A stretch of DNA of 64,000 bases from Candidatus Aenigmatarchaeota archaeon (lineage in GTDB: Archaea > Aenigmatarchaeota > Aenigmatarchaeia > GW2011-AR5), in the NCBI GenBank assembly GCA_041645025.1, contig JBAZQV010000001.1, forward strand, positions 1,519-65,518, in the 5' to 3' direction. The first letter of the stretch is position 1, and each line of letters opens with the position of its first letter. The translations under genes were made by a program, and so were the position numbers. The notes under the pieces are model-generated. The model ran no database searches. It was not told the DNA's origin and saw only the letters and a program-made list of their open reading frames with translations. Positions 1-64,000 of the stretch are shown here, piece after piece.

Positions 1-168
1 GCATGAAGCATGCCAGACAGCTGATTGTGCATGGTCATGTAACGGTTAGCGAAAAGAAAATATTCTGGCCGAGCTACATCGTTGAAAAAAACGATGAAGA
101 TAGAGTAGCCCTTGACCCGCACATTGCTAGCAAGATCTCGTCTTCTACTGAGAAGACGGGATCCGGAT
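1..168 (+). CDS. rps4: 30S ribosomal protein S4 (uS4), C-terminal fragment; start lies outside the window
   Basis: Frame-3 translation MKHARQLIVHGHVTVSEKKIFWPSYIV... resembles the S4 C-terminus; it precedes S11 as in the archaeal S13-S4-S11-RpoD cluster. Confidence 0.55.
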
Positions 169-219
169 GAACTTTTGTTCATCCTAGATGATTAAGGAAG
201 AGGCGAAGAAGGAATAATT

Positions 220-612
220 ATGACGACAAAAGAAAAATGGGGAATAGCGCACATATTTTCATCGGTTAATAATACTATTGTTCATATAACCGACATAACC
301 GGTGCCGAAACCATAGCGATCGCATCAGGCGGACAGGTTTCGGATAGAGACATGAACAAGGGAAAACCTTTCACCGCCATGAAGGTGGCGCGAAAGGCTG
401 CGGAAAAGGCTACTGCTTCTGGCATTACAAACCTGCACATAAGAATACGCGCACCTGGCGGAATAAAGGCAAGGATACCCGGACAGGGCGCGCAACCTGC
501 TATTCGTGCTTTAGCCCGCGCGGGATTCCGCATAGGTCAGATAGAGGACGTTACACCTGTACCGCATGACACCTGCAGAAAGAAAGGTGGAAGAAGAGGG
601 CGCCGTGTTTAG
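220..612 (+). CDS. rps11: 30S ribosomal protein S11 (uS11)
   Basis: 130 aa; C-terminal [35 protein letters not shown]... is a typical S11 signature. Confidence 0.9.
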
Positions 613-615
613 GAG

Positions 616-1407
616 ATGATAATAATGAACATAAAAATACTAGAGAAGTCGGACATGAAAATGAGGTTTCTGCTTGAAAAGGCGAACCCCGCATTTGCGA
701 ATGCGCTCAGACGCGTGGCAAAGAACGAGGTGCCTACAATGGCAGTAGAATATGTGGATTTCGAGGAGAACACTTCTGGCATGTTTGACGAGCTTTTGGC
801 GCACCGCATTGGACTTATACCGCTAACCTTTGACACAGCGGTTTACAACCTGAAGAACGAGTGCAAGTGCGGCGGAAAGGGCTGCAGCAAATGCGAAGTT
901 ACTCTTGTGCTTGAAAAGCAGGGCCCGTGCATTGTTAAGGCCGGAGACATGAAATCCACGGACGACAGCGTACTGCCTGCGGACAAGGATATACCAATTA
1001 TTGAGCTGCTTGAAAATCAGAGACTGAAATTTGAGGCAGTGGCGCAGCTGGGCCTTGGCATTGATCATATAAAATGGCAGGCATCTAATGTTGGTTACCA
1101 GTATGTTCCTATAGTAAAAGTTAACAGCGAGAAAGCGGACCCGAAGATAGCCGACATCTGCCCTGCCCATGTCTTTGACAAAAAGGACGGCAAGGTGAAA
1201 GTGGTTGCGGAGGACAAATGCGTACTCTGTATGCGGTGCGTCGAGACCAGTGAAGGGGTATCGGTTTCGGCAGACGATACGAGCTTTGTATTCAATATCG
1301 AATCAGTATCAGGCCTGACGGTAAAGGAAATCCTTAACAAGAGCCTAGACGTACTCGAGGAAAGATCCCAGGCACTGGCTGACAACATTAAAAAATCAGT
1401 GAAATAA
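616..1407 (+). CDS. rpoD: DNA-directed RNA polymerase subunit D (Rpo3) with 4Fe-4S-type cysteine clusters
   Basis: 263 aa; conserved position after S11; cysteine motifs CKCGGKGCSKC and CPAHV...CVLCMRC. Confidence 0.85.
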   Translation: MIIMNIKILEKSDMKMRFLLEKANPAFANALRRVAKNEVPTMAVEYVDFEENTSGMFDELLAHRIGLIPLTFDTAVYNLKNECKCGGKGCSKCEVTLVLEKQGPCIVKAGDMKSTDDSVLPADKDIPIIELLENQRLKFEAVAQLGLGIDHIKWQASNVGYQYVPIVKVNSEKADPKIADICPAHVFDKKDGKVKVVAEDKCVLCMRCVETSEGVSVSADDTSFVFNIESVSGLTVKEILNKSLDVLEERSQALADNIKKSVK

Positions 1408-1496
1408 GCCCTTTTTCGAAAAAAGCGCTTGCGGAAAAGAAATTACAGTTAAGAAAAAAATTAAGATTTAAACCTTGCAAGAAAATATTTGATCAG

Positions 1497-1676
1497 GCGA
1501 GGGTACCCAAGAAGCCCTTTTCTAAAGAAAAGCGCTTGCGGAAAAGAACAAGAGCCCTTTTACAGAAAAGGACTTGGGAATCTGGTCAAAGGGGCAGGAG
1601 ACGACTAATAATCGTCTGCTAAACTTAAGATCCTGTGGCAGTAGTGCCTACGGGAGTTCAAATCTCCTCCCTCGCA
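1497..1676 (+). tRNA. tRNA-Leu(UAA) with two introns. Exon1 1497-1511, intron1 ~1512-1580 (D-loop, 15/16), exon2 1581-1599, intron2 1600-1623 (31/32), exon3 1624-1676. Predicted mature length 87 nt; no encoded CCA.
   Basis: Acceptor GCGAGGG pairs with CCCTCGC; T-arm GGGAG-TTCAAAT-CTCCT; D-region TACCCAAG/TCTGGTCAAAGGGG matches archaeal tRNA-Leu; anticodon stem CAGGA/TCCTG with loop CTTAAGA; long variable arm TGGCAGTAGTGCCTAC; CCCAAG/CTTGGG helix at the intron1 boundary. Confidence 0.75.
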
Positions 1677-1735
1677 TAAGCCCCTTTCTTAAAAAGAAAG
1701 TGGCTTGCGGTCAAAGAAAATATTAAAAAAAGCAC
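1677..1735 (+). promoter_or_regulatory. Recurrent U-rich palindromic hairpin plus BRE/TATA-like module upstream of L18e
   Basis: CCCCTTTCTTAAAAAGAAAG hairpin followed by GTGGCTTGCGGTCAAAGAAAATATTAAAAAAAG; the same module follows the stops of rpoD and of the 572-aa and 783-aa genes. Confidence 0.45.
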
Positions 1736-1784
1736 CGTCGGAAAATACACGAAAGTCAGTCAAAGAATCATAGGAGTAATAATT

Positions 1785-2120
1785 ATGCCACATCCAACAG
1801 GACCAACGGACCCTAACACAAGGGCGTTGATTGTCAAAATGAAAAAGAAGAAAGAAAAGTTTTACTTAGTTATAGCTAGACATCTTGCAAAATCCAAGAG
1901 AAGCAAAGTCCCAGTTAATGTAACAAAGATTGGAAAGATTGCGATGGAAAACGATACGGTTGCGGTGCCGGGAAGGGTTCTTGGATCGGGTGAGATAAAA
2001 AAGCCCGTAACGGTTTACGCACTTTCATTTTCAAAGGAAGCGCGAAAAAAAATAACCACATCTGGCGGCAAGTGTCTGCCGCTGAGCGAGCTTGAGAAAA
2101 AAGCGAGGCTTATTGTATGA
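1785..2120 (+). CDS. rpl18e: 50S ribosomal protein L18e
   Basis: 111 aa, basic; conserved position before L13 in the archaeal cluster. Confidence 0.8.
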   Translation: MPHPTGPTDPNTRALIVKMKKKKEKFYLVIARHLAKSKRSKVPVNVTKIGKIAMENDTVAVPGRVLGSGEIKKPVTVYALSFSKEARKKITTSGGKCLPLSELEKKARLIV

Positions 2121-2515
2121 TAATAAATGGAAAGGGCGCGGTGCTTGGAAGACTGGCATCTTACACAGCCAAAAAGCTGCTTGCAGGCGAAGAGATTTCA
2201 ATAGTAAATGCGGAAAGTGTAATAATAACAGGCAATCGCCACGAGATTACAACCGGCTACCTTGTAAAAAGAGAGGTGGGATCTCCACAACACGGGCCGT
2301 TCTTTCCCACAAAACCGGATTTAATTGTCAGAAGAACGATTAGAAGCATGCTGCCCTACAAGACGAACAAGGGCAGGATTGCTTTCAAGAAACTGAGGGT
2401 CTATGTAGGAACACCGGCGGACATGCAAAATGGAGAGAGCATTGCTGTCAAGACAATCAGAAGCAGTTACATGACAGTTGGTGATGTGGCTACGCTGCTG
2501 GGATGGAGAAAGTGA
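2117..2515 (+). CDS. rpl13: 50S ribosomal protein L13 (uL13)
   Basis: 132 aa; MIINGKGAVLGRLASYTAKKLLAGEEISIVNAE... is the L13 N-terminus. Confidence 0.9.
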   Translation: MIINGKGAVLGRLASYTAKKLLAGEEISIVNAESVIITGNRHEITTGYLVKREVGSPQHGPFFPTKPDLIVRRTIRSMLPYKTNKGRIAFKKLRVYVGTPADMQNGESIAVKTIRSSYMTVGDVATLLGWRK

Positions 2516-2576
2516 TAATTATCTGCAAACAACCTATGGGTTGTTTGAGATGTCAATCAATGGAGTTGGATTGAAC

Positions 2577-3008
2577 ATGGCTGATGAAACACCAAAGAAA
2601 AAGAAGAAAATGATGATTGTAATGGGCAAGAGAAAGAAAGCTGTGGCAAGCGCAATTATACAGGATGGCACAGGTGTTATAAGGGTAAACTCGGCGCTAC
2701 TTGATGCTATACATCCACGCTATGTTCAGATGCGGCTCAAGGAGCCTATAATTCTTGCCGGCGACCTCGTGAAGAGAGTAAACATAGATGTTAAGGTTAC
2801 CGGCGGAGGCGTATGGGGGCAGGCGGATGCTGCCCGCACCGCGATAGCCAATGCTCTTGTGCGGTGGTTCAAGGACAACAAACTCAAAGAGACTTATGTT
2901 GATTATGATCGTTCACTGCTTGTTTCTGATCCAAGGAGAACAGAGCCTCACAAACCATCCCGCTCAACAGCAGGACCAAGAAGAACGAAACAGCAAAGTA
3001 AACGTTAA
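2577..3008 (+). CDS. rps9: 30S ribosomal protein S9 (uS9)
   Basis: Start trimmed to MADETPKKKK...; C-terminal ...SRSTAGPRRTKQQSKR is typical of S9. Confidence 0.85.
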   Translation: MADETPKKKKKMMIVMGKRKKAVASAIIQDGTGVIRVNSALLDAIHPRYVQMRLKEPIILAGDLVKRVNIDVKVTGGGVWGQADAARTAIANALVRWFKDNKLKETYVDYDRSLLVSDPRRTEPHKPSRSTAGPRRTKQQSKR

Positions 3009-3047
3009 ATAATTAGCAATTTGTAAAAGAAAATATAGGTGATTAAC

Positions 3048-3242
3048 ATGCAGATTCCAATTCGTTGTTTTAGCTGCGGTAAGCCCGTAGGCGGCTTGTG
3101 GGAAAAATACAAGGAACGCGTTGATAGAGGCGAGCAGCCGGGCAAAGTTCTTGATGATCTTGGTGTTGAGCGTTACTGCTGCAGAGCACTGCTGCTTACA
3201 CACAGAGACATAATCAAGAAGATCGCGAAGTACAGGGTATAA
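3048..3242 (+). CDS. rpoN: DNA-directed RNA polymerase subunit N (Rpo10)
   Basis: MQIPIRCFSCGKPVG...YCCRALL zinc-binding motif of RpoN/Rpb10. Confidence 0.85.
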   Translation: MQIPIRCFSCGKPVGGLWEKYKERVDRGEQPGKVLDDLGVERYCCRALLLTHRDIIKKIAKYRV

Positions 3243-3295
3243 TTGATTCTAGTATTTTTCTGACCTATAAAAATAGAAACAGACAATTTCTATTC

Positions 3296-4024
3296 ATGAA
3301 CATCAAACAGCTGCTTGCTATTGCCAAAATAGTCCCAAAACCCGAAATGGACCAGTACTTTCTTCAGGACGATTCGATACTGAACGAGGAAGTTTCTCTC
3401 GCCAAGCTAAGCAGCAAGGATACCGTTTTGGAGATAGGCGCGGGCATAGGCAACCTCACTATACTCTTGTCAAAGAAGACAAAGGTAATAGCAGTGGAAA
3501 AGGATTATGCTTTTTCGCACGTCCTGAAGGGCATACAAAACACAAATACAATATTTGGCGATGCGCTGGAATTTCTTGAGTCTCTGAGAAATGTAGATAA
3601 GAAGCCACGTATTGTCACATTTAATAAAATCGTCTCGAATATTCCCTACTCCATTTCACAGCCTTTGCTGCTTGAATTTTTCAGGCACAAATGGGACATT
3701 GCTATCCTGATCGTGCAGAAGGAGTTTGCTGAAAAGCTGATATCAAAGGAAAGACTGGGAATGATAATGTCAGACATCGCTGAAACAAAAATAATCAGAG
3801 ACGTGCCTGCTAACGCGTTTTATCCAGAAGCAGTACCTTCTTCTCTTGTCGTTGTCAAACAGAAGAAACTTCTCGACGACAAATTCTGGGATTTTCTATG
3901 TTCGCTTAAGCCGAACAAGAATGTCTCTAATCAGGTAAAAAAATGCCCCAAAGAACTCGCTATCAAAAAATCCCATCAGCTTACCTTGACAGAATTGAAG
4001 AAACTCTACACCCTACAGAAGTAA
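3296..4024 (+). CDS. ksgA: 16S rRNA (adenine1518/1519-N6)-dimethyltransferase KsgA/Dim1
   Basis: LEIGAGIGNLT motif I and NIPYSISQP motif. Confidence 0.75.
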   Translation: MNIKQLLAIAKIVPKPEMDQYFLQDDSILNEEVSLAKLSSKDTVLEIGAGIGNLTILLSKKTKVIAVEKDYAFSHVLKGIQNTNTIFGDALEFLESLRNVDKKPRIVTFNKIVSNIPYSISQPLLLEFFRHKWDIAILIVQKEFAEKLISKERLGMIMSDIAETKIIRDVPANAFYPEAVPSSLVVVKQKKLLDDKFWDFLCSLKPNKNVSNQVKKCPKELAIKKSHQLTLTELKKLYTLQK

Positions 4025-4125
4025 TGGCGCCAAACTCGTAGGTTAACAGAACCGCGTAATGCTTAAAAGGCGGCCAAGTCGCGAAAAGCTTAAAAGGCGG
4101 GTCTACAAGATTAGATTGTGATATT

Positions 4126-4854
4126 ATGCAACTAGAAATGCCAACGATAGCGACAACGGATTTGCCCAGTGAAACCGCCAGGTATGTTGATGAAGCGTAC
4201 AAAGAAATAAACACTGGAGCAAGGGTTGGAATAGTTGAGGAACGTACTACAGGAAAGGTGCCTATTCACATAGACAGAAAGCCGTGTTATGCTGGTGTCA
4301 CTCATTTTGAACCGATTTATACAAAGGATGGATTAGATGTGGAAAGCGTCCGTGTTGGGATAAGCGATAGCCTTCCTACCTATATAGATATTGGCAGAAA
4401 ACGCCTTAATTACAAGAAGCGTGTCGCACGTCACGAATTCCGCCATGTGTTATCTGAAAAATTATTGAGATACATGCATGACGTGACTGACAGACAAAGC
4501 ACGCTTATCATGGAGTCGTATGCAGAGTTTGCTGGAATAAAGGGAGGAACTGAGGACAAGGAAACTGTTTTGCTTACAACGCCCTATACGCCGGCGGTTA
4601 AACTTGGTTACTTTATTGATGAGTTCTACAGAAGCGAAAGAGATGGAAAAACCGGCTACGCCGCTTTCATAAGAGACATACAGAGATACAAGTCAGCTAA
4701 AATGGCTATTATGAATCTAGGAAGAAATATCAAGGAAGCGGTAGACAGAGGAGTAGATGTGGGCGGCAGGACTGAGGCTATATACAAATCAGAAGTAATG
4801 GATGCTCGTAGAAGGGTCGGTGTTGATATAGCTGCATATCCTATGGCAGCTTAA
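4126..4854 (+). CDS. Hypothetical protein with an HExxH (HEFRH) zinc-metalloprotease-like motif
   Basis: 242 aa; single HEFRH motif; no other recognisable signature. Confidence 0.35.
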   Translation: MQLEMPTIATTDLPSETARYVDEAYKEINTGARVGIVEERTTGKVPIHIDRKPCYAGVTHFEPIYTKDGLDVESVRVGISDSLPTYIDIGRKRLNYKKRVARHEFRHVLSEKLLRYMHDVTDRQSTLIMESYAEFAGIKGGTEDKETVLLTTPYTPAVKLGYFIDEFYRSERDGKTGYAAFIRDIQRYKSAKMAIMNLGRNIKEAVDRGVDVGGRTEAIYKSEVMDARRRVGVDIAAYPMAA

Positions 4855-5066
4855 CTAACAATAATCTTGTTCTTGCCGCGGAAACCGTCACCAAGCTTTG
4901 TTTCGTCTGGTATGTGGCCGCTCTGCAACATCTTCATTTCACGCAGAGTCTGCAGATGCGTTCGGCTGTGAACCTTGAGAGCATTCCAGCTGGGAAAAAC
5001 CTGCTCACATCTCATGCATCTGGCTGTTGATTTTGATTTTTTACGTCTGATAGAAATCTTTCTCAT
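4851..5066 (-). CDS. Small C2H2-type zinc-finger protein
   Basis: 71 aa; CMRCEQVFPSWNALKVHSRTH matches C-x2-C-x12-H-x3-H. Confidence 0.4.
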   Translation of the reverse strand: MRKISIRRKKSKSTARCMRCEQVFPSWNALKVHSRTHLQTLREMKMLQSGHIPDETKLGDGFRGKNKIIVS

Positions 5067-5294
5067 ACTGATATTCAGGTCGGAAATTATTTATAGTGAA
5101 TCCACAAAGGAATACAGACATGATTTGTGGATTCACATATAGCTCACAAGGAAATATAATATGTCATTTTTGTTCCTTGTAGAGTTATAAGAGGTAAAGT
5201 AAGATGATAAAGCGGGTTCTTCTAACTGAGATTTCATCCTATTTTCTACCGCGCGTTTTCGTTCATATAAAAAGATTTTTATGACCATAATTGC

Positions 5295-6401
5295 ATGCTT
5301 CTCGACAAGTATTACCCCAAAACCACGAAAGACCTAATAGGCAATCCCGCTGCTATCATGGACATCAGAAAATTCTTAGCAAGCTGGAAAAAAGGCAAGG
5401 CGCTGCTTGTTTACGGACCAACCGGAAGCGGTAAATCTATTTCCGTAAAACTTGCGGCAAAGGAACTTGGTTATGAAATTCTTGAAACTCACGCTGACGA
5501 GGAAAGACCGGCGAAGGGTTTTTTTGAAGCGTCGATGCAACGGAGCATTTTTTCGAAAAAGAAGCTGCTGCTGTTCGAGGATGTGGGAACTGCAGCAATG
5601 CGAAACTTTTCACAGCTCATCAGCAAGAGTGAACATCCGATAATATGCACAACAGATGACGCGTATCAGTTGTCGGCTGCTGCGAGAAAGCCTTTCAAAT
5701 TGCTAAAGTTTGACAAGATAGGCGAATCTGATATGATAAGGTTTCTGGAGCTGCTATGTAAAAACGAGCATATCACGTTACAGCAAAGGGACCTGGAGCA
5801 GTTGGCTAGGACAAGCAATGGTGATGTACGCGCGCTGCTTATAGACTTGGATGTGCTTCAGCTGGGGCTCAAGTACAATAATTACAGGGATGCAGAGGAA
5901 AACATATTCAACACGCTGAAGGTAATATTCAAGACCACTAATATTGAGAATTGCCGAATGGCTATGGATAGCTCTGAGAAAGACAGCGAAGAACTTTTCT
6001 GGTGGCTGGAACAGAACGTGGTCGAGGAGTATACAGACACAGATTCAATAGCAACTGCTTATGATTACCTTTCAAAGGCGGATATTTTTTATTCCAGAAT
6101 AATAAGACGGCAGTCATGGAGCCTGCAAAAGTATTTTTCAGAACTCTCTGCCTACGGGGTTGCGCTGGCCAAGAACAAACCAAGCATACGCTTTGTTTCC
6201 TACAGACCACCTGCTTTTGCGAGAAGACCAGGTAATATGACGCTTGAAAAGCTCGCAAGGAACCTGCATATTTCGAGGAAACATGCGGCTGCTTATATAC
6301 CAATCGTAAGGATGCTCGTTAAAAAGAAAAGCAACATATGCGAAGAGCTGGGCATGGATGACAAGGAAATTTCTTTTGTCCTAAATGAACGTTATAGTTG
6401 A
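5295..6401 (+). CDS. rfcL: Replication factor C large subunit-like AAA+ ATPase
   Basis: KYYPKTTKDLIGN N-terminus, Walker A GPTGSGKS, RFC box VII-like SNGDVRALLIDLDVLQ. Confidence 0.7.
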   Translation: MLLDKYYPKTTKDLIGNPAAIMDIRKFLASWKKGKALLVYGPTGSGKSISVKLAAKELGYEILETHADEERPAKGFFEASMQRSIFSKKKLLLFEDVGTAAMRNFSQLISKSEHPIICTTDDAYQLSAAARKPFKLLKFDKIGESDMIRFLELLCKNEHITLQQRDLEQLARTSNGDVRALLIDLDVLQLGLKYNNYRDAEENIFNTLKVIFKTTNIENCRMAMDSSEKDSEELFWWLEQNVVEEYTDTDSIATAYDYLSKADIFYSRIIRRQSWSLQKYFSELSAYGVALAKNKPSIRFVSYRPPAFARRPGNMTLEKLARNLHISRKHAAAYIPIVRMLVKKKSNICEELGMDDKEISFVLNERYS

Positions 6402-6406
6402 CCAAC

Positions 6407-6600
6407 TTAATATTCAGGTACAACAAAGAACTTGTAGTTCTTTGTGTACAGAAAGAACTTTGTTCTTTCTTGTATTATAAAAGTTGGTCACATACAAGGT
6501 GAAACAAAGTTTCACCTGTACAGGTTAAGCGTTGCTTAACCATGTATAGCAAACCAAGGTATAATATCCAGATTCTTTACTTGGTTAGCTATAAACCAAT
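6407..6600 (+). ncRNA. Structured ~190-nt element, copy 1 of a two-copy family (candidate ncRNA or structured repeat)
   Basis: Closing helix CCAACTT/AAGTTGG encloses two hairpins, followed by a GTGAAAC hairpin, palindromic CCTGTACAGG and further hairpins; copy 2 at 46488-46670 keeps the architecture with compensatory stem changes. Confidence 0.4.
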
Positions 6601-6615
6601 GCTAGTAACTGGGCT

Positions 6616-7020
6616 CTAGGGCGCAAGTATTTGTGAAGGCGAATTCAGCGTCGTGAAGTTGTAGATTAAACCATCCTGCGAAGCAACAAGAAAATCAAGG
6701 CTAACGTTGTTTGTGACATCGCAATCATTTATGTTATATTTCATATAGAAAAAAATGCCCTTCGGAGCCAGTATATTCCATGCGGTTGCGTTCAGCTCCT
6801 TCAGATTTGTGCTGAGGTTCCTGCATGTTGGATTGTCATCGGTGACGGTATTCTTTATTATGTTATCCAGTTGTTTTGTGATGCTGTTAAAGTAAATATC
6901 ATTGCTTATTCTTGCCGGTGAAGAGGGGTCAACAACAAAGTAATCTTTTAGCAGAAGTGAGATGCCTAGAAATACGCTCGAAATTATTACAGCTGAAATG
7001 ATGAACCACTGGCCTTTCAT
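6616..7020 (-). CDS. Small secreted/membrane-anchored protein with a possible class III (type IV pilin-like) signal peptide
   Basis: N-terminus MKGQWFIISAVIISSVFLG: charged residue, Gly at -1, Gln at +1, hydrophobic stretch. Confidence 0.35.
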   Translation of the reverse strand: MKGQWFIISAVIISSVFLGISLLLKDYFVVDPSSPARISNDIYFNSITKQLDNIIKNTVTDDNPTCRNLSTNLKELNATAWNILAPKGIFFYMKYNINDCDVTNNVSLDFLVASQDGLIYNFTTLNSPSQILAP

Positions 7021-7317
7021 TTATTCACCAACTGAAATAACCTGGGCATGCATTGTCCCTCCTATTTTCATTACCGACGACGCTTCAACAATCTTCTTTT
7101 CAATCAACATATTTATTATATTATTGCCGACGGCATTTATTATGGTTGCGTTCTTCGCAAGCTTCAAGGCACCGGTACCATCACAGTTTTTACCTTTGTA
7201 GAATTCGGATATTGTTATTTCCAGGTCACCGCTGTTGAAGGTCTTGCCTAGAATATCCTCATCACAAATTGCAAGCAGCACTTCTCTGTCCTTTTTGAAC
7301 AGATTATAGTAAAACAT
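7021..7317 (-). CDS. Hypothetical protein (start trimmed to MFYYNL because the long ORF overlaps aIF2beta)
   Basis: ORF overlaps the 3' end of the aIF2beta gene; an internal Met gives a non-overlapping 99-aa product. Confidence 0.35.
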   Translation of the reverse strand: MFYYNLFKKDREVLLAICDEDILGKTFNSGDLEITISEFYKGKNCDGTGALKLAKNATIINAVGNNIINMLIEKKIVEASSVMKIGGTMHAQVISVGE

Positions 7318-7321
7318 AGTA

Positions 7322-7804
7322 TCACAGCTTTGCCGGGCGTTTTGCACCACATGCCTCACACTTGATAAATGTGTAGCTGTCAACTTTCTGCAAGGTGGTA
7401 TCGGGTTTTCCACACTCCTTGCATAACACAAGATCCTTGACGTACTCACGGATACGCTGATTGATAAGCGCCGTGGGAACCTTGGACTGCAGCACAAGCT
7501 CATTGTTTCGTACAGTTCCCGGAACTGCGAGTTCCTTGAACATGTATTTTGCTATTTCCAATGGCTCTCTCCGAAGGGCTTTTGCCATGTCGAGAAAATT
7601 CTTAATTATGGTCTGTTTCTTTCCTGTCTGAACTGATGCGACAGGTATCTCGAATCTGATTTCTGTTCTTGTAGGAAGATTTTGTCTGGCCTTTTTGAGA
7701 AGTTCTTCATAGTTCATTATAAATCCCTTTCTTTCCAATGCGGACGACGCCTTTGGCGTCATTCTGTTCAGGTCTTTATCATACCCCAACTCGAGGAAAG
7801 CCAA
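7322..7804 (-). CDS. eif2b: Translation initiation factor aIF-2 beta subunit (true start possibly at 7717, MNYEELL)
   Basis: C-terminal zinc ribbon CKECGKPDT...CEACGA and aIF2beta core. Confidence 0.8.
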   Translation of the reverse strand: MAFLELGYDKDLNRMTPKASSALERKGFIMNYEELLKKARQNLPTRTEIRFEIPVASVQTGKKQTIIKNFLDMAKALRREPLEIAKYMFKELAVPGTVRNNELVLQSKVPTALINQRIREYVKDLVLCKECGKPDTTLQKVDSYTFIKCEACGAKRPAKL

Positions 7805-7867
7805 GCTTTCCTGAGTCGCCAGTTGCGTGCAACTGTACGAAGAAAGGAGTTGACTCAGACTTCGTCT

Positions 7868-8245
7868 TCAGATATTAATATTCTGTTCACCCAAATATTT
7901 TGTTTTTGCAGATTTTATTGTTCCTGTCACACCAATTATTTTTATTATACATTTTGTTTCACTTATAATGGATATCAGGGACAGGGCGGTTCTTACCTTT
8001 TCCATATTATCATGCCTGCACTTTATCATGCCAATCTGTTTTTTGCTGTCATAAGTATTGTGCACAAACCATATATTCGCCTCGGCACCGCCAAGTTCAC
8101 CAAGGAACTCCATGGTGCTTGTCCATATGGTGTTCACCAACTCGCCATAAATTATCGGCTGGTCTGATATGACTTCAAATACTATGTAGCGCTTTGGCGG
8201 ACGCATGCTGGGAGGTAGCATTTTTGGTTCTGCCATAATTATCAA
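7868..8245 (-). CDS. rnp2: RNase P protein component 2 (Pop5 family)
   Basis: 125 aa; PPSMRPPKRYIVFEVIS N-terminus typical of Pop5; adjacent to Rpp30. Confidence 0.7.
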   Translation of the reverse strand: MIIMAEPKMLPPSMRPPKRYIVFEVISDQPIIYGELVNTIWTSTMEFLGELGGAEANIWFVHNTYDSKKQIGMIKCRHDNMEKVRTALSLISIISETKCIIKIIGVTGTIKSAKTKYLGEQNINI

Positions 8246-8259
8246 CTCATGTTGGTATT

Positions 8260-8952
8260 TTACTCTATCTTAACTCCTTCAAATCTCTTTCCCGCCAGCT
8301 TTTCCCTATTCTCCTTAATAATCTGTTCTGGTATGGTTGAAGTTGTTTCTATGGACTTGCCAAGCTCTAGTCCAAGCAGATGTGTTAGAGCAGCAAGCTC
8401 ACGACCGGATCGCATGCCCCACACGGTAACAGCTGAGGATGAAGTAACTACTTTTGTCTCATATTTCTTACACAGTTCTATGTTCTTTTTCATCGCGGAA
8501 AGTATGTAAATGCGGTTTCTTTTGTAGCTTTCTAGCACCTCACGGAAGTTTATCTCAATGGCAACGTTGTTGTCGTGGGCTGCACGCACGCAGATATGAT
8601 CAAGGCCGCTGTCTTTTCTGCCAAGTTCGGGATGACACAACACGTCAATAAGCGGATTTTCACACGCAGCCCTGTTTATGTCGTAATCACCACCATGTAT
8701 CATGAGAACCTCGGCTTTAGCCCGCGCTTTTTCAGCAAGACCACTTAGTTCGTCGGGCTTTGCCACCTTCAGCATTACGGATGAAATAATGTCAATGCCT
8801 TCGACCTGTGGCAACTTCTCCATATTGCCTAGATAGTACCTTACTATGCCTATTCCTGACAATCCAAGGCGCTTGGCCATCTGTGCAACATCCTCCACAC
8901 TATTCTCGCCTATGGAAAGGCTTGTGTGAACGTGCAAATCATAGTATGTCAT
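8260..8952 (-). CDS. rnp3: RNase P protein component 3 (Rpp30, PHP/TIM barrel)
   Basis: MTYYDLHVHT... PHP-type N-terminus; 230 aa; conserved pairing with Pop5. Confidence 0.75.
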   Translation of the reverse strand: MTYYDLHVHTSLSIGENSVEDVAQMAKRLGLSGIGIVRYYLGNMEKLPQVEGIDIISSVMLKVAKPDELSGLAEKARAKAEVLMIHGGDYDINRAACENPLIDVLCHPELGRKDSGLDHICVRAAHDNNVAIEINFREVLESYKRNRIYILSAMKKNIELCKKYETKVVTSSSAVTVWGMRSGRELAALTHLLGLELGKSIETTSTIPEQIIKENREKLAGKRFEGVKIE

Positions 8953-9111
8953 CTAACCACCCGGACTTCGAAATCTTACATTCGTTTCCAACGAATGTGG
9001 GATGCTCAAGGACTCATTTTCATGAGTTCCTTGACATCTTGACCCGCCCGGTAATAATATTGAGATTAGAAAGCTTTTAACGCTAAGAAAAAGTGCTAAA
9101 TTTACTACGAT

Positions 9112-9462
9112 CTACGGCTTATATCGCCTAATCCGCGCGGATGTCTTAGTAACACGCATAAACATGCTATGCCCTGATGAACCAAATTTCGGGTCCCCTC
9201 CAATACTAAGATGAACCCCTCTATTGTAATCTGCCGATTCCAGTCTTCGGATTTCGTGTAAAAAGTCCCTGTAAATTTCTCCTGCACGTTGTACATACCC
9301 AAATCCTAAATCCGGTGCCTGGCCTTTTTTAGAAGGTGGTGTATCCAACCACTTTACATATTGTAAAATACCATCTCTAGCAGCATCTCTAACACTGTCT
9401 CTTGCATTAGGGAGCAGTCTTTCTGTGCGCGACCATACATATTCTCTTATTGTCTGTGTCAT
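9112..9462 (-). CDS. Hypothetical protein
   Basis: 116-aa ORF between the Rpp30 and L15e genes; no motif recognised. Confidence 0.35.
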   Translation of the reverse strand: MTQTIREYVWSRTERLLPNARDSVRDAARDGILQYVKWLDTPPSKKGQAPDLGFGYVQRAGEIYRDFLHEIRRLESADYNRGVHLSIGGDPKFGSSGHSMFMRVTKTSARIRRYKP

Positions 9463-9532
9463 GATTTTGATTATATAAGAAAAGCTTATAAGATTGTGAT
9501 GTTTTCAGCTTCGGCAGTTTACAAAAACAGAA

Positions 9533-10012
9533 TCAGAGTCCGCGGCTCTTTTTGCCTGCGCTGGTCAATCCGCGGAAGGCACGCCTGCGCTGCTTTGTAA
9601 TCCAGTTCATGTTCTTGTCGCTTTTTATCACGGGGTGATGCTTATCAACTAGAATAACCTCGTAGTATTTGTACTTTCCGTCCTCACCGACGTAGTACCC
9701 GTTGAGAACTTCAAGATTCGGGAATTTTCTTGCAACACGGCGCTCGGCTATAGCCTGCTTGTTTTGCTTTGTCGTGAAGAACAGACCCATGCTTCTTGGT
9801 TTGTGGCCCTTGTGCAGGGTTGGCCTGCGTCTGCCGCCCTTTTTGATCCTTGTGCGCACTATTACAAAGCCCTGTTTTGCCTTATAGCCCAGGGCGCGTG
9901 CGCGAGCTAGTCTCGTAGGTTTGTCTACTCTCTTCATCACAGGTTGTCTTCTCCACAATTTTGCGCGGGGAGAAATAGCCTCTAATTCGCTAGCGGTTTC
10001 CATTACAATCAC
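9533..10012 (-). CDS. rpl15e: 50S ribosomal protein L15e
   Basis: [34 protein letters not shown]...[27 protein letters not shown] is an L15e signature. Confidence 0.9.
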
Positions 10013-10064
10013 AAGTAGATAGGGAAATCAAATATTTAAAGGTAAGTATAAAAATACTCTAGAA

Positions 10065-10304
10065 GTGGTAAAAATGCACGCGGCAGTAAAGCTCATCCTA
10101 GGATTGATTGTTTTTGTTGTTGGTATCTATTGGTACCTGCCAGGCACTGCTGTTAGCGCTTTCTTCGGCAGGAGCGCATTCCAGGCATTTCTTGTTGTCT
10201 TTGAAGGTCTGTTTGGACTATTCCTTATATTCGTTGGCCTGATAATCGCCTGGATAGAGTTCGAAGATTTGAAATGGGAAAAGAAGGAAAAGAAAAGCAA
10301 ATAA
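10065..10304 (+). CDS. Small membrane protein (2 TM)
   Basis: Two hydrophobic helices; 79 aa. Confidence 0.4.
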   Translation: MVKMHAAVKLILGLIVFVVGIYWYLPGTAVSAFFGRSAFQAFLVVFEGLFGLFLIFVGLIIAWIEFEDLKWEKKEKKSK

Positions 10305-10424
10305 TCCATGTTGTTATTTCTCAAGGCTTTTCTTTAATTGAATGACGCACTTCGTGCGTCTGTCGAATAAGAAAACCCTGGAAAAGAATTCGGCTTTAAC
10401 TATTTTTACTGACAAAAGACTGTC

Positions 10425-11531
10425 ATGCGCGCAACAGATCTACCGGATGAAATGCGGCGCCTTATGGCACCCAGACTTGCTAAGGAGTTCTACGGACCGT
10501 CGCCGGGGATTTTCATTGGTGCTGAAGGTTATCCGAATGTAAATGCAGGGCCATTGGGCATAATGGAAAATAATCCGCTGTATGATAAGCCTGCTTCCTG
10601 GCTTAGTCTTAGTTACAGGCAGATAATAGGCATGCGCGCAGCTACCCTACGCGCCAATAAGCAGCAGAATATTTTTTCAAGGGAACGTTTCATAGGAGAT
10701 TTGCGCGAAATCTCGCTTGCTTCGCTGCCTACCGAGGTGGAGATGATTTTTTCCAAGAAGCCACTTTTTAGCATGAATTTTGACAGGATAACACAACCTA
10801 TCGGGCCTTCGGCAAAACTTGAAAAGCTCAGGATAACAGAAAACCCGAAGATTGATGTTAAGGTGGAGAAGGTCGCTGCAGACGAACTGAAGGCCAATGA
10901 AGCAGCAAGAATCCTTTACGGTTCTGGTATTGACGTGTACAAGATAACAACAATTTTGTCCTCGGGCGCACTGGGCATAGAGAAGAAATTGGTGCCTACA
11001 CGATGGTCCATAACTGCCACGGATGACATAATTGCCAAGTCGCTTCTCCGTGATGTCAAGACCTATAGCAGTATAAATGAAATCATGGTTTTTGAGTCGT
11101 TCAACCTTGATAACCGCTTCGTTGTATTGATGATGCCTGGCGGCTGGGAATTCGAGAATTTCGAGTCATGGCCGCGTGGCAGCCAGTGGTACGGCCTGGA
11201 AGAAGAATACGAACCTTTCGCCGGTCGCACCAGCTACGCAGAGAAACAGGCAGGAGGCTATTACGCTTCCCGACTCGGCGTTGTTGAATATCTCCATAAA
11301 ATAAAACGCCAGGCGCGCGTTGTGGTTTTCCGCGAAATATACGAAGGCTATACCGTGCCGCTTGGGGTTTGGGTTGTAAGGGAGAACGTAAGGAACGCTT
11401 TTTCCAGCACAAAAAAATTTAGTTCGCTGACCGATGCCATGGCTTACATAGCGGGAAGGTTGCAACATCCTGTTAGTATGTATTTGCAGAAGAGCAAGAT
11501 TCTCAGGCAGAAAAGGCTCAGCGATTTTTGA
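10425..11531 (+). CDS. Conserved hypothetical protein
   Basis: 368-aa ORF with good coding character; no motif recognised. Confidence 0.45.
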   Translation: MRATDLPDEMRRLMAPRLAKEFYGPSPGIFIGAEGYPNVNAGPLGIMENNPLYDKPASWLSLSYRQIIGMRAATLRANKQQNIFSRERFIGDLREISLASLPTEVEMIFSKKPLFSMNFDRITQPIGPSAKLEKLRITENPKIDVKVEKVAADELKANEAARILYGSGIDVYKITTILSSGALGIEKKLVPTRWSITATDDIIAKSLLRDVKTYSSINEIMVFESFNLDNRFVVLMMPGGWEFENFESWPRGSQWYGLEEEYEPFAGRTSYAEKQAGGYYASRLGVVEYLHKIKRQARVVVFREIYEGYTVPLGVWVVRENVRNAFSSTKKFSSLTDAMAYIAGRLQHPVSMYLQKSKILRQKRLSDF

Positions 11532-11588
11532 TTTAAAAGGTTATTTACATAATTTTAGTATAAATAACACAAAACGGAGGCTAAAACA

Positions 11589-11816
11589 ATGGTAACTTTC
11601 GAAACAATAAAAAGCGAAGAAATAAAATTCGGCAACAGCAAATTTATAGAAATAGCGCGAAAAAAGGCAGTATCTGAAGAGGGCGAAAATACCTTCATCT
11701 CCATAAGTAGCGGGTTCTTTACTCCTGATGGTGAGAAAAGGTATAGGAAATCATTTACAGTTCCTATCGACGAGAGTGTAATAAATTTCATAACAGAGAA
11801 ACTCAAGGAAATTTAA
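11589..11816 (+). CDS. Hypothetical small protein
   Basis: 75-aa ORF. Confidence 0.3.
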   Translation: MVTFETIKSEEIKFGNSKFIEIARKKAVSEEGENTFISISSGFFTPDGEKRYRKSFTVPIDESVINFITEKLKEI

Positions 11817-11877
11817 TCTACTCCAAACTATTTTTTATTTTTGGATGGTTATCTAAGAATGATTTCAGAGAAATCAT

Positions 11878-11937
11878 TCTGGATCCCATCTTCTCATCTA
11901 CAGAAAAATTCAGTGACATATAAAGAAGATGTGATTA
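11878..11937 (+). repeat. Repeat B copy 1 (TCTGGATCCCATCTTCTCAT ... AAAGAAGATGTGAT, hairpin-forming with a variable loop)
   Basis: Same conserved ends as 25659-25723; ends are mutually complementary (CCCATCTTCT/AGAAGATGTG); abuts the ATG of the ORF at 11939. Confidence 0.5.
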
Positions 11938-11938
11938 A

Positions 11939-12397
11939 ATGGAACTTAAAGAGGCTATAGATAGGGCTGAAAGCGATGAAGGCGTCAAGAAGCTTACGAA
12001 GTATTTCATGTGTTCCTGCTTTGTCTGCATAAAGGACATCAAAGATAAAATAGATGAATGGACACTTCTTTTTTACAATCCTGAAAAGGAACTTGTTATT
12101 GACTGCTTTGTGAATGACAAATTTGTTACACTGGGCGAGGAGACGCCACCACTGAAAGAGGTAAAAAAACCCGACTTCACTGAAGCGCATGTGACAATTA
12201 AAGAGGCACTCGAAACGGTCGAGAAAAAATTTGACAAAAAAACCATAAACGTGCTCATAACTCTTCATCAGAAGGACACTTTGGTCTGGACCATAAACAT
12301 GATAACGCCGGATATGAATGCAACTACTTTTGACATAGATGCAAAGACCGGGAATATAGTGCACGAAGAAACCACAAGTTTGATAAGAAGACTATGA
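11939..12397 (+). CDS. Hypothetical protein with a possible PepSY-like C-terminus
   Basis: C-terminal FDIDAKTGNIV resembles the PepSY motif. Confidence 0.3.
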   Translation: MELKEAIDRAESDEGVKKLTKYFMCSCFVCIKDIKDKIDEWTLLFYNPEKELVIDCFVNDKFVTLGEETPPLKEVKKPDFTEAHVTIKEALETVEKKFDKKTINVLITLHQKDTLVWTINMITPDMNATTFDIDAKTGNIVHEETTSLIRRL

Positions 12398-12459
12398 GTA
12401 AATCGCGAAGTGGGTTGGCATTTCAATTTTCCTAAAACGATTTTCTCTTAGTGACAGAA

Positions 12460-14322
12460 TCAGACTACTAGGAAGTATAATTTTCTCCTCTTGACCCTTC
12501 TCTCTTCCACGCGTCCTTCAGCGATGAGACGCACAAGCCTGTCCTTTGTTCTCTTGCGACCCCGGCCAATGGCTCTAACCAGTGACTGGATTGATATGCC
12601 TTCTTTTGGTATCGTTGTTATGACGAGTATGTCTATCACTTCATTTTCAAGGTCCACTATCGACCTTAGAAGTGCTGTTCTTCTCTGACGTGCCCACACC
12701 GGTAGCCTGCGCTTCTTCAGGAGCAACTTCGCGTTCAAAAGACGCAGCATGAAATCAACGCTGTTCAGTGTATAGAAATAAGTATTGACATCCTTGAGTG
12801 TTGTGTTGAGCCTATTCTGGCTTCTTGAAAGCCGATTGAGAGCAGTATGATACTTTTTCAGGTTGCTGTACTTTTCATCCAGAGAAGTTATGGTTGTGTT
12901 AACGTTCTCTATGAGACCTGTTTTTTCAGAAAGCTTGCCTATCTTGCTGTTAATTTTTTCAAGGACATCTGAATTGTCTACAGGTGCCATATTGGCGATC
13001 TTTTCATTTATCTCGCTAAGGACATCGGCGGTGGCAGAGCTGATACCGCTCATGTTCTCTAGTTGATTAAGAACACCCTTGCTATTAATGTGAACATCAT
13101 CCAATTTTTCGTCTATGTGATTCATGAATTCGGCACTTCTTACTGAAAGACCGCCAACCTTTTCCTCAATACTGTCTAGTTTTTCCGGGTTTATTTCTTT
13201 TGTCTGGAGTTTTTCTATAATTTCAGCATTCATTACTGAAATTTCTCCGATTTTCTCCTCCATGACTCCCAATTTTTTTGAGTTTGTTTCATGAAGATGG
13301 TCAAGCTTCCCGCTTATTTTTTCAATAGTATCGTTCAGTTCAGACGTGCCGCCTATTTTTTCTTCTATTGTCTCAATGAGTAATGTATTATCTGAAAGCC
13401 GATCTATTTTATTTTCGATGCCTCCGAGCTTTTCCGAGTTCGCAAAGGACAACTGGTCAAGCCTGGAATTAATATTGTCAAGTGCAACACTGGAAGAGGC
13501 AGCTGATATCTTTTCTTCTACCCTCCCCAGCGTTTCGGCGTTGCTGGCATATAACTCGCTGAGTTTTTCATCGACCTTGAGCATAATTTCTGATACGATA
13601 TCATATTTGCTTTTTATTGATGCTATGGACTCGCGTATGTTGATAATATCTTCAGAGCCGCCGGAAACCTTGTCCAGTTTTTCGTCAAGTTTGCCCATTA
13701 CGTCATTGCTGTCCATGGAGATTTCACTGAGCCTTTCATCAAGTTTTAAAATAATATCAGAAAGTTTGTTACTTCTTATTCCCAAGGAGTCTATCGATGC
13801 ATGTATTTTATCAAGCGACTCGTTATTGTTTGCAGCCAGATTTTCTATTCTCTCGTTAATTTCGGCGCCGCTTACGGACAGTTCACCCATTTTTTCATGG
13901 AGCCTGAGAGAAACTTCAGAAACAGCATCGTATTTGTTCTCAAGGGCGCTTATGGAGGTCTGTATGTCTGCCAGTATTTCTCCCGCACCTCTGGAAAGAG
14001 TATCGAGCTTTTCCTTTAGTTCAGTATTATCCCCTTCAGGAGCTTGGGATGAGAGCATTTCTATTCTTTCTATTGCATCAAGAATTATTGCGTATCTTTT
14101 GTTGACAGCGCTGATGGATGAGAGCATATCGGACAGGATATTCTTTATTTCGCTAAGAACCTCTGTATTTGCCGGCATTGACATCTTTTCTATCTTGTCC
14201 ACCAGAGCTTCAAGTCTGATTCTATAGCTGTCGCTCATTACTCTGGTTTCTATAAGTTTCACGGCTACCCTTTCATCACTGGGTAATTCCTCATCTACAC
14301 GTAGTAAAAACTCATCACTCAT
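12460..14322 (-). CDS. Large repetitive coiled-coil protein (620 aa) with a C-terminal winged-helix-like basic domain
   Basis: Many ~33-aa heptad-like repeats (xxEKLxxIENKIxxLS); C-terminus LVRAIGRGRKRTKDRLVRLIAEGRVEERRVKRRKLY. Confidence 0.55.
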   Translation of the reverse strand: MSDEFLLRVDEELPSDERVAVKLIETRVMSDSYRIRLEALVDKIEKMSMPANTEVLSEIKNILSDMLSSISAVNKRYAIILDAIERIEMLSSQAPEGDNTELKEKLDTLSRGAGEILADIQTSISALENKYDAVSEVSLRLHEKMGELSVSGAEINERIENLAANNNESLDKIHASIDSLGIRSNKLSDIILKLDERLSEISMDSNDVMGKLDEKLDKVSGGSEDIINIRESIASIKSKYDIVSEIMLKVDEKLSELYASNAETLGRVEEKISAASSSVALDNINSRLDQLSFANSEKLGGIENKIDRLSDNTLLIETIEEKIGGTSELNDTIEKISGKLDHLHETNSKKLGVMEEKIGEISVMNAEIIEKLQTKEINPEKLDSIEEKVGGLSVRSAEFMNHIDEKLDDVHINSKGVLNQLENMSGISSATADVLSEINEKIANMAPVDNSDVLEKINSKIGKLSEKTGLIENVNTTITSLDEKYSNLKKYHTALNRLSRSQNRLNTTLKDVNTYFYTLNSVDFMLRLLNAKLLLKKRRLPVWARQRRTALLRSIVDLENEVIDILVITTIPKEGISIQSLVRAIGRGRKRTKDRLVRLIAEGRVEERRVKRRKLYFLVV

Positions 14323-14416
14323 AACTTTTACTTAAAAGTGCAAAGGTTATAAATTTATAGTGTGACAAGTTTCGTGATTCAATAGTAATTTTTGTGCATT
14401 ACACAGTGGTGTTAAT

Positions 14417-14908
14417 ATGATGTCGACAAACATATACAGTTCCTGGCAGTCACTCCAGAAGCAAAAATTTGTGGAAATCAAGAGGCATCTGGGCAGCACG
14501 GTGGATGAGATTTTTCGAGGAAAGCTGGTTCTTGACATAGGATGCGGCTTTGGATATTTTGAGAAGAGCTTTAACGGAAAATTTGTGGGCCTGGACAACG
14601 ACCTGATGATGCTAAGAGGCAACGTTGCTATTTTTCCCAGGATTCTGGGGAACGGCGAGAAACTGCCGTTTGGAGACGAGACGTTTGACACGATTATATC
14701 CGTAGATACGATGCATCTCATAAAGAACGAGGATTTCATCCGCGTTCTTAAAACAGGCGGACTTGTTATGATTTCCGTATTCTTTAACGACGAAAATTAT
14801 TCTGATAAAAGGAGTGCACTTTTGAAGAAAGTGGAGAAGATGAAAGTCATAAAAGAATTTGACATTCTTGGCAAGGAAAAGGAATTCGTTGTGATAGCTG
14901 TTAAGTAA
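14417..14908 (+). CDS. Class I SAM-dependent methyltransferase
   Basis: Motif I LDIGCGFGYF. Confidence 0.55.
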   Translation: MMSTNIYSSWQSLQKQKFVEIKRHLGSTVDEIFRGKLVLDIGCGFGYFEKSFNGKFVGLDNDLMMLRGNVAIFPRILGNGEKLPFGDETFDTIISVDTMHLIKNEDFIRVLKTGGLVMISVFFNDENYSDKRSALLKKVEKMKVIKEFDILGKEKEFVVIAVK

Positions 14909-15005
14909 GGTGTTTTTCCTTACACCAAGACAGAACCCCATCTACGGCACTAGGGCTACTTTTAAGTAGTGAAAGATTTAAATACATTCCCGCAGTACAA
15001 TAAAT

Positions 15006-16133
15006 ATGTCATTCAGAATACCACAACCTCAAAGGATTGTAGATCTGCTTACTTTTGCTGTGGCAGATAAGCACGAAAGATACGATTTTTTGAATGCTAG
15101 AATAGGTAGCGGAAGGACGCCCTCCTCAATCGAAGAAGAACTATGGTCTATGCTGCCGCCGACCGATAGCAATGATCAAGAAGAAGTAACGCAGAAAGCA
15201 GGAGAAATAGCTAAAAGACATGGGATTGCTTTGGACGACAGGAGGATTTTCGATGTTGCCGAAAGGGAAGATCCGGAGTTTGGAAAGCGATTAAAAACAG
15301 TAAGCGTAATTAATGTCCAAAATATGCTTCAAGCTAATTTTTATCGCTCGGCTTGGAAACTCTTTGAATTGGGCAACCCACATAAATTTTCGGCAAGGTA
15401 TGATGCAGTAACACAAGTGCCTATAACATTTGATGGAAAAAGAATTGCTGTAGTTGAAACATATTCTTATGGTCACTCAACAACCTACAGAGCTGTCCTT
15501 TATCATTTAATGAGGCATATAGGAAACTTGGCAGGTGACGAGACTGAAAGTGATGTAAAATATTTGGCAAGGAAGGCTTTTGACGGCAAAAGAGTTCTTG
15601 AACTGGGGTGTGGTCCGGGATTCTTTCTTTATCTTCTGAGAGAATTAGGCGCTGATATTGTAGGAGTTGAAAAAAGAGATACTTATCGCGATCAAACAGA
15701 TGCGGCTAAGCTAAGCATACTCTATGGAGATGCGGAAAAAGTTACTGATATGATCAGGGACAAGAAATTCGATGTTGTTTTTAGCAGAAATTTCCTTAGT
15801 TTGCATGTGACTGTTGACAAAGGGCCAGATGTAATGGAAGCAGCTTACGGCGTTACGAATGATGGGGGACTTTCTTTCCATCTTATTGATTACAGGAAAA
15901 CACCTGAAGAAGAATATATGGAAATGCTGAGGTCCACATGTGAAAGTACTAAACTTGATTACGATACTTTGGTTCAAACATTCTCAATGCTGCCAGCAGA
16001 GAAAAAGGATGCACTGCTGAGAAGGAATGTGCTGAATACTTCGATAGAAAGTCTTACGCGAATTGGTTACAGGCCTCTGACAAGCTATCTTTTCGACGCA
16101 GAAGAGAATATATCAATTGCAGCAAGAAAATAA
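15006..16133 (+). CDS. Methyltransferase-domain protein (class I SAM MTase in the C-terminal half)
   Basis: VLELGCGPGFFLYLL motif I; N-terminal 190 aa unassigned. Confidence 0.5.
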   Translation: MSFRIPQPQRIVDLLTFAVADKHERYDFLNARIGSGRTPSSIEEELWSMLPPTDSNDQEEVTQKAGEIAKRHGIALDDRRIFDVAEREDPEFGKRLKTVSVINVQNMLQANFYRSAWKLFELGNPHKFSARYDAVTQVPITFDGKRIAVVETYSYGHSTTYRAVLYHLMRHIGNLAGDETESDVKYLARKAFDGKRVLELGCGPGFFLYLLRELGADIVGVEKRDTYRDQTDAAKLSILYGDAEKVTDMIRDKKFDVVFSRNFLSLHVTVDKGPDVMEAAYGVTNDGGLSFHLIDYRKTPEEEYMEMLRSTCESTKLDYDTLVQTFSMLPAEKKDALLRRNVLNTSIESLTRIGYRPLTSYLFDAEENISIAARK

Positions 16134-16210
16134 ATGCTTCAGGCATCTAACTGTTTACTTAACCCAATTTTCGGTATTATTACTAAAAATAGAAACGAGT
16201 CTTGCCTTAC

Positions 16211-17878
16211 CTACATTTCTTTCAGAACATCGATGCCTAGCAGGCGCAAGCCGTTTTCCAAAACTTGCATAACTGATTTTACCAGAGCGAGCTTTTGAGA
16301 TTCGTCTTCAGCGCCGATCACATGAACAGAGTGATAAAACTCGTTGAACAGCGTGGCGACTTCGAAAAGATAATTAGCCAGCAAGTTCGGCTTGTATTCA
16401 TCCGCACTTTTTTCTATTATACCGGAAAACTGGGATAGTTTTTTTATCAAATCCATCTCTTTTACGTCAGTTAACTTTCCAATTCTTTGCACCTTTTTCG
16501 ATTTTTTTAGTATTGAGTTTGCTCTTGCATAAGTGTACTGCAGATAGGGTCCGGTGTCACCTTCGAAATCTATCGAAGCTTTCGGATCGTACGTCATAGA
16601 CTTCGAAGGATCAAATTTAAGAATAAAATATTTCAACGCAGCCAAACCTATTTTCTCGGCACGTTTTTTTATTTCTTCATCTGGTATAGAGCCGTGCTGT
16701 TTTATTTTTTCTTCGGATATTTTATGCATTTCATCCATGATGTCATCTGCATCGACAACCGTGCCTTCGCGACTTTTCATCTTGCCTTCTGGCAGATTTA
16801 CCATACCGTAGGCAAGGTGATAGCATTTCTTTGCAAAAGGGTAACCCAAAATTTCCAGCAGTTTGAACAGCGCACGGAAGTGATATTTTTGTTCATCACC
16901 TACAACATAAATCATTTTATTCATTTTATATTCTTTGTATCTTTTTACGGCAAGAGCCAAATCCTGCGTGATGTAGATAGATGTTCCATCAGCACGCAGA
17001 ACAACATATTTGCCTAGGTTACAATCACCCAGATCTATCACTATGTTCCCATCTTCGTCCTTTTTGAAAATATTTGCCTTCAAGCCCTTCATAACTATTT
17101 TTTTCCCGTCAAGGTAGTGATCACTTTCGTAGTATGCCTTATCTATACGTACGCCGAGGCGTTTGTATGTTTCCTTGAATCCTGTTGTTGCCCAATTGTT
17201 CATGGTCTTCCATAATTTTCTAACGTTTTTGTTGCCGGCTTCCCAATCTATCAGCATGTTTCTAAGCTTTTCTTCTGTTTCTGTATCGCCTTCAAGTTTT
17301 TTTGCAAATAATACATAAAAATCTCCAACAAAATGATCTGGTTTTTCACGAGGTTTTTTGCCTTCGCCAAATTTCTTATAGGCAAGCATTGATTTGCATA
17401 TGTGAATTCCCCTGTCATTTATTATGTCCACTTTTATTACCTTGTAGCCTAGAAATTCGAATATGTTTGCCATTGACGTGCCGAGAACCATATTACGCAC
17501 ATGACCGAGATGAAGAGGCTTGTTTGTGTTGGGACCTGGCGATTCAATCATTATCCTCTCGGTTTTCTTTTTTCCTGAGCCATATTTATTCTTCTGTTTT
17601 ATTATTGTATTCAAAACTAGGCGAGAAAATTTTTCATGATTTATGTAAAAATTGACATACGGTCCGATAGCCTTCACTTCTTTTACAAGCGGCGGAAGTT
17701 TTTTTGATAACGCTGCTTCCATCTCTTTTGCAATTTCATAGGGATTTCTTTTCTGTTCCTTTGCGAGCGAGAAACAGGGCAAAGCCAGATCCCCCTGGTT
17801 ATCTTTTGGTATTTCAAGGAGTTTTTTCTGGCTTCCGTCTAATAGTGACTCCACTTCTGTCTGGAACTTTTCAAACAT
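16211..17878 (-). CDS. argS: Arginine--tRNA ligase
   Basis: 555 aa; HIGH-type motif PNTNKPLHLGHVRN; class I aaRS layout. Confidence 0.9.
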   Translation of the reverse strand: MFEKFQTEVESLLDGSQKKLLEIPKDNQGDLALPCFSLAKEQKRNPYEIAKEMEAALSKKLPPLVKEVKAIGPYVNFYINHEKFSRLVLNTIIKQKNKYGSGKKKTERIMIESPGPNTNKPLHLGHVRNMVLGTSMANIFEFLGYKVIKVDIINDRGIHICKSMLAYKKFGEGKKPREKPDHFVGDFYVLFAKKLEGDTETEEKLRNMLIDWEAGNKNVRKLWKTMNNWATTGFKETYKRLGVRIDKAYYESDHYLDGKKIVMKGLKANIFKKDEDGNIVIDLGDCNLGKYVVLRADGTSIYITQDLALAVKRYKEYKMNKMIYVVGDEQKYHFRALFKLLEILGYPFAKKCYHLAYGMVNLPEGKMKSREGTVVDADDIMDEMHKISEEKIKQHGSIPDEEIKKRAEKIGLAALKYFILKFDPSKSMTYDPKASIDFEGDTGPYLQYTYARANSILKKSKKVQRIGKLTDVKEMDLIKKLSQFSGIIEKSADEYKPNLLANYLFEVATLFNEFYHSVHVIGAEDESQKLALVKSVMQVLENGLRLLGIDVLKEM

Positions 17879-17908
17879 AGAAATAGTTAAGCGCTGATGC
17901 TTAAAAGG

Positions 17909-18376
17909 TTAGTATCGCTTTTTGACTATTGATTTTCTTTCAGCAGCGACTATTGGCTTGACTACCTCGACATTCTTCGGGAACTCCTTTCCGCGCAGAA
18001 GAAGGTTCTTTTCTGCTTTCTTGGCTGAAAAAGCCCTCATGAGATACTTTTCGGCCTTTTCTACATCAAATTCCTTGCAGGAAAATATGTCTATGGAAGC
18101 GAAGCGCTGGGCAGCAAATGTGTGAATAGTTATGTGGCTTTCTGCTATGAGCACAAAGGCTGATACGCCGCCTCGATCAAAGCTATCTTTTTTACCCAGC
18201 GGGTTTGATGTAAACTTATTGACGACGGGCTGGAAAATTTTGTGCATGCCTATTTTTTCAGGCAGTTTGTCCAATAAGTTGTATATAAATTTATCATCGA
18301 GAAGACGTTGTTTGTCACATCCGTACATGTCAAGTGTTAGATGTGGGCCAAAACCGACAGTTACTTTTTGTTCCAT
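17909..18376 (-). CDS. speH: S-adenosylmethionine decarboxylase proenzyme (archaeal SpeH type)
   Basis: FVLIAESHITIHTF and FASIDIFSC motifs. Confidence 0.7.
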   Translation of the reverse strand: MEQKVTVGFGPHLTLDMYGCDKQRLLDDKFIYNLLDKLPEKIGMHKIFQPVVNKFTSNPLGKKDSFDRGGVSAFVLIAESHITIHTFAAQRFASIDIFSCKEFDVEKAEKYLMRAFSAKKAEKNLLLRGKEFPKNVEVVKPIVAAERKSIVKKRY

Positions 18377-18479
18377 CTTATTATCTACATTTCCCCTTCT
18401 TTTTAGTAAGATTATTTTTTGTACGCGTCACATATTTAAAAATATAGCTTCTCTATCAAAGGGGTTTTTGAAGTTTGTT

Positions 18480-19424
18480 ATGCGCAAAAGTACTATGAAA
18501 ACCGATACCGCTGTAAAGGGCTACGATTTTTCCAAGGGCCTGGACCTGAAGAGTTTCCTTGAAGCCTATGCGACGACCGGGCTGCAGGCGTCCAACCTGA
18601 CAAAGGCTATAGAAATAGCCAAAAAGATGAGAAAGGAGAAGGTCACAGTATTTCTTGGCTACACCTCTAACATGATTTCCTCGGGCGTGCGTGAGTCCAT
18701 CCTATATCTTGTAAAAAACAAACTAGTGCATGCTATAGTAACCACGGCTGGCGGCGTAGAAGAGGATATAATAAAGTGCATCAAACCTTTCATATTGGGA
18801 GATTTTCGTCTTGACGGGGCAGCACTGCGCCGCCAGGGCATAAACAGGACAGGTAATATTCTGGTTCCCAATGACAGGTACATAGAATTTGAAAAGATAT
18901 TTACTCCATTTCTAAAGAAGCTTTTGGAAGAGCAGAAGCAAACAGGAAAGATAGCCACACCCACGGAGATTTGTAAGAGACTGGGAGAACTGGGTGATGA
19001 GACGTCTGTTCTTTACTGGGCACAGAAAAATAACATACCAGTTTTCTGCCCAGGCATAACCGATGGTTCCATGGGTGACATGATTTTCTTTTTCAAGAGC
19101 GAGAACCCGGAGTTCAAGGTTGATGTGTCTGATGATATCCACAATATAATAGACATGGTAATGGACTCAGGAAAGACGGGCGCGATAATCCTTGGCGGCT
19201 CCCTGCCAAAGCATCACATAATGAATGCTAACGGCGTTTTGGATGGTCTCAAGTATGCCATATACATAAACACTGCTACCGAAGGCGATGGATCGGACTC
19301 GGGTGCAATGCCTGAAGAAGCAAAGAGCTGGGGCAAGGCTGATTATGATGCTGATTGTGTAAAGGTTAGCATGGACGCTACGATAGCATTTCCGCTTCTT
19401 GTGGCGGGACTGGTGATTGAATGA
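18480..19424 (+). CDS. dys: Deoxyhypusine synthase, copy 1 (start trimmed to MRKSTMKT)
   Basis: 314 aa; GGSLPKHHIMNAN and NTATEGDGSDSGA motifs. Confidence 0.85.
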   Translation: MRKSTMKTDTAVKGYDFSKGLDLKSFLEAYATTGLQASNLTKAIEIAKKMRKEKVTVFLGYTSNMISSGVRESILYLVKNKLVHAIVTTAGGVEEDIIKCIKPFILGDFRLDGAALRRQGINRTGNILVPNDRYIEFEKIFTPFLKKLLEEQKQTGKIATPTEICKRLGELGDETSVLYWAQKNNIPVFCPGITDGSMGDMIFFFKSENPEFKVDVSDDIHNIIDMVMDSGKTGAIILGGSLPKHHIMNANGVLDGLKYAIYINTATEGDGSDSGAMPEEAKSWGKADYDADCVKVSMDATIAFPLLVAGLVIE

Positions 19425-20377
19425 GCAAGATGAATGAAGCTAAAGACAGCATATTCAAGGACTCCACAGAGCCGGAAGGCCTTGAAATAAAGGGCTACGA
19501 TTTTTCAAAACAACCAACCCTGAGTAAATTAATAGAAAGCTTTTACTCTACAGGATTCCAGGCTTCTCATCTGGGCAGGGCCATAGAAGTTGCAAAGAAG
19601 ATGAGAAAGGGGAATGTGACAATATTTCTTGGTTTTGGCGCAGATGCAGTTGCTTCCGGCGTCCGCGAGTCTATATCTTATCTTGTAAAAAATAAGATAG
19701 TTCATGCGCTAGTGACCACGGCCGATGGCATTGAAGCCGATGTCATAAGGACAAGGAAAGATTTTGTTCTGAATGGAAAGGGGAAACGCGGGGATAATTT
19801 TGTAGGAAATATTATGATTCCATGCGACGGGTATAAAATATTCACAGATATTCTAAACAAGACGCTTTCCGAGTTGTATGTGGAACAGAAAAAATCAGGA
19901 GAAATAGCTACACCGGGTAAAATTGCAAAAAGTCTGGGAAAGGTGTGCGATGAAACTTCTATACTGTATTGGGCACAGAAAAATAACATACCGGTTTTCT
20001 GTCCTGGCATAACTGACGGCGCCACGGGAAATATAATATCTTCATTCAAGTCAAAGAGCAGGGACTTCAAGCTGGACGTGAGTGATGATGTTGTTATTCT
20101 TGAGGACACGGTCCTGGACGCCAAAGAGACAGGCGCAATAATTCTCGGCGGTTCCCTGCCAAAGCACCATATAATGAATGCTAATATGATGCGCGAGGGC
20201 ACCAAGTACACGATTTACATTAACACAGCCATGGAAGGAGACGGCTCGGACAGTGGTGCGCTGCCAGAGGAAGCAAAGAGCTGGGGGAAAGCTGCCGCAG
20301 ATGTTGATTCGGTGAAGGTTCAGGCAGATGCCAGCATAGTTTTTCCTCTGCTGGTCGCTGGGGCTTTTGTTGACTAG
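19421..20377 (+). CDS. dys: Deoxyhypusine synthase, copy 2 (tandem paralog, overlapping stop/start)
   Basis: 318 aa; about 55-60% identical to copy 1 by eye; the same motifs are conserved. Confidence 0.85.
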   Translation: MSKMNEAKDSIFKDSTEPEGLEIKGYDFSKQPTLSKLIESFYSTGFQASHLGRAIEVAKKMRKGNVTIFLGFGADAVASGVRESISYLVKNKIVHALVTTADGIEADVIRTRKDFVLNGKGKRGDNFVGNIMIPCDGYKIFTDILNKTLSELYVEQKKSGEIATPGKIAKSLGKVCDETSILYWAQKNNIPVFCPGITDGATGNIISSFKSKSRDFKLDVSDDVVILEDTVLDAKETGAIILGGSLPKHHIMNANMMREGTKYTIYINTAMEGDGSDSGALPEEAKSWGKAAADVDSVKVQADASIVFPLLVAGAFVD

Positions 20378-20379
20378 AA

Positions 20380-21003
20380 TCAATAAAAAATTTCAAAAAT
20401 ATAAAAGTCATCATTCTTGATTTTCACGGTCTTTATTACACTATACCTAAATTTATGTTTTTTAATTAAGTCGTAAAGTATGTTTATATTTCCAAACGAG
20501 GCGTAAAGCAGAATGATTTTCCCTTTTAATTTCAAGTGATTTTCGACGCCATCAAAAAACCTCTTCAATAATTTGGAATCTTTGTCGTAGGCTGCTATTT
20601 CCAAACTATCTTTAGGATCTTTCATCTGATTAAAAGGAATATTAAAAATTACAACGTCAAATTTCTCAGTTATGCGCTGAAATAAATTGCTCTTGCGGAC
20701 CTCTATTTTTTTATTGAGATTGAGACGGTCTATGTTTTCTTTTGCGCACTTTATAGCATCATTAGAGATATCCGTTGCAATTATCTTTTTTGCGTTTTTA
20801 GACGCTATTACCGCCTGCAGCCCGGTGCCGGTTCCCATATCCAGTACGAATGAGTCTTTAGGGATATTCAGATTCTCCGCCAAAAATTTTGAATCTAAAT
20901 AGAACCAAACCTCTTTGAAGACTTTAAGCCTTATGTCATTGAAACACACTTCTCTGTCGCCTTTACTGCGTAATTCTCTTATTAAATCATCAGTTTGTGG
21001 CAT
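20380..21003 (-). CDS. Class I SAM-dependent methyltransferase (HemK/Mtq2-like)
   Basis: DMGTGTGLQAVIAS motif I and FNIPF (NPPY-like) motif IV. Confidence 0.55.
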   Translation of the reverse strand: MPQTDDLIRELRSKGDREVCFNDIRLKVFKEVWFYLDSKFLAENLNIPKDSFVLDMGTGTGLQAVIASKNAKKIIATDISNDAIKCAKENIDRLNLNKKIEVRKSNLFQRITEKFDVVIFNIPFNQMKDPKDSLEIAAYDKDSKLLKRFFDGVENHLKLKGKIILLYASFGNINILYDLIKKHKFRYSVIKTVKIKNDDFYIFEIFY

Positions 21004-21007
21004 ACTT

Positions 21008-22177
21008 TTACCTTCCTGCTCTTATGGATATTACGTCGCCATTCTTTAGCTGGTAGCTGGCTGAGACGTTTCTTCCTGTCCTGGCGTCTATGGCTGCCAC
21101 GAACTTCTTTCCAATATCCTCATGCACCCTGAAGGCAAGGTCAAGGGCTGTTGCGCCGCGCTTCATAAGCAGCGCGTGCGGCAGGACGTTATCTTTTTTA
21201 TCGCTAAACTTGTGCTCGTTCTCAACAGGATAGACAACAATCATGTCGAGTATTTTGAAAACTATGGTATCTATTATTTCCTGGACTCCTGTGGAGCCGT
21301 GTTTCTTCATCAGGTCGCGTATGAAATTAAGCGCGGCGAGGCGACGCTCGTCTAGTTTTTCCAGCAGCTCGAAGTCTGCGGCACCGGGGGTGTAGCGTAT
21401 TATTCCTTTTTCAGCTGCACGCCTAAGCGCCAGCTCGGACACGGCAGAGCAGGGAAACAAATTAAAGCCAAGGTCAGTTAGACGTTCTACATTCTTTTCC
21501 GATACTGGTATGTCGATTTTATTTGCCGCGAGTATTATGGGCTTGCTCTTCTCACGCAGGAGTTTTATGAATTTGAGCAACTCGTAGTTATCTGACTGTG
21601 TTGCAATCCCTGTCTCGTTAAGGGCGTCCTCAACTTCCTGGAGTTTTACTCCAAGCCCGGACAGTTGCTTGTAAACAACATCTGACAACTTCTCTTTTGT
21701 TGTCTCAATGCGTTTTGACAGCGACTGGAAGTTCCTCTTTAGTATGCCGAGAATCCAGTAGTCTATCTCCTCTTCCAAGAACTTGATGTCATCTTTAGGG
21801 TCGTGCCCGGAACAAGGGTTTCCGTTCTCGTCCGTAGAGCCTGATATGTCTATCACATGAACAAGCGCGTTCGCTTCCATTATGTCGGAGAGAAACTGGT
21901 TGCCAAGACCCTTTCCTTTGTGGGCGTCGGGCACAAGGCCTGCTATGTCAATCATTTTTACAGGAACGAAGCGCATGCCGTCAATGCATTTGGAGTTTTG
22001 GGCGTTGCAACGGACGTTCAGCTGTTTGCAAGGGCACGGAACGCGCACATAGGTCACGCCCTTGTTGGGCTCGATGGTCGTGAATATACGATTGCTTATC
22101 TCTACATCAACAAGTGTAGCCGCAGAAAACAGCGTACTTTTTCCGCTATTCGGCTTTCCCACAAGACCGATTAACAT
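21008..22177 (-). CDS. Developmentally-regulated/Obg-like GTP-binding protein with a C-terminal TGS domain
   Basis: G1 GKPNSGKST; 389 aa; C-terminal GDVISIRAG TGS-like. Confidence 0.85.
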   Translation of the reverse strand: MLIGLVGKPNSGKSTLFSAATLVDVEISNRIFTTIEPNKGVTYVRVPCPCKQLNVRCNAQNSKCIDGMRFVPVKMIDIAGLVPDAHKGKGLGNQFLSDIMEANALVHVIDISGSTDENGNPCSGHDPKDDIKFLEEEIDYWILGILKRNFQSLSKRIETTKEKLSDVVYKQLSGLGVKLQEVEDALNETGIATQSDNYELLKFIKLLREKSKPIILAANKIDIPVSEKNVERLTDLGFNLFPCSAVSELALRRAAEKGIIRYTPGAADFELLEKLDERRLAALNFIRDLMKKHGSTGVQEIIDTIVFKILDMIVVYPVENEHKFSDKKDNVLPHALLMKRGATALDLAFRVHEDIGKKFVAAIDARTGRNVSASYQLKNGDVISIRAGR

Positions 22178-22381
22178 GTAGAAGATAAGATTACATAATT
22201 TTAAGAAAGAAGAAGTAAAACCAGACGGCTGATCTACTTCTGATTTAGGTATGACAGTAAATAAGGCAAAAGGTCAGACTACGTCTTTAGTAACAGGGCT
22301 AAAGAGAGGTGCACGAAAAACGACCATTTTTTAGACTTAGAAAAGGTTTAATAAAGTCCAGCATAATTTTACTTTGTTATT

Positions 22382-22858
22382 ATGAAGATATGCAAAGTCT
22401 GCCTGCAGAGCAACATCCTATGCTTAGCCTGCAACAGAAAACTGGAACAAGGAGAAATAAAGGAAATAGAAGTCAAGCTGTCCCGGGAGCTACACAAGAT
22501 AAACATGGAAAGAGACATGAGCCTTGATTTTGTCAGTATTGTAGAGAACGACAACAAGTTGTTTGTGGTTGTAGATAGCAAACACGCAGCCAGATTCATA
22601 GGACCCGGCGGAAAGAATATCAAAAAACTTTCCCATGACCTCGGCAAACAGGTAAAACTTCTGGAAAAGGCAGAAGGCAGCGACAAACACGTTATAGAGA
22701 AACTGATAGGTGCGCCAATTATAGGGATAAATAAAATTTACTCAGGTATTGAATCGTACAAGGTTCGTGTGGAAAAAAGATACATGAAGAATGTTCAGCC
22801 ACTGGCTGATGTAGTGGGCAAAATAATCGGGAAGAAGGTTAGCTTTGTTTTTGAGTGA
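22382..22858 (+). CDS. KH-domain RNA-binding protein with an N-terminal Cys-rich (zinc-ribbon-like) segment
   Basis: GPGGKNIKKL GXXG loop; CKVC...CLAC N-terminus. Confidence 0.55.
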   Translation: MKICKVCLQSNILCLACNRKLEQGEIKEIEVKLSRELHKINMERDMSLDFVSIVENDNKLFVVVDSKHAARFIGPGGKNIKKLSHDLGKQVKLLEKAEGSDKHVIEKLIGAPIIGINKIYSGIESYKVRVEKRYMKNVQPLADVVGKIIGKKVSFVFE

Positions 22859-23254
22859 TTAGTTTCTTTTTTCTTTACCAAAATCTAATATTTTTGAAAC
22901 GGCTTCTCCGCAATAATCTCTACAACCCAGCCTTTCTGATAAAAAGTCTACTGCATCCATTGCTTCTGGGAAACCTCCTATTGAAGTTCCATCCATTCTT
23001 CTTGTTCCATAACCTATGGTAAGTCCCAACACCAAAAAATCACGAAATAAAGTCTCCACCTGAGGTTGTTCGTAGTCTGGTATATCAAGAGGCCTCATGA
23101 ATATACCTCTTGGGTGGTTTAGCGCCCCGGACTTTATTCCATAGCAAAAGACATCAAGGCAGTAGCGGGAAACCTTTGCATAGATGTCTGGTCTTATTTC
23201 TCTGAACTTGTCAAGTATATCTGGCAGGTCGCGTTCGATAATGGCTTTGTACAT
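22859..23254 (-). CDS. Hypothetical protein
   Basis: 131-aa ORF. Confidence 0.4.
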   Translation of the reverse strand: MYKAIIERDLPDILDKFREIRPDIYAKVSRYCLDVFCYGIKSGALNHPRGIFMRPLDIPDYEQPQVETLFRDFLVLGLTIGYGTRRMDGTSIGGFPEAMDAVDFLSERLGCRDYCGEAVSKILDFGKEKRN

Positions 23255-23295
23255 ACAAGTGAGAATTATTGAAAAGTATTAAAAACATAATTAAC

Positions 23296-23350
23296 CCTTT
23301 TTCTTGGGAAGAAAAAGCCCTACTGGAAAAAGAACATATTATAAAAAGGA
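23296..23350 (+). promoter_or_regulatory. U-rich palindrome (CTTTTTCTTGGGAAGAAAAAG) plus BRE/TATA-like AAAAAGAACATATTATAAAAAG module
   Basis: Same module family as 1677-1735, 29327-29393 and 55401-55451. Confidence 0.4.
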
Positions 23351-23361
23351 TATCACTGCAC

Positions 23362-23727
23362 TTAATATCGTCTTCCAGTCAGGCGCACTTCGAGATTCTT
23401 CAGACGCTCGTTTATGGTCTCCGTCATGCTGCGTATAGCAGCAAGCTGGCTCTCTATGAGGTTGAGGCGGTCAATGACTTCATAACGGTCGCCGCCTCTT
23501 TCTGCTGTTTGCTCGGGAAATCTTGTGTCCACGGTGCTAAATCCCGGTGGTTCATCAAATCGCCTTATAGGCTCATCGAACGTCGGAACTTCCACAGGCT
23601 TTTCAAAACGCCTTGGCGGAAAATCCGGCTCTGGCGGTGCTAGAAGGTCTCTGCCAACTACATTTGACCTTATATCTTCTAAATCGTCATAACGTTTGTG
23701 CATCCTGTTTTTTAGCCAACTCATCAT
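23362..23727 (-). CDS. Hypothetical charged/coiled-coil protein flanked by 20-bp direct repeats
   Basis: 121 aa; perfect 20-bp direct repeats TATAAAAAGGATATCACTGC at 23340-23359 and 23761-23780. Confidence 0.4.
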   Translation of the reverse strand: MMSWLKNRMHKRYDDLEDIRSNVVGRDLLAPPEPDFPPRRFEKPVEVPTFDEPIRRFDEPPGFSTVDTRFPEQTAERGGDRYEVIDRLNLIESQLAAIRSMTETINERLKNLEVRLTGRRY

Positions 23728-23809
23728 AATTACACACTGATTATAATTCGGCTTCTGCAGTATAAAAAGGATATCACTGCTAAACTAAAACATAAGAATT
23801 CATTTTGAG

Positions 23810-24301
23810 TTATTCTTCAGCCTTGTTTATCTTGAACTTATTCAGTATAAAGTCGCGCATGTCATAGATGTTGTCCTTTCCCATTTCAAGGTAATTGCGG
23901 CGCTGCTTGTAGTAGAAAGCGAGATTGTAGGCCCACCAGAAACCCCTCTGGATGAAATTGCTGAATTCGTATTTTGTTTCCAGCGTGCCTTTTATTTCAA
24001 TAACAAACCAGCCTGACTTCTCTTTTGAGTGCTGAAAACCCTGCACCATGACGCGCAAATATGTTTTTGACCAGTTATCTTCGGTGCGTTTTCCCATCCA
24101 GACGCCGTAGAATTCGTTGGGGTCGGATGTAACATCCCATCTTATGTCTGTTTCGAGCAGGTCTTTCCCGGGTATTTTCATGATGGCTTTTATCATGTCC
24201 GGTGCCATGCTCATTATGGCAACCGGTTCCGAGCCAGTGTACTTTATTTTTATGCGGTCTGCTGGCGCTATAAGGTCGTCAATGATATTCAGTTTGCCCA
24301 T
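23810..24301 (-). CDS. Hypothetical protein, paralog A of a tandem pair
   Basis: 163 aa; shares the pattern W..Y......YYKQRRNYLEMGK with the next ORF (...YQHKRMEYLNLGK). Confidence 0.5.
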   Translation of the reverse strand: MGKLNIIDDLIAPADRIKIKYTGSEPVAIMSMAPDMIKAIMKIPGKDLLETDIRWDVTSDPNEFYGVWMGKRTEDNWSKTYLRVMVQGFQHSKEKSGWFVIEIKGTLETKYEFSNFIQRGFWWAYNLAFYYKQRRNYLEMGKDNIYDMRDFILNKFKINKAEE

Positions 24302-24356
24302 AGTATATTGTATTGCATTTACAGTATTTATAAAAACTAGCTGCTGGTTGCTTTAA

Positions 24357-24875
24357 TTACGCTGGGGTGCCTTCGCGCAGCGTTTCGCCAAAGTGCTTTA
24401 CACTGGACTCCATAGAGGTCAGCAGCTCCTTTCCCAGGTTAAGATATTCCATGCGCTTGTGCTGGTAGAACGTGTTGTGCCAGAAGCGCCTCAACATTTC
24501 GTACATGAGGTTCTGCTGCCATATGGTGTCCTGCGGATATTCTGTAATCAGTCTTGGCTTGAGCCTTATTACTGCCTTGCCCTCGCCGTTTGCTGTTGCA
24601 CCTTTTAATGAGATTTCCACGACAATATAAGAATAGACATCAAGCACCTTGTTTACTTCCCAGTCAATCTCGAATTTTTCAGATTCCTTGCCCTTCTCCC
24701 AGCTGTAGTTCTTTTCCTGCACATATGCATCGGGCACGTTGAATACTGTTCTTATGAGTTCATTCAGTTTCTTGTAGAACTGCTCGGGATTTGGCCCCAC
24801 ATAGCTGATACGAATATCCTTGATGGGTTCAAATATATAATCCCATATCAGAAGCTTTGTCCTTGCCCATACCAT
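24357..24875 (-). CDS. Hypothetical protein, paralog B of a tandem pair
   Basis: 172 aa; co-linear similarity to 23810-24301. Confidence 0.5.
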   Translation of the reverse strand: MVWARTKLLIWDYIFEPIKDIRISYVGPNPEQFYKKLNELIRTVFNVPDAYVQEKNYSWEKGKESEKFEIDWEVNKVLDVYSYIVVEISLKGATANGEGKAVIRLKPRLITEYPQDTIWQQNLMYEMLRRFWHNTFYQHKRMEYLNLGKELLTSMESSVKHFGETLREGTPA

Positions 24876-25180
24876 TCTCTACACCTGCCTAATAATTCCT
24901 CTTAATTATACTTGTCTCTTCTGTATAAAAAGAATACTATAAGATTTGTGAATTCTTTTATGCTCAAAATTGCAAAGCAATTTTGGCATGCCAGAAAGCT
25001 TTGCTTTCTTAGCATACCGGAATACATGATTGAGCAAAGCTCAATCTGTATAGGTTGAATAAAATTCAACCTTATACCACGAATAATACCACTGTTCAAA
25101 GACGGCGGTATTCCTTGTATAAATTGATTTTGTAGGCACCAAAAGCAAAGTTAAATATTGCACAAGGACAATAATGATTT

Positions 25181-25519
25181 ATGGTACTTGACATAATAGT
25201 TGCGGCGGTTCTTCTTGCATTTGGAATTCTTACTATATGGTTCTCTTTTGAAAGCGATCTGAATGACAAAAATCTTGTTCTTGTCCTCCTGATCGCCATC
25301 GCGGCTATTATCGCCGGCGGGTGGATAATAATTACAAAGCTTACTCTGGCACTTGTGCTTACAAAACTTGCCGGGCTTGTTCTTGCAGGAGTAGGACTGT
25401 TCCTCATAATCGGTTTTCCTGATGTCAATCCGGACTACCAGAGAGTGGGCATGTCAAAGGCAGGCATATTCATCGGTCTTATTCTGCTTATCATAGGCGC
25501 GTATCTGCTGTTTTTCTGA
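25181..25519 (+). CDS. Small polytopic membrane protein
   Basis: 112 aa, almost entirely hydrophobic helices. Confidence 0.45.
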   Translation: MVLDIIVAAVLLAFGILTIWFSFESDLNDKNLVLVLLIAIAAIIAGGWIIITKLTLALVLTKLAGLVLAGVGLFLIIGFPDVNPDYQRVGMSKAGIFIGLILLIIGAYLLFF

Positions 25520-25536
25520 GTAAACCAAAGACATAT

Positions 25537-25632
25537 CTATAGTAGAAGACATTAGTTTTCATACAAAATAATGTCTTCTGCATATAGCAGTGACATCATA
25601 ATATGTACGGTTATTTATGTCACATGCTATAA
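25537..25632 (+). repeat. 96-bp repeat A, left copy, two internal hairpins; inverted partner at 46717-46812
   Basis: 94/96 identity to the reverse complement of 46717-46812; stems AGAAGACATT/AATGTCTTCT and TATAGCAGTGACAT/ATGTCACATGCTATA. Confidence 0.8.
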
Positions 25633-25658
25633 GATGAACATTTTACAATAAATGTTCG

Positions 25659-25723
25659 TCTGGATCCCATCTTCTCATAAATTCATGTATTTAGCCATAT
25701 GGGTATACAAAGAAGATGTGATA
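25659..25723 (+). repeat. Repeat B copy 2
   Basis: TCTGGATCCCATCTTCTCAT ... ACAAAGAAGATGTGATA; same ends as 11878-11937 with a different loop. Confidence 0.5.
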
Positions 25724-25852
25724 AGTTTTAACCTGTTGAACTAGCCGAGTAAAGAAAACTTTATAGCCCATGAAAGAAATAACAGATATATTATACCTAT
25801 GATAACTATGAGCGAAACAGAAATTATTACTCTTTTCGCTCTGTAGAAAGGG

Positions 25853-27526
25853 ATGACATATATGAAAGAACCAAAATGGATTCTTGAGAAACTGGATCGA
25901 AATCCTCTTAGAGGTGATATTCTTAATGACGATTTGGTTAATAGAATGTCTAGAGCCGGTGCAAAATGGTTAGGTCATGCCATAGCTGCAGGGCCTTTTG
26001 AGGCACACATTTCGTTGGATTTTACAGGGTCACCAGGTTCGGTTTCGGGCATTTACTACAGCTTGTGCTTCTGGCTCCGAAAGTGGGAGTATCAGGTCCA
26101 AAAGTCTGACGAGTGGATAGAGGTTTCGCCTGTTCATGCACAATATTATCAGCTTACACAGAAGCAAAAGGAGGAACTGGAGGGGAAAATAAAACAGGGG
26201 CTTGTTTCAGTTTCACAATCAGTAGCAGACATGGAACTGCTCATGCACGACAGAAGACGCTACCATGAATTTCTTCACTATCTGGGCTATAAGACACCTG
26301 CAGAGTGGGTGAAAACTGACCAAAAAGCTGAGAAGGAACACAATCATCCGGCAGAGGAAATGGACGATGTCTGCACGGCTTCTGGCGACAGCAGGGACAA
26401 GCTGATAAAGAAGAATATAGACAACCACTCGCTGAAGGCAGTGTTCATTGACCAGGTTGATATGCATACGGGCGAGGGCATATCCATGAGAAGCATAGTC
26501 AGCCGGTGGCCTACCCTGATAACGGATTTCATCAAGATGGATGACGAGGACATGAATGCCGACAAGGTAAAGGACAAGCTGGATGTTTCAAAGGCAGAAG
26601 CGGTTATTCTCATCACAAAGAACAAGCTCTACCAGGAATGGAAAAACATATTCGGACCAGAAATAAAAAACCGCTACGTGCGGATACACGAGCTTGTAAA
26701 AGCCAGGCAGGCGTCTGTTGAGCAGTACAAGGAGTGGCTCAAGCCCTATGTTGCCAGGCACAGGCTGATACAGGAAGGCCTATCCAAAGCAGAAAGACGG
26801 GGAAGCACCACCACATCTTTCATAACAAGCGGAGGAACAGCTACTTCTTCTGCGGAGATAGTCCTATATGTCTGGAAGGACTTCATTGTTCCGGAACTCT
26901 TCAAGGGCGGAACCGAGGACATGGCAAAGATAACAATGGGGGAGCCGGGCAAACGGCAGCTTGAAGTTGACGATAAATGGACCAAGCAGAACCTCATATT
27001 TGGCAAGGAATTTGGGCTGATAAACATATATCCCTGGATAACTGAAGAATGGGTTCAGAAGCAGAAAGAAGATATGTTCAATGACGGATGGCTTACGACC
27101 CACAAACATTACTATTCATTTTTCCAGATAAAAATAAAGAAGACAGGGATTCGCATGCCAACAGGCGATGAGCTGGAGGACGGCATATTTGATGTCAACA
27201 TGTTTTTCATGACGCAGAACGTAGTTTTCTGCAAACTGCTCGAGCTCAAGGCAAAACAGCAGGAAATGGAACACCACATAGACAAGCTTCTTGGCGTCTA
27301 TAAGCCGCCTAAAGGCAGTGTGCCCCCCTATGCGGAGAAAAATGAAAGTGTTATTTCCAAGGTGCTTGACAAATTTTCCATGACATTTGAAATGGCGAAA
27401 CGCGGGCCTTATGAGCGTGATTTTGACGAGCGCCTGACAAAGGTATGCTTTGCCCGCTGCGCCGGCGAGCGCTATGCTCCTATTGTTGGCTACATAAAGA
27501 AGAAGATGGGCATGCCTGGCAGCTGA
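25853..27526 (+). CDS. Large hypothetical protein (557 aa)
   Basis: Long ORF with good coding character; no motif recognised. Confidence 0.5.
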   Translation: MTYMKEPKWILEKLDRNPLRGDILNDDLVNRMSRAGAKWLGHAIAAGPFEAHISLDFTGSPGSVSGIYYSLCFWLRKWEYQVQKSDEWIEVSPVHAQYYQLTQKQKEELEGKIKQGLVSVSQSVADMELLMHDRRRYHEFLHYLGYKTPAEWVKTDQKAEKEHNHPAEEMDDVCTASGDSRDKLIKKNIDNHSLKAVFIDQVDMHTGEGISMRSIVSRWPTLITDFIKMDDEDMNADKVKDKLDVSKAEAVILITKNKLYQEWKNIFGPEIKNRYVRIHELVKARQASVEQYKEWLKPYVARHRLIQEGLSKAERRGSTTTSFITSGGTATSSAEIVLYVWKDFIVPELFKGGTEDMAKITMGEPGKRQLEVDDKWTKQNLIFGKEFGLINIYPWITEEWVQKQKEDMFNDGWLTTHKHYYSFFQIKIKKTGIRMPTGDELEDGIFDVNMFFMTQNVVFCKLLELKAKQQEMEHHIDKLLGVYKPPKGSVPPYAEKNESVISKVLDKFSMTFEMAKRGPYERDFDERLTKVCFARCAGERYAPIVGYIKKKMGMPGS

Positions 27527-27591
27527 GTAAAAATAAGGATGGAACGCTAGGCAGGATGAAGACGACCCCGCCTCGCTCTTAGTAAAAAGAT

Positions 27592-29310
27592 ATGACGCTT
27601 CGGATAACAGGTGAAAATATGACTTATACTGTGGGTATTTCAACGGGCTTCTGGCGGGTAGCAAGAGACCCGGCGCTGCTCGGCTTGGCGCAGAAGATAG
27701 GTGGCTTGGGCGCTACGGGCGGGATACGGTTCGTGCAGCTTGATCTTGAATCTGTTGCCGAGTTCTATGAACCAGAAGTCAAAGTCCAGGTAAAGAGAAT
27801 GAAGGACAAACTAGGAATGTTGTTTGTCGGGCTTCATGGCGAGATAGGCGAGCTGATGGCCTTGGACTCTGCGGAAAAAAGGATATGGGACCAGACGCAC
27901 AGGAGACTGTGCCAGACAGCAAGATATGCCGCTGATCTCGGCTTCTTTTATGTAAACATTCACATGTCAAACAAACAGGTGATCTCCTTTACAGAGGCAC
28001 AACACCGCACACAAGGATATTTCTACCCTGTTGTCGGACCTGATGGAAAAGGGCTGCAAAGCATTATCATGGGCAATACAAAAATATATGACGAGGCAAA
28101 GAAGCATATACCCATGCATACCATAACTAGGAGCAATACGTTTAATGAAGAATATAAAAAATTACAGCAAGAAAAACTGAAACAACTTCCTGAAATTCTT
28201 GAGCACATTGCCGAACGAGAGCTAGAGCGATACCCTCCAGAACAAAGGACAGATGAATTAAAGAAGGCAATAAAAAAGCAACACGAAGATAAAGCTCGAC
28301 AAGACCTTCTAGACCAAGCATCTAATACTGCATACAGGGATGAAAGATTTCAATTTGATGTCTGGCTGAAACTGGGGAACAGCGAAGCAGAAAAATACCA
28401 GTTGGATGACGGCGAGTGGGGTGCATTTCATCTTGTGGCGCACTGGATGAAGGAAAAGGGCGATTCTTACTGGACCAACATTGCAGGCGGCAAGGATCCT
28501 CAATCACTTTATTTCGAGAATGAGAACGCGTTCTGCGCCGCTGTTGCTTCCAAGTATATAGAAGGCCATTTCACGCTGAAGGATAACCCGGCGAACAGGG
28601 AGTTCCTCGACGGCATGAGCATAAAGGAATGGTGCGAGGCAAAAAACCTGTACATGCTTACAGAGAACCCGGAATCAGGAGAAGGTGCAGAAGGCCTCTA
28701 CCGGCTTTTCCGGCCAGAACACTACTACTATACAATAAAACATATCAATTCGCCGAAAATAAAAATATGCCTGGATTTTGAACACATGGTTTCCCAGGGC
28801 CTTGACCCGGACGTTGAATTGAAAAAACTGCCTGATGACTTTGGCAAGATGGTTGTTCTCTTTCACCTAGGTCAGCCTGTTCCCTACGGCGGAACAGCAC
28901 ATATACCTGTATCACGCGGTTCGCTGGCCCAGGAGCAGATTTACCGGTGGCTTTATCTGATGAAGAAAAAAGGATGGAAAGACGGTTATGTACTATTTGA
29001 AAGAGGCGGCGGCAGGACAGGAAAAGGCGCGCTCCCTCAGGAAGTCTTTGAGGACACTGTCACGGCGCTAAGATGGATTGTGACTTTCCTGGAGCGCGAC
29101 GTGAAGCCGGAGGACCTGCCGCCCGAATTCTACGGCATTTCATTGCAGAATGAGCCGGTTTTTGCTAGGCAGCTTGTAGCAATGAGAGAGCATGCATGGG
29201 ATCCTCTTGAAGGATTGCTTAGCGTGCCTGAAGAAAAGCATACATTTCTGGGCAAGACAGCTGTTGACAAGGGCAAGGGCCAGGAATGGGAAAAGAGGAA
29301 ATTCAGATAA
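27592..29310 (+). CDS. Xylose-isomerase-like / endonuclease IV-like TIM-barrel protein with large insertions (572 aa)
   Basis: VGISTGFW...GGIRFVQL N-terminus; FYVNIHMS, ICLDFEHM and FHLGQ segments resemble AP endonuclease family 2 / sugar-phosphate isomerase metal-binding motifs. Confidence 0.4.
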   Translation: MTLRITGENMTYTVGISTGFWRVARDPALLGLAQKIGGLGATGGIRFVQLDLESVAEFYEPEVKVQVKRMKDKLGMLFVGLHGEIGELMALDSAEKRIWDQTHRRLCQTARYAADLGFFYVNIHMSNKQVISFTEAQHRTQGYFYPVVGPDGKGLQSIIMGNTKIYDEAKKHIPMHTITRSNTFNEEYKKLQQEKLKQLPEILEHIAERELERYPPEQRTDELKKAIKKQHEDKARQDLLDQASNTAYRDERFQFDVWLKLGNSEAEKYQLDDGEWGAFHLVAHWMKEKGDSYWTNIAGGKDPQSLYFENENAFCAAVASKYIEGHFTLKDNPANREFLDGMSIKEWCEAKNLYMLTENPESGEGAEGLYRLFRPEHYYYTIKHINSPKIKICLDFEHMVSQGLDPDVELKKLPDDFGKMVVLFHLGQPVPYGGTAHIPVSRGSLAQEQIYRWLYLMKKKGWKDGYVLFERGGGRTGKGALPQEVFEDTVTALRWIVTFLERDVKPEDLPPEFYGISLQNEPVFARQLVAMREHAWDPLEGLLSVPEEKHTFLGKTAVDKGKGQEWEKRKFR

Positions 29311-29326
29311 GTCTTTCTTCTTTAAG

Positions 29327-29393
29327 CTTTTCTTAGAAAGAAAACCTTGGAAAAGAACTATTATAGAAAAAGTGGCTTGCAGTCAAAAAGAAC
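29327..29393 (+). promoter_or_regulatory. U-rich palindrome plus BRE/TATA-like module (TTTTCTTAGAAAGAAAA ... AAAAGAACTATTATAGAAAAAGTGGCTTGCAGTCAAAAAGAAC)
   Basis: Immediately after the stop of the 572-aa gene; shares GTGGCTTGCRGTCAAA with the module at 1700. Confidence 0.4.
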
Positions 29394-29484
29394 TTATTAT
29401 ATTTTCGGCTCACTGACGTTCGCAGTGTGTAGAGTCTTAGCTAGCTTTTAGTTATTGTTTCAAACTACAGCAATAAAGCTTAAA

Positions 29485-29508
29485 TATATGTTTAAACATA
29501 TGTTTAAA
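29485..29508 (+). promoter_or_regulatory. Tandem palindromic candidate operator (ATATGTTTAAAC x2) abutting the VapB start
   Basis: Two direct copies of a 12-mer containing the palindrome GTTTAAAC immediately 5' of the ATG at 29510. Confidence 0.45.
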
Positions 29509-29509
29509 C

Positions 29510-29746
29510 ATGGTAAAAACAATAACGGTCACGAACGAGGCGTACGAAATGCTCCGAAAAATGAAGAGCGGGGACGAAAGCTTCAGCGAAGTCATAAAGC
29601 GCGTAGCCAAGCCGAGAGTAAACCTGAGGGATTATTTCGGCATACTTCCAAAAGAAGGTGCAGAAGAAGCCCGCAAATCTCTTAAGGAAAGAAGGAAACG
29701 AATCTCGAAATCCATAGAGGCAAGAAAAAATGTTTATTCTAGATAG
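29510..29746 (+). CDS. vapB: VapB-family antitoxin
   Basis: 78 aa; similar to the three other small proteins that precede PIN genes in this window; overlaps the PIN gene. Confidence 0.55.
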   Translation: MVKTITVTNEAYEMLRKMKSGDESFSEVIKRVAKPRVNLRDYFGILPKEGAEEARKSLKERRKRISKSIEARKNVYSR

Positions 29747-30095
29747 CTCGGCTATTATTGAAATATTTCACGGCACAGAAGCAGGAAATAAAATCGTGAT
29801 GTTTCTGGAAGGAAAAAAGTTTTCTGTGACATCGTTTAGCGTGTACGAAATATTTTTCAGGGAAAAGGAAAAAGAAAAACTGAATGAGCTAATAAGCAGC
29901 ACGGACATTTTTGTTTTTGATGAAGGCGCGGCGGAGACTGCGGTTTCTATAGAAAAGAACCTTAAGAAGTCGGGCAGCATGATAAACGATATAGATATTT
30001 TCATCGCAGCCATATGCATGCAGACGAATTCCACACTCATAACCTGCGATAACGATTTCAAAAAAATTTCCGGACTCGATGCAGCCTTTTTCTGA
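29730..30095 (+). CDS. vapC: PIN-domain ribonuclease toxin VapC
   Basis: MFILDSSAIIEI... with acidic residues in PIN positions; 121 aa. Confidence 0.7.
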   Translation: MFILDSSAIIEIFHGTEAGNKIVMFLEGKKFSVTSFSVYEIFFREKEKEKLNELISSTDIFVFDEGAAETAVSIEKNLKKSGSMINDIDIFIAAICMQTNSTLITCDNDFKKISGLDAAFF

Positions 30096-30195
30096 GCAAG
30101 CAATTAACTTTATATATACTACCATGCAGTAATACTTATAGTCCTGTAGATTGTGGTATTTATAGGATTAAAAATCAAGTTAATTGTGATTAAAA

Positions 30196-31353
30196 ATGGA
30201 AAACCCACCGAAATCTGACGCAAAACTGAAAAAGAAGCAGGAACTTTTCAGGAAAAACCAGCTGGCTCTTGCCAACAGGTTCAAGGACGAGGTTCTCAAG
30301 CAGTACAAGGGCATGGTAAAAGCGGTCGTGCTTTTCGGCTCGCTGACACGCAGCGATTTTCACGATAAAAGCGATATAGACATGCTGGTTATCATAGACG
30401 ACGTCATGGCACGGCTCACGCCGGAGATGAAGGACGATCTGGACGACAGGCTTTATGATATTGCAAAGAAAATTTCAGAGAGCATGACAGTGCAGCCTGC
30501 TTGGATGCTTTCAGAATTCTGGGACATGGCACGCATTGGTCATCCGCTTCTCTTTACCATAGTGCGCGACGGCTGGGCACTTTACGATACAGGTTTCTTC
30601 ATACCAATCCGCAAGTTGCTGGAGATGGGCAAGATACCCACGACGCTGGAAGCTGTGGAGAAGTTCATGGAGACGGCGCCGCAAAAAATCAACCGGGTTG
30701 AAACAGCCAAGTTGTATATGGTAGCCGAGGATCTATATTACTCAATGCTTAACAGCTCCCAGGCTGTTCTTATGTATATGGGGCTTAACCCACCATCACC
30801 AAAGCACACACCACTTGATGTCAAGGAACATCTGGTGGATGCAAAGCTGCTGGAGGAAAACTACTTGCAGGACCTGCAGAGCGTTATAGAATTCAGAAAA
30901 GCTGTGGAGCACAAGGAAGTCAAGGATATAACGGGCCAGCAGCTGGATGATTTCATACAAAAAGCTAAGCAGTATGTTTCTCGCATGGAACAACTTCTCC
31001 TGCAGTTGCAGAAAAAGAAGAAAGAAACCATAGTCCACAAGAACTACGAGGTTATGATAAAGGCGGCTGTAGCTGCGCTAAAGAAGATAGAAAAGCTCCC
31101 GCCGGACCCGAAGGATCTTCCGCATGCTGTAAAGGAATATTTGATAGATGCCAAACGCATTGATCCCTACTTTTCCGATGTTTTCAAGCGCGTTATAACA
31201 ATGAGGAAGATGCTGGATGAGGACAAGGTAAATGAAATACCGCAGAGGGACATAGAACTTACGCGGGAGTATGTACGCAGATTTGTCCAGGATCTGAGGC
31301 CGATAATAGAGCCACCTCCTAAGAAGTCGGTTTCTAAAAAGAAGAAAAGGTGA
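30196..31353 (+). CDS. Minimal nucleotidyltransferase (Pol beta-type) fused to a long helical HEPN-like C-terminal region
   Basis: LFGSLTRSDFHDKSDIDMLVI matches GS-x9-DxD; a C-terminal R-x4-H (RKAVEH) lies within helical repeats. Confidence 0.6.
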   Translation: MENPPKSDAKLKKKQELFRKNQLALANRFKDEVLKQYKGMVKAVVLFGSLTRSDFHDKSDIDMLVIIDDVMARLTPEMKDDLDDRLYDIAKKISESMTVQPAWMLSEFWDMARIGHPLLFTIVRDGWALYDTGFFIPIRKLLEMGKIPTTLEAVEKFMETAPQKINRVETAKLYMVAEDLYYSMLNSSQAVLMYMGLNPPSPKHTPLDVKEHLVDAKLLEENYLQDLQSVIEFRKAVEHKEVKDITGQQLDDFIQKAKQYVSRMEQLLLQLQKKKKETIVHKNYEVMIKAAVAALKKIEKLPPDPKDLPHAVKEYLIDAKRIDPYFSDVFKRVITMRKMLDEDKVNEIPQRDIELTREYVRRFVQDLRPIIEPPPKKSVSKKKKR

Positions 31354-31357
31354 TCAG

Positions 31358-31672
31358 GTGCTGTCAGTTAGCTGCGGTTTTAGAGCACGTTACCCGACAG
31401 AGAGAGCACGGGCAATAGCAGGCATAAAGAACGATTTGTACAATCTCGGTCTTCTTTCCGGCATGTCCCAATCAGTTTTTCATGGCGACTTGCATAGTGT
31501 AGGCACAACTGCAAGGCGAATTAGAATCGGCGTCGTACCCTATTTGCAGACTTTGAATGACTATCCAAATGTACGCGCCCTTTGGCAGGGTGCGGTGGAA
31601 GAGATAATTGGTGATTACATGGCGGCAGCAGAAAGAAACATGAGACAGCGCCGAGACAATCATAATCTTTAA
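31358..31672 (+). CDS. Hypothetical protein
   Basis: 104-aa ORF. Confidence 0.3.
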   Translation: MLSVSCGFRARYPTERARAIAGIKNDLYNLGLLSGMSQSVFHGDLHSVGTTARRIRIGVVPYLQTLNDYPNVRALWQGAVEEIIGDYMAAAERNMRQRRDNHNL

Positions 31673-32134
31673 AAGCTTTTACTTTTAAGTAATAACAAGG
31701 TTTAACTATGTCAATGAAAATAATAAAACACAGCCCTTTAACATTCAGACATGACGACGGCACCACAAGAATTTTTAGTGGTTATTCGCTGAATGTGCAT
31801 CCTCACGGTGCTGACGTTTATTGCGACGGAAGGCCAACAGATATGTGCTTTGGCGAACATGCGGACGTAGGTAATATTTATGGTGCTGTTGTGGAAGATA
31901 CACGTAAAAAGGTGAAATAAAAATGGGATATGAATTTCATGTGCACGGACTGTGGGTTCTCGGAGCGCTGTCGTTTTTTGTAGGCACGCTAATAGCAGGA
32001 AACCTGGAATGGGTTGAGGGCACGACAAATGCTTCCTTCATACTCTCGGTGATAATTGCATTCCTGTTCATATTGTTTGCAGGCGCACTGTGGATTTCTG
32101 CAGCTGTTAATGCAAGACAGGAACAAAGATAAAT

Positions 32135-32968
32135 ATGCCAACACAAGCCGAAGTTTCCATAGGCAGAAAATTTGATGTGCCAAAATCAGCTTCTGTTTAT
32201 CCGTTAATAGGCAAGGCATACACAAGCCCTTCTCATTCTTTTTCATGTTCTCCAACACTGGTCAGAACTGACAAGAACTATTATGATTCTCTTCAGGCAC
32301 TCGCAGCGATGATAGAACGAGGCGAGCTGTCAGCAGACACAAGATTCATGACACAGGCAGAAGGTCTTGGCATAGAGAATTCTTACAAGAGACAGGGCAA
32401 AGACCCAAGAAAAGCGGATGAGTTCAGGGATTATTTCGCTAAAAACAGGGACAAAGTTTATTTGTGGGAATGGACATCAACAGGTCTGCGTGTTCCAAAA
32501 GGCTGGGAAAAAGGGCGAGTTGACAGCGATGGCAAATATCCAAGAATTATTATCGAGACTGATATTCACAAAGCCATAGAGTTACTGAGGGGCGGGGCTA
32601 TATGGCAAGACATCGGAGACAGCCTGAACAGAGCAGTCGGGGAACTACGGGTTCCTTCAGGCGGCGGAAAAGTCATAGTTGAATCGGACGAGGTATTTGG
32701 CATACCGACAGAAGCAAGAGATATAGCATTCCCTCACGAAGGTTATCATTCTCACTGGCATTTCAACGCAGCACCAGAATTGGATACAGCATCAGGCCAA
32801 TATGACGTTGCTGTGTTACGCGGGGGCTACTGGCGTCGCGACGAGAGGTGCCTGAACGTCGATGCGGACTACAGGCGCTGGGACGCGGGCTCGGCCGATG
32901 GCTTCCGTCCAGTTCGGGGTTCGGTTCCAGAAATTGATGTTTTTAGATTAGTGCGAGAACAGAGATAG
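32135..32968 (+). CDS. Hypothetical protein
   Basis: 277-aa ORF; no motif recognised. Confidence 0.4.
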   Translation: MPTQAEVSIGRKFDVPKSASVYPLIGKAYTSPSHSFSCSPTLVRTDKNYYDSLQALAAMIERGELSADTRFMTQAEGLGIENSYKRQGKDPRKADEFRDYFAKNRDKVYLWEWTSTGLRVPKGWEKGRVDSDGKYPRIIIETDIHKAIELLRGGAIWQDIGDSLNRAVGELRVPSGGGKVIVESDEVFGIPTEARDIAFPHEGYHSHWHFNAAPELDTASGQYDVAVLRGGYWRRDERCLNVDADYRRWDAGSADGFRPVRGSVPEIDVFRLVREQR

Positions 32969-33344
32969 GCATGATACGCATCAAAGCTGTGATACTTACA
33001 GCAGCTGCTTATGTATCGACGATTGGAATTCTTTCTTACAATACAATGAGTAAGCCATCGTATCCCGTTGCTTCGGTTTCTCAGTCCGACTCGAGAAAAC
33101 CGCCAAGCTTTTTGATTTACAGCAGAGCTTGCGATGGAAAATACGACGGAGTCAGACAGCTTGACGCAGGCACGCTGATGGATCACCCTTTTTTCGAGCC
33201 GCTTGCCGTCAAGGATGCTGCTGCGGAAGCAATAGGAGCAATCGACCAGCTGAATCTTGGCGTGAAATACGATGTATTTTTTCAGAGATGCAGGGCACAG
33301 CCAAACACAAAATTAAGAGAAATATAAAACCGAATTTTTATCAA

Positions 33345-33920
33345 TCAGGCAGCTACGACTTTCTTTTCATCAACGACTTCTGTTCGGCGGATTTCTATGC
33401 TGCCTACAGGGTAAACTTTGCTGCAGTCTTTTTTCAGCTTGTACTGCAGGTCACCGGTTATCACAGCATTAATGAATTCGTCAAGGTTCATTTTTTTTGC
33501 AGCCTCTCCTATGATGTCTATGGCAGTCTTGCGCGTATCGTTCTTGGTCGAGCTGCCGACGCGCTTTATCAGCATGAAAACAGTCTTGACACGGACCTTT
33601 ACGCCGTCCTTGGTTACCACGTCCTGAACTGCATCAACACGGCGACCGTGTCGCTGAACCATCCTGTATATGCGTTCACGCATACATTCATGGCCTACAA
33701 GTTTTGTGTGGGCTATGTGACCGTCTATTGAGTCTATCCTGACCTTTATTTTTACGTAGAATTTTGAGTAATTTCTTGAAATTTCAATCAGACTTACGTT
33801 AAGGGTTCTTCCCATCAGTTGCCTTGGATCGGCAGCCAGCGTTTCGCCTATTGATTTGCCGCCGAACATCTCGGGTGCCATTACTTCGTACCATTGTTTT
33901 TTTACTGCCATAATTATCAC
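33345..33920 (-). CDS. rps3ae: 30S ribosomal protein S3Ae (eS1)
   Basis: MAVKKQWYEVMAPEMFGG... is a typical S3Ae N-terminus. Confidence 0.85.
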   Translation of the reverse strand: MIIMAVKKQWYEVMAPEMFGGKSIGETLAADPRQLMGRTLNVSLIEISRNYSKFYVKIKVRIDSIDGHIAHTKLVGHECMRERIYRMVQRHGRRVDAVQDVVTKDGVKVRVKTVFMLIKRVGSSTKNDTRKTAIDIIGEAAKKMNLDEFINAVITGDLQYKLKKDCSKVYPVGSIEIRRTEVVDEKKVVAA

Positions 33921-33998
33921 GAAAAATCGTGGCGATTCATATGACGTATTGCTAATTTCGTCTTCCCTTACTTGCGTCAGAAGTTTTAAAAAGGTTGA

Positions 33999-34766
33999 TT
34001 ATGCTGCTCTATCGAGAAGCACTTCTGCTACACCTGGTCTTTGAAGCATCATTTCTTCGTCACTTATATCCTCTTTTTCTAATTCGTAGGGGAAATTAAG
34101 CCATATAGGTTTACCGTCGTTCATAGGATAATCTCTTATACAAAAATCTGGTTTTAAGCCTGTCAAATTTGCATAAGATTTTTGATATGGTGCTGCAATA
34201 GTTACTTCTGCATCAAAAGGTATTATGTCAGTAATCATGGGCATTTGGATTGTATAAGTGGTTCCATCGGCCCTTATTTCAAAATTATACAAAGTGTAAC
34301 TACGTGGGCCTAGTTTAATCGCATCTTTTGGTTCAAGTGCTTTTGCTTTACCATCCCTGACAACAAATGCCTTATCAGCATCCCTTCTTCGTAATCCGTT
34401 TACGGCAACGGTGCTTAATGAATGACCTGTTACCGTGCTGTCTAATACATCATCAGCGAAACAGATTTTTTTTAGTCTAAATGCTCTTGCGTATCTTGTA
34501 AGGTCACCCATGTTATAAACCCTTATTAGGGTTGACCTATTTCCTACTCCTTTTTCGTAGGACTTGCCTGTTACAGGAAAATGTGTGTGGTCTGCTCCAA
34601 GCCGTTTTAATGCCCCAGTTACGTAAGCTGCAGCATGGGCGCCACCTCGCCATACACCAGCTACAATGTCTGGTCTATAACCAGTGTCATACATTTGTTT
34701 TGCAAGTTTTGAACAATCAACTTCGAGCTCTTCCGTTGTTATAAAAATTTTATCTGGTACTACCAT
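33999..34766 (-). CDS. Hypothetical protein with a phosphoribosyltransferase-like N-terminal segment
   Basis: DIVAGVWRGGAHAAAYV resembles the PRTase nucleotide-binding loop; weak. Confidence 0.3.
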   Translation of the reverse strand: MVVPDKIFITTEELEVDCSKLAKQMYDTGYRPDIVAGVWRGGAHAAAYVTGALKRLGADHTHFPVTGKSYEKGVGNRSTLIRVYNMGDLTRYARAFRLKKICFADDVLDSTVTGHSLSTVAVNGLRRRDADKAFVVRDGKAKALEPKDAIKLGPRSYTLYNFEIRADGTTYTIQMPMITDIIPFDAEVTIAAPYQKSYANLTGLKPDFCIRDYPMNDGKPIWLNFPYELEKEDISDEEMMLQRPGVAEVLLDRAA

Positions 34767-34859
34767 ACTTGAACTAAAATCAAAATATTCTTAAAGACGA
34801 TGTTGCGCGTAATTGTCGTCTCGAAGCAATATTTAATCCTTTATTCACAACCTTTATTT

Positions 34860-36506
34860 ATGAACTTCTTGCAGTTAGCCGAACTTTATGAAAAGCTGGA
34901 CGCTACACCAAAGAAACTGGAAAAGCGGGATATTCTGGCGGACTTTTACAAAAGGTGTGCCGACGCGGATTTGTACAGGGCCGTGGTGCTTTCCATGGCA
35001 ACAGTTTTTCCAAGGGGCGAGCAGGAACTTGGCATAGCTACTGGAATGATAAAGAGGGTAGTGGAACGAGTGTCAGGCGCTTCGGAGAAAGAGGTCATGG
35101 AAAAATTCAAAACGACCGGCGACCTTGGCTTAGCTGTGGAGAAACTGATGGAGAAAAGAAAGCAGGTTTCTTTGGCAAAACGCAATCTTACCATAGATCA
35201 CGTTTTTGACAACCTCAGAAAGCTGCCGTCAATTGCTGGAAGCGGCAGCCAGGACATGAAAATTTCACTTATCGCTGAGCTGCTCTCTTCTGCGAGCCCA
35301 AAGGAGGCGCGCTATATTGTAAGAACTGCTTTAGGCCAGATGAGGATTGGAGTTGCCGCAGGTATTGTCCGCGACGCCATAGCAAAAGCGTTTGACCAGA
35401 ATCCAAAGGAACTGGAGAAAATTTATGATGTGCTTGGGGATTATGGCCGCGTCGCAGAGCAGGCAAAAAAGGGTAAATTGAAAGCAAAAATACAAGTGGG
35501 GCAGCCGATTCGCGTCATGCTCGCTGACCGGGCTGCTGATATACGAGAAGCTATGACCAAGTTTGAAAAACCAGCCGTAGAATATAAATATGATGGCTTC
35601 AGAATCCAGATTCACAAGAACGGCTCCGAAGTAAGTGTTTTTTCACGTCGCATGGAAAATGTTACAAAACAATTTCCAGATATAGTCACACTAGCAAGGA
35701 AATACATAAATTGCAAACAATGTATAATCGAGGGCGAAGCAGTTGTCATAAAGGATGGAAGACCACAACCTTTTCAGCTTCTCTCGAAAAGGATACAACG
35801 CAAATACGATATTGAAAAGATGGTCAGAGAAATTCCGATCCAGGTCAATCTTTTTGACCTGCTCTATCTTGATGGCATTTCCTATATTGATGAACCACTT
35901 ACGGAAAGATGGAATTCTCTCAAGAAAATAATAACCCAGGACAAATCATTCAGGTTTGCTGATCATATAGAGACAAATGACATGGATGACGCTGCAGAGT
36001 TCTATGAGTCGGCTTTAACGGCAAGCCAGGAAGGAGTTATAATCAAGAACATGGAGGCTCGCTATCAGCCAGGCAAACGCGTTGGCTTCTGGCTAAAGGT
36101 CAAGGAAATACTTGAACCGCTTGACCTTGTCGTTGTCGGAGCTGAATGGGGTGAGGGCAAGAGAGCGAAATGGCTGTCTTCGGTTATTCTTGCTGCCTGG
36201 AAAGGAAATAAACTGGTTGCGACAGGCAGGATGGCTTCTGGATTCACAGAAGATCAGCTAGAAACATTAACGAAAACACTGAAGCCACTTATAATCAAAG
36301 AAGAAGGAAAAGTTGTTTCGGTCAAGCCGGTTGTCGTGATAGAAATCGGCTATGAAGAGATACAGCGCAGCCCTAAATACGAAAGTGGTTATGCTCTTCG
36401 CTTTCCAAGACTGCTACGACTCAGGACGGAGGAAAAGAAGCCTGAGGACGCGGACACGGTCACAACGATAGAAAAATTATTCAAGATGCAGAGGGGTAGG
36501 AAATGA
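34860..36506 (+). CDS. lig: ATP-dependent DNA ligase (start trimmed to MNFLQLAELYEKL)
   Basis: KYDGFRIQIH adenylation motif I; roughly 548 aa after start trimming. Confidence 0.9.
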   Translation: MNFLQLAELYEKLDATPKKLEKRDILADFYKRCADADLYRAVVLSMATVFPRGEQELGIATGMIKRVVERVSGASEKEVMEKFKTTGDLGLAVEKLMEKRKQVSLAKRNLTIDHVFDNLRKLPSIAGSGSQDMKISLIAELLSSASPKEARYIVRTALGQMRIGVAAGIVRDAIAKAFDQNPKELEKIYDVLGDYGRVAEQAKKGKLKAKIQVGQPIRVMLADRAADIREAMTKFEKPAVEYKYDGFRIQIHKNGSEVSVFSRRMENVTKQFPDIVTLARKYINCKQCIIEGEAVVIKDGRPQPFQLLSKRIQRKYDIEKMVREIPIQVNLFDLLYLDGISYIDEPLTERWNSLKKIITQDKSFRFADHIETNDMDDAAEFYESALTASQEGVIIKNMEARYQPGKRVGFWLKVKEILEPLDLVVVGAEWGEGKRAKWLSSVILAAWKGNKLVATGRMASGFTEDQLETLTKTLKPLIIKEEGKVVSVKPVVVIEIGYEEIQRSPKYESGYALRFPRLLRLRTEEKKPEDADTVTTIEKLFKMQRGRK

Positions 36507-36940
36507 AACCTAAATCAGCGCAAAACAGCACATTAATAGAGTTGCACGTACCCAGCTTTGAAAAAGCGAAGAAATTTTATAACAAACTCGGGTTCAAGGT
36601 AGTATGGGAAAACAGGCCAAAAGGTGTTGATGGTTATCTTGTAATGAAGTGCAATAATAATATTCTGTGTTTCTGGCCTGGCAACAAATATGTGTGGGAT
36701 CACGAATATTTTAAGTACTGGCCTAAAAATACAAAAAGAGGTTATGCTGTTGAAATAGTTGTTATGGTAGATGACGTAGAGAAATTTTATGAGAGGGTGA
36801 GGAAATTTTCAAAGGTCGTTGAAGAATTAAAAGTGCAGCCATGGGGCTTGAAAGATTTTCGTATAGAGGACCCATTTGGATTTTACATAAGAATAACAGA
36901 GACACACAATATACTAAATTCAGAGAACATCATTCAATAA
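36503..36940 (+). CDS. Glyoxalase/bleomycin-resistance (VOC) family protein
   Basis: 145 aa; beta-alpha-beta(3) pattern and size are consistent; low specificity. Confidence 0.45.
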   Translation: MKPKSAQNSTLIELHVPSFEKAKKFYNKLGFKVVWENRPKGVDGYLVMKCNNNILCFWPGNKYVWDHEYFKYWPKNTKRGYAVEIVVMVDDVEKFYERVRKFSKVVEELKVQPWGLKDFRIEDPFGFYIRITETHNILNSENIIQ

Positions 36941-36958
36941 TTTTATGATAAGATTTTT

Positions 36959-37396
36959 ATGAACGAGAAGAAGTTTCATGTGGGAATAAAGGCGCTGGTG
37001 CAAAATGATAAGAATGAGATACTGGTCTTGAAGATAAACCCAAAAGAACTTACAAATAATAAACATGGTGTTTACTGGGATTTGCCTGGCGGACGTATTA
37101 AAGAAGGCGATAGCGTAGAACAAACGCTGCAAAAAGAACTTGAAGAAGAAATCGGCTACATCGGTCATATAAAAAATGTAAATTTGTTTCACGGCAGCAT
37201 AGCAAGTATTGAAATCCCTGTCGGCGAAGAAAAATTCGGATTGGTCCTTTTTGTTTATTCGTGCAAAATAAAGATGGGAAAAATAAAACTCAGCGAAGAG
37301 CATACAGATTACAAATGGGCCTCACTCAAAGATGCAAAGAAGCTTTTGGCCGTTAAGTTCTCGAAAGATTTTATAGAAAGATTAGATTCCCTCTAG
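36959..37396 (+). CDS. NUDIX hydrolase
   Basis: Nudix box GGRIKEGDSVEQTLQKELEEEIGY. Confidence 0.8.
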   Translation: MNEKKFHVGIKALVQNDKNEILVLKINPKELTNNKHGVYWDLPGGRIKEGDSVEQTLQKELEEEIGYIGHIKNVNLFHGSIASIEIPVGEEKFGLVLFVYSCKIKMGKIKLSEEHTDYKWASLKDAKKLLAVKFSKDFIERLDSL

Positions 37397-37533
37397 AAAA
37401 ATCTCCAATCAGACACTTTAGCAAATAACAATTGCGAGTGGCACTTAGGACATTCTTCCGGAGCCTGCTCTGCTTCTATTTTAAGCGCGCAGCTCATGCA
37501 CTGCCAGGTGGATTTCTCCGGGATTTCCATAAT

Positions 37534-37923
37534 CTACCATTCTTCCACTTTCAGGTCTGGTATATTTTCGAAGTGTTTTTTGTTCCTGGTGACTAATATC
37601 ATATTATTAGACTTTGTTATACTTGCTATCATCAGGTCCAGGACTTGTGTCTGCTTACCAGATTTTTCAAGGTTTACGAAGTCTTCGCCAAAAACCTGAG
37701 AGCTTTCTACGTCAAATGCCAGCGTTTTATAGTCCCTTATAAGTCCATGCACCGTAGCTAAGTCGTTTTTTATATCTCTCGACTTGAATGCGCCTCTGAA
37801 GAGTTCGCACAAAGTTATTGTGGTTATGGATATACTTTCCGGCTCCACGGAATCAAGCATCTTTTTAATACCTTTGTCTCCACGAAGAAGCGGAATAAAT
37901 ATGCTAGAATCAAGGCAATACAT
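37534..37923 (-). CDS. vapC: PIN-domain toxin VapC
   Basis: MYCLDSSIFIPLL... PIN N-terminus. Confidence 0.65.
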   Translation of the reverse strand: MYCLDSSIFIPLLRGDKGIKKMLDSVEPESISITTITLCELFRGAFKSRDIKNDLATVHGLIRDYKTLAFDVESSQVFGEDFVNLEKSGKQTQVLDLMIASITKSNNMILVTRNKKHFENIPDLKVEEW

Positions 37924-38147
37924 TAGAATTCAACGTCCCGCATTTTTGTTTCTTTTCTTGTTTTCTCTATGCTTTTTTCGAGCCAGTCCAGAGATTCTTT
38001 GTCGGACCACTTCCCAAAGAAATAGCTCAGAGGTTTTTTTTCCTTTTTAGTGAGCTCTAAAACTACATCAGAAAAGGAGTCGCCTTCTTTTTTTAATTTG
38101 CCCAGTTCCGCATATGCGTCGTCCGACAGGGAAATCACTTTTGTCAT
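37923..38147 (-). CDS. vapB: VapB-family antitoxin (start trimmed)
   Basis: MTKVISLSDDAYAELGKLKKEGDSFSDVV is similar to the other three antitoxins; 1-nt overlap with the PIN gene. Confidence 0.5.
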   Translation of the reverse strand: MTKVISLSDDAYAELGKLKKEGDSFSDVVLELTKKEKKPLSYFFGKWSDKESLDWLEKSIEKTRKETKMRDVEF

Positions 38148-38178
38148 ATTATATATATGCATGCATGTATATATAAAG

Positions 38179-39897
38179 TTACTTGACAGTCACAGATTTA
38201 GCTAAATTTCTTGGCTTATCGATCGGCAGACCTTTCTCTCGGGCTATGTAATAGGTCAGCAGCTGGCCGATAACAGCAGCGCTCAGGGCAGAGGATAATT
38301 TATCCCCTGCTTCTATGCTTATTGCCTCTCCTAACACACCATTCCCACCTATTTCTATTATTCTTCCTCCGCGAGCTTTGACTTCCATGGCATTGGATAC
38401 GATTTCGCTTTTTCCGTCCATTAAAACAATAACAGGCGTGCCTTCTTCTATCAGCGCGAGCGTGCCATGTTTTAACTCTCCACCCATCATGCCTTCTGCA
38501 TGAATGTAAGATATTTCCTTTATCTTCAAAGCGATTTCTCTTGCCACAGGATAAAGAAAACCTCTTCCGATCACGTAAATGTCGCTATGCTTTGCTAACG
38601 ACTTTGCTATTTGTTTTATTTTTCCCTCCTGACTGAAAATGTGCTTTATGCTTTTTGAAACTTGTTCCACGGAGTTTTTCTTCTCGAACAGGGAAGCCAG
38701 ATATGCCAGGCAGACTACTTGATTTACAAATGATTTTGTTGCGGCTACGCATATTTCCTGGCCTGCCTCGATATTTACTGATACGTTGCTCATTCTCTGG
38801 ATTGTTGAGTAGGGCACATTAATAAGGGAAGCGATTTTTGCTCCTTTATCCTTCATGCCGTGCAGAGCTTCTATCACGTCCATTGTTTCTCCTGACTGGG
38901 TAACGGCTATTATCAGGGTTTCTTTATCAACCAGATAGAAATTCCGGAACTCGCTCGCTATTATGGCATGTGCTTCCACGCCAACTTTGTTCAAAAAATA
39001 GACGCCAAGGAGAGTTGCATGGTAGGATGTGCCTGATGCCACGAAAACAATGCGCTTTGCTTCGGTCATCAGTTTCTTCATCTTTTCCAAGTCTGAATTT
39101 TGTTCTGTATTCAGGGAATTAATTAAACGTTCTACGACGGCGGGCTCTTCATAAATTTCTTTGATCATGTAGTGATCAAAGTTCTTTTTTTCTTCCTGGC
39201 CTGACCATTTGACTGTGATTATATCCTTGGTAACGGGGATAAGCTTGGTACCGTCAAATTTGTAGAAATCAAAACTGTCCTCATTAACAATCGCAAATTC
39301 ATCCTCGTTGAAAAATATGGCCTTGTCAGTCTTGTCAGAGAAAGCGTAAATATCGCTGGCTATTACGTGGCCATCTTTCATCAGACCGAGTGAGAGGGGC
39401 GAGCCACGCTTGAATGCGTACAGGTTATTGTCGCCTTTTACCATCACAACCACGGCAAATGTTCCTTGAGCGTCTTTCATGAAATCTTTTATTGCATCGC
39501 GTATTGTTTTTGTCTTTGCTTTCTCTTCAATATAGTGCGCAATAACTTCTGTGTCTGTCTCGCTGGAAAATACGTGACCTGGCAACTGCTTTTTCAGATC
39601 CAGATAGTTTTCAATTATACCATTGTGAACGAGTATTATTTTTCCTGTGCAATCTTTGTGGGGGTGTGCGTTTGCTTTTGTCACGCCTCCGTGAGTTGCC
39701 CAACGACAATGTGAAATCGCCAAACTACATTCATTACTTTTTACAGCCTTTATCTCACCGACTTCTTTTTCAAACAAACCAGTGTCTGTTGCAATTCCGA
39801 AAGAATCATAACCGCGATACTCAAGTCGCTTTAGCATTTGCAGCGCTTCGACAGAAGAAAACACCCCTTTTTTTACCAGTCCTATAATACCACACAT
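38179..39897 (-). CDS. glmS: Glutamine--fructose-6-phosphate aminotransferase (isomerizing)
   Basis: MCGIIG N-terminal nucleophile; two SIS domains; 572 aa. Confidence 0.9.
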   Translation of the reverse strand: MCGIIGLVKKGVFSSVEALQMLKRLEYRGYDSFGIATDTGLFEKEVGEIKAVKSNECSLAISHCRWATHGGVTKANAHPHKDCTGKIILVHNGIIENYLDLKKQLPGHVFSSETDTEVIAHYIEEKAKTKTIRDAIKDFMKDAQGTFAVVVMVKGDNNLYAFKRGSPLSLGLMKDGHVIASDIYAFSDKTDKAIFFNEDEFAIVNEDSFDFYKFDGTKLIPVTKDIITVKWSGQEEKKNFDHYMIKEIYEEPAVVERLINSLNTEQNSDLEKMKKLMTEAKRIVFVASGTSYHATLLGVYFLNKVGVEAHAIIASEFRNFYLVDKETLIIAVTQSGETMDVIEALHGMKDKGAKIASLINVPYSTIQRMSNVSVNIEAGQEICVAATKSFVNQVVCLAYLASLFEKKNSVEQVSKSIKHIFSQEGKIKQIAKSLAKHSDIYVIGRGFLYPVAREIALKIKEISYIHAEGMMGGELKHGTLALIEEGTPVIVLMDGKSEIVSNAMEVKARGGRIIEIGGNGVLGEAISIEAGDKLSSALSAAVIGQLLTYYIAREKGLPIDKPRNLAKSVTVK

Positions 39898-39995
39898 TAT
39901 CGATCCCTTTTCTTACAAAGAAAATGTCTAGATATCACCCTAAAAGAAATGGTGTTCCTCAAGACCTTATCTTCAAACGTTATTTTCATTTTTAA

Positions 39996-41162
39996 TTATT
40001 CTTTCTGCTGCTGGTAGTTGCTCAACGGCAGCTCGGTTTTTATGTCTTCATTGACGGTCATGCAAGCTGGTATAAGCAGATTGGGCCATATTCTTTTTCC
40101 AGGCATCACGGTTACACGCGTGCCGAACTTAACACCATCACCGACAATTGCGCCTAACTTGTGGTGATTACTGTCAACACGAACGCCGTTGATTTCCATT
40201 TTTACATTCTTGTCATCCAGTCTTAGATTGGCAAAAATTGTGCCGCCGCCCACGTTGCATTTGCGTCCTATGATTGTGTCACCAACATAACTGAGATGCG
40301 ATACAAAGGAATTGTCCATTATTATTGAGTTCTTTACTTCTACCGCCTGACCGACTTTGCAGTTCTTTCCTATGGAAGAATATTTTCGTATGTAACAGTT
40401 AGGACCTATGACGCTTCCGGCATCTATGGCTACGGGATCTTCTACAACAGCTCCTGGCCGCAGCTCGACGGAAGGATGAATATTTTTCCCGTATTTATCA
40501 AGCAGATATTTGTTGACATCTAGTATATTCCATGGATAGGATAGTGGGATCCATACGCTGACATTGTGGTTTTTTATTTTCACACCCCCTGCCAGCATAG
40601 CTTTTATTGCATCTGTCAGTTCGTATTCACCTCTTGGCGAAATAGGAATTTTCTTCAAGTAGGAAAAAATACTTTCGTCAAATAAATAGAGGCCGCAATT
40701 GACCAAGTTGGATTTTGGTTTTTCTGGTTTTTCCTCAAGGTCTATGACCCAGCCATCTTTGGTTTCTACCACGCCATATATTTTAGGGTTTTCTGAGGAA
40801 AAAGAGCCGAGAGCAGTTTCGTTCAGCTGGGAAATGTTTTCTATGTCTTCTTTTCCGTAGATATCATCGCCGTACATGGCTATGAATCTTCCCTTTATTC
40901 CTTCTGCCTGAAGCAGCGCGTGACCAGTTCCCAACGGCGCGTCCTGAAAAAGTAGCCTGACTTTTTTGTTGTTGATAAAATGGCTTATTATGTCACGCTG
41001 GTTTTCATTTACAATTATTATTATCTCGTCGCAGAAATCCAGGAATTCGCAAGTCCATTGAAGTACTGGCTTGTTGGCAACGGGCAGCATGCCTTTGCTC
41101 ATTGTCAGCGTAAGCGGTTGCATTCTCGTCCCTTTGCCTGCAGCTATGACAACAGCTTTCAT
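39996..41162 (-). CDS. Bifunctional sugar-1-phosphate nucleotidylyltransferase/acetyltransferase (GlmU-like, left-handed beta-helix)
   Basis: MKAVVIAAGKGTRM N-terminus; C-terminal hexapeptide repeats. Confidence 0.8.
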   Translation of the reverse strand: MKAVVIAAGKGTRMQPLTLTMSKGMLPVANKPVLQWTCEFLDFCDEIIIIVNENQRDIISHFINNKKVRLLFQDAPLGTGHALLQAEGIKGRFIAMYGDDIYGKEDIENISQLNETALGSFSSENPKIYGVVETKDGWVIDLEEKPEKPKSNLVNCGLYLFDESIFSYLKKIPISPRGEYELTDAIKAMLAGGVKIKNHNVSVWIPLSYPWNILDVNKYLLDKYGKNIHPSVELRPGAVVEDPVAIDAGSVIGPNCYIRKYSSIGKNCKVGQAVEVKNSIIMDNSFVSHLSYVGDTIIGRKCNVGGGTIFANLRLDDKNVKMEINGVRVDSNHHKLGAIVGDGVKFGTRVTVMPGKRIWPNLLIPACMTVNEDIKTELPLSNYQQQKE

Positions 41163-41234
41163 TACCTTTCCTTGAATCCAATGCTTAAATATAGCTATTA
41201 AAAGATTTTTAGTACCATTATAAAATAAATTAAA

Positions 41235-42101
41235 GTGATTAACATGCAGATAGTAAACGAGGAAAAGGGCAAAATGCTCTCTATAGGCGCAAAGGAAAAA
41301 CAGTTATTTTCTGGAATAGCTTTGAAGATACTAAAGACTCTTGCTGATCATGAAAGCTATCCGAAGGAGATTGCTAACCAGCTTCGTTTGGACGAGCAGA
41401 AAATATATTATCATATCAGGCAACTGGAGAAAAAAGGATATATATCTCTCGTGAGGAAGGAGGAAAGAGGCGGGGCGCTGGCAAAGTTTTATGCCCTGAC
41501 AAGCCCGGCATTTTTTGTCCGCTTTGGCGAGTTTCAGGAAACAAAAAGATTTTCTGCTGCTACAAATTTCCTGCCTTTTATTTCAAATGGCAGGCTGGAA
41601 GCGAAGATAATAGTTGGCAGCCCTGACCCGCACGGGCCGGAAAAAGCGAGGAGCAGGGACGTGACATTTGCCGTGGATCTTGCTTTGTTCCTTGGGACAT
41701 TCCTGAATAAAGTTGAAGTCTTGTCTGTTTTAGAGGACAAAGACGTTCACAGCCATGACCTTAGCAGCAACCTGATAATAGTCGGCGGTCCTGTTACCAA
41801 TAAAGTTACTAAGATGGTCAATGATAAACTGCCTGTAAGGTTTGATGCAAAGAAAAATATAATGTCCAGAAAAAAGGTTTACAAGGAAGACGAGTGTGGG
41901 TTCATTGCCAAAACCGATAACCCATTCAGCAAAGGAAAGAAAATAATAGTCATAGCCGGCAAAAGATACAGCGGCACAAAGGCGGCTGTTATAGCTTTCA
42001 TAAATAATTTTGATTTGATTGAAAAGAAAAATTACCTTATCGTCGAGGGACTTGATAATGATGGCGATGGGGAAATAGACGACGCAAGAGTACTGGAATA
42101 A
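41235..42101 (+). CDS. Winged-helix (ArsR/MarR-like) domain protein with a C-terminal domain of unknown function
   Basis: ILKTLADHESYPKEIANQLRLDEQKIYYHIRQLEKKGYI is a wHTH. Confidence 0.45.
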   Translation: MINMQIVNEEKGKMLSIGAKEKQLFSGIALKILKTLADHESYPKEIANQLRLDEQKIYYHIRQLEKKGYISLVRKEERGGALAKFYALTSPAFFVRFGEFQETKRFSAATNFLPFISNGRLEAKIIVGSPDPHGPEKARSRDVTFAVDLALFLGTFLNKVEVLSVLEDKDVHSHDLSSNLIIVGGPVTNKVTKMVNDKLPVRFDAKKNIMSRKKVYKEDECGFIAKTDNPFSKGKKIIVIAGKRYSGTKAAVIAFINNFDLIEKKNYLIVEGLDNDGDGEIDDARVLE

Positions 42102-42473
42102 TTACACTTTCTTATAGCCGTGACTTAAAGCTTCTTCAATAAAAGCACCAGCTATTTGGTGTTCTTTATAAACAGTAACATCTCCGCTGTTGTGATGGGT
42201 TTCGATTGTTGCAACTGGGTGCCCTTCTACACCAACATCTCCTACATGAGGATCAAGGTCATGCCAACCATAATCATGGTGCAGATCTTTGCAATGACGT
42301 CTTGTAAAATCTTTGATCAACTGACGTCTGTCGTCCATTGCCTGAAGCACACCACAAACATACTCTGCAACAGCAGACGTTCTAGGCCAATTTTTTAAAA
42401 CATCAAATAAGGCAGGGCAGTATTCTCTTGGTGCCAAATTTTTGTGTAGATGAGCTACTGGCATTTTAATCAC
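42102..42473 (-). CDS. Hypothetical His-rich protein
   Basis: 123-aa ORF. Confidence 0.3.
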   Translation of the reverse strand: MIKMPVAHLHKNLAPREYCPALFDVLKNWPRTSAVAEYVCGVLQAMDDRRQLIKDFTRRHCKDLHHDYGWHDLDPHVGDVGVEGHPVATIETHHNSGDVTVYKEHQIAGAFIEEALSHGYKKV

Positions 42474-43409
42474 TTATACTGTTTCTTCTTCCTTAGACTT
42501 CTTCTCGACTTCCTCTTCTATGTCAAGAGCTTCAGCCATTTCCTTGTAGCGGTTGCGTATCGTTACCTCGGTCACACCTACGACGTCTGCTACTTCCCGT
42601 TGTGTCTTTCTTTCACCTTCCAATACGGAGGCAATGTAAATAGCAGCAGCAGCGCAGCCACATGGACCTTTGCCGCTGATAACGTCTTTTTCTTTAGCTG
42701 TCTTGAGTATCTTTATTGCCCTCATCTGGGTGCGGTCTGACAGCTTAAGCATTGAGCTGAATCTTGGTATGTATGATTCTGCACGAGCTGGCAAAATCCT
42801 TATGTCTAATTTACGAGAAATATACCTATAAGTGCGGCCAAGTTCTCTCTTGCCGATACCGGAAGCTTGGGATATCTCTGTTAATGTGCGCGGTGTTTCG
42901 TATTCGCGCGAAAGGGAGTAGACAAGAGCGGCAATTATTGACTCGATCGAGCGGCCACGAACAAGGCTCTTCTGCAATGCCTTTTCATAGAGCTTTGCAA
43001 CTTCCTCATGCAATGTTTTAGGTAAACCTAGAAATGAAATTAGTCTCTGGAGCTCGCTTAGCGCGAATGACATGTTGCGATCTTTGCTCGTTAGAAGCCT
43101 TTTTTGCCATTTTCTAATACGGAAGAACTGGCTTCTTTTCTTGGCAGGCACCTTGAACAGTTCTGTGGTGCCTTTGCCTATTTCCGTTGTAAGGCCTTTA
43201 TCATGACGCTTGTGTGTTAGAGGAGCTCCTGTTCTTGCACGCTTTACTTTCTGGTCGTGGTCAAAAGCACGCCATTCCTGGCCTGTATCTACCATAGACT
43301 CTTCCAGTACAAGCCCGCACTTAGCGCAGACCTTTTCCGCTTTTTCAGGATCTCTGTAGAAATGTTTAGAGCCGCATTCAGGACATTTTTCTAACATTTT
43401 TATCACCAA
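42474..43409 (-). CDS. tfb: Transcription initiation factor IIB (TFB)
   Basis: N-terminal zinc ribbon CPECGSKHFYRD...CAKCG plus two cyclin folds. Confidence 0.9.
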   Translation of the reverse strand: MVIKMLEKCPECGSKHFYRDPEKAEKVCAKCGLVLEESMVDTGQEWRAFDHDQKVKRARTGAPLTHKRHDKGLTTEIGKGTTELFKVPAKKRSQFFRIRKWQKRLLTSKDRNMSFALSELQRLISFLGLPKTLHEEVAKLYEKALQKSLVRGRSIESIIAALVYSLSREYETPRTLTEISQASGIGKRELGRTYRYISRKLDIRILPARAESYIPRFSSMLKLSDRTQMRAIKILKTAKEKDVISGKGPCGCAAAAIYIASVLEGERKTQREVADVVGVTEVTIRNRYKEMAEALDIEEEVEKKSKEEETV

Positions 43410-43684
43410 ATTCGTATAGGACGCTTGTTTTTATTTTGAAGACATACAGAATATAATTTATCACTCAGTTGAAGTAACATTTTGTCTTGCCGACATAAAC
43501 CTTTACTTTCAGCAGTAAAGTATTTAAAGATTTTCACGTTTTTATAGGCGGTATTTATAAAGCTTTAAAAACCGGGCACTGTAACGTTCTTGGGACTTTA
43601 ATAAGACTGTAACAGAACGGGACTTGCTAATTTTAGTTAAATATTGAGACTTGTTTTCTTAAAGTTTGTATATAAAAATAAAAT

Positions 43685-44710
43685 ATGTCCAATTTCATAG
43701 GAATTGACTCAAGAAAGTTCCTAAGAAAAGGGATAACTAATGATTTTCTTGGCATGATTGCAATAGGAATAGAAGTTAAGAGTTATGATTATTTTAAAGA
43801 CAAATATATTTCCGTAATTTCTGATTTATTGAGAAAAAGAGGCATAAAACCAGATAGAAGTGTATACAAATCGTATGATTTGCATAGACTTGGCATAACA
43901 CACGACTTTTATAAAGAATTTTATAATAGTATATTAGACCATATAGAAAGCTTGTATGTATTTTATTCTTATTTCACATATACGCCCTTAACCAGTCGAG
44001 TTAGAATATTTCCTTTTACATCCAATAAAGAGATTAGTTTCATAGATTTTATAGGCAATCATTTAGATTCTCCATTTCCTCATGTATGTTTATGGCAATT
44101 ACATACAATGGGACATCTAAAGGGTAATGCATTTCTCGATGGATTCAATGGAAAAGTTACCAATGCTTGGAAAGCTATAGAAGACTTGACATCATTTTTC
44201 ATTTTGCCAAATGGGGATAAATCCAACGCATTAATTGCCTCATCTGATATACTCATGAATTATTTCGATATTCAATTATTTGATAATGGTGGAAAATTAA
44301 CACCAACAGATATTAAGGACGTATTTCCTGAATTAGACAAAGCAAACAAACTGAAAACAATGTTCATAAGCAATGCATGTTTATACCACATTATACCACT
44401 ATCAGAAGCATTGAATATTCCGACACATCAGAAAATTCCACATCCTATATTTTTTATATTCAAAGAAAAGAATAGTGGAATAAATGAAAGAACTATAGAA
44501 CATTCTCCACTATTCAGAAAAATCATAGACTTATCTTTTAAGAATAATGGGTGCTTTAAGTTTTTTGATGCAGATTTTGACTATAATGTTATTTCAGAGA
44601 AAGATTATTTTATTCATTTTGGTGATGAAGGTAAAAAAACCTCTGAAAATCTCAAGAATTTAGGATACTCTCTTAAACCACTGAACTTTGCAGAACTTGA
44701 AAAATTGTAA
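43685..44710 (+). CDS. Hypothetical protein (341 aa)
   Basis: ORF in a local AT-rich context; no motif recognised. Confidence 0.4.
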   Translation: MSNFIGIDSRKFLRKGITNDFLGMIAIGIEVKSYDYFKDKYISVISDLLRKRGIKPDRSVYKSYDLHRLGITHDFYKEFYNSILDHIESLYVFYSYFTYTPLTSRVRIFPFTSNKEISFIDFIGNHLDSPFPHVCLWQLHTMGHLKGNAFLDGFNGKVTNAWKAIEDLTSFFILPNGDKSNALIASSDILMNYFDIQLFDNGGKLTPTDIKDVFPELDKANKLKTMFISNACLYHIIPLSEALNIPTHQKIPHPIFFIFKEKNSGINERTIEHSPLFRKIIDLSFKNNGCFKFFDADFDYNVISEKDYFIHFGDEGKKTSENLKNLGYSLKPLNFAELEKL

Positions 44711-44791
44711 GGCGAAAAGCTTATAAGTATACAATATATATATAACTTGGTCAATGTCACAGACAAGTGGTGTTGTCCTTCAATATATTGA

Positions 44792-45050
44792 TTAGATCTT
44801 TTGAATGTTCTTTTTTATTAATTCTATCCATCTATTTCTCTCTGTGTTTTGTATTCCTGCCACTTGGCTGGGTGTTTTTCCATTCAAAGCCATATGAGGC
44901 TTAACAAAGTTGTAATAAGTTCTGAATAATTCTGCCACAATCTCGGCATTCTTCTGACCTTTGAAGCCTCGCATGATTTTGTCCTAGATAGCGGAGCGAA
45001 AAACAACAACGAGGCAGTTGTCACACTGATTAAGAAGGCTTTGAAGAAGT
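44792..45050 (-). pseudogene. Degraded transposase remnant (rve/DDE integrase C-terminal fragment)
   Basis: 60-aa ORF RGFKGQKNAEIVAELFRTYYNFVKPHMALNGKTPSQ is the C-terminal tail of a DDE transposase; upstream frame is broken by a stop. Confidence 0.55.
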
Positions 45051-45053
45051 AGA

Positions 45054-45242
45054 TTACAGTCCGCCTTTCTTTTCTTCTTCATGTATGTAAAGAAGAACAA
45101 TTTGTTTGATTACGTCGGCTCGCTTGTTGCCGAGCCGTCCGATATTACAAAGCTTATCGATTAAATCTACTTGTTTTATCGTAAATGTAACCTGAACCTT
45201 TTTCGTAGATTTCCCTGTTATTTCTTTAGGCATGCGAAACAC
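45054..45242 (-). CDS. Small ribbon-helix-helix-like DNA-binding protein
   Basis: KKVQVTFTIKQVDLIDKL...NKRADVIKQIVLLYI fits a beta-strand/helix/helix RHH pattern. Confidence 0.35.
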   Translation of the reverse strand: MFRMPKEITGKSTKKVQVTFTIKQVDLIDKLCNIGRLGNKRADVIKQIVLLYIHEEEKKGGL

Positions 45243-45372
45243 TTATGTCGTTTATTATGTGTCTATTGTGTGTCTAAAAGTATTTATCATTTCTAAGATT
45301 TATAAACTTATCTTCTTAATGAGGAATACAGAGGATATATGAGGACAGGTATCCCTAAGGGGATTCCTTTAA

Positions 45373-46143
45373 ATGCTTCAGATAAATTCTAATAATGGGG
45401 TGTTGAGGATGAATGACAAGAAAAAGATTGATGATGAAAAACAAGAACAGGCAACTATCAAGAAAGGTCGCAGTACAGCGAAAGACTATCCAGTAGTAAC
45501 TATACAGACTGCATTGGAAGTGTGTGAGGCAATTCAAAAATGCGGCGGTGTGGCAGACTCTTACGAGCTTATTGGGAAAGTTCTGAATGTTCGTGGCGGT
45601 GCATTGAACAATAGAATAACGGCAGCCCGAAGATATGGTCTTGTAGAGAAAGACAAATTAGTTAATACAGAATTGGCAATCAGAATTCTCAAGCCAATAG
45701 AACCAGATGAGGACAAGAAAGCACAGCGGGAAGCAATACTATCAGTTACTTTGTTTCGGGAAATTCTACAGAGGTTTGGAAATAGTTTGCCCGCAGATAA
45801 CATATTCAAGAATATCCTTATGCGTTCCTACGGAATACCTGAAGCTGCTGTGGTTAGAATGATATCTACAATAAGGAGAAATTTTGAGTTACTGAATGAG
45901 ACCACTGGAATTACAGAATTACCTATATCGCCTGATGCTATTCCAAGTAATAGTCAAATTACTACACCATCGTTAATAAGCAAAAAAGAATTAACTGAAT
46001 CGCTTGCAGATACAGAGTCTTATATCATCATCAAAGATGGCAAAAATAAATACACATTCATTATTGATGAAAAACTTGATTGGCATGTGCTTCAATATGT
46101 AATAGATTCGATGAAAAAGCACATAGAAGAAAGAGGAGAATGA
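45373..46143 (+). CDS. Hypothetical protein
   Basis: 256-aa ORF. Confidence 0.4.
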   Translation: MLQINSNNGVLRMNDKKKIDDEKQEQATIKKGRSTAKDYPVVTIQTALEVCEAIQKCGGVADSYELIGKVLNVRGGALNNRITAARRYGLVEKDKLVNTELAIRILKPIEPDEDKKAQREAILSVTLFREILQRFGNSLPADNIFKNILMRSYGIPEAAVVRMISTIRRNFELLNETTGITELPISPDAIPSNSQITTPSLISKKELTESLADTESYIIIKDGKNKYTFIIDEKLDWHVLQYVIDSMKKHIEERGE

Positions 46144-46226
46144 AGAAGAAAAATAAATGTTAATTTATCACGTGCAACAGATACATCTTTATCAATAAGC
46201 AAAATGCAAATATAAGAATAATGTTT

Positions 46227-46325
46227 CTTGCCCGTATCCGCCCTCACAAGTGGCACGGGCAAGCGGTGAGGAGGAGTCGGTTACTACACGAAGGATGGAA
46301 TCGCCGTAAGACACTCCTCATCTGC
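46227..46325 (+). ncRNA. GC-rich two-hairpin element in an AT-rich intergenic region (candidate small ncRNA)
   Basis: CTTGCCCGT/ACGGGCAAG 9-bp stem with a 19-nt loop, then a GAGGAGT/ACTCCTC stem; sharp local GC excess. Confidence 0.3.
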
Positions 46326-46487
46326 CTTTTTCCTTGAAACCTATGATTATAATGATGATTATGATGATGATAGGATAAAAAGCTATTTAACGTTTTTTCT
46401 ACCAATTACGAAAACAACAAACACGCAATTTTTTATTTCAGAACACTTCCTGCAACACTGCCAAAAACCGACAATTTGTGGGTTATA

Positions 46488-46670
46488 GTTCTCCAAGGAA
46501 ATAAACAGGATACGAGGAAGAATTGAAAATTCTTCCTGTACAGAAAGAACGAAGTTCTTTCTTGTATTACTTCCTTGGGAACTATACATGGTGAAGCAAC
46601 GATTCACCTGTACAGGAGAACCAAAGGTTCTCCATGTGTGTGAACCCAGTCGCATGAAAATTCTTTTCTG
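46488..46670 (+). ncRNA. Structured element, copy 2 of the family seen at 6407-6600
   Basis: Closing helix CCAAGGAA/TTCCTTGG, hairpins GGAAGAATT/AATTCTTCC and AGAAAGAAC/GTTCTTTCT, conserved CCTGTACAGG, covarying hairpins GGAGAACC/GGTTCTCC and GTGAACCCAG/CTGGGTTCAC. Confidence 0.4.
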
Positions 46671-46716
46671 GGTTCACTATAACAAGTGATTTCTGGACGA
46701 TTCTGATGATGATATG

Positions 46717-46812
46717 TTATAGCATGTGACATAAATAACCGTACATATTATGATGTCACTGCTATATGCAGAAGACATTATTTTGTACAAAAACTAATGT
46801 CTTCTACTATAG
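46717..46812 (-). repeat. 96-bp repeat A, right copy (inverted relative to 25537-25632)
   Basis: Reverse complement is 94/96 identical to 25537-25632. Confidence 0.8.
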
Positions 46813-46846
46813 TGAAGCTGTCTAGGAACAACACCAATAGCAGGAT

Positions 46847-47848
46847 ATGCAAATTCTTATACGTTCTTTTCAAAGAAGACATATGATAACAGCATTACTG
46901 TTCGCAATAGGCGTAGTTCTTATCGCAGGCGTCGTGGCGTTTTTTGGCGTCAACGAGGTCATGAGCGTTGTTTTCACGGCAAACACATGGTATATAGCTG
47001 CTGCGGTGATTATTCAACTGGCAATTCTGCTGCTGCTGGCCGGCCGGCTGGTGCTCATAGCAAGAAAACACGAACACATCGGATTTATCGATGCCTTCAA
47101 AATAACCATGAGCGGCATGGCAATAAGCATGCTTACCCCGATAGCTAAGATAGGTGGCGAACCCCTCAAGATATATCTGCTTAAGAAGAAAAAAATGGAC
47201 GGATCAGAGGCTACAGCGGTAATAGCTGTTGACACACTGGCTGAACTGGTCTCTTCGCTTCTGATGGTTTTCATCATTTTCATGCTTTACGCAAGGGAGC
47301 TGCCCGGAGTTGTTTCGTCGTCGTTTATAGTTTTCCTTATTGTAGTGGCTGTTATAATTGTAGGACTGCTTAAGTTGCTTCTTAACCCAAAGTGGATGAG
47401 AAAGCTCGTCAGGTTTGCTGGCCGAAAGATTTCCAAGTTCGCTCACGTGAAGAAGAGGGACTATGCCAGGCTTTTCTATGATGCATTCCAGGTACTGATA
47501 AAGGACAAGAGCATTATTGCTTCGGCTTTTGGCATGTCTTTTCTGACAAAAATCCTTGAGTTTGCGCGCATGTGGCTTGTTTTTGCTGCCATAGGCGTGT
47601 TCCTGCCGTGGGATGTGGTACTTATTGTGTGGTCAGTAATACTTGTTCTTTACCTCGTGCCATGGCTGCCCGGTTCCTTAGGACTGATTGAACTGTTTGG
47701 CACCGGAGCTTTTGTCATGCTCGGCATCACCAGCAGCGCTGCGGCCGGCGGACTTCTTTTGGACAGGTTCATATCATTCTGGTTTGTGCTGATATTCGGC
47801 ATGCTTATCGTGACGACCATGAAGCTGCCGAAGAAAGTGAGAAGATAA
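46847..47848 (+). CDS. Polytopic membrane protein (UPF0104/flippase-like family candidate)
   Basis: 333 aa with about 8 TM helices. Confidence 0.45.
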   Translation: MQILIRSFQRRHMITALLFAIGVVLIAGVVAFFGVNEVMSVVFTANTWYIAAAVIIQLAILLLLAGRLVLIARKHEHIGFIDAFKITMSGMAISMLTPIAKIGGEPLKIYLLKKKKMDGSEATAVIAVDTLAELVSSLLMVFIIFMLYARELPGVVSSSFIVFLIVVAVIIVGLLKLLLNPKWMRKLVRFAGRKISKFAHVKKRDYARLFYDAFQVLIKDKSIIASAFGMSFLTKILEFARMWLVFAAIGVFLPWDVVLIVWSVILVLYLVPWLPGSLGLIELFGTGAFVMLGITSSAAAGGLLLDRFISFWFVLIFGMLIVTTMKLPKKVRR

Positions 47849-47889
47849 CTTTATATTCTATGGCTATAATTATAGTTATAGGTGAAAAA

Positions 47890-48087
47890 ATGACAACGAC
47901 AGTCCAAATAAGTGACACGACAAGGCAGAAATTAGAAACGTTAAAAGAACAGCTGGCAGCGGGAACATTTGACGAAGTGATATCAAAGATAGCCGACAAA
48001 GAGCTGAAAGCTCCAAAATCAATGTTCGGAAAAGCAAAAATTTCCCCCTGGAAAAAAACAGACAGGATGAAATTCCATGGCGAATAA
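47890..48087 (+). CDS. vapB: VapB-family antitoxin (start trimmed to MTTTVQISD)
   Basis: Similar to the other antitoxins; overlaps the PIN gene; 12-bp palindrome CTATAATTATAG just upstream. Confidence 0.5.
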   Translation: MTTTVQISDTTRQKLETLKEQLAAGTFDEVISKIADKELKAPKSMFGKAKISPWKKTDRMKFHGE

Positions 48088-48469
48088 ATATATGCTTGAT
48101 AGTTCCGCATGGATAGAATATTTTGCAGGCACGGCTATGGGCGAGAAAGTAAAAGAATTTCTAGAAAACGAAGAGACAACAATAGCAATATGCCTGCTTT
48201 CTATAGCTGAAATTTCTGATAAATTCTCCAAAGAAAATGAAAAATTTGACAAATCACTTGCATTCATCAAAAGCGCTTCTTCTATCGCTAATTTAACTCT
48301 GAAATCTTGTTCAGAAGCCGGGAAACTGAAAGCCGAGCGCAGAAAAATAAAAAAAGAATTTGGTTTGGTGGATGCTATTACATACTTGACTGCGAAAGAG
48401 AATTCTTGTATATTAGTTGCCAAAGACGACGATTTTGAAAACATGGATAATGTTATCTTGTTAAAATAA
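48077..48469 (+). CDS. vapC: PIN-domain toxin VapC
   Basis: MANKYMLDSSAWIEYFAG... PIN. Confidence 0.7.
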   Translation: MANKYMLDSSAWIEYFAGTAMGEKVKEFLENEETTIAICLLSIAEISDKFSKENEKFDKSLAFIKSASSIANLTLKSCSEAGKLKAERRKIKKEFGLVDAITYLTAKENSCILVAKDDDFENMDNVILLK

Positions 48470-48525
48470 TCATTTGAACTCAAAACGGTGTAATTTTTAT
48501 ATACAATTTTACTGCAGAAAGATAA

Positions 48526-49017
48526 CTAAGAATCCGACCACACATCTTCCATGTCCAATCTTTTCCAATTATCTATGTCTATCTGGATGGCAGTCCTGTC
48601 GTCTTTGAGCGCCGAGACCGCAGGGTATTTGTTACATCTATGCAGGTCTGTCTTGTAAATTTCGTTCAGCGTTCTCTCAAGCCCTTTTATTGTAAATATA
48701 CGAGGCGCTGCATAGCCGTCAGACCAGATAAGTATGCGCTTTGGCGTGTGCGCAACAAATGTTTTTACACCGCTGTGCGGCAATGTTTTTGTGCCGTCTA
48801 TTGCTGGATAAGAAAATTTATGTCCTGGCCTGTTTTGAACCCTGAATTGGGCGAGTATGCGGGGCTCTATGTAATCATGGCTGCCTTTTATATCACTTGT
48901 TTTTCTTATGTAATCTGCACGAATCTCCGCATTCCTTATGTCTATGATCTTTGTTTTCCCTGCAATTATTTTTCCATTAGCAGCGACACGAACGTCACCG
49001 ATTGCTGTGACTGCCAT
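48526..49017 (-). CDS. Hypothetical protein
   Basis: 163-aa ORF. Confidence 0.35.
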   Translation of the reverse strand: MAVTAIGDVRVAANGKIIAGKTKIIDIRNAEIRADYIRKTSDIKGSHDYIEPRILAQFRVQNRPGHKFSYPAIDGTKTLPHSGVKTFVAHTPKRILIWSDGYAAPRIFTIKGLERTLNEIYKTDLHRCNKYPAVSALKDDRTAIQIDIDNWKRLDMEDVWSDS

Positions 49018-49185
49018 TCTTTTTCTGTCTGCTATGATGTGCCCGATGTAGCCTGTTTCTATAGATGTTGAGGAAAAGGACCATGCAGGCTACTTGCAAA
49101 GGCCTAGACAAAGAGAAAGTCTTAGAAGACTTTTAGAGGCTTTGAAATCTTAGCTGTTTTTATAATTCCATGCACAATTAATTCC

Positions 49186-49389
49186 ATGCTCTCATTGCTT
49201 GCTTTTGAAAGGATTGCCAAAAAATACGGCGTCAAAAGAATTTCTCGGGAGGCGCTTGAAGAGACGCGCGAGGTTATAGAGGAACTCGGCCTTGAAATGG
49301 CTGAAAAGGCGGTAAAGGCGAGCCGCTTCGCCGGGCGCAAAACGCTCATGGAAGAAGATATCAAGTTCGTGACGGAAAAAAGGGAGTAG
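49186..49389 (+). CDS. Archaeal histone (histone-fold, HMf-like)
   Basis: 67 aa; ISREALEETREVIEELGLEMAEKAVKASRFAGRKTLMEEDIKF matches an archaeal histone helix-loop-helix. Confidence 0.6.
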   Translation: MLSLLAFERIAKKYGVKRISREALEETREVIEELGLEMAEKAVKASRFAGRKTLMEEDIKFVTEKRE

Positions 49390-50229
49390 CTACTGTGTTC
49401 TTGTATGAAGAAATTGCCATGCTTGGCTGTTTCCCATGTTTCTTATGTACTCGTTTCTTATTCGATTTATGTTTTCCAGGTATTCAGTACCGTCCCCATC
49501 TCTTGCGCGCCTAATACCTTTGTAGTATGCGCGCACGGCTAGGTTTCTGTCACATCTTGCTTCCTGTAACATTCTCCCAAACCACAGCGCGGCGGCTTCT
49601 GTAGCGATGTAGGGGTTAAAGTAATCCTCGTCTCTTATATCCCTTTTGTATATTCTGTTTATCGCTTTTCTGGCGTAGTTTGACGCTCCCGGAAGCCCTA
49701 TATCAATGTTACCTTTTTGCTGGTTGATTGCGCGATGCTCGAACCACGATTCACCCATTACTATTGCTTTCAGCGTATCAGAACCATCCTCTGTTCTGCA
49801 CGATTCATGAATGCCTGACCAATAGTCCAGCATTTTCATGAAAGCCATGGACCTTACAGGTTGCGGCACTATGTCCCATTCATTATACGACATCTTTTCC
49901 CAGATATCTTTATTCTGTATGAAATTACCATACTTTTCAAGCATCTTCTGCAAGCCTTTTTCACTTAAACCGTTTGGAACAACATCCCAGTCATCAAAAT
50001 GCGCGTTTCTCCAGAATATACCATCATGCTTGATGCCTCTTTGTGTGGTGGAAAAAGAGACTTTCACCCAGTTAACGGTCAGCGTAACGCCCAGCGGTTT
50101 ATCCGCATCTCCTACAATTGTCTGGTATGCGGTAGGCGGGTACGAATTGGGTACAATTTCCAGCGGGTCTATCTCTGTTGGCATAGCGAGCATTGCGACA
50201 GAAGCAGCGGCTGCAAGGAGTTTTTTCAT
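49390..50229 (-). CDS. Secreted protein with a possible lytic-transglycosylase (SLT/lysozyme-like) domain
   Basis: Signal peptide MKKLLAAAASVAMLA; IVMGESWFEH is a glutamate-serine motif reminiscent of SLT. Confidence 0.3.
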   Translation of the reverse strand: MKKLLAAAASVAMLAMPTEIDPLEIVPNSYPPTAYQTIVGDADKPLGVTLTVNWVKVSFSTTQRGIKHDGIFWRNAHFDDWDVVPNGLSEKGLQKMLEKYGNFIQNKDIWEKMSYNEWDIVPQPVRSMAFMKMLDYWSGIHESCRTEDGSDTLKAIVMGESWFEHRAINQQKGNIDIGLPGASNYARKAINRIYKRDIRDEDYFNPYIATEAAALWFGRMLQEARCDRNLAVRAYYKGIRRARDGDGTEYLENINRIRNEYIRNMGNSQAWQFLHTRTQ

Positions 50230-50357
50230 AGGTAAATAAATAATGACAAGGTTTTTATTTGCAGCAACGTTTCATGATGCAAGATATACATTTATATGTT
50301 TCTATTCCAATTAGAGTAAAGCAAGAAATCTTCTTTCAACATAATTGATTTTAGCAA

Positions 50358-50759
50358 GTGATAATAATGGAAAAAAGACAGACAGAAATCAAGAATCTCA
50401 AGTCGGGTTCTTTCGTGCTCATAGATGACGTGCCTTTCCGCGTGGACAAGGTGCAGAAATCCAAGTCAGGCAAGCATGGCGCTTCCAAGGCGCGCCTGTT
50501 TGCGAGCGGGCTTTTTGGAGATATCAAAAAAATCATAGTGCACCCTGGAGACACCAAGATGGATATACCTATGATAGAAAAGAAGACTGCCCAGGTTATC
50601 GCGTTGTCAGGCGATCATGCCCAGCTGATGGACCTCGTGGACTACACAAACTATGAAGTGAAAATACCGGATGAACTTAAGGGACAACTGGTGGAAGGCG
50701 ACGAGGTTGTGACGTGGGAATTTGGCACCTACAGGATGATTAAGGGAAAGAAATCGTAA
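50358..50759 (+). CDS. eif5a: Translation initiation factor 5A (aIF5A), hypusine-containing
   Basis: SKSGKHGASKA hypusination loop. Confidence 0.9.
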   Translation: MIIMEKRQTEIKNLKSGSFVLIDDVPFRVDKVQKSKSGKHGASKARLFASGLFGDIKKIIVHPGDTKMDIPMIEKKTAQVIALSGDHAQLMDLVDYTNYEVKIPDELKGQLVEGDEVVTWEFGTYRMIKGKKS

Positions 50760-50761
50760 AA

Positions 50762-51166
50762 TTATTTCACCATTATAACATTTTTCAAATCTCTAAAGTG
50801 CTCATCGCCACTTACAATCTTAAGGTTTCTGATTTTTGCAACCGCCATTATTATCGCATCGGCCATACTAATTTTATTTTTGCTGAATCGCGTTCTTAGA
50901 TTACCAGCTTCCTCTGCTACCTCTGAGTCCACCGAAACTATTTCGCTTCTCAATTTTAGGAATTGAACAAATTCTGCATAGGGCTTCCCTTCACGGGTGA
51001 ATTTATTGACAATCTCGGCAACTACTATTGAAGGCGTTATAAGATCGCCTTTTTCTATAAAGTCTTTTATCCTGATACCTATATCAGAGCCTGTGAAATA
51101 CTCGTACCACGCGTATGTGTCGATGACATAAGTTTTGGACGGATCTATGTCAATCTCTGTTGTCAT
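50762..51166 (-). CDS. vapC: PIN-domain toxin VapC
   Basis: VIDTYAWYEYFTGSD... PIN. Confidence 0.65.
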   Translation of the reverse strand: MTTEIDIDPSKTYVIDTYAWYEYFTGSDIGIRIKDFIEKGDLITPSIVVAEIVNKFTREGKPYAEFVQFLKLRSEIVSVDSEVAEEAGNLRTRFSKNKISMADAIIMAVAKIRNLKIVSGDEHFRDLKNVIMVK

Positions 51167-51356
51167 CTTGCCACATCTCTTTGCGTTCCTTTTGTGTAAG
51201 AGGCTTTAGACCCTTGGCAGCACCAAACATCGATCTTGGAATTTTTTCTGCCTTGAAAAGCGCGTCCTCTATGATATCCTCAAATGTGACGCCCCTCTCA
51301 TCCTTGAGTTGCTTCAGCTTCTTCCACATTGCGTCGTCTACTGCTATTGTTTTCAT
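51150..51356 (-). CDS. vapB: VapB-family antitoxin
   Basis: MKTIAVDDAMWKKLKQLKDERGVTFEDII is similar to the other antitoxins; overlaps the PIN gene. Confidence 0.5.
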   Translation of the reverse strand: MKTIAVDDAMWKKLKQLKDERGVTFEDIIEDALFKAEKIPRSMFGAAKGLKPLTQKERKEMWQDDNRD

Positions 51357-51725
51357 AATATCACCATTATATTTTATAAATTATAATCTATAACTTATAA
51401 AGGTTTCGGTCCTTGATGATAAAGGGAAAGAAAGTGGCTGAGCTATCCCAGTTGATTGGAGTCATTTTTGCTAAGCTTTTATATCAGGTAGATTATCATA
51501 AAGATGAAGATAAAGAGCGAAACTGGGGCGTGCCTTTGGATACAGCTAAAGCTTGGTTCACAGACCCAAGATTTGATGTGGAGTTCTCCTATGGCGTGCA
51601 CGGACACGAAGATAAAGACATGCCTCATGACACAAAATATTTCATAACTAAGATGAGAAAACTGTGATTTAAAGAAAACTTTTTAAAACGAATTTATATT
51701 ATATCATGAACCTAATTCTACTCTA

Positions 51726-52340
51726 ATGAGAAGAAAAAAACATAAAATCAGGATCTCCCGGAGAAACGAAAAGTTGCTGCATTTGCTCAAGTTCTTCGTA
51801 AAGTTCAATCTGTTTGCCATACCGCTTTACATTATCTTATTGGCGGGGTTTGAATGGACCTGGCTGGAGCAGTTTGTTGCGAACGTCGTGACTGTGATGC
51901 TTCAATCCCTTGGTTTCAGCCCTACTATGAACGGAATGCTTATTTCCATACCCATAAGGGACGGCAACTGGGCTGCTGTAATTAACTGGGATTGCACTGG
52001 CTGGAAAAGCATGCTCGCTTTCTTTGCACTGGTAATGGCAACTGAGTTTCCACTAAAACGGAAGCTAGCTGGCTTAGTGCTGATACCTGTGATATTTGTT
52101 ATTAACCTACTTAGGATAGTTTTCATGTTCTTCTATGTCAAGACCTTTGACCTGGCATACTACCAGACTGTTCATGCAGTGGTGTGGAGCTGGGGGCTAA
52201 TAGCAGCAATAATCGTTTTATGGCTCCTGTGGCTTAGGTTTGACTTTACAATGATACTCAAGAAGAAACGAAAAAGACGCAAGAGAAGCAGAAAGCGAAA
52301 AAGTATGAAAAGGACTAAGGTGAAAACGAAAAAAGTATGA
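51726..52340 (+). CDS. Exosortase/archaeosortase-family-like small membrane protein
   Basis: INWDCTGWKS resembles the C(S/T)Gxx S active-site motif; conserved Arg in NLLRIV; multi-TM; basic C-terminal tail. Confidence 0.35.
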   Translation: MRRKKHKIRISRRNEKLLHLLKFFVKFNLFAIPLYIILLAGFEWTWLEQFVANVVTVMLQSLGFSPTMNGMLISIPIRDGNWAAVINWDCTGWKSMLAFFALVMATEFPLKRKLAGLVLIPVIFVINLLRIVFMFFYVKTFDLAYYQTVHAVVWSWGLIAAIIVLWLLWLRFDFTMILKKKRKRRKRSRKRKSMKRTKVKTKKV

Positions 52341-52504
52341 AAGCGATGAGGCAAAAGCAAACCCATACCTCTGCCTTTAGTTCTTCTCAGTACTCAGTAG
52401 AAAAAACAATACAGTGAAATCAGGATTAATTTATGTGATTTCACGTATAGTTGCCAATTTATATTGGACAACTATATATACCATCCGCAGCAAAGTAAAT
52501 AATC

Positions 52505-53032
52505 ATGGTAGACAAGCTTACGGAGCTGGAAGAGCGTTTCAACAAGCTGGAAGAGAAGCTGAAGATTACTTTTATTGAACTGGAAAGACGCCTTGACCAA
52601 CAACAACCACAATCACAATCATCTTCGGAGGATCGTATACAGGAGCTCGAGGACCTTCTTTTGTTGCTACAACTGGAGAATACAAAACTCAAGGAAAAGG
52701 TTGGAGACGGACTTGACTTTGGAATAATTCCTAATGTTCCTGGCGTTTCAGAACGCCTGACCCGCGTTGAAAGCGAGCTCGCTGCACAGACAAGCGCCAC
52801 GCCGATACAGAGCGAGATTGAGACGAAAATAGCAACACTCGAGGAGAGAATAAATTCACTTCAGACAACGAACTATGTGGAAACGCGGCCTGTTGATGAG
52901 CCTGTTGATGAACCAGTTGAGGAGCATGTTGCTCTGCAACATAATAAGAAGAAAGTAAAGACAGTCAAGGAAGTGTTAGAGGAGGATTCGGATTTGCTCT
53001 CCAGCGTACAAAGAATACTGGGGCGCGCCTAA
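52505..53032 (+). CDS. Coiled-coil protein (175 aa)
   Basis: Heptad-rich LTELEERFNKLEEKLKITFIELERRLD; immediately upstream of the 783-aa coiled-coil gene. Confidence 0.4.
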   Translation: MVDKLTELEERFNKLEEKLKITFIELERRLDQQQPQSQSSSEDRIQELEDLLLLLQLENTKLKEKVGDGLDFGIIPNVPGVSERLTRVESELAAQTSATPIQSEIETKIATLEERINSLQTTNYVETRPVDEPVDEPVEEHVALQHNKKKVKTVKEVLEEDSDLLSSVQRILGRA

Positions 53033-53041
53033 GGTGTTACT

Positions 53042-55393
53042 ATGGATATAGAGAAAAAATTAAAGGAAATGGAAGAGTCCATAAAGACCATAGCAGAGTT
53101 CGTGAGGGACCAGACGGAAAAGATAGAGGCAGAGCTTTCCATGCCTGATTATTCGGACGAGATGGAGAAGATAAAGGAAACTTTTTCTGACGAAAAGGAA
53201 TACGCGCGTCTTCAGGCGAAAAAAATCGACAAGCTTGAGGGGCATGTGGAGGTGCTTCTCAAGTCGCCCAAGGACAAGTCAATGGAGGAGAAATTCAAGA
53301 AATCCATGCAGTCCACCCGTGCTGAACTTGACAAGCTTAAGCATGAGCTGATGCCAAAGGTAAAATTCATCGAGGGAAAGATGGACAAGATCAAGGAAGC
53401 AGTGGAAGAGGTTGGTGAGCTACACGAGCTAAAGGGTCACATGAAGGAACTGGAAACGAAAATGCAGGCCAGTGTTGAAGGTGTTGAAAAACAACTCAAA
53501 GAAGTCACAAACACCAACTTCGGTGATAATTACAAAAAGGAACTGGAGAGATTGAATGAGGGAATGCTGGCGCGGTTCAAGGACAATAACGTGGAATACT
53601 TTGAGAAGCTGGGTTATATTGAACAACGCGTCAACTCGCTAACTGGAAAGGTCGACAAAACCTCCAATGATGATATCCTGCAGAAAGTCAAAAGCCTGGA
53701 CGAAAAGCTTGGCAACCTGAAGGAGTCGCTAGACGGTATTGCTGCCCTGAATCCAGAGGAGATGAAAGACCGCGTTGATTTCATAGACAACAAGCTCAAT
53801 GAGACACTTGTCAATAAGAACCAGCTGGATGACATGGAAAAAACCTTAAGGGAAACCAGGGCTGTTGCGAACAGGTTCAAGGATTTCAATGCCGAGGAAT
53901 ACAGGGAGGAACTGGTCAAGGAAATAAACGGTGCTATTGAAAATTTCAAACGCAGGGAATTCGGCAACATAAAAGACATCGGCGAGTCGCTTTCAAGGTT
54001 CAAGAACCTGGAATTAAGCGACGTAAGAAAGATAAACTCACTTGTCGAGGAGCTGAAGGGACTTGAGATAGATGATGTCAAAGCCATGAAAAACATCGAG
54101 ACACGCGACATAAGACGGCTGAGCACGGCGCTCGACGAAATGAAGGGCGTCGAGCTGGAGGACATCGGAAGGCTCTCACGGCAGCTCAAGGATGCGCGGG
54201 AGTCCATTCGCGCGGAAATTGGCAACAAGCAGGCAACAGAGGAGAGACTTGCTTCAATTGAATCAAAGATGGAGGAGCTAAAGCGGGCTGAGAAAAAATT
54301 CGACAAGCATATAGGCGACATACTTGACCAGTTCAAGGATATGGAGGCGCACAACGTAAAGGACATGGCAAAACAGCTCAAGGAAGCGAAGGAGCTGCTG
54401 GAAGACGAATCAGTGAGCAGGCAGTCGTTTGAAAAACGCGTATTTGATATTGAAAACAAGGTACAAAACTTTGAAAAGAGCACTGCAAAAACCCTCGAAC
54501 AGTTCAAGCACTTCGAAGGCGAGGAAGTGAAAAAACTCAAGCAGCTGGCTGAACATTTCGAGCACCTTGAGTCAGATGACATAAAGAAGCTCAAAGAAAA
54601 CATGGAACACTTCAGCGAGCTGGAATCAGATGACATAAAGAAGCTCAAGGAAATGGTAGCGAACTTCGAGCACCTGAAGACTGAGGACATAGGCAAGCTG
54701 AAGCAGATGGTGGAACACTTCGGCAGTCTCGAATCCGATGACATAAAGAAATTGAGGGGAGCTATGGAGCAGCTCAAGGGTCTTGAGGCGCATGATATCA
54801 GCAGCCTTACGGAGAAAATGAAAAATGCGACAGAAGCGCTGGAAGATGAATCTGTAAACAGACAATCGATGGAAAAACGCATCATGGACTTGGAATCAAA
54901 GACCGAGAAAATCGACAGCATGGAGATTCATGATATTGAAAATCTCGCCAATGAGATGAAATACGCCAAGGAAACTCTGGAAGAGGAGTCGGTGACACGG
55001 CAATCACTTGAAAAACGGCTTCATGCTATTGAAACAGACATGAGCCAGGTGCGCGGTGTAGAGGCCGGACAGGAGAACGCCGAAAAAGTTGACGTTACAA
55101 AGCTCAGCAACCGGATCCAGGATATGGAAAGCAACATGAAACTTATGACCGTCAGACTGCTTACACAGCAGCTGAACGAGTTCGCAAAGTCAATTGACAG
55201 AAGGCTGCCAAACATTGTCAGCCGCGAGGAGTACCTAAGGCAGATAGCTGACTTGAACCAGCGCATACGCACCGTGGAAGCACCGGACCTCGCACCACTG
55301 GGCGCACGCGTCGGAAGGCTGGAGAAGAAGCTGGAAGAAATAGCTGGAATGATGCGCGGTATGTACAACCGGATTCCTATTGTTGTCGAATAA
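53042..55393 (+). CDS. Large coiled-coil protein (783 aa) with tandem 18-aa repeats
   Basis: Repeats HFEHLESDDIKKLKENME / HFSELESDDIKKLKEMVA / NFEHLKTEDIGKLKQMVE ...; no TM segment or signal peptide. Confidence 0.55.
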   Translation: MDIEKKLKEMEESIKTIAEFVRDQTEKIEAELSMPDYSDEMEKIKETFSDEKEYARLQAKKIDKLEGHVEVLLKSPKDKSMEEKFKKSMQSTRAELDKLKHELMPKVKFIEGKMDKIKEAVEEVGELHELKGHMKELETKMQASVEGVEKQLKEVTNTNFGDNYKKELERLNEGMLARFKDNNVEYFEKLGYIEQRVNSLTGKVDKTSNDDILQKVKSLDEKLGNLKESLDGIAALNPEEMKDRVDFIDNKLNETLVNKNQLDDMEKTLRETRAVANRFKDFNAEEYREELVKEINGAIENFKRREFGNIKDIGESLSRFKNLELSDVRKINSLVEELKGLEIDDVKAMKNIETRDIRRLSTALDEMKGVELEDIGRLSRQLKDARESIRAEIGNKQATEERLASIESKMEELKRAEKKFDKHIGDILDQFKDMEAHNVKDMAKQLKEAKELLEDESVSRQSFEKRVFDIENKVQNFEKSTAKTLEQFKHFEGEEVKKLKQLAEHFEHLESDDIKKLKENMEHFSELESDDIKKLKEMVANFEHLKTEDIGKLKQMVEHFGSLESDDIKKLRGAMEQLKGLEAHDISSLTEKMKNATEALEDESVNRQSMEKRIMDLESKTEKIDSMEIHDIENLANEMKYAKETLEEESVTRQSLEKRLHAIETDMSQVRGVEAGQENAEKVDVTKLSNRIQDMESNMKLMTVRLLTQQLNEFAKSIDRRLPNIVSREEYLRQIADLNQRIRTVEAPDLAPLGARVGRLEKKLEEIAGMMRGMYNRIPIVVE

Positions 55394-55400
55394 GTAAGAC

Positions 55401-55451
55401 TTTTCTTTGGAAAAGAAAATCCTTAAGCCAAAAGAAACATATTATAAAAAG
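55401..55451 (+). promoter_or_regulatory. U-rich palindrome (CTTTTCTTTGGAAAAGAAAA) plus BRE/TATA-like AAAAGAAACATATTATAAAAAG module
   Basis: Follows the stop of the 783-aa gene and lies ~58 bp upstream of the epimerase ATG. Confidence 0.45.
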
Positions 55452-55508
55452 AGTCTCACTAGCGCTCGCGATAATTACGTTTTAATCTGTTTCTGAATCA
55501 TTAGTCCT

Positions 55509-56435
55509 ATGAAGATACTTGTTACCGGCGGGACAGGGTTTCTTGGTCAGCGGGTAGTGGAAAAACTTGGAAAACACAAAGTTATTGTTTTTTCGAGAAG
55601 CCTGAAAAAAAGCAAAAAAGCTGCACAGGTTCTTGGAGACATAACAAATTCGGATGAACTGGAAAAGGCATTTCCTGTTGACGTGGTTATTCATCTTGCT
55701 GCAGTTCTTGACGAGCACAGCAGTGATTTGTTCAAGATAAATGTTGAAGGAACGAGGAACGTCATAGATCTATGCAAAAAATACAAAGTCAAACAACTCA
55801 TACATATGAGTTCCACAGCTGCTCTTGGCGAGACAAAATTTGCCAAGGAAGACTCACCAAGAAATCCAAAGACAAACTACGAAAAGTCGAAGCGCGACGC
55901 AGAGGACATTGTAATAAATTCCGGTCTTAACTACACGATAATAAGGGCCCCTGTTATTTTTGGCCCAAGCAAAATATGGCTTGATGTAATAAAAGCCGCA
56001 GAAAGAGGATTTCCGATTATTGGCAACGGCTCAAACCATTTTCATGTGGCCTATGTGGATGATGTTGCCTCGTTGATTGTCAAAGCTATAGGAAACAAAA
56101 AAACCTATAAACAGATTTTTCACATTGCCGCTAGCGATACGCCTACTTACAGGGAATTCTACTCGATGCTTTGCAGGGCACTGGGCATAGAGATGACAAA
56201 GAAGAGTGTGGCCGTGACTACAGTAAGAATAATTTCTGCTATTCATAGAGTTTCATCTAAACTGAGAGGCAAAAAACCAAAGGCAATAATTGAAAAATCA
56301 AATATTGACAGAATAATACGGGACAGGATTGTTTCGACAAAGAAGATACAGACAATTCTACGCTTTAAACCGACAACAACAAAAAGAGCAATAGGTGAAA
56401 CTGTGAATTACTTTAAAAAGTCTGGTTTGATTTGA
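55509..56435 (+). CDS. NAD-dependent epimerase/dehydratase family protein
   Basis: VTGGTGFLGQRVV Rossmann motif; 308 aa. Confidence 0.75.
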   Translation: MKILVTGGTGFLGQRVVEKLGKHKVIVFSRSLKKSKKAAQVLGDITNSDELEKAFPVDVVIHLAAVLDEHSSDLFKINVEGTRNVIDLCKKYKVKQLIHMSSTAALGETKFAKEDSPRNPKTNYEKSKRDAEDIVINSGLNYTIIRAPVIFGPSKIWLDVIKAAERGFPIIGNGSNHFHVAYVDDVASLIVKAIGNKKTYKQIFHIAASDTPTYREFYSMLCRALGIEMTKKSVAVTTVRIISAIHRVSSKLRGKKPKAIIEKSNIDRIIRDRIVSTKKIQTILRFKPTTTKRAIGETVNYFKKSGLI

Positions 56436-57214
56436 TAATTATGATAATAGGCAAGACAGAAAAATACATACTGAAGAGGATAGAGGAAACCGGTGGCATA
56501 CTTTCTGTAATAATCGATCCGGTCGATTATCCAACAAGAGAGAAGGCAATTGCTACGGGCGTTGCTGCGTACAAAGCAGACGCGGATATCATAGCTGTTG
56601 GCGGCTCCATAAACGCGCAGGGCGAACTGCTTGACACTGTAACAAAGGGCATAAAGGAAAAGGTGGATGTGCCGGTTGTGCTGTTTCCTGGAAACATAGC
56701 TACAATCACATCCCACGCGGATGCAATCTATTTCATGTCGCTGCTGAACTCGAGAAACCCTTATTATATTTCTCAAGCACAAATGCTGGCGGCGCCGCTT
56801 ATCAAAGAACTTAAGATAGAGCCATTGCCCATAGGATACATTGTTGTTGAACCGGGCGGTACTGTGGGCTGGGTCGGCGATGCAAATGCGGTGCCAAGAA
56901 TAAAACCGAAAATTGCTGCAGCCCTTGCGATGGCAGGACAGTTCTCCGGACACAGGATAATATTCACAGACGCCGGTTCTGCTGCCTATGCGCCGGTTCC
57001 GGTGGAAATGGTTGCAGCAGTCAAGAAGTCGATAGACGTGCCTTATCTTGTTGCAGGCGGAATACGAACAGCTAAGCAGGCAGGCGAGATAATTGCTGCT
57101 GGCGCTGACTGGGTTCAGATAGGCACAGCCGCGGAAAACAGCAAAAACCCTGAAGAGCTAATCAGGAAATTTGTAATAGAAATCAAGAAAGCAGGCAAGA
57201 AGAAAATTAACTGA
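56432..57214 (+). CDS. Geranylgeranylglyceryl phosphate synthase family (PcrB/GGGPS TIM barrel)
   Basis: IIAVGGS and LVAGGIRTAKQAGEIIAAGADWVQIGTA motifs. Confidence 0.7.
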   Translation: MIIMIIGKTEKYILKRIEETGGILSVIIDPVDYPTREKAIATGVAAYKADADIIAVGGSINAQGELLDTVTKGIKEKVDVPVVLFPGNIATITSHADAIYFMSLLNSRNPYYISQAQMLAAPLIKELKIEPLPIGYIVVEPGGTVGWVGDANAVPRIKPKIAAALAMAGQFSGHRIIFTDAGSAAYAPVPVEMVAAVKKSIDVPYLVAGGIRTAKQAGEIIAAGADWVQIGTAAENSKNPEELIRKFVIEIKKAGKKKIN

Positions 57215-57331
57215 CTAAGACAAAACATCTTGGCGAGCACTAATCTATGTTGCAAATATTGGATGAATTCCAATAATAACATTTCTCATTTTTGTGTGCA
57301 GTAGTCTAGATTAAAATCGCCCTAATTTCTT

Positions 57332-58120
57332 CTACAGTAGCGAAAAGAACAAGTTTCCAAACAGCAGCGTCAGGACAAGGGCTATGGCGAAAACAGGCAC
57401 AAAGCGCATGCCGTCTTTTATCACTACGAAACGTTTCTGGCTACGCAGCTTTTTTATCTGCCGGTCCGTGAGGCCAACCCAGTTGCCTTTCTCCAGAACG
57501 TCGCCTTTTCTCAACTTGCTTGTTGGCACTTTTTTGCGGAAAACTTTTCTTTCAATGACAAAGGCATAGCGCCAGAAAAGCAACAGCAAGATTATGAGCG
57601 GAACCAGTTTTGGGATTAAGATAATAATTCTGGGCACTGCTGCAGAGGCCACGAGTATCGCTATAATCACGGCAGCAGGCACGCCAAGTATAAATTTCAA
57701 ATTTTCACGGAAATCTTTGACAACATATTTGAACACATGCCTGTTCAGGATGCCTATTGTAACAGAATAAATAACAGTATAGAATATGCTGACAAGCATG
57801 AAGTTCATTAGATATGGCACTATGAATATTTCGCCTCCATAGACAGGTACCATATAGCCGATGGCTGCAAGAATCCATGCATCAGCTCCGCCCCACTGGC
57901 CTTTTTTGTACATGATTAAGCCGATAGCGAGGAGAGCCGTGCCTACTATGATGGAAACGGTGAACGGATACCAGTCTCCTAGCATGCCTTGCAGAATCCA
58001 GTAGGCTATGCCAACAATTACCATGCCCACAGGCAATTTGTCAGGAACTTCTGTAGTCTTTAGATCCCATAAACCAGCGAGAATAGAGCCTGCGACAGCA
58101 ATTAACAATATTTCCAGCAT
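57332..58120 (-). CDS. A24-family prepilin/preflagellin peptidase-like membrane protein
   Basis: WDLKTTEVPD (first catalytic Asp context) and GQWGGADAW (GGAD motif); polytopic. Confidence 0.45.
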   Translation of the reverse strand: MLEILLIAVAGSILAGLWDLKTTEVPDKLPVGMVIVGIAYWILQGMLGDWYPFTVSIIVGTALLAIGLIMYKKGQWGGADAWILAAIGYMVPVYGGEIFIVPYLMNFMLVSIFYTVIYSVTIGILNRHVFKYVVKDFRENLKFILGVPAAVIIAILVASAAVPRIIILIPKLVPLIILLLLFWRYAFVIERKVFRKKVPTSKLRKGDVLEKGNWVGLTDRQIKKLRSQKRFVVIKDGMRFVPVFAIALVLTLLFGNLFFSLL

Positions 58121-58254
58121 TTAATACCCACCTAAATGGCACGTTTGTAATGCACCAAAACTTTTATAACCTAGAGTTTAAATTAATTACTAGTTAGTAT
58201 TTATTAATAAGATTTTTCAGCCTTAATTAGGCATTGGATTGAGAGGTAGGGGAA

Positions 58255-58962
58255 ATGCTTCCACAACACGTAGGTATCATACTTGACGGCAACAGGCGCT
58301 TCGCGCGCGAGCTCATGAAGAGGCCCTGGCTGGGCCACAAGGCAGGCCTGTATAAGGCAAGACAGGTTCTTGGCTGGGCCTGCGAACGGGGCATAAAATA
58401 CGTCACAGCTTACGTTTTGTCTTTGGAAAACTTACAGACAAGGCCAAAGAAAGAACTGCAGCTTATACTGAAATATTTCGGTGGTGAGATGGATGACATC
58501 CTGGCAACAGCTGATCATGTTGTCCACCGATTTGCCGTGCAGGTAAGGTTCATAGGGCGGACACATATACTTCCGGACGCACTGCAGGAAAAGATGCGCC
58601 TTGTTTCTAACAGAACAAAGAATTACAAGAAGCACACGCTTAACATCGCGATAGCTTACGGCGGCCAGCAGGAGCTTGTCGACGCGATGAAGAAAATCCT
58701 TGAAGAGGGACTTGCCGGGACTATAAGGCCGTGCGACCTCAATGAAACCATACTGAAGGAACACCTCTACACAAACGGTCAGCCGTATCCAGACATGATA
58801 TTCAGGACGGGCGGAGAAAAACGATTGAGCAACTTTTTGCCGTTCCAGTCAGCGTACAGCGAGCTTATCTTTACAGATAAGAAATGGCCTGCCATACAAG
58901 AGAAGGACTTTGACACGGCGCTGAAGGAATTCTCGGACAGGAAGAGACGATTTGGAAGGTAG
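58255..58962 (+). CDS. uppS: Undecaprenyl/di-trans,poly-cis-prenyl diphosphate synthase (cis-prenyltransferase)
   Basis: HVGIILDGNRRFA motif. Confidence 0.9.
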   Translation: MLPQHVGIILDGNRRFARELMKRPWLGHKAGLYKARQVLGWACERGIKYVTAYVLSLENLQTRPKKELQLILKYFGGEMDDILATADHVVHRFAVQVRFIGRTHILPDALQEKMRLVSNRTKNYKKHTLNIAIAYGGQQELVDAMKKILEEGLAGTIRPCDLNETILKEHLYTNGQPYPDMIFRTGGEKRLSNFLPFQSAYSELIFTDKKWPAIQEKDFDTALKEFSDRKRRFGR

Positions 58963-59377
58963 GTTTTTAATTGTTATGTCTATAGGAAGAAGAGAAATAT
59001 TCGCTTTGCATATTTTGATTTTGCTTTTCATTTTCACATTCAGGAACCAGTTTCTAGCTGACGCATGGCTTTCGATTGCATCGTCACTAATAACGATACC
59101 TGGATTGCTAATAGTCATTACAGGTGCAATAACACTGGATAAAGCAAAGAATTTGGCAACGAACGGAATATATTCGAGAATCAGACATCCGATTTATTAC
59201 GGCAGAATTTTATTCTTCATTGGTATAGCTTTATTCCTTAAGTCAATTTACGGACTAGTCCTAACACTTCTGGTAATTTTGCCGCTTCACATCCATATAA
59301 TCAGGGAAGAGGAAAAACTCTTGGCTGGGAAATACGGCAAAAAATACAACCGATATAAAAAACAGACGCTATTCTAG
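58952..59377 (+). CDS. Isoprenylcysteine carboxyl methyltransferase / phospholipid methyltransferase family membrane protein
   Basis: NGIYSRIRHPIYYG (RHPxY) motif. Confidence 0.55.
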   Translation: MEGRFLIVMSIGRREIFALHILILLFIFTFRNQFLADAWLSIASSLITIPGLLIVITGAITLDKAKNLATNGIYSRIRHPIYYGRILFFIGIALFLKSIYGLVLTLLVILPLHIHIIREEEKLLAGKYGKKYNRYKKQTLF

Positions 59378-59789
59378 ATTTATTTTCTCTTCAGATCCCG
59401 GTTGTAGGATCTTGCCACGAGAAAGACTTTTGGCAATTGCGAGCTTTTTCTAGACGCATCGAAGCTTGTCACATCGCCTTACTTACTTTCTCTTCAGACT
59501 CCAGTTGTAGAAGTACGCTATGAGCCATCCCGATATGTAGAATGCCACCACCAATACTATCAGCAGTGCTATGGAGTTCATGGGGTTCATGAAGGAAAAG
59601 CTTGGGTACATGTAACCCATCATTGATGGCTGTGCAATTGCTCCGTGCCATATAATGCCCACGATCCAGAAAACAACTCCAAATATTGCTGACGCCATTG
59701 AAAGAGCTTTCGGGCTAAGTTCCTGATATTTTGCCATAATAATCAGTTGCTTAAACTTCTATAAAAAGATACAAAAATATTTTTAATCT

Positions 59790-60356
59790 ATGTCTTATAT
59801 TGACACAGAAAGGAAATACAAGCGCGGGCCGCAGATAATTACCAGGAAGGACGCCGGAGCTATCGTAGCAGAGACAGGACTCCAACCTGATTGGCGCTGT
59901 TTGGATCTTGGCGGAGGCTCGGGATTTCTTGCGTTGTTTCTTGCTAACTTGGTCACGAACGGCTCGGTTACCTGCTATGAAATCAAGAAAGAGCATGCTG
60001 CAATAATAAAAGAAAATATTTTGCGCAGCGGATTCAAGAATATAAAACTCGTTAACAAACCAGGCGAAGACTTTATAGGCAAGAATTTTGATTTAGTTAC
60101 GATGGACATGAAGGGCGCTGAAAGGGTAATACCAAAAATTTACGCAGCGCTGAAAAAGGGCGGCTATGTTGCCGCTTATAGCCCACACATAGAGCAGCAG
60201 ATAAGCATTGTTAGCGCCATGGAGAAAGCAGGCTTTAGTAATATTAGAATAGAGGAAAACATCCAGCGCGAGTGGACAAGTGTTGCAGGCTTTACACACC
60301 CAAAACCTTCACAGGTAGTTCACACAGGCTTTATAACTATTGGACGAAAAATATGA
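59790..60356 (+). CDS. trmI: tRNA (adenine57/58-N1)-methyltransferase TrmI-like
   Basis: LDLGGGSGFLAL motif I and DLVTMDM ... AAYSPHIEQQ resembling TrmI LDLPxPW/SPCIEQ. Confidence 0.55.
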   Translation: MSYIDTERKYKRGPQIITRKDAGAIVAETGLQPDWRCLDLGGGSGFLALFLANLVTNGSVTCYEIKKEHAAIIKENILRSGFKNIKLVNKPGEDFIGKNFDLVTMDMKGAERVIPKIYAALKKGGYVAAYSPHIEQQISIVSAMEKAGFSNIRIEENIQREWTSVAGFTHPKPSQVVHTGFITIGRKI

Positions 60357-60440
60357 TTACTAAAAGTGGATGCATGGGTTCTGTTCGTCTTAACCGCTGT
60401 AATAGAAAAACCTTATTAGGAACCCGTTTCATTAATAATT

Positions 60441-60854
60441 ATGATAACTTCTCTGAATCCCGGCATTGCGCTTATTGTAGCAGTTCTCGCGCTGCTTGGT
60501 CTTGAGGCAGAGATTTCTTCTGGCAATGGTATTGGTGCGTTTTTTCTCGGTGCTATCGCGACTGTGCCACTAATAGTTTACATATGGGAGGTCATGAAGA
60601 AGAACTGGACTGTCTATAGAAAATTCTACTCCATGTCATTTCACAAACGCGACATGAAGGTGATAAAAAAGAGCTGGATTCTTACCTGGTGGATTGTTCC
60701 CTATTCTCTTGTTGTGTATTCTGTTCTCGACATCACAGTGCTTCTCAATCCTGTTCTCGGCACGCCCTATAGCATGCTCTATGGCGCGCTGTTCGTGATT
60801 TTCTTCTACACGGCGCTCCAGAAGCCCAAATATTATGAATCAGTAAAAAAATAG
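60441..60854 (+). CDS. Membrane protein (4 TM)
   Basis: 137 aa, hydrophobic. Confidence 0.4.
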   Translation: MITSLNPGIALIVAVLALLGLEAEISSGNGIGAFFLGAIATVPLIVYIWEVMKKNWTVYRKFYSMSFHKRDMKVIKKSWILTWWIVPYSLVVYSVLDITVLLNPVLGTPYSMLYGALFVIFFYTALQKPKYYESVKK

Positions 60855-60961
60855 AATGGGCCCGAGCAGACCTTTCTAAAACTCGAGAAAAGCAGAGCTT
60901 TTCTGAGTTGCCAGAAACCTTTGGTTTCTGAGCAAGAAAGCTCTAGTGGAAAGAAGTATTA

Positions 60962-61082
60962 TGGGCTCGAGGAGATTTGAACTCCTGTCTCAAGGTACAT
61001 CGCACCTTCTTTTAGTACAGCTTTTCTTTCTAAGAAAAGGTGTCCCGAACCTCGGATCCTGACCAAGCTAGACTACGAACCC
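60962..61082 (-). tRNA. tRNA-Pro(CGG) with a 47-nt intron at the canonical 37/38 position. Exon1 61082-61044, intron 61043-60997, exon2 60996-60962.
   Basis: Minus-strand GGGTTCG...CGAGCCC acceptor, D-arm GTCT/GGAT, anticodon stem CGAGG/CCTTG, loop TTCGGG|A, T-arm AGGAG-TTCAAAT-CTCCT; the intron contains the CCTTTTCTTAGAAAGAAAAG hairpin. Confidence 0.7.
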
Positions 61083-61103
61083 TGCGAGAAATATTCAAAC
61101 TTA

Positions 61104-62087
61104 CTAATTTTTATAATTATTGCTTGGAAAGAAATTATATTTGTATTCATGAAACAATGGTGTTAATTCAAATTCTTTAATTATATTACTGAATTTATCT
61201 CTTACATTTCTGGTTAATTGAAGCACTTGGTTCCGTGTTTCGACTTCAAATTCTATTTCAAAATCCCACGAACCAACAAGTCTTATTACACCAACAACAT
61301 TCGGATTTGTTCTGAGATAATTTACTAATTGTTTTTCTTTCAATTCGGTTATATTCTGAAATTTTATAAGAGCCTTGTAACCAGAGTATGGTGTATTTTC
61401 CAAATGAATAAGTGGCTTGAATCCCTGTATAAATCCTGATTTCTTCATCTTCTTGATTCTGAGTACTACTGTATTCGCCGTTATGCCTATACTTTTAGCG
61501 ATTTCAGCAGAACCGATTCTTGCATTTTCAGATAAAAATTTTAAAATAGCTTTGTCAATTTCATCTATTTTTACAGCTCCTTGTTCTTTGATCAAATATG
61601 ATACTTTTTTAATTTCCCCTGTTTTCTTAGTGAAATAATCTCGTCCAAAATCTATAATGCTAACAGTTGTAAGAATATCATAATTTTGTATTTGTTTTGG
61701 AAACTTATTTCTGAATTTTGTAATAATCTCATTATAATGTACTATATTCTTTGCCATGAAATTAACAAGTATATCCCATCTACCGCCACAGTCGACAAGC
61801 CACAAGACGTTTGGATGTCCCTTCAAGTAAGATACAATTTCTTTATATCTATGTTCATTTATGTTGCTAAATCTAATCATCGTTCTGTAGCTTGTATAAC
61901 CCAATGCTGCGAAGTCTGCAACAGTATAAAATCCTCCTATAACGTCCCTATGCTGCAAAGAACTAATCCTGTAGCTGACAACTTGTTGCGATGTGTTAAG
62001 TCTTTTGGCTATTTGTGATAACGGCTGTCTAGCATCCTTTTCGAGCTCGTATAAAATATCCAAGTCGAGTTTGCTAAGCTTGTGCAT
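61104..62087 (-). CDS. Tandem-fused Lrp/AsnC-family transcriptional regulator (two HTH+RAM units)
   Basis: LDLDILYELEKDARQPLSQIAKRLNTSQQVVSYRI and a second KAILKFLSENARIGSAEIAKSIGITANTVVLRIKKM HTH. Confidence 0.7.
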   Translation of the reverse strand: MHKLSKLDLDILYELEKDARQPLSQIAKRLNTSQQVVSYRISSLQHRDVIGGFYTVADFAALGYTSYRTMIRFSNINEHRYKEIVSYLKGHPNVLWLVDCGGRWDILVNFMAKNIVHYNEIITKFRNKFPKQIQNYDILTTVSIIDFGRDYFTKKTGEIKKVSYLIKEQGAVKIDEIDKAILKFLSENARIGSAEIAKSIGITANTVVLRIKKMKKSGFIQGFKPLIHLENTPYSGYKALIKFQNITELKEKQLVNYLRTNPNVVGVIRLVGSWDFEIEFEVETRNQVLQLTRNVRDKFSNIIKEFELTPLFHEYKYNFFPSNNYKN

Positions 62088-62209
62088 TTGTAAAATCTAT
62101 ATAGAAAAGCTTTTATCTTTGTAATAACGAAATTTTATCTTCTATTTTATTAAGAATACAAAATTTTCACTAAATAGTTTTAAATCTTGATAAGTAAAAT
62201 AACATAATC

Positions 62210-62377
62210 ATGCCAGACGAAAGACTGCAAAACTACGAGTTGCACGAAGATGTGAGGTATGACACAGAAGGTAGAGGTAACTACCCACCGCGAATTGAAA
62301 ATACGCAAAGAGATTTTTCACTACCTTATTTCAGATTAAGACCTATCAAAACTAGTCGTGAAGCTCAAATGGAGTAA
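62210..62377 (+). CDS. Small protein (55 aa), paralog 1; candidate precursor peptide or partner of the radical SAM enzyme
   Basis: MPDERLQNYELHEDVRYDTEGRGNYPPRIENTQRDFSLPYFRLRPIKTSREAQME; below the ORF-track cutoff; shares PYF.L..I.T..REA with the next ORF. Confidence 0.35.
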   Translation: MPDERLQNYELHEDVRYDTEGRGNYPPRIENTQRDFSLPYFRLRPIKTSREAQME

Positions 62378-62382
62378 TAGTT

Positions 62383-62541
62383 ATGTATAAGACTAAAAAC
62401 TTGAGTTTTGATCCGAAGGAAATTGTAGAAGAGAATCAGCCAAGCTATAGACCAATTGTTACGTCTAGTGACGGCACTAAAGAACCCTATTTTGCATTGA
62501 AATCTATAGATACGAAGAAAAGAGAGGCCAACGTAGAGTAG
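62383..62541 (+). CDS. Small protein (52 aa), paralog 2
   Basis: MYKTKNLSFDPKEIVEENQPSYRPIVTSSDGTKEPYFALKSIDTKKREANVE. Confidence 0.35.
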   Translation: MYKTKNLSFDPKEIVEENQPSYRPIVTSSDGTKEPYFALKSIDTKKREANVE

Positions 62542-62569
62542 GCTTTGCTATTTTTCTATTGTTATAGTT

Positions 62570-64000
62570 ATGAGAGTTTCTTTTGTTAATCCACCAAATA
62601 CGACATCACTTCACTTAGCTAAACCTGGAACTTACGTGGCCCAGAACGTAGGTACTGAGTTTTTAATTTTGCCGCGTATACCATTTGAAGTTTTGGCCTC
62701 TGTGCCGCCAGATTTTGAAAGAGATTTGGTTTTGCTTGATTTTGAATGGTATAAAGAACCTAATCTGAGCAAAGAAGATTTAGTGGATATAGCAACTGCA
62801 AATCACCCAGATATAGTATGCACTACGCTTATTTCGCAAGCCAGTGCGGATACAATCCATTATTTGACTGGGCAAATTAAGCAAAGATTGCCCGATACAA
62901 AAATAGTTGTTGGAGGACAAGCTGTCTCGCACTTGGGCAGAAAAATTTTCAAATATTGTCCAACAGTTGATATAGCATCCTTGACAGATGCAAGCTATAA
63001 TCTACCGCATATTCTTGAAAGTCTACGTAATGATTTGCATCATTTATACGATATACCCGGCATAGCATATCGAGAAAATGGCGAAGTAAAAATCAACTTG
63101 GCTGATACCAAAAGAACTACAGCAAAATGGTCGCCACAAGAACTTTACGACACTTGGAAAGATAGGATTTCTGAAATAACAGATTTTGCTCATTCTCAAG
63201 GGGCATATGTATTAGGAAATATCGAGACATACAAAGGCTGTCCTTATCCATGCGAATTCTGTTTAGCAAAAGGGCCAACAAGTCCTATGAATTCTGAACA
63301 GGCAATTAGAGAAATAGAATACTTGTATGACCTAGGTATTGATAGATTTTATTTCGTAGATCTTACATTCGGACTCAACAGAGAAAAAACACTCGGCCTT
63401 CTATCAGAGTTGAGCGAATTCAGAAAAGCCCATCCCAATTTTGGCTTCCGTTGTGTAACCAGGTCTGATAGAATAGATGAAGAATTTGTAGCTTATCTTA
63501 AAGCAGCCGGCTGCTATGAAGTGGGAATTGGTGTAGAAGTTAATGATGATTCTGTCTTAGCTATAATGAAAAAGAGAACAAATGAAAATCAGCATTCAAG
63601 AGCATTAGAGGTTTTAGGCAAAGAAGGTATAGCATTCAAGCTATTTTTAATAGAAGGCTATCCAGGCTCGAGTTCAAGAACCTCTAAGAAAACTTTTGAA
63701 TTGCTAAATTCTGTTGAAAATCAAGGCTACAAATATTTCATACAGCCTGCGCTGAGCAGAAATCTTAATCCTGAATCGCCTGAATTTGTATCAAGAGAAC
63801 AGAACAGCCAGTTCACGACTGGCACAATATATCAGTTAGATTTCCGCCATGACGCAAGGCGGTACGGCTGGAACAATGACGTTTCTGTAAGAGCTTTTTG
63901 TCTGCAGCTTCTTGCATATCCATCGACAGAAATCGGAAAACAAAATAAAGATAAAAATCTTCAAAAAAGGTTGGAAATGGATCTACATTTTCTGGCAGAT
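62570..64000 (+). CDS. B12-binding-domain radical SAM enzyme (class B-like), 3' end outside the window
   Basis: N-terminal Rossmann-like cobalamin-binding segment (IVCTTLISQASADTIHYLTGQIKQRLPDTKIVVGGQAV), then CPYPCEFC (CxxxCxxC); no stop codon before the window end. Confidence 0.8.
   Translation, partial: MRVSFVNPPNTTSLHLAKPGTYVAQNVGTEFLILPRIPFEVLASVPPDFERDLVLLDFEWYKEPNLSKEDLVDIATANHPDIVCTTLISQASADTIHYLTGQIKQRLPDTKIVVGGQAVSHLGRKIFKYCPTVDIASLTDASYNLPHILESLRNDLHHLYDIPGIAYRENGEVKINLADTKRTTAKWSPQELYDTWKDRISEITDFAHSQGAYVLGNIETYKGCPYPCEFCLAKGPTSPMNSEQAIREIEYLYDLGIDRFYFVDLTFGLNREKTLGLLSELSEFRKAHPNFGFRCVTRSDRIDEEFVAYLKAAGCYEVGIGVEVNDDSVLAIMKKRTNENQHSRALEVLGKEGIAFKLFLIEGYPGSSSRTSKKTFELLNSVENQGYKYFIQPALSRNLNPESPEFVSREQNSQFTTGTIYQLDFRHDARRYGWNNDVSVRAFCLQLLAYPSTEIGKQNKDKNLQKRLEMDLHFLAD

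Follow-up and report, generated by a model that had tools for sequence, protein, structure and literature searches.

A tRNA-Leu(UAA) gene is located at positions 1497–1676 on the forward strand of the window (the whole 64-kb stretch of DNA analysed), between rpoD and the L18e gene. The unspliced gene of 180 nt corresponds to a spliced product of 87 nt with the properties of a class II tRNA-Leu: a long variable arm with its own stem, a 3-bp D-stem, the discriminator A73 (position 1676), and a leucine anticodon (TAA, 1626–1628); CCA is not encoded. Exon 1 (1497–1511, GCGAGGGTACCCAAG; tRNA positions 1–15) contains the 5′ strand of the acceptor stem, U8 and A9, the 5′ strand of the D-stem (CCC), and A13, A14, and G15. 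It is followed by intron 1 (1512–1580), 69 nt inserted at position 15/16 with a relaxed BHB motif of the HBh′ type; exon 2 (1581–1598; positions 16–30), which comprises the remainder of the D-loop, the 3′ strand of the D-stem, G26, and C27–G30; intron 2 (1599–1622), 24 nt inserted at position 30/31 with a complete hBHBh′ motif; and exon 3 (1623–1676; positions 31–73), with the anticodon loop, variable arm, T-arm, 3′ strand of the acceptor stem, and A73. Because the three exons follow one another in order within 180 nt, the gene is neither split nor permuted, and the introns, given their lengths of 69 and 24 nt and no Rfam match at E ≤ 5, do not belong to group I or group II.

The gene cluster around the tRNA is conserved (S11–rpoD–tRNA-Leu–L18e–L13–S9–rpoN), and the neighbouring genes were assigned with Pfam to S11, Rpb3-type RpoD, L18e, L13, S9, and RpoN; a gene for the Pop5 subunit of RNase P was also identified with Pfam at 7868–8245. 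The relatives of RpoD found in the genome collection, with identities of 47–89%, were all Aenigmatarchaeota or unclassified-archaeon MAGs, indicating that the host is a DPANN archaeon, and the tRNA-Leu(UAA) gene adjoined rpoD in 13 of 13 related genomes. An earlier note on this DNA had described multi-intron tRNAs at noncanonical positions as rare outside the Thermoproteales and a few DPANN lineages. This calls for a minor correction, because the host itself belongs to the Aenigmatarchaeota (DPANN) and is thus inside the groups in which multi-intron tRNA genes are expected.

Standard gene finders did not detect the gene. ARAGORN and Rfam at gathering thresholds reported no tRNA in the whole 64-kb window, and the Rfam tRNA model did not match the unspliced tRNA-Leu locus in either gathering or E-value mode. 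ARAGORN also found nothing at the raw locus or when only intron 2 was removed; when only intron 1 was removed, ARAGORN with the -i option reported tRNA-Leu with a 24-nt intron, and the 87-nt product with both introns removed was reported as the same tRNA-Leu(taa). As a chance control, the window was scanned with a custom program that required a T stem-loop, then a 7-nt acceptor strand, and a complement to that strand within the preceding 450 nt; only two places were found: the tRNA-Leu locus and a tRNA-Pro(CGG) gene on the reverse strand at 60962–61082, which contains a canonical 37/38 intron of 47 nt. The tRNA-Pro gene was likewise missed by ARAGORN and by Rfam in gathering mode, and was matched by the Rfam tRNA model (43.1 bits) in E-value mode only. 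These two genes are the tRNA genes of this genome that were examined, and a second, uninterrupted tRNA-Leu(UAA) gene may be present elsewhere in the genome.

Direct reading of the upstream region revealed a TATA-like sequence, TTTAAA, at 1467–1472 on the forward strand, 25–30 nt upstream of the 5′ end of the tRNA, which is a putative promoter element. Immediately before the gene is the sequence TGATCAG (1490–1496), which is conserved in most relatives. It was located directly before the tRNA-Leu, or 4 nt upstream of it, in L001–L004, L006–L008, L015, L017, and L019 (loci of related genomes), and the spacer around it was otherwise highly variable. A role of TGATCAG as an initiator or leader element is possible. 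The pairing between leader and trailer around the tRNA, examined by eye, amounted at most to a weak helix of 7 bp with two G·U pairs.

The splice junctions were compared with the geometry of a BHB motif, in which a central helix (H) of 4 bp is flanked by two bulges of 3 nt, each cut after its second nucleotide, and by an inner helix (h′) and an outer helix (h). In intron 1, the central helix is formed by 1506–1509 (CCCA) and 1575–1578 (TGGG), with four of four Watson–Crick pairs; the bulges are A1510 G1511 | A1512 on the 5′ side and A1579 A1580 | T1581 on the 3′ side; and the inner helix is formed by 1513–1521 (AGCCCTTTT) and 1566–1574 (AAAAGGACT) with a single C·A mismatch. Since intron 1 has no outer helix, its motif is a relaxed BHB, and a broad-specificity endonuclease that accepts relaxed motifs would be needed. 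Intron 2 has all the elements: an outer helix of 1590–1592 (AGG) with 1624–1626 (CTT), a central helix of 1593–1596 (GGCA) with 1617–1620 (TGCT), bulges at G1597 G1598 | A1599 and A1621 A1622 | A1623, and an inner helix of 1600–1604 (GACGA) with 1612–1616 (TCGTC). Because an A is repeated at this junction, the excision of 1599–1622 (30/31) and that of 1600–1623 (31/32) yield an identical product, and the canonical BHB geometry is present only in the register 1599–1622. The length and spliced product that the earlier note had given for the second intron are therefore retained, whereas its proposed site between positions 31 and 32 is replaced by 30/31. Similarly, the CCCAAG/CTTGGG helix that had been thought to bring the ends of intron 1 together does exist and is used in the minimum free energy (MFE) fold, but the register in which splicing could occur is CCCA/TGGG plus AG/CT. 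Both introns conform to the definition of a BHB intron (3-nt bulges and a 4-bp helix, or the relaxed HBh′ or hBH form), and in the BHB folding that had been proposed as a check, motifs were found at both junctions with the cleavage sites at the right positions in the bulges.

The background frequency of this BHB geometry over the window was approximately 4.7 × 10⁻⁴ per site pair. There were only three matches in the region 1400–1790, two of which were the predicted introns 1 and 2; the third was a 22-nt alternative, 1600–1621, with GCAG/CTGC as its central helix. The MFE of the 180-nt precursor was −65.5 kcal/mol (z = −4.5), and the fold contained the acceptor, T, and variable arms, with both introns as extended hairpins in a register slightly different from that of the BHB at both introns. 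Enforcing both BHBs in one fold gave −60.0 kcal/mol, i.e., a cost of 5.5 kcal/mol. A tblastn search of the 64-kb window for the splicing endonuclease EndA, using a Methanocaldococcus jannaschii sequence as the query, identified none (best matches, E > 5), and no ligase gene was found in the window either.

Orthologous genes provided a direct view of the two junctions. In L001 (RpoD 88% identical) and L017, both of the sites interrupted in the window are uninterrupted and the only intron is at 37/38; L001 reads through the window junctions as CCCAAGTCTGGTCAAAGGGGCAGGACTTAAG, and L017 does so with one substitution, CCCAAGCCTGG. The sequence at 15/16 is CCCAAG-TCTGG in L001 and CCCAAG-CCTGG in L017, and that at 30/31 is CAGGA-CTTAAG in both. 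Including L008 and L012, four relatives are uninterrupted at 15/16 and 30/31. The exons of L001 are identical to the window product at 85 of 87 positions, and the Rfam tRNA model scored 36.8 bits on L001 and 45.0 bits on L008, against a gathering score of 29. Hence, the uninterrupted orthologs and the BHB geometry agree on the 69-nt intron at 15/16 that had been predicted from the window sequence. A metagenome scan with the 3′ exon identified three further relatives, L015, L017, and L019; the matches L014, L016, and L018 were set aside as uninterrupted tRNA-Leu genes of unrelated organisms. L003 and L019 have the same two introns as the window, with substitutions that preserve the hairpins, so that the two-intron allele has been kept in three assemblies whose RpoD sequences differ by approximately 11%.

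Covariation in the cloverleaf was counted on an alignment of 13 distinct spliced orthologs. In the class II cloverleaf, 99.0% of the cells were paired, and nine compensated pairs were distributed across all five helices, including two in the variable-arm stem (GGCA/TGCC). None of 500 shuffles reached the observed percentage of pairing, the numbers of compensated pairs and cells, or the covariation score, and slid controls of the cloverleaf gave 43–61% pairing. Three of these helices (acceptor, D, and anticodon) have their two strands in different exons, and the covariation therefore speaks for the entire spliced molecule. In the interrupted orthologs, the exon boundaries were set by hand, and some of those in the D-loop are ambiguous by up to 3 A; for the two sites of the window, the uninterrupted orthologs mean that the hand-drawn boundaries are not circular. 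Together with the ARAGORN result for the spliced product, the orthologs and the covariation bear out the earlier prediction that the 180-bp locus reassembles into an 87-nt type II tRNA-Leu(UAA). The introns at 30/31 were also informative in themselves. The guide strand of H is TGCT in L004, TGCC in L006 and L015, and AGCC in L009 (three of four pairs), whereas h′ is GTCT/AGAC, GAGAAG/CTTATC, or CGATT/AATCG, i.e., entirely different in sequence yet still paired. To judge from these sequences, the retention of H with changed but paired h′ is the pattern expected of a structure under selection.

Among the 17 related loci (including that of the window), the tRNA-Leu introns occurred in seven configurations over five sites (15/16, 20a/20b, 30/31, 37/38, and 59/60). 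The combination of 15/16 and 30/31 is found in the window, L003, and L019; that of 15/16 and 37/38 in L002 and L010; and that of 20a/20b and 30/31 in L006 and L015. A single intron is present at 37/38 in L001, L008, L011, L012, L013, and L017, at 30/31 in L004, and at 20a/20b in L007 and L005, and L009 has three introns, at 30/31, 37/38, and 59/60. In the RpoD tree, three configurations were already present among the four closest genomes (86–89% identity). Every relative had at least one intron in its tRNA-Leu, and decay of the exons was seen in none. The introns of the related tRNA-Leu loci were 11–91 nt long and without coding capacity. In L005 (GW2011_AR5), the rpoD-adjacent tRNA-Leu at 3866–3997 is inverted relative to rpoD and has its 20a/20b intron in the D-loop; ARAGORN reported a wrong 82-nt tRNA-Leu there.

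Similar intron sequences were found at different positions and in different tRNA species, as in the transposing tRNA introns of the Thermoproteales. For example, the 15/16 tRNA-Leu intron of L002 and the 37/38 tRNA-Pro intron of the window are identical at 39 of 41 positions (z = 23). The 15/16 intron of the window is similar to the 37/38 tRNA-Leu intron of L017 (z = 12.7) and also to the 37/38 introns of L001 and L002, and the 15/16 intron of L002 is similar to the 37/38 intron of L008 (z = 12.3). The 4-nt guide at the 3′ end of the intron, which pairs with the exon, goes with the site and not with the intron body: at Leu 15/16 it is TGGG in both body families, at Leu 37/38 it is ACGG, ACAG, or TCAG, and in the tRNA-Pro intron it is CGAT. 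This pattern of bodies and guides fits either the replacement of bodies at existing sites or transposition followed by adaptation of the guide.

Intron 1 itself is largely composed of a hairpin module that is also found outside introns, as the earlier note had observed: two copies lie in the intron and others are intergenic, giving four local copies against none expected by chance, all on the forward strand. Copy A (1406–1443) is intergenic and terminator-like, begins within the rpoD stop codon, and consists of AAGCCCTTTTT CGA AAAAAGCGCTT followed by GCGGAAAAGAA. Copy B (1512–1548) constitutes the first 37 nt of intron 1, and copy C (1552–1580) forms its 3′ part, with the tail TGGGAA serving as the exon-pairing guide and bulge. 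Copy D (1678–1716) is intergenic, starts 2 nt after the 3′ end of the tRNA, and is followed by AAAGAAAATATTAAAAA, which resembles a BRE/TATA element. Copies B and A match in 34 of 38 aligned columns, with 21 consecutive identities; the first 24 nt of copy B are identical to the rpoD–tRNA spacer of L001, and the similarity between intron and spacer has z = 15–16. The hairpin of copy C is maintained in L003 by C-to-T changes. A scripted scan of the window for a T-rich/A-rich hairpin with a purine tail detected six distinct copies, against approximately 0.15 in shuffled controls, and four of the six are in or directly beside the two tRNA genes. Looser copies were found at 23287, 29324, and 55390, and one is located inside the tRNA-Pro intron.

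The module copies share variants that are specific to a genome (GCTTGCGG in the window and GCCGGAGG in L001), pointing to recent duplication or gene conversion, and the presence or absence of the module differs between the spacers of relatives. The two sites of the module type both have AAG at their end, as the module has at its start, and no clear target-site duplication was seen. The genome-specific variants would fit gene conversion as well as a mobile element of the MITE/IS type. A scan of viral contigs with two module sequences gave no matches and hence no sign of a viral source for the module. Alignment of the module with MAFFT was out of register, and RNAalifold gave no consensus for it. 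Module cassettes are also found in intergenic spacers beside promoter-like sequences. In three of these (23287–23357, 29324–29400, and 55390–55460), a T-rich/A-rich hairpin is accompanied by an AAAAGAA purine tract and a TATTATA-like box; the cassettes at 29324 and 55390 come after a stop codon, and the next gene lies downstream of each of the three. From their sequences, they look like units of a terminator plus a BRE/TATA promoter that are related to the intron module. Copies A and D were considered as excisable elements and rejected, since no pair with BHB geometry surrounds either of them; these intergenic copies, which are not bounded by a BHB, are not themselves introns. The T4 runs in the intron copies of the module might end transcription prematurely in some cases.

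Taking the intron similarities and the module together, we infer that the introns form a fast-turnover set whose hairpin bodies are exchanged between sites, tRNA genes, and terminator-like intergenic cassettes. As to how this comes about, a possible scenario, to which we give somewhat less than even weight, is that the introns are built from a dispersed terminator-like cassette (a T-rich arm, an A-rich arm, and a purine tail) that is copied or converted among spacers, intron sites, and tRNAs and becomes an intron once its last 6 nt, the 4-nt guide plus AA, complete a BHB. The series of orthologs would then be snapshots of the birth, replacement, and loss of introns.

Several other repeated or structured sequences were observed in the window. 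A structured element of approximately 130 nt is present in two intergenic copies (6415–6560 and 46507–46652, forward strand) that are 72–78% identical; each contains four hairpins of 8–13 bp inside a long-range GUACA/UGUAU stem. Compensatory changes between the copies affect six pairs, and the element has no Rfam match. Hairpin arrays resembling it occur near the tRNA-Leu of L009 and L010, and the element is possibly an undescribed noncoding RNA or repeat. A recurrent motif consisting of a hairpin followed by GGATCCCATCTTCTCAT was found at 11856–11945 and 25632–25725 on the forward strand and at approximately 100–185 on the reverse strand, as well as at position 2442 of L004 and 1422 of L015. 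In its two forward-strand copies, the motif is followed after approximately 30 nt by AAGAAGATGTGAT, and CATCTTC pairs with GAAGATG; the pattern had five matches at two or fewer mismatches, against approximately 1.1 expected, and the three matches with no or one mismatch were inspected. Five tandem repeats of 54 nt (61–76% identical) lie at 54551–54820 within a long ORF, and two tandem paralogous genes (approximately 71% identical, 953–974 nt apart) lie at 18510–20361. Two sub-threshold Rfam matches to C/D-box sRNAs on the forward strand, at 44618–44696 (24.9 bits, E = 3.9) and 23012–23065 (20.5 bits, E = 1.6), have recognizable box C/D-like motifs, and it is possible that they are archaeal C/D sRNAs. 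No box C/D motifs were seen on reading the sequences of the tRNA-Leu introns.

Considering the exon–intron anatomy, the BHB geometry, the conservation, and the covariation, which are direct observations, the locus is very probably a tRNA-Leu(UAA) gene that functions in its Aenigmatarchaeota (DPANN) host and gives rise to a pre-tRNA of approximately 180 nt with two endonuclease-type (BHB) introns; the sequence evidence thus supports the way in which the earlier note interpreted the locus. Transcription would start from the TATA-like TTTAAA and produce the pre-tRNA, in which the guide TGGG would pair with C10–A13 and the guide TGCT with G25–A28. Each guide pairing would form the central 4-bp helix of a BHB, with the intron hairpin as its inner helix and the splice sites between nucleotides 2 and 3 of each 3-nt bulge. 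By analogy with established archaeal tRNA processing (PMC4090602, PMC5829648), EndA would cleave the four sites and an RtcB-type ligase would join the three exons; RNase P would remove any leader, and CCA would be added later. The intron guides would sequester both strands of the D-stem and part of the anticodon stem, so that neither the D-stem nor the 5′ strand of the anticodon stem could form before both introns are gone.

Intron 1 consists of the hairpin module that also occurs in the flanking spacers, standard finders call no tRNA at the locus, and the outer helix of the intron 1 motif is absent, all of which would also suit a dead tRNA-Leu gene that was broken by the insertion of intergenic hairpin repeats and resembles an intron-containing gene only incidentally. 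This is very unlikely, because the exons are intact (85–87 of 87 positions identical to the orthologs) and their helices covary, each insertion ends with a 4-nt exon-complementary segment in the exact BHB register, the allele has persisted across the approximately 11% of RpoD divergence that separates its three assemblies, and the relatives all keep at least one intron without any exon decay. It is slightly less probable still that the gene is spliced with other boundaries or another number of introns, i.e., that intron 1 is nested or in tandem, with one intron per module, or that intron 2 is the 22-nt segment 1600–1621. Although the two module copies in intron 1 share the direct repeat CAAGA(A)GCCCTTTT and the BHB scan does find the register 1600–1621 with its GCAG/CTGC helix, no internal pair with BHB geometry exists within 1512–1580, and removal of the 22-nt segment would leave a 9-nt anticodon loop, in conflict with the uninterrupted orthologs. 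The chance assembly of tRNA-like fragments without any gene would have nothing in its favour beyond the negative results of ARAGORN and Rfam on the raw sequence, and its probability is negligible: the comparative data already refute it through the covariation, the Rfam scores of the orthologs, and the position beside rpoD conserved in all 13 related genomes, as do the identification of the spliced product by ARAGORN and the scan of the window with only two matches. The preferred reading therefore remains a functional gene with BHB introns at 15/16 and 30/31.

Multiple-intron tRNA genes have been described in the Thermoproteales, together with "large-scale intron transposition" (Sugahara 2008 and Fujishima 2010, as cited in PMC4033280 and PMC8450103). 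As far as those citing papers present that system, the Aenigmatarchaeota genes resemble it in having short BHB or relaxed-BHB introns at noncanonical positions, up to three per gene, in having similar introns at different positions and in different tRNAs, and in being missed by standard finders. They differ in that the Thermoproteales are TACK hyperthermophiles, whereas the present host is a mesophile-type, low-GC DPANN archaeon; in that one orthologous gene was compared here across close relatives (RpoD 86–89% identical), so that the turnover of sites is seen directly; and in that the intron bodies are homologous to intergenic hairpin cassettes. In ARMAN/Micrarchaeota and other DPANN archaea, disrupted tRNA genes have been tied to broad-specificity EndAs, either of the ε2 type or α4 enzymes with an L3 loop (PMC3239211, PMC3488258, PMC5829648), and DPANN EndAs with the L3 loop are associated with disrupted tRNAs (PMC5829648); Aenigmatarchaeota were absent from the genomes analysed in these three studies. 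The genes described here share with those cases a DPANN host, noncanonical sites including 59/60 (in L009), and relaxed motifs that lack one outer helix; unlike them, they include no split or permuted tRNA genes among those seen. In a population of Caldiarchaeum subterraneum, the tRNA genes are heterogeneous, with a 1.8-kb insertion that carries a recombinase gene and with split genes (PMC3293823). There, as here, natural variation between related genomes provides snapshots of tRNA gene disruption; in contrast to the 1.8-kb insertion, the present introns are only 11–91 nt long and have no coding capacity.

A full-text literature search found no description of tRNA introns in Aenigmatarchaeota. 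In the tRNA-intron literature cited here, no account was found of intergenic terminator-like hairpins being related to intron bodies, or of a comparably dense set of configurations for a single orthologous gene. The class of gene itself is already known from the Thermoproteales and some DPANN archaea, and it is the comparative series that is added. For tRNAscan-SE 2.0, the introns used to train the BHB models came from Crenarchaeota/Euryarchaeota and Thaumarchaeota (PMC8450103). Since at least two tRNAs in the window were missed by ARAGORN and by Rfam in gathering mode, the tRNA sets of Aenigmatarchaeota MAGs probably look incomplete, and their apparent gaps are likely to be technical. A further implication of the gene is that the endonuclease of this DPANN lineage tolerates BHBs lacking the outer helix. 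The seven configurations in a single orthologous gene, together with intron bodies that match the spacers, offer a tractable data set on the origin of noncanonical introns and, if the interpretation is true, the tRNA introns of this clade of Aenigmatarchaeota would not be fixed heirlooms.

Follow-up and report, generated by a model that had tools for sequence, protein, structure and literature searches.

In this study, we found that the block at positions 22859–29310 of the window (the whole 64,000-nt stretch of DNA analysed, from a genome of Candidatus Aenigmatarchaeota, DPANN) forms the core of an Aenigmarchaeota-specific gene module that is inherited vertically and has two divergently transcribed arms (Table 1). 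In 67 loci of Aenigmarchaeota species representatives, the minus-strand arm has the order p121, p163, p172, and the plus-strand arm the order small transmembrane (TM) protein, p557, TIM-barrel protein and NTase-HEPN fusion, the last of which usually, not always, completes the arm. The module is present in essentially all sampled Aenigmarchaeota, a phylum of tiny symbiotic archaea, and its proteins are unnamed and highly conserved. With low confidence, we favour the possibility that they make up a multiprotein assembly at the membrane that includes a metal-dependent TIM-barrel enzyme and possibly handles host-derived lipids.

Table 1. Genes and promoter-like elements of the block and of the region directly downstream (window coordinates)
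Feature	Position	Strand	Description
p131	22859–23254	-	Narrow-lineage ORF, outside the conserved module
20-nt repeat, copy 1	23340–23359	-	BRE/TATA-like promoter upstream of p131
p121	23362–23727	-	First gene of the arm by position, last by transcription order
20-nt repeat, copy 2	23761–23780	-	Some 30 nt before the start codon of p121
p163	23810–24301	-	Paralog of p172
p172	24357–24875	-	Most conserved small subunit
tm112	25181–25519	+	112 aa with four TM helices predicted; opens the plus arm
Third in-block GCAGTGAYATC, then ATAATAT	25587–25597	+	Candidate p557 promoter in a 333-nt spacer
p557	25853–27526	+	557 aa; the centrepiece
TIM563	27619–29310	+	563 aa; ORF 27592–29310, 572 aa
VapB-VapC	29510–30095	+	Toxin-antitoxin insertion, outside the module
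NTase385	30196–31353	+	Last gene of the plus arm, beyond the 22859–29310 block

The 67 loci, found among GTDB species representatives, belonged to MAGs of Aenigmatarchaeota or of unclassified archaea, with two exceptions labelled by their submitters as Woesearchaeota and Nanoarchaeota, and the module gene order was not found in other phyla among these representatives. Phylum-wide, the surroundings are constant and consist of housekeeping genes for deoxyhypusine synthase (DHS), YchF, a KH protein, ribosomal protein S3Ae and DNA ligase. The persistence of this neighbourhood across the whole phylum indicates that the block has been inherited vertically. The most divergent lineages (L004 and L005) keep the gene order. 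By tblastn, p172 adjoined p557 in 40 of 45 loci, beyond which a weak tblastn match (24% identity) was seen in L071 and an hhalign match (97.8% probability) in L072; p163 was linked to p557, and adjoined p172, in 39 of 45, and p121 orthologs were present in 27 of 45 (tblastn). The TIM gene lay downstream of that for p557 in 42 of the 50 loci with enough sequence (84%), the deepest branches L004 and L005 among them, so the two large plus-strand genes that the sequence-only reading had singled out as a pair do co-occur elsewhere. NTase385 was found in 28 of 36 loci. p557 has stayed next to the paralog arm despite local inversions or relocations (L016, L020, L030, L034, L040, L071 and L072), while in one clade (L052, L054, L056 and L060) p557 stands alone, adjoining RNA polymerase genes. 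The genes are co-conserved across related genomes, so that the finding withstands the refutation proposed in the sequence-only reading, namely ordinary metabolic folds and a lack of co-conservation.

Only slightly less probable, and likewise of low confidence, is that the module is not one system and that lineage-specific, functionally unrelated neighbours have been kept by an unusually rigid regional gene order. The TIM protein would then be a soluble sugar/polyol isomerase, epimerase or dehydratase and the NTase-HEPN protein a separate essential enzyme, and cooperation would be limited to all or some of p163, p172, p121, p557 and the TM protein. The synteny indeed reaches YchF, DHS, the KH protein, S3Ae and DNA ligase, and adjacency alone is weak evidence for an assembly because it also takes in such unrelated housekeeping genes (YchF, DHS). 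In addition, TIM and NTase are apart from p557 in several lineages (L002, L030, L039, L050, L071 and L072), and intergenic gaps of 13–185 nt give room for separate promoters. However, one narrow phyletic range is common to all the families, and TIM follows p557 in the large majority of loci counted above, L004 and L005 included. Castelle et al. (2021; PMC8204110) described an Aenigmarchaeota-specific set of co-occurring protein families, Module 128, as "completely lacking functional predictions". The present families fit that description. Modules in that paper are defined by presence/absence across genomes, and the present gene cluster, its structures and its membrane link are not described there.

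The four consecutive minus-strand ORFs (131, 121, 163 and 172 aa; 22859–24875) had been thought to be without recognisable domains, and none gave a family match above threshold. p121, p163, p172 and p557 had no match in Pfam, NCBIfam, PADLOC or PHROG, nor had p131. None of the 67 related loci, not even L006 at 90% identity, contained a counterpart of p131, which recurred in just one other close MAG. In p121 the N-terminal half is disordered and the C-terminal coiled coil conserved, conservation being confined to the C-terminal helix (approximately residues 80–118 in 32 orthologs). BLASTP confirmed the supposed tandem paralogy of p163 and p172 (25% identity over 158 aa, E = 9e-12), which have a FYxxKRxxYLxxGK helix in common. 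The C-terminal helix of p163 (GFWWAYNLAFYYKQRRNY) is aromatic and basic, as is that of p172, and neither a signal peptide nor a TM segment was predicted in p163, p172 or TIM563.

Among the small subunits, p172 stands out: it has 219 homologs, the best 120 of which are 61–98% identical, and across loci, with the most divergent clades excluded, its identity is 57–98%. In the same loci, p172 (57–98%) and NTase385 (70–94%) exceed YchF (40–88%) and DHS (22–74%) in conservation. The conserved residues of p172 are spread over most of the protein and its surface, as expected of a subunit with many contacts. A structural polymer would account for this pattern no less well than a ligand carrier would. 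We weighed a cytoskeletal or membrane-coat polymer, in which p163 and p172, with p121, would use their long helices to polymerise on the membrane, joined by p557 and the TM protein, serving cell shape, division, vesicle formation or a host-contact site and binding no small-molecule ligand. The extreme full-length conservation of p172, the long helices in every soluble subunit, the presence of a membrane partner and a p163/p172 pair suggestive of a heteromeric repeat unit all speak for such a polymer. Nevertheless, Pfam, NCBIfam and Foldseek revealed no similarity to known archaeal cytoskeletal or ESCRT/Cdv/SepF families, the module has no NTPase, and the associated enzyme genes would be left without explanation; we consider a polymer unlikely.

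The AF2 model of p172 (pLDDT 83.4, pTM 0.74) combines a long-stranded antiparallel beta-sheet with one short helix and, at the C-terminus, a helix of 46 residues. Foldseek gave marginal matches to the SRPBCC superfamily (E 4e-4 to 1e-2, TM 0.2–0.41, rmsd >10 Å), which made up most of the top 50 (CoxG 2ns9 at E 4e-4, PYL, PR-10, START and Ups1), with DcrB and SecB scoring about equally. Sequence profiles gave no support for SRPBCC, there being no Pfam START, Bet v 1, CoxG or AHSA1 match. Judged by its model, p172 appears marginally helix-grip (SRPBCC)-like. Its predicted sheet and long C-terminal helix resemble those of START, Bet v 1, CoxG, PYL and Ups1/PRELI, although the helix is about twice the usual length, p172 belongs to a conserved pair of paralogs and is conserved over its entire surface. 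Proteins of the SRPBCC (helix-grip) type are known for binding hydrophobic ligands or for tethering enzymes to membranes, and the tethering of an enzyme to the membrane by CoxG parallels the role proposed here.

On the plus strand, the family of p557 (approximately 550 aa) comprises 344 homologs, none of them named; an exhaustive search gave 237 clusters at 50% identity, and 42 positions are invariant in 116 sequences. The confident AF2 model (pLDDT 88.7, pTM 0.82) shows a beta-sheet base and two helices, 48 and 59 residues long, together with a helical segment bearing FIDQVDxHTGEGISMRSIVSRWPTLIxDF. Foldseek found no analogue of it, the best PDB match having E 0.43 and the best BFVD match E 0.012 with TM approximately 0.1. 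p557 has no ordinary metabolic fold, and its sub-threshold matches were of the same class (SRPBCC) as those of p172. The small membrane protein noticed upstream proved to be real; its DUF308 match was weak and sub-threshold. An ORF of 47–141 aa with 2–4 TM helices immediately precedes the p557 gene in 44 of 56 loci; in one clade it is divided between two tandem 2-TM ORFs. p557 has an N-terminal TM helix of its own in 7 of 56 loci. The conserved membrane partner and this helix speak for the membrane rather than for nucleic acid, the target put forward by the sequence-only reading.

Both large plus-strand ORFs are real, but the 66-nt gap first assigned to them needs correction. TIM563 likely starts at Met10, where its orthologs and the NCBI record begin, and the gap is therefore 92 nt. 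The idea that the protein is a double-length xylose isomerase/endonuclease IV (Endo IV)-like TIM barrel is supported by a match to PF01261 (AP_endonuc_2/xylose isomerase-like; E 3.2e-10, 40.6 bits against a curated cut-off of 31.1) and an insertion of approximately 210 aa that separates the third barrel segment from the fourth and comprises a helical arm of variable, charged sequence as well as a conserved subdomain. Residues H82, H124, E358, D395, E397, H425, H437 and E470 are invariant, with Glu, Asp and His at the barrel positions (E358, D395/H398, H425 and E470) expected from endonuclease IV, D-tagatose/psicose 3-epimerases, IolE/IolI and hydroxypyruvate isomerase. Unlike these enzymes, TIM563 is about twice the usual length, carries a conserved, basic C-terminal extension of approximately 90 aa ending in EWEKRKFR, and belongs to a family limited to one phylum, all 92 homologs being in Aenigmarchaeota-type MAGs.

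Weak profile links connect TIM563 to Endo IV and D-tagatose 3-epimerase. The C-terminal half of the profile aligned best with the epimerase, and JGI names the orthologs "sugar phosphate isomerase/epimerase"; both observations favour a free-standing isomerase among unrelated neighbours, yet the insertion and conserved tail occur in no characterised isomerase. The N-terminal half aligned best with Thermotoga endonuclease IV (E 0.06–0.14, sub-threshold), and CIDFEH and FHLG align to D179/H182 and H216 of Nfo. A further alternative is DNA/RNA processing or repair, with TIM563 an Endo IV-type AP endonuclease or phosphodiesterase, NTase-HEPN adding to or cleaving nucleic acid and the other proteins accessory. 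The several invariant His of the TIM family, the invariant HEPN-type Rx4H motif of the NTase and the ATP-dependent DNA ligase near many loci are in keeping with it. However, every Endo IV link is sub-threshold, the aligned motifs are common to sugar epimerases, no NCBIfam subfamily model, Nfo included, matched TIM563, the NTase is of the minimal ANT/MNT type and no polymerase, and the conserved membrane component and TM-anchored p557 variants are hard to reconcile with repair, which is quite improbable.

NTase385 is a Pol-beta-superfamily nucleotidyltransferase fused to HEPN-like helical domains (PF01909 at E 4.5e-8; HepT-like sub-threshold). All named-family scores were far under the cut-offs, and the nearest PDB entries were ANT(3'')/KNTase (E 0.007–0.07). 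Its Pol-beta-type GS...DxD motif, followed by HEPN-like domains with Rx4H, resembles ANT/KNTase and MNT-HEPN (HepT/MntA), the GS...DxD and RKxxEHK motifs being invariant or nearly so in 37 orthologs. Unlike HepT/MntA, it is fused in one polypeptide of 385–430 aa and, unlike mobile, variable toxin-antitoxin pairs, it is vertically inherited, with 42–94% identity across loci (70–94% over most of the phylum and 42–63% in the most divergent clades).

The toxin-antitoxin genes seen after the block are VapB (PF02697, E 3e-18) and VapC/PIN (E 1e-12). VapBC was not found in any related locus; L006 bears a different two-gene cassette (93 and 63 aa) in its place and L007 nothing, showing that VapBC is an independent, lineage-specific insertion at a toxin-antitoxin hotspot. 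The block had also been described as bounded by repeats. In fact, the sole exact repeat (20 nt; GCAGTGATATCCTTTTTATA on the coding strand) lies inside it, "repeats A and B" were not identified, and the remaining repeats within 21.5–32.5 kb are all short and imperfect. As its copies sit just upstream of p131 and p121, the exact repeat is a duplicated BRE/TATA-like promoter; its GCAGTGAYATC core is enriched across the window and genome-specific, not being conserved in related genomes. A horizontally acquired, repeat-bounded, toxin-antitoxin-associated defence or stress island, to which VapBC immediately downstream and the unannotated proteins might point, is very improbable and largely refuted: PADLOC and PHROG gave no match, no integrase, bounding repeat or composition shift was found at the block, the TA cassette differs between close relatives, and the highly conserved genes hold one position amid housekeeping genes phylum-wide. 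The module is non-mobile, and no known defence system matches it. The label "undescribed system" is supported, whereas the nucleic-acid-targeting or stress-related nature once attached to it is not supported, given the absence of PADLOC/PHROG matches and the vertical inheritance.

Returning to the membrane-associated assembly, its membrane side draws on the multi-TM ORF upstream of p557, the p557 TM helix and the aromatic/basic C-terminal helices of p163 and p172, and its enzymatic side on the PF01261 match and the invariant His/Glu/Asp of TIM563. The products would form a single assembly on the cytoplasmic side of the cell membrane, with p557 anchored by the small TM protein or, in some lineages, by its own N-terminal TM helix. 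p557 may serve as an alpha/beta scaffold whose two very long helices hold the helical segment with the invariant DQVDxHTGEG...RWPTLIxDF, and the helix-grip-like p163 and p172, probably as a heterodimer, and p121 would dock through the long helices at their C-termini. The TIM-barrel metalloenzyme, perhaps together with the NTase, would act on the ligand of the assembly; no module protein resembles a known lipid enzyme or transporter. Most speculatively, this ligand would be a host-derived membrane lipid or other lipid-linked phospho-compound, which the module may bind, insert or remodel. The proposal draws on the hydrophobic-ligand binding and tethering by SRPBCC proteins. It also draws on what is reported of the phylum: Aenigmarchaeota have been reported to lack both membrane-isoprenoid synthesis and an electron-transport chain (PMC8407114).

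The recurring gene set that encodes p121, p163, p172, a small transmembrane (TM) protein, p557, a TIM-barrel protein and a nucleotidyltransferase-HEPN fusion (NTase) constitutes a phylum-specific module of vertically inherited, uncharacterised proteins with a conserved membrane component, rather than a defence or stress island. Taken together, the module is unlike any known kind of system; its TIM-barrel and NTase parts represent new versions of established superfamilies and, apart from these two domains, no component resembles anything characterised. The sequence-only reading of this DNA, which proposed an undescribed nucleic-acid-targeting or stress-related system, was largely right in its observations and in regarding the system as undescribed, but mistook its nature. 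The families studied here are probably part of the Aenigmarchaeota-specific Module 128, whose families are without functional prediction (Castelle et al., 2021; PMC8204110), and a literature search found no paper describing this gene cluster.

The ORF map agrees with the layout described earlier, and the paralogy proposed for p163 and p172 was borne out (25% identity across 158 residues, E 9e-12). Neither a meaningful Pfam, NCBIfam, PADLOC or PHROG match nor a match among PDB sequences was found for p131, p121, p163, p172, tm112 or p557. All public sources label the block proteins 'hypothetical'. A Candidatus Aenigmatarchaeota MAG (locus tags WC613_00180-00210) encodes a protein with 100% identity to the TIM protein. 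Elsewhere the window carries core housekeeping genes, namely those for ArgRS, two tandem deoxyhypusine synthases (DHS), YchF, a KH protein, ribosomal protein S3Ae, DNA ligase, GlmS, TFB and Nre. Across all 64 kb, long spacers included, neither a tRNA gene nor an Rfam match reaching the gathering threshold was found, and the idea of noncoding RNAs in the long intergenic spacers was therefore dropped.

Positions of the block genes, neighbouring genes and motif copies in the window
Feature	Position	Strand	Basis
620-aa ORF	12460-14322	minus	
Deoxyhypusine synthase, first copy	18132-19424	plus	
Deoxyhypusine synthase, second copy	19421-20377	plus	
p131	22859-23254	minus	ORF map
GCAGTGAYATC copy	23349-23359	minus	
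p121	23362-23727	minus	ORF map
GCAGTGAYATC copy	23770-23780	minus	
p163	23810-24301	minus	ORF map
p172	24357-24875	minus	ORF map
tm112, 112 aa, 4 predicted TM helices	25181-25519	plus	ORF map
GCAGTGAYATC copy	25587-25597	plus	
p557	25853-27526	plus	ORF map
TIM protein ORF, 572 aa	27592-29310	plus	PF01261
VapB and PIN-domain VapC	29510-30095	plus	Pfam
NTase385, Pol-beta-type nucleotidyltransferase with HEPN-like helical domains, 385 aa	30196-31353	plus	Pfam
69-aa protein, 2 TM helices	31923-32132	plus	
p277 and p118	within 32135-33327	plus	
147-aa ORF	33288-33731	plus	
Ribosomal protein S3Ae gene	33345-33920	minus	PF01015, E 4e-51
GCAGTGAYATC copy	46752-46762	minus	
783-aa ORF	53042-55393	plus	

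Several other features of the window deserve mention. The tandem deoxyhypusine synthase genes are 59% identical (E 5e-130), the first copy having an additional N-terminal extension of about 115 aa; in one related locus that was inspected (L001), a single such gene is annotated, at the locus edge. The 147-aa ORF lies antisense to the genuine S3Ae gene, and its apparent conservation in tblastn is an artefact of that gene. Two large ORFs add to the uncharacterised proteins of the window: the 620-aa ORF has only sub-threshold Pfam matches of coiled-coil type, and the 783-aa ORF matches DUF3106 alone, marginally and barely over the cut-off.

Homologs of p557 (344), p172 (219) and the TIM protein (92) come nearly all from MAGs labelled Aenigmarchaeota or unclassified archaeon, with identities of 43-90% in the best 120 p557 homologs and 61-98% in the best 120 of p172. 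An exhaustive profile search with p557 among 1.84 billion representatives gave 237 clusters, and the distant members scanned carried no Pfam domain. Scanning a single genome for each GTDB species gave at least 67 loci, a lower bound as the scan was pattern-based, and they belong to this lineage throughout except for two submitter labels. Among the loci (cited here by L numbers) with sufficient flanking DNA, tblastn detected p172 in 40 of 45, p163 in 39 of 45, p121 in 27 of 45, the TIM protein in 42 of 50 and NTase in 28 of 36, all of these counts being lower bounds; in L072, for example, a neighbouring 170-aa ORF missed by tblastn belongs to the p172 family according to hhalign (97.8% probability, E 8.7e-13). 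The arrangement is kept in the deepest branches (L004, L005), and p557 remains adjacent to the paralog arm through inversions and relocations (L016, L020, L030, L034, L040, L071, L072). The TIM and NTase genes detach more readily (L002, L030, L039, L050, L071, L072), and in one clade p557 stands alone, beside the DUF655 and RNA polymerase A genes. Candidates for displaced partners in these exceptional loci turned out to be ordinary neighbours: DNA ligase, ArgRS, RNA polymerase A, DUF655 and TIP49. Given that YchF, DHS and the KH protein are likewise syntenic throughout the phylum, gene order alone is no proof of a functional link, and that the module genes are functionally unrelated neighbours is a reading hardly less probable than the assembly proposed below.

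Variation around this frame was also seen. In one lineage (L002, 9605-10858; L003, 2062-3315), a 417-aa protein with faint winged-helix (TrmB/HTH_24) matches lies between the p557 and TIM genes. One MAG (ERP125453_co1_377) has two separate contigs (L017 and L027), each with a p557-TIM pair, 55% and 54% identical to the window, which reflects either a duplicated module or a mixed bin. Downstream of the NTase gene, the 69-aa protein with two TM helices is kept in about 25 related loci at 55-99% identity and may be an additional module member.

The membrane component is a recurrent part of the locus. In 44 of 56 loci, p557 is directly preceded by a small ORF with two to four predicted TM segments, including loci in which this ORF can no longer be recognised by sequence, and the N-terminus of p557 is itself a TM helix in 7 of the 56. 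Fusion of the TM gene to p557 was rejected as an explanation, since a separate TM gene is retained in six of the seven lineages whose p557 bears its own TM helix. In a divergent clade (L061, L063, L064, L065, L067), the place of the 4-TM ORF of about 110 aa is taken by a tandem pair of 2-TM ORFs of 47-54 aa, which amounts to a split or fusion of the membrane component.

Some genes at the locus are not part of the conserved frame. No counterpart of p131 was found in any related locus, and it recurs in one close MAG only. The VapB (PF02697, E 3.4e-18) and VapC (PF01850, E 1.2e-12) genes overlap by 17 nt, the arrangement of a type II VapBC toxin-antitoxin, and are missing at the related loci compared. 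In the closest relative (L006) this position is occupied by another two-ORF cassette, of 93 and 63 aa and in opposite orientation (10409-11089), which by our own reading may be RelE/ParE-like, and L007 has neither an insert between the TIM and NTase genes nor space for one (about 3800-3988). VapBC and p131 are thus lineage-specific insertions into a conserved frame, with VapBC lying outside the conserved module, and the TIM-to-NTase intergenic spot (29311-30195) is an insertion hotspot for toxin-antitoxin genes. p277 and p118, like p131, have no family match and no counterpart in the syntenic loci of relatives, and they too are lineage-specific insertions into the conserved frame.

The only exact repeat is 20 nt long and reads GCAGTGATATCCTTTTTATA on the coding (minus) strand. 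One copy precedes the start codon of p121 by about 30 nt, and a second is found upstream of p131. Because both copies are inside the block and upstream of genes, they are a duplicated BRE/TATA-type promoter and not the bounding repeats that had been claimed. The core of this repeat, GCAGTGAYATC, has four exact copies in the window, three of them within the block, and each lies upstream of a gene, with an A/T-rich, TATA-like run following it. Allowing at most one mismatch, six matches were counted against 1.68 expected, a number reached in 0 of 100 shuffles. The motif was not found in the related loci and genomes compared; it was therefore rejected as a regulatory element shared across the module, and may be a genome-specific promoter or operator element.

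The block does not look like a mobile island: it has no bounding repeats, base composition is even along the window, with a block GC of 0.40-0.48 like the remainder, and the same locus is occupied phylum-wide. Searches with the seven block proteins gave no match in PADLOC-DB at E up to 0.1 and the block proteins had none in PHROGs, and Foldseek against BFVD returned non-significant matches only, to ssRNA-phage maturation proteins. On these grounds a defence or phage origin was rejected. A defence island is hardly credible for a locus that is inherited vertically throughout the phylum.

The TIM protein matches PF01261 (AP_endonuc_2, xylose isomerase-like) in two stretches (E 3.2e-10, 40.6 bits against a cut-off of 31.1), and the same assignment is precomputed for most of its orthologs. 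In orthologs and in the NCBI record the start corresponds to Met10, giving 563 aa. Among 43 family sequences, H82, H124, E358, D395, E397, H425, H437 and E470 show no variation and H398 hardly any; the predicted metal-binding set Glu/Asp/His/Glu (E358, D395, H425, E470) is therefore conserved. D395, H398 and H425, in the segments CIDFEH and FHLG, align with D179, H182 and H216 of Escherichia coli Nfo and with the DxxH...H motif of D-tagatose 3-epimerase, in alignments that are individually weak. Profile searches gave Thermotoga endonuclease IV as best match for the N-terminal half (E 0.06-0.14, not significant) and D-tagatose 3-epimerase for the C-terminal half, below significance; apart from these weak links, PDB searches with p557, p172 and the TIM protein, by single sequence and by profile, returned noise. 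Since the motifs are common to the endonuclease IV and sugar-epimerase classes, they fit a hydrolase and an isomerase alike. For endonuclease IV proper the observations are mixed: curated Nfo models (NCBIfam) do not match the protein and, with regard to the nine-ligand trinuclear Zn site, H82, H124, H398, H425 and H437 are conserved, but an equivalent of D229 is seemingly missing and the register of H82 is ambiguous. Profile comparisons with the insertion removed, including one with E. coli Nfo, gave a single short local alignment. A nucleic acid processing or repair module built around an endonuclease IV-like nuclease is in our judgement improbable. The insertion itself combines a conserved subdomain with a charged helical arm that varies, and the C-terminus is a conserved basic tail. 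By sequence, the TIM protein is a member of the PF01261 superfamily that falls within no characterised subfamily.

No protein of the neighbourhood is more conserved than the NTase-HEPN fusion. Its identities are 70-94% over most of the phylum, falling to 42-63% in the most divergent clades, and lie above those of YchF and DHS at the same loci. The motifs GS...DxD and RKxxEHK (HEPN Rx4H) are retained in 37 orthologs, and the closest PDB entries are of ANT(3'')/KNTase type (E 0.007-0.07). Although it resembles ANT/MNT-HEPN proteins, it is no toxin-antitoxin pair. It differs from the HepT-MntA type VII system in being one fused ORF of 385-430 aa that is inherited vertically, rather than a separate mobile gene pair; the MntA model gives 28 bits where 60 are required, and the HepT-like match also falls short of its cut-off. 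As what we call an essential but unnamed enzyme, it merits study of its own.

AlphaFold2 modelled p557 confidently from a 116-sequence alignment (pLDDT 88.7, pTM 0.82). In the model, five long strands from distant parts of the chain (52-59, 81-91, 330-344, 420-434 and 440-454) form a sheet, and between two very long helices (96-143 and 247-305) lies a helical segment (149-243) bearing the most conserved motif, FIDQVDxHTGEGISMRSIVSRWPTLIxDF; from the order of these elements we read a possible 'base, stalk and head' architecture. Forty-two positions, including seven Trp, are invariant among the 116 sequences. An HD-phosphohydrolase reading of H...HD...D was rejected, as H95 and H132/D133, separated by about 37 residues, share a single uninterrupted predicted helix, and Pfam HD does not match p557. 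Foldseek returned sub-threshold matches in the same fold class as those of p172 (SRPBCC/helix-grip). Being confidently modelled and having no detectable structural analogue, p557 is a candidate new fold. That the module builds a structural or cytoskeletal polymer, to which the long helices might lend themselves, seems unlikely.

The p172 model (pLDDT 83.4, pTM 0.74) has the order beta-beta-alpha-beta-beta-beta-beta followed by a 46-residue helix. The majority of its top 50 Foldseek matches are SRPBCC/helix-grip proteins (CoxG, PYL, PR-10, START, Ups1), marginal at E 4e-4 to 1e-2 and with probabilities up to 1.0, yet with TM scores of only 0.2-0.41 and rmsd above 10 A; DcrB and SecB score similarly. 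p163 and p172 match none of START, Bet_v_1, Polyketide_cyc, AHSA1 and CoxG in Pfam/NCBIfam, and their profile found nothing relevant among PDB sequences. The likeness to SRPBCC proteins would thus be one of fold only, and we do not class them as members. A role as ribosomal or hibernation factors was rejected: both have a near-neutral pI, and the proteins described for the Sri family are different ones. The core order of p557 (beta-alpha-beta, insertion, beta, insertion, beta-beta-alpha) parallels that of p172. Profile-profile comparisons of p557 with p163/p172 were not significant, in full or with the p557 insertions excised (E 0.036-0.09), the only local match being ISLDFTGSP with IRISYVGPN on a topologically equivalent strand; homology was therefore rejected as evidence and kept as a lead.

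Taking these results together, we tentatively propose that the module products may form a membrane-associated assembly. The small TM protein would anchor p557, the p163/p172 pair and p121 would dock via long helices, and the TIM-barrel metalloenzyme, perhaps with NTase, would provide the chemistry. Helix-grip-like folds are associated with hydrophobic ligands. The most likely ligand of this assembly, and the weakest step of the proposal, would be a host-derived lipid or lipid-linked phospho-compound, as suggested by the helix-grip-like fold, the membrane link and the reported lack of membrane-isoprenoid synthesis and an electron-transport chain in Aenigmarchaeota (PMC8407114). In a bolder version, which is a long shot, p557, p163 and p172 would be three diverged copies of one helix-grip-derived domain, p557 with two large insertions, and would form with the small membrane anchor a new lipid-handling machine, coupled to a metal-dependent TIM-barrel phosphoesterase and a nucleotidyltransferase, for host-lipid uptake or remodelling in lipid-auxotrophic DPANN archaea. 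If true, this would be a phylum-specific answer to how DPANN archaea build membranes without lipid synthesis.

In summary, the defence-island reading has been removed as a false lead. DPANN archaea have tiny genomes, in which lineage-specific uncharacterised proteins are expected. Despite this small size, every sampled Aenigmarchaeota lineage retains about seven module genes, or about 2,000 codons, and two module proteins are more constrained than universal proteins such as YchF. Such retention and constraint single the module out as central to the biology of this uncultured phylum. If it handles host-derived lipids or is the phylum's own membrane scaffold, it would bear on how the symbionts form and keep up an envelope that they cannot make themselves. 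Whatever its function, it offers structural and biochemical work a clearly delimited, testable group of proteins that are inherited together; in a phylum that is poorly understood, this target is well defined, under strong constraint and unusual in structure.

Follow-up and report, generated by a model that had tools for sequence, protein, structure and literature searches.

The 64,000-nucleotide stretch analyzed here (the window) comes from the 89-kb contig JBAZQV010000001.1 of Candidatus Aenigmatarchaeota archaeon, an uncultivated DPANN archaeon (GCA_041645025.1). Three consecutive open reading frames, 51726-52340, 52505-53032, and 53042-55393, encode proteins of 204, 175, and 783 residues, exactly as in a preliminary description of this DNA, and the second and third genes are separated by 9 bp. 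We refer to the first protein as the sortase and to the other two as the fibre proteins. The features of the locus are as follows.

51693..51704, + strand: TATA-box-like element TTTATATTATAT, ~22-33 nt 5' of the sortase start codon (sequence reading).
51726..52340, + strand: exosortase/archaeosortase-family membrane protein, 204 aa (TIGR04178, PF09721, homologues, AlphaFold2).
51990..52010, + strand: motif D89-C90-T91-G92-W93-K94-S95 with the presumed catalytic cysteine (alignment A1; TIGR04178).
52104..52115, + strand: N127...R130 (NLLR), two residues invariant in alignment A1, within predicted membrane helix 4.
52254..52337, + strand: C-terminal tail of the sortase, 19 Lys/Arg in 28 residues (sequence and alignment A1).
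52458..52482, + strand: TATA-like pair, TTTATAT and ACTATATATACC, 5' of the 175-aa gene (sequence reading).
52505..53032, + strand: 175-aa acidic helical protein, the N-module of the fibre family (homologues 3' of sortase; N-module HMM).
52631..52699, + strand: N-module motif with the strongest conservation, DRIQELEDLLLLLQLENTKLKEK, in which a charged helix contains a leucine patch (alignment of 21 homologues).
53042..55393, + strand: 783-aa acidic, nearly all-helical protein, body plus C-terminal module (homologues in related loci, C-domain matches, AlphaFold2).
54431..54871, + strand: 147-aa (441-bp) block, aa 464-610, flanked by ESVxRQSxEKR direct repeats (alignment A4).
54551..54820, + strand: tandem 54-bp (18-aa) repeats of HFEHLESDDIKKLKENME type, five copies in register (Tandem Repeats Finder, ungapped repeat search, protein motif).
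55091..55390, + strand: conserved C-terminal domain of ~100 aa, the sole part alignable family-wide.
55214..55234, + strand: IVSREEY, beta-layer-like motif (resemblance to a published consensus).
55376..55390, + strand: C-terminal pentapeptide P-I-V-V-E, then the stop codon (family signature).
55509..58962, no strand assigned: conserved neighbours in the window's clade (Pfam matches; genomic context).
55509-56435, + strand: SDR epimerase (Pfam match).
56432-57214, + strand: GGGP synthase (Pfam match).
57332-58120, - strand: A24 prepilin-type peptidase (PF01478, 42.8 bits).
58255-58962, + strand: undecaprenyl/dolichyl-diphosphate synthase (Pfam match).

The TTTATATTATAT element is a possible archaeal promoter for the sortase gene, and the TATA-like pair TTTATAT and ACTATATATACC may give the fibre genes a promoter separate from it. 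The four downstream neighbours also lie 3' of the fibre gene in loci L003-L032 and are found in rearranged order in L097. The A24 peptidase proposed earlier was borne out by its Pfam match, whereas the ORF at 6616-7020, described as pilin-like, does have a hydrophobic N-terminal stretch but no Pfam match.

The 204-residue protein matched TIGR04178, the exosortase/archaeosortase signature, with 52.1 bits (cut-off 23) over residues 86-170, a span that includes the motif with the presumed catalytic cysteine, and PF09721 with 38.3 bits (cut-off 25.7); an identical sequence is labeled "exosortase/archaeosortase family protein" by NCBI. These searches bear out the assignment first made from a CTGWKS segment and a conserved arginine, both of which are present (C90-T91-G92-W93-K94-S95 and R130). 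C90, the only cysteine of the protein, is retained in 18 of the 19 family members of alignment A1, and D89, W93, K94, S95, N127, R130, and H150 are invariant, so that the Cys/Arg/Asn triad singled out in the preliminary description is conserved. ArtA activity depends critically on Cys173, Arg214, and Arg253 (PMC9263693). The distance from C90 to R130 is 40 residues and that from Cys173 to Arg214 is 41, and by this spacing alone R130 would correspond to Arg214. Judged from its sequence, the protein is an exosortase/archaeosortase-family membrane cysteine transpeptidase with its active-site-type residues intact. It had been called shorter than a typical ArtA, and with 204 residues against the 271 positions of the ArtA model it is; the size is nevertheless not unusual, as the models of ArtB, ArtD, ArtE, ArtF, and XrtH have 150-166 positions.

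The AlphaFold2 model of the sortase (mean pLDDT 90.4) can be read as containing four or five membrane helices, and the protein has a pI of 11.4, with N- and C-termini that are both strongly basic. A cytoplasmic location is predicted for the C-terminal tail, a lineage-specific feature that many homologues in alignment A1 lack. This tail would be an obvious place for an acidic fibre protein to dock, yet it is not conserved, which counts against reading the fibre protein as a partner of the sortase. Because the basic termini would lie inside and four helices would span the membrane, C90 and H150 are predicted to lie on the outer side; for ArtA, an extracellular active site is given (PMC9263693).

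About 160 homologues of the sortase were collected, nearly all from Aenigmatarchaeota. A neighbor-joining tree of sortases has three deep clades, two of which contain the fibre-paired ones. All named exosortase/archaeosortase subfamily models scored below cut-off for the 204-residue protein. Because every short subfamily model was far below cut-off both for this protein and for five further homologues covering all three clades, the model scores place the window sortase in a separate, unnamed clade that is almost confined to Aenigmatarchaeota.

The two downstream proteins are acidic (pI 4.7 and 5.2), rich in charged residues, and poor in large hydrophobic residues. Searches of Pfam and NCBIfam returned no real family match for the 783-residue protein, and its C-terminal domain (C-domain) matched 111 representative clusters, nearly always at the extreme C-terminus. 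Among 104 clusters of proteins bearing this C-domain, the N-module HMM matched the N-terminus in 34; the DRIQELEDLLLLLQLENTKLKEK motif was also seen in fused members, and fused single fibre proteins occupy the equivalent position in loci L015, L019, and L021. These fused forms show the 175-aa and 783-aa genes to be a split version, in the window's lineage, of a single fibre-family protein. The family, which is previously undescribed, comprises long acidic helical proteins with an N-module, a variable body, a C-domain of ~100 residues, and a Pro-hydrophobic-Glu tail. AlphaFold2 predicted the 783-residue protein to be almost pure helix at low confidence (mean pLDDT 46). The earlier label of coiled coils for the two proteins is verified only in part: their acidic, charged composition and the predicted helix of the longer one agree with it, but the hydrophobic period across the repeats is 3.6 residues (18/5) and not the 3.5 of a heptad.

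The helical body is very variable in length and evolves fast through gain and loss of repeats. Tandem Repeats Finder identified a repeat at 54551-54750 (period 54, 3.7 copies, score 175), and an ungapped search extended this to five copies at 54551-54820, with 61-76% identity to the reference copy; at the protein level the 18-residue motif starts at aa 509, 527, 545, 563, and 581, which confirms the five tandem repeats of 54-bp period noticed earlier. Degenerate copies starting at aa 341, 352, 370, 434, and 627 are older. All five tandem repeats fall within the 147-residue block, a lineage-specific insert that is missing from all three relatives compared (85%, 85%, and 63% identical; alignment A4). 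Copies of a DNA repeat family, D2, are located at 54386, 54827, and 54965, the first two 441 nt apart.

The signature of the fibre family is a proline, three hydrophobic residues, and a glutamate at the free C-terminus (PIVVE in the window). The tail P-x-[ILVM]-[ILVM]-[ED] was present in 101 of 110 representative hits, with near variants in three (PKFVE, PKIVE, and TYVVE) and no motif in six. Upstream of it, at the position of IVSREEY, 65 of 104 family members have h-[AVSTM]-[TS]-[KRQH]-x-[DEQ]-h, and the published beta-layer consensus of trimeric coiled coils is [aliphatic]-A-T-K-[polar]-[D/E] (PMC4786415). In a profile comparison with the PDB, the matches were weak (E-values of 0.008 to 2) and enriched in beta-layer coiled coils. 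These weak matches and the motif resemblance suggest a trimeric coiled coil, and the fibre protein is probably a parallel helical bundle, possibly trimeric.

The 1209 ORFs at 82 sortase loci were scanned for the Pro-three hydrophobic-Glu C-terminus. Exactly 30 ended in the motif; all 30 were fibre proteins, on the same strand as the sortase and within 3.1 kb downstream of it, although the loci are related by descent and these counts are not independent events. The pair recurs with at least two unrelated sets of flanking genes: histone and aIF5A genes before it and GGGP synthase after it, or Hef helicase, XPF nuclease, and DUF460 before it and topoisomerase I after it. It also survives a local rearrangement in L097 in which the downstream lipid genes are inverted. 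Searches begun from the fibre protein recovered the sortase (P0206 and P0195), and among nine fibre loci found in metagenomes a sortase was present in all eight that reach far enough upstream. The pairing is conserved well past BLAST-detectable similarity.

Downstream DNA of 3 kb or more is available at 56 sortase loci, and 30 of them lack a strict-motif fibre gene in the vicinity; at three of these 30 a fibre-like gene ends in a variant tail, and most of the others belong to the third sortase clade, in which no fibre partner was found near the sortase. No sortase occurs in the DNA covered around the fibre proteins P0224, P0232, and P0238, and two fibre-family clusters (<50% mutual identity) adjoin ftsZ in divergent orientation with no sortase nearby. 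Two of the three deep sortase clades thus keep the fibre gene next to the sortase gene, downstream and on the same strand. The preliminary description had left it undecided whether sortase and coiled-coil proteins are linked: the placement of all 30 genes and the two contexts make the link real, but the third clade and the ftsZ-adjacent members make it not obligatory. A full-text literature search found no description of the pairing, which appears to be undescribed.

The adjacency could have no functional meaning for the sortase, with gene order merely stable in compact DPANN genomes and the fibre an independent cytoskeletal or division protein that associates with FtsZ as a filament and plays a part like that of coiled-coil division proteins in bacteria. 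We regard this as possible but doubtful. The sortase-less clusters beside ftsZ, P0224, the third clade, and the possible separate promoter fit such independence, as does the equally stable synteny of unrelated genes (histone, aIF5A, and, in 33 loci, DUF460); against it, the pair stays together where both flanks change completely, is kept in L097 despite the inverted lipid genes, and accounts for every motif-bearing ORF in the 82 loci.

The N-termini read for 104 fibre clusters showed no signal peptide; two have a hydrophobic stretch, and these are probably miscalled starts. The combination of a membrane helix and a basic tail after it is absent from the C-termini of both the 175-residue and the 783-residue protein, in line with the earlier remark that both lack an obvious sorting signal. 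Because the sequences read contain no signal peptide or membrane segment, and because some members adjoin ftsZ, the evidence leans toward a cytoplasmic fibre protein; of the surface or cytoskeletal filament first suggested, a surface one is the less likely. A search for classical PGF-like substrates found none in 72 kb of the 89-kb contig. Candidates whose C-termini combine FPG[LI] with a membrane helix and basic residues were found at L062 and L063, no more than 8 kb from the sortase.

Dedicated exosortase systems are known in which a sortase-family gene adjoins its single target one-to-one, and the exosortase/archaeosortase signals PEP, PGF, PEF, VPXXXP, and IPTL are all described as containing a conserved proline. 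The tight one-to-one adjacency of sortase and fibre and the invariant proline that begins the fibre tail could accordingly mark the fibre as the sortase's dedicated substrate and its tail as a new archaeosortase recognition signal, which the enzyme would cleave or transfer to fix the repeat-bearing fibre to lipid or envelope, as in sortase-anchored streptococcal M proteins; body length and repeat number vary as in surface fibres, and surface adhesin stalks are among the weak PDB matches. We nevertheless consider this improbable, given N-termini without signal peptides (bar the two hydrophobic ones), a motif that is itself the free C-terminus with no membrane helix or basic cluster after it, an active site predicted to face outward, conventional tripartite FPG-type candidates adjoining the sortase in related genomes, and family members beside ftsZ with no sortase nearby.

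Slightly less probable still is that the fibre is not a coiled coil but an amphipathic-helix coat or organizer of membrane lipid, tied to the adjacent archaeal lipid-synthesis genes and analogous to apolipoproteins, perilipins, and phasins. A periodicity of 3.6 would give a straight hydrophobic stripe, apolipophorin III (E 0.12) and phasin are among the weak matches, and genes for GGGP synthase, glycerol-1-phosphate dehydrogenase-type Fe-ADH, UbiA, polyprenyl synthases, and PEMT recur downstream. However, DNA-repair and topoisomerase genes flank the pair in the distant sortase clade, the fibre proteins are very acidic with few large hydrophobic residues, and these matches are all at noise level.

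Because the fibre lacks export and sorting signals and the predicted orientation of the sortase puts its active site on the outside, we read the fibre as a partner or scaffold and not a substrate. Our favored account, to which we give about an even chance, is of a sortase-family enzyme whose cytoplasmic partner is a member of an undescribed fibre family, split in the window's lineage. Through the pentapeptide at its C-terminus the fibre protein would dock on the sortase from the cytoplasmic side, or in the same way on some other component of the envelope or of the division machinery, and it could be a scaffold that positions or organizes the anchoring of surface proteins by the sortase. The enzyme's real substrates would then be encoded elsewhere in the genome, as secreted proteins whose C-termini carry a PGF-like signal of FPG motif, membrane helix, and basic tail. 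Such spatial organization has a precedent in Haloferax, where ArtA and its lipid-synthesis partners localize to midcell with FtsZ (PMC7157517). The pairing may connect surface-protein anchoring with an internal scaffold.

Among known systems, Haloferax volcanii ArtA (TIGR04125, PGF-CTERM substrates) belongs to the same superfamily, is likewise a polytopic membrane protein, and gives the window sortase its highest score among the named subfamilies (47 bits, below the cut-off of 75). The Cys-Arg spacings are near-equal (40 and 41), and related genomes have candidate substrates with a PGF-like FPG motif, a membrane helix, and basic residues. Unlike ArtA, the window sortase is much shorter (204 residues against a 271-position model), has no substrate identified in its genome fragment, and has a cytoplasmic-looking fibre partner, which is unreported for ArtA, whose known genetic partners are PssA and PssD (PMC7157517). 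XrtH, ArtB, ArtD, ArtE, ArtF, pacearchaeosortase, and heimdallarchaeosortase are comparable in size (150-200 aa) and share the core signature, and several are lineage-restricted like the window's clade, but the short subfamily models score far below cut-off for the window sortase and the five homologues. Streptococcal M proteins resemble the fibre as long helical fibres with strain-variable tandem repeats and a conserved proline-containing C-terminal motif, and in both cases the genome also encodes a sorting transpeptidase; however, M proteins have an N-terminal signal peptide and LPXTG followed by a membrane helix and basic tail, all of which the fibre family lacks, and sortase A has no sequence relation to archaeosortases (PMC6098224). 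The weak PDB profile matches of the fibre are dominated by Tcar0761/DUF3782, MPN010/DUF16, CCDC90B/DUF1640, and trimeric autotransporter adhesin stalks. Homology to these beta-layer proteins is not significant (best E-value 0.0085), the window's IVSREE differs from the consensus at three positions, and none of the beta-layer families has a Pro-three hydrophobic-Glu tail or a sortase link; what they have in common with the fibre is a long helical rod of non-heptad periodicity, and the h-V-[TS]-[KR]-x-[DE]-[FY] of its C-domain resembles both the beta-layer consensus and the FVTKTEF of MPN010.

The locus consists of three consecutive genes, all of which were confirmed at the positions that a preliminary description had given them:

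51726-52340, + strand: 204-aa exosortase/archaeosortase-family protein (the sortase)
52505-53032, + strand: 175-aa protein, first half of the fibre
53042-55393, + strand: 783-aa protein, second half of the fibre

The archaeosortase-like call for the first gene was borne out by HMM searches, in which the protein matched TIGR04178 with 52.1 bits (cut-off 23) and PF09721 with 38.3 bits (cut-off 25.7); five further homologues, which span the whole clade, scored 50-66 bits against TIGR04178. The sortase fell below the cut-off of every named subfamily (bits/cut-off: ArtA (TIGR04125), 47/75; XrtH, 42.9/86; ArtE, 40.4/95; ArtB, 33.4/150; heimdallarchaeosortase, 33.2/130; pacearchaeosortase, 16.7/80), as did the five homologues. 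At 204 aa the protein is not unusually short, since several archaeosortase subfamilies have models of 150-166 positions. The scores place the sortase in a new clade, so far without a name, of a known family, and it already carries a generic annotation. Aenigmatarchaeota MAGs are the source of nearly all the loci with sortase relatives, 80 of which were fetched for comparison (L-numbers below denote such loci, with coordinates local to each).

The conserved Cys, Arg, and Asn, whose loss would have told against the assignment, are retained: in an alignment of 19 sortase homologues, C90, the sole cysteine of the window protein, is present in 18, and N127 and R130 are invariant, together with D89, W93, K94, S95, and H150. 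In Haloferax ArtA, Cys173, Arg214, and Arg253 are reported to be critical for activity (PMC9263693). The spacing from C90 to R130 is 40 residues, compared with 41 from Cys173 to Arg214, and the presumed equivalence of the two pairs is based on this spacing and on their place within the signature match. About 39 residues past R130, where a counterpart of Arg253 would be expected, the alignment of the 19 homologues contains no invariant Arg; H150, W154, W166, and W169 are the invariant residues of this part of the protein, with mostly Arg or Lys at position 171.

An AlphaFold2 model of the sortase was confident (mean pLDDT 90.4) and, in agreement with a hydropathy scan, predicted a polytopic membrane protein with long hydrophobic helices at residues 12-40, 93-105, 120-141, and 146-171. 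Searches of the PDB by sequence and by fold returned nothing meaningful (the best match was bacteriorhodopsin, with a TM-score of ~0.2) from a copy that apparently holds no exosortase structure. Both ends of the protein are basic, with Lys or Arg at nine of the first 16 and 19 of the last 28 residues, and the loop of residues 106-119 contains KRK. If both termini are cytoplasmic, four helices (about 22-42, 89-105, 120-141, and 146-171) must cross the membrane, which would leave C90, H150, the helix of residues 45-61, and the small β-sheet of residues 67-85 outside. We infer from this arrangement that the active site faces outward, in line with the listing of the ArtA active site as extracellular (PMC9263693).

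The fibre belongs to a family defined by its C-terminus. BLAST similarity of the 783-aa protein narrows with distance to the last ~90 residues, and the bodies of the fibre proteins range in length from ~200 to >1000 aa. When the C-termini were aligned, they ended in Pro, three hydrophobic residues, and Glu (PIVVE, as in the window, PVVVE, PLIIE, or PFVIE; PVIVD once). A HMMER search with the last 104 residues against 1.84 billion representative proteins identified 111 clusters, in nearly all of which the match reached the last residue. Among the 110 sequences examined, 101 had the terminus P-x-[ILVM]-[ILVM]-[ED] and three had near variants; the six matches that lack the motif look like coiled-coil noise. 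Other searches returned fewer relatives: a word-indexed search with the 783-aa protein gave at least seven close relatives among the matches listed, a profile of 26 C-domains (the last ~100 aa of the 783-aa protein and its homologues) gave only three matches, and a narrower C-domain alignment run against metagenomes gave nine close loci. No family match to the fibre proteins beyond coiled-coil noise was found in Pfam, NCBIfam, or the PDB. In the portions of the full-text literature on archaeosortases of Aenigmarchaeota and DPANN archaea that were available to us, there appears to be no description of the fibre family, of the tag at its C-terminus, or of its pairing with an archaeosortase, and the passages of a cell-surface review retrieved by keyword make no mention of the sortase clade or a fibre partner.

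The conserved part of the 175-aa protein, or N-module (ELEERxNRLEEKLKxTFxEIEKR ... RIQELEDLLLLLQLE), forms the N-terminus of fused proteins with the same pentapeptide end in three loci (L015, L019, and L021), and an HMM built from it finds N-terminal matches in 34 of 104 family clusters. In the window, the two genes lie 9 bp apart, and we read them as one protein in split form; the existence of fused homologues ties the two products functionally.

The 783-aa protein was claimed to contain at least five tandem 18-aa repeats with a period of 54 bp. An ungapped repeat finder located five in-register copies at 54551-54820, and Tandem Repeats Finder reported the 54-bp period at 54551-54750. The corresponding motif, [LM]-E-x-x-D-[IV]-x-x-[LM], recurs at residues 509, 527, 545, 563, and 581, and older, degenerate copies occur at residues 341, 352, 370, 434, and 627. 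In an alignment with three relatives (85%, 85%, and 63% identical), residues 464-610, a block of 147 residues bordered by ESVxRQSxEKR elements whose DNA copies are exactly 441 nt apart, are unique to the window protein; all five tandem repeats therefore fall within a lineage-specific expansion. Repeat variation between strains, which the preliminary description had proposed as a check, thus takes the form of the whole five-repeat block missing from the three relatives compared. The NCBI name of the protein, 'DUF3106 domain-containing', was discarded as a repeat artefact, since the match to DUF3106 (PF11304; 27.8 bits, cut-off 24.3) is confined to residues 483-571 within the insert and is absent from the relatives that lack it. 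A 435-aa antisense ORF rich in serine and phenylalanine (53614-54921, - strand) overlaps the 783-aa gene; given the purine-rich, repetitive sense strand, it is almost certainly an artefact.

AlphaFold2 predicted the 783-aa protein to be helical almost throughout, with low confidence (mean pLDDT 46). Its strongest hydrophobic periodicity is 3.75 residues in residues 1-310, 3.6 in residues 310-610, and 3.5-3.6 in the last 170 residues, where 3.5 residues along long helices is the criterion for a canonical heptad coiled coil; with the 3.6-residue (18/5) periodicity of the repeat zone, the hydrophobic stripe would run straight instead of supercoiling. PDB entries matched a profile of 34 C-domains weakly (E-values of 0.008 to 2), and the list is rich in parallel trimeric β-layer coiled coils (7o92, CCDC90B (6h9m), Tcar0761 (5apz), OMP100 (5app), MPN010 (2ba2), and SadA constructs). 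The most conserved motif of the C-domain is h-V-[TS]-[KR]-x-[DE]-[FY], of which the window version is IVSREEY, and a relaxed pattern of it occurs at this position in 65 of 104 family members. It resembles the published β-layer consensus, [aliphatic]-A-T-K-[polar]-[D/E], which interrupts the helix, and the FVTKTEF of MPN010 (PMC4786415). We take these resemblances as a lead, and not a demonstration, that the fibre may be a trimeric rod.

The sortase and the fibre are neighbors well beyond the window. Closer loci, with sortase identities of 42% or higher, keep the gene order histone, aIF5A, sortase, 175-aa protein, 783-aa protein, SDR, GGGP synthase, A24 peptidase, and prenyltransferase. Among 1209 non-overlapping ORFs from 82 loci, 30 end in the pentapeptide, and all 30 encode a charged helical protein on the same strand as the sortase, 87-3020 bp downstream of it. 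Because the loci share ancestry, such counts exceed the number of independent events, and a rival explanation would see in the adjacency synteny without function. In a distant clade of the sortase the flanks are entirely different, with genes for a Hef-type helicase, an XPF nuclease, and DUF460 on the upstream side and one for topoisomerase I on the downstream side, and the fibre gene, with the ending PLIIE, PLVVE, or PIVIE, still follows the sortase directly. A neighbour-joining tree of the sortase domains has three deep clades, two of which show the pairing; the third does so only in L041, and its sortases are otherwise followed by DUF7287 pilin-like genes or by sugar-nucleotide and flippase genes. 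The search from the fibre side had a mixed outcome. A sortase lies just upstream of the cluster representatives P0206 and P0195, and also in all eight of the nine fibre-side metagenome loci that reach far enough upstream; no sortase was found within 5 kb of P0224. P0232 and P0238, from separate 50%-identity clusters, are divergent to an adjoining ftsZ and precede a TrmB/DUF7343 regulator gene. This mixed outcome and the unpaired third clade mean that the association, although strong and old, is not obligatory.

P0238 is located at L095:542-3122 and P0232 at L100:2798-5548, and the DNA seen at either contains no sortase. A general adjacency to ftsZ was rejected: in a first set of loci, the tubulin signature was confined to L049 and L095, and L100 has a further ftsZ. 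One Aenigmatarchaeota MAG has a Pup-ligase family gene (PF03136, 252.6 bits) at L016:8980-9996, between DUF460 and the sortase; its place beside the sortase raised the idea of ligation via the C-terminal Glu of the fibre, and the link was dropped because the gene, which is directly upstream of the sortase, was found in this locus alone. The Pup-ligase family is not known to have been described in archaea.

The window comes from a metagenomic contig of 89.5 kb (ENA ERZ27249422, k141_1024324), and identical protein sequences are assigned by NCBI to a Candidatus Aenigmatarchaeota archaeon, an uncultivated member of the DPANN group. The genes near the sortase are of archaeal type (histone, aIF5A, GGGP synthase, A24 prepilin-type peptidase, and cis-prenyltransferase). 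The most widely conserved neighbor is DUF460 (PF04312), which is directly upstream of the sortase in 33 loci from all three clades, for example:

L097:1264-2292, DUF460 gene
L018:1017-2069, DUF460 gene
L033:9530-9970, DUF460 gene
L058:9438-9860, DUF460 gene

The window's own clade has no DUF460 upstream, its place being taken by aIF5A, a toxin-antitoxin pair of the PIN type, and an ORF of 84 aa (51413-51667). The idea that this ORF is left over from DUF460 or the Pup-ligase gene was dropped, as no similarity was found. The PIN-domain toxin and small antitoxin-like ORF (50762-51356, - strand), between aIF5A and the sortase, are also inserted in the closest relatives (L003, L083, and L084) and mostly missing from remoter syntenic loci, and several more toxin-antitoxin pairs lie just past the window's end. 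In the third clade, the gene directly after the sortase in 13 loci (L044, L047, L056, L058, L061, L063, L070, L071, L073, L074, L077, L081, and L082) encodes a DUF7287-matching protein of ~220-240 aa with a pilin-like N-terminus (MRIDWIVA..FLVF), many N-x-S/T sequons, and a ..LVW end; such proteins may form another class of partners or substrates.

Isoprenoid and lipid genes surround the locus (55509-59377 in the window and 1-191 in the contig DNA just past it, L101), encoding GGGP synthase, cis-prenyltransferase, a PEMT/ICMT-type methyltransferase, and polyprenyl synthase; relatives add a glycerol-1-phosphate dehydrogenase-type Fe-ADH and UbiA. This cluster stays beside the fibre gene even when rearranged (L097), and a rival explanation makes the fibre a lipid-associated amphipathic-helix protein.

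Three other places in the window are of note:

49390-50229, - strand: protein with a signal peptide and an SLT lytic-transglycosylase domain (31.3 bits, cut-off 21.3)
41235-42101, + strand: protein with an N-terminal winged-helix HTH_5 (29 bits) and an 'S-layer like family' outer domain, PF05124 (51.5 bits), an odd combination
18132-19424 and 19421-20377, + strand: adjoining, overlapping genes with closely alike C-terminal sequences (...SWGKA...VKV..DA.I.FPLLVAG...), which look like a tandem deoxyhypusine-synthase-like pair

The SLT domain is surprising, as murein is not expected in an archaeon; of the fetched loci, only this contig and a short, identical one from another sample showed the gene, and none of the related loci did. 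The protein could be a murein hydrolase of bacterial type that a DPANN cell has acquired.

Is the fibre a substrate of the sortase or its partner? A substrate was expected to have an N-terminal signal peptide and, behind its C-terminal motif, a membrane helix and then a basic cluster. The preliminary description had seen no obvious C-terminal sorting signal in the fibre proteins, and both the 175-aa and the 783-aa protein indeed lack hydrophobic segments at their ends. The fibre-family sequences read contained no signal peptide, membrane helix, or basic tail, and the conserved P-h-h-h-E motif is their free C-terminus. The window and the next 10 kb of the contig (about 72 kb read) contained no tripartite C-terminal signal. 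Three large proteins encoded at most 8 kb upstream of the sortase in L062 and L063 have such an arrangement, with an [S/D]-F-P-G-[L/I] end, a membrane helix, and basic residues:

L062:8607-9599, - strand: FPG-type candidate, tail [S/D]-F-P-G-[L/I]-x-x-W
L063:7872-9959, - strand: FPG-type candidate, same tail
L063:2449-4554, - strand: FPG-type candidate, same tail

Two of the three have a signal-peptide-like N-terminus, and their tails were the only credible ones with a shared motif among the 4550 ORFs scanned. None of the NCBIfam models, any for C-terminal sorting domains included, matches these proteins, and the FPG-type tail is a candidate PGF-like sorting signal of the sortase clade. Together, a fibre that lacks substrate features, the FPG-type candidates, and the probable outward orientation of the active site favor a conventional sorting enzyme with substrates elsewhere in the genome and the fibre as its cytoplasmic partner; we infer, then, a cytoplasmic fibre alongside FPG-type substrates. 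A rival to this reading makes the fibre an unconventional substrate of the sortase.

A partner of this kind might, speculatively, dock via its C-terminal tail and position or organize the sortase. A more specific proposal, which we consider improbable, is that the pentapeptide is a new recognition tag read by the sortase clade. The sortase would either process the fibre covalently, making the fibre a substrate class without a membrane helix, or receive the tail as a plug on the cytoplasmic side, so that in DPANN archaea a trimeric fibre would couple the anchoring of surface proteins to the FtsZ machinery of division. Archaeosortases serve to anchor surface proteins, those of the S-layer among them, and we know of no recruiting factor that places ArtA at midcell in Haloferax. 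Were either version of the tag true, it would be the first direct molecular link from an archaeosortase to a cytoskeletal element and would bear on this localization.

The locus also fills annotation gaps, with an archaeosortase clade that has no name, a candidate sorting signal of the FPG type, and a new fibre family that has a simple diagnostic motif and is now named 'DUF3106' or 'hypothetical' at NCBI. This lineage shows a persistent coupling of an archaeosortase gene with a fibre that has a precise C-terminal tag, and some members of the fibre family adjoin ftsZ. The link is not universal. As a lead for the biology of the archaeal envelope it is clear and can be tested: a physical coupling would make the spatial organization of archaeal envelope growth accessible to tests, and if there is only synteny, a DPANN envelope locus still gains a cleaner annotation. 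The analogy for positioning, hinted at by the ftsZ-adjacent members of the fibre family, would be with Haloferax, in which ArtA, PssA, and PssD are confined to midcell with FtsZ (PMC7157517).
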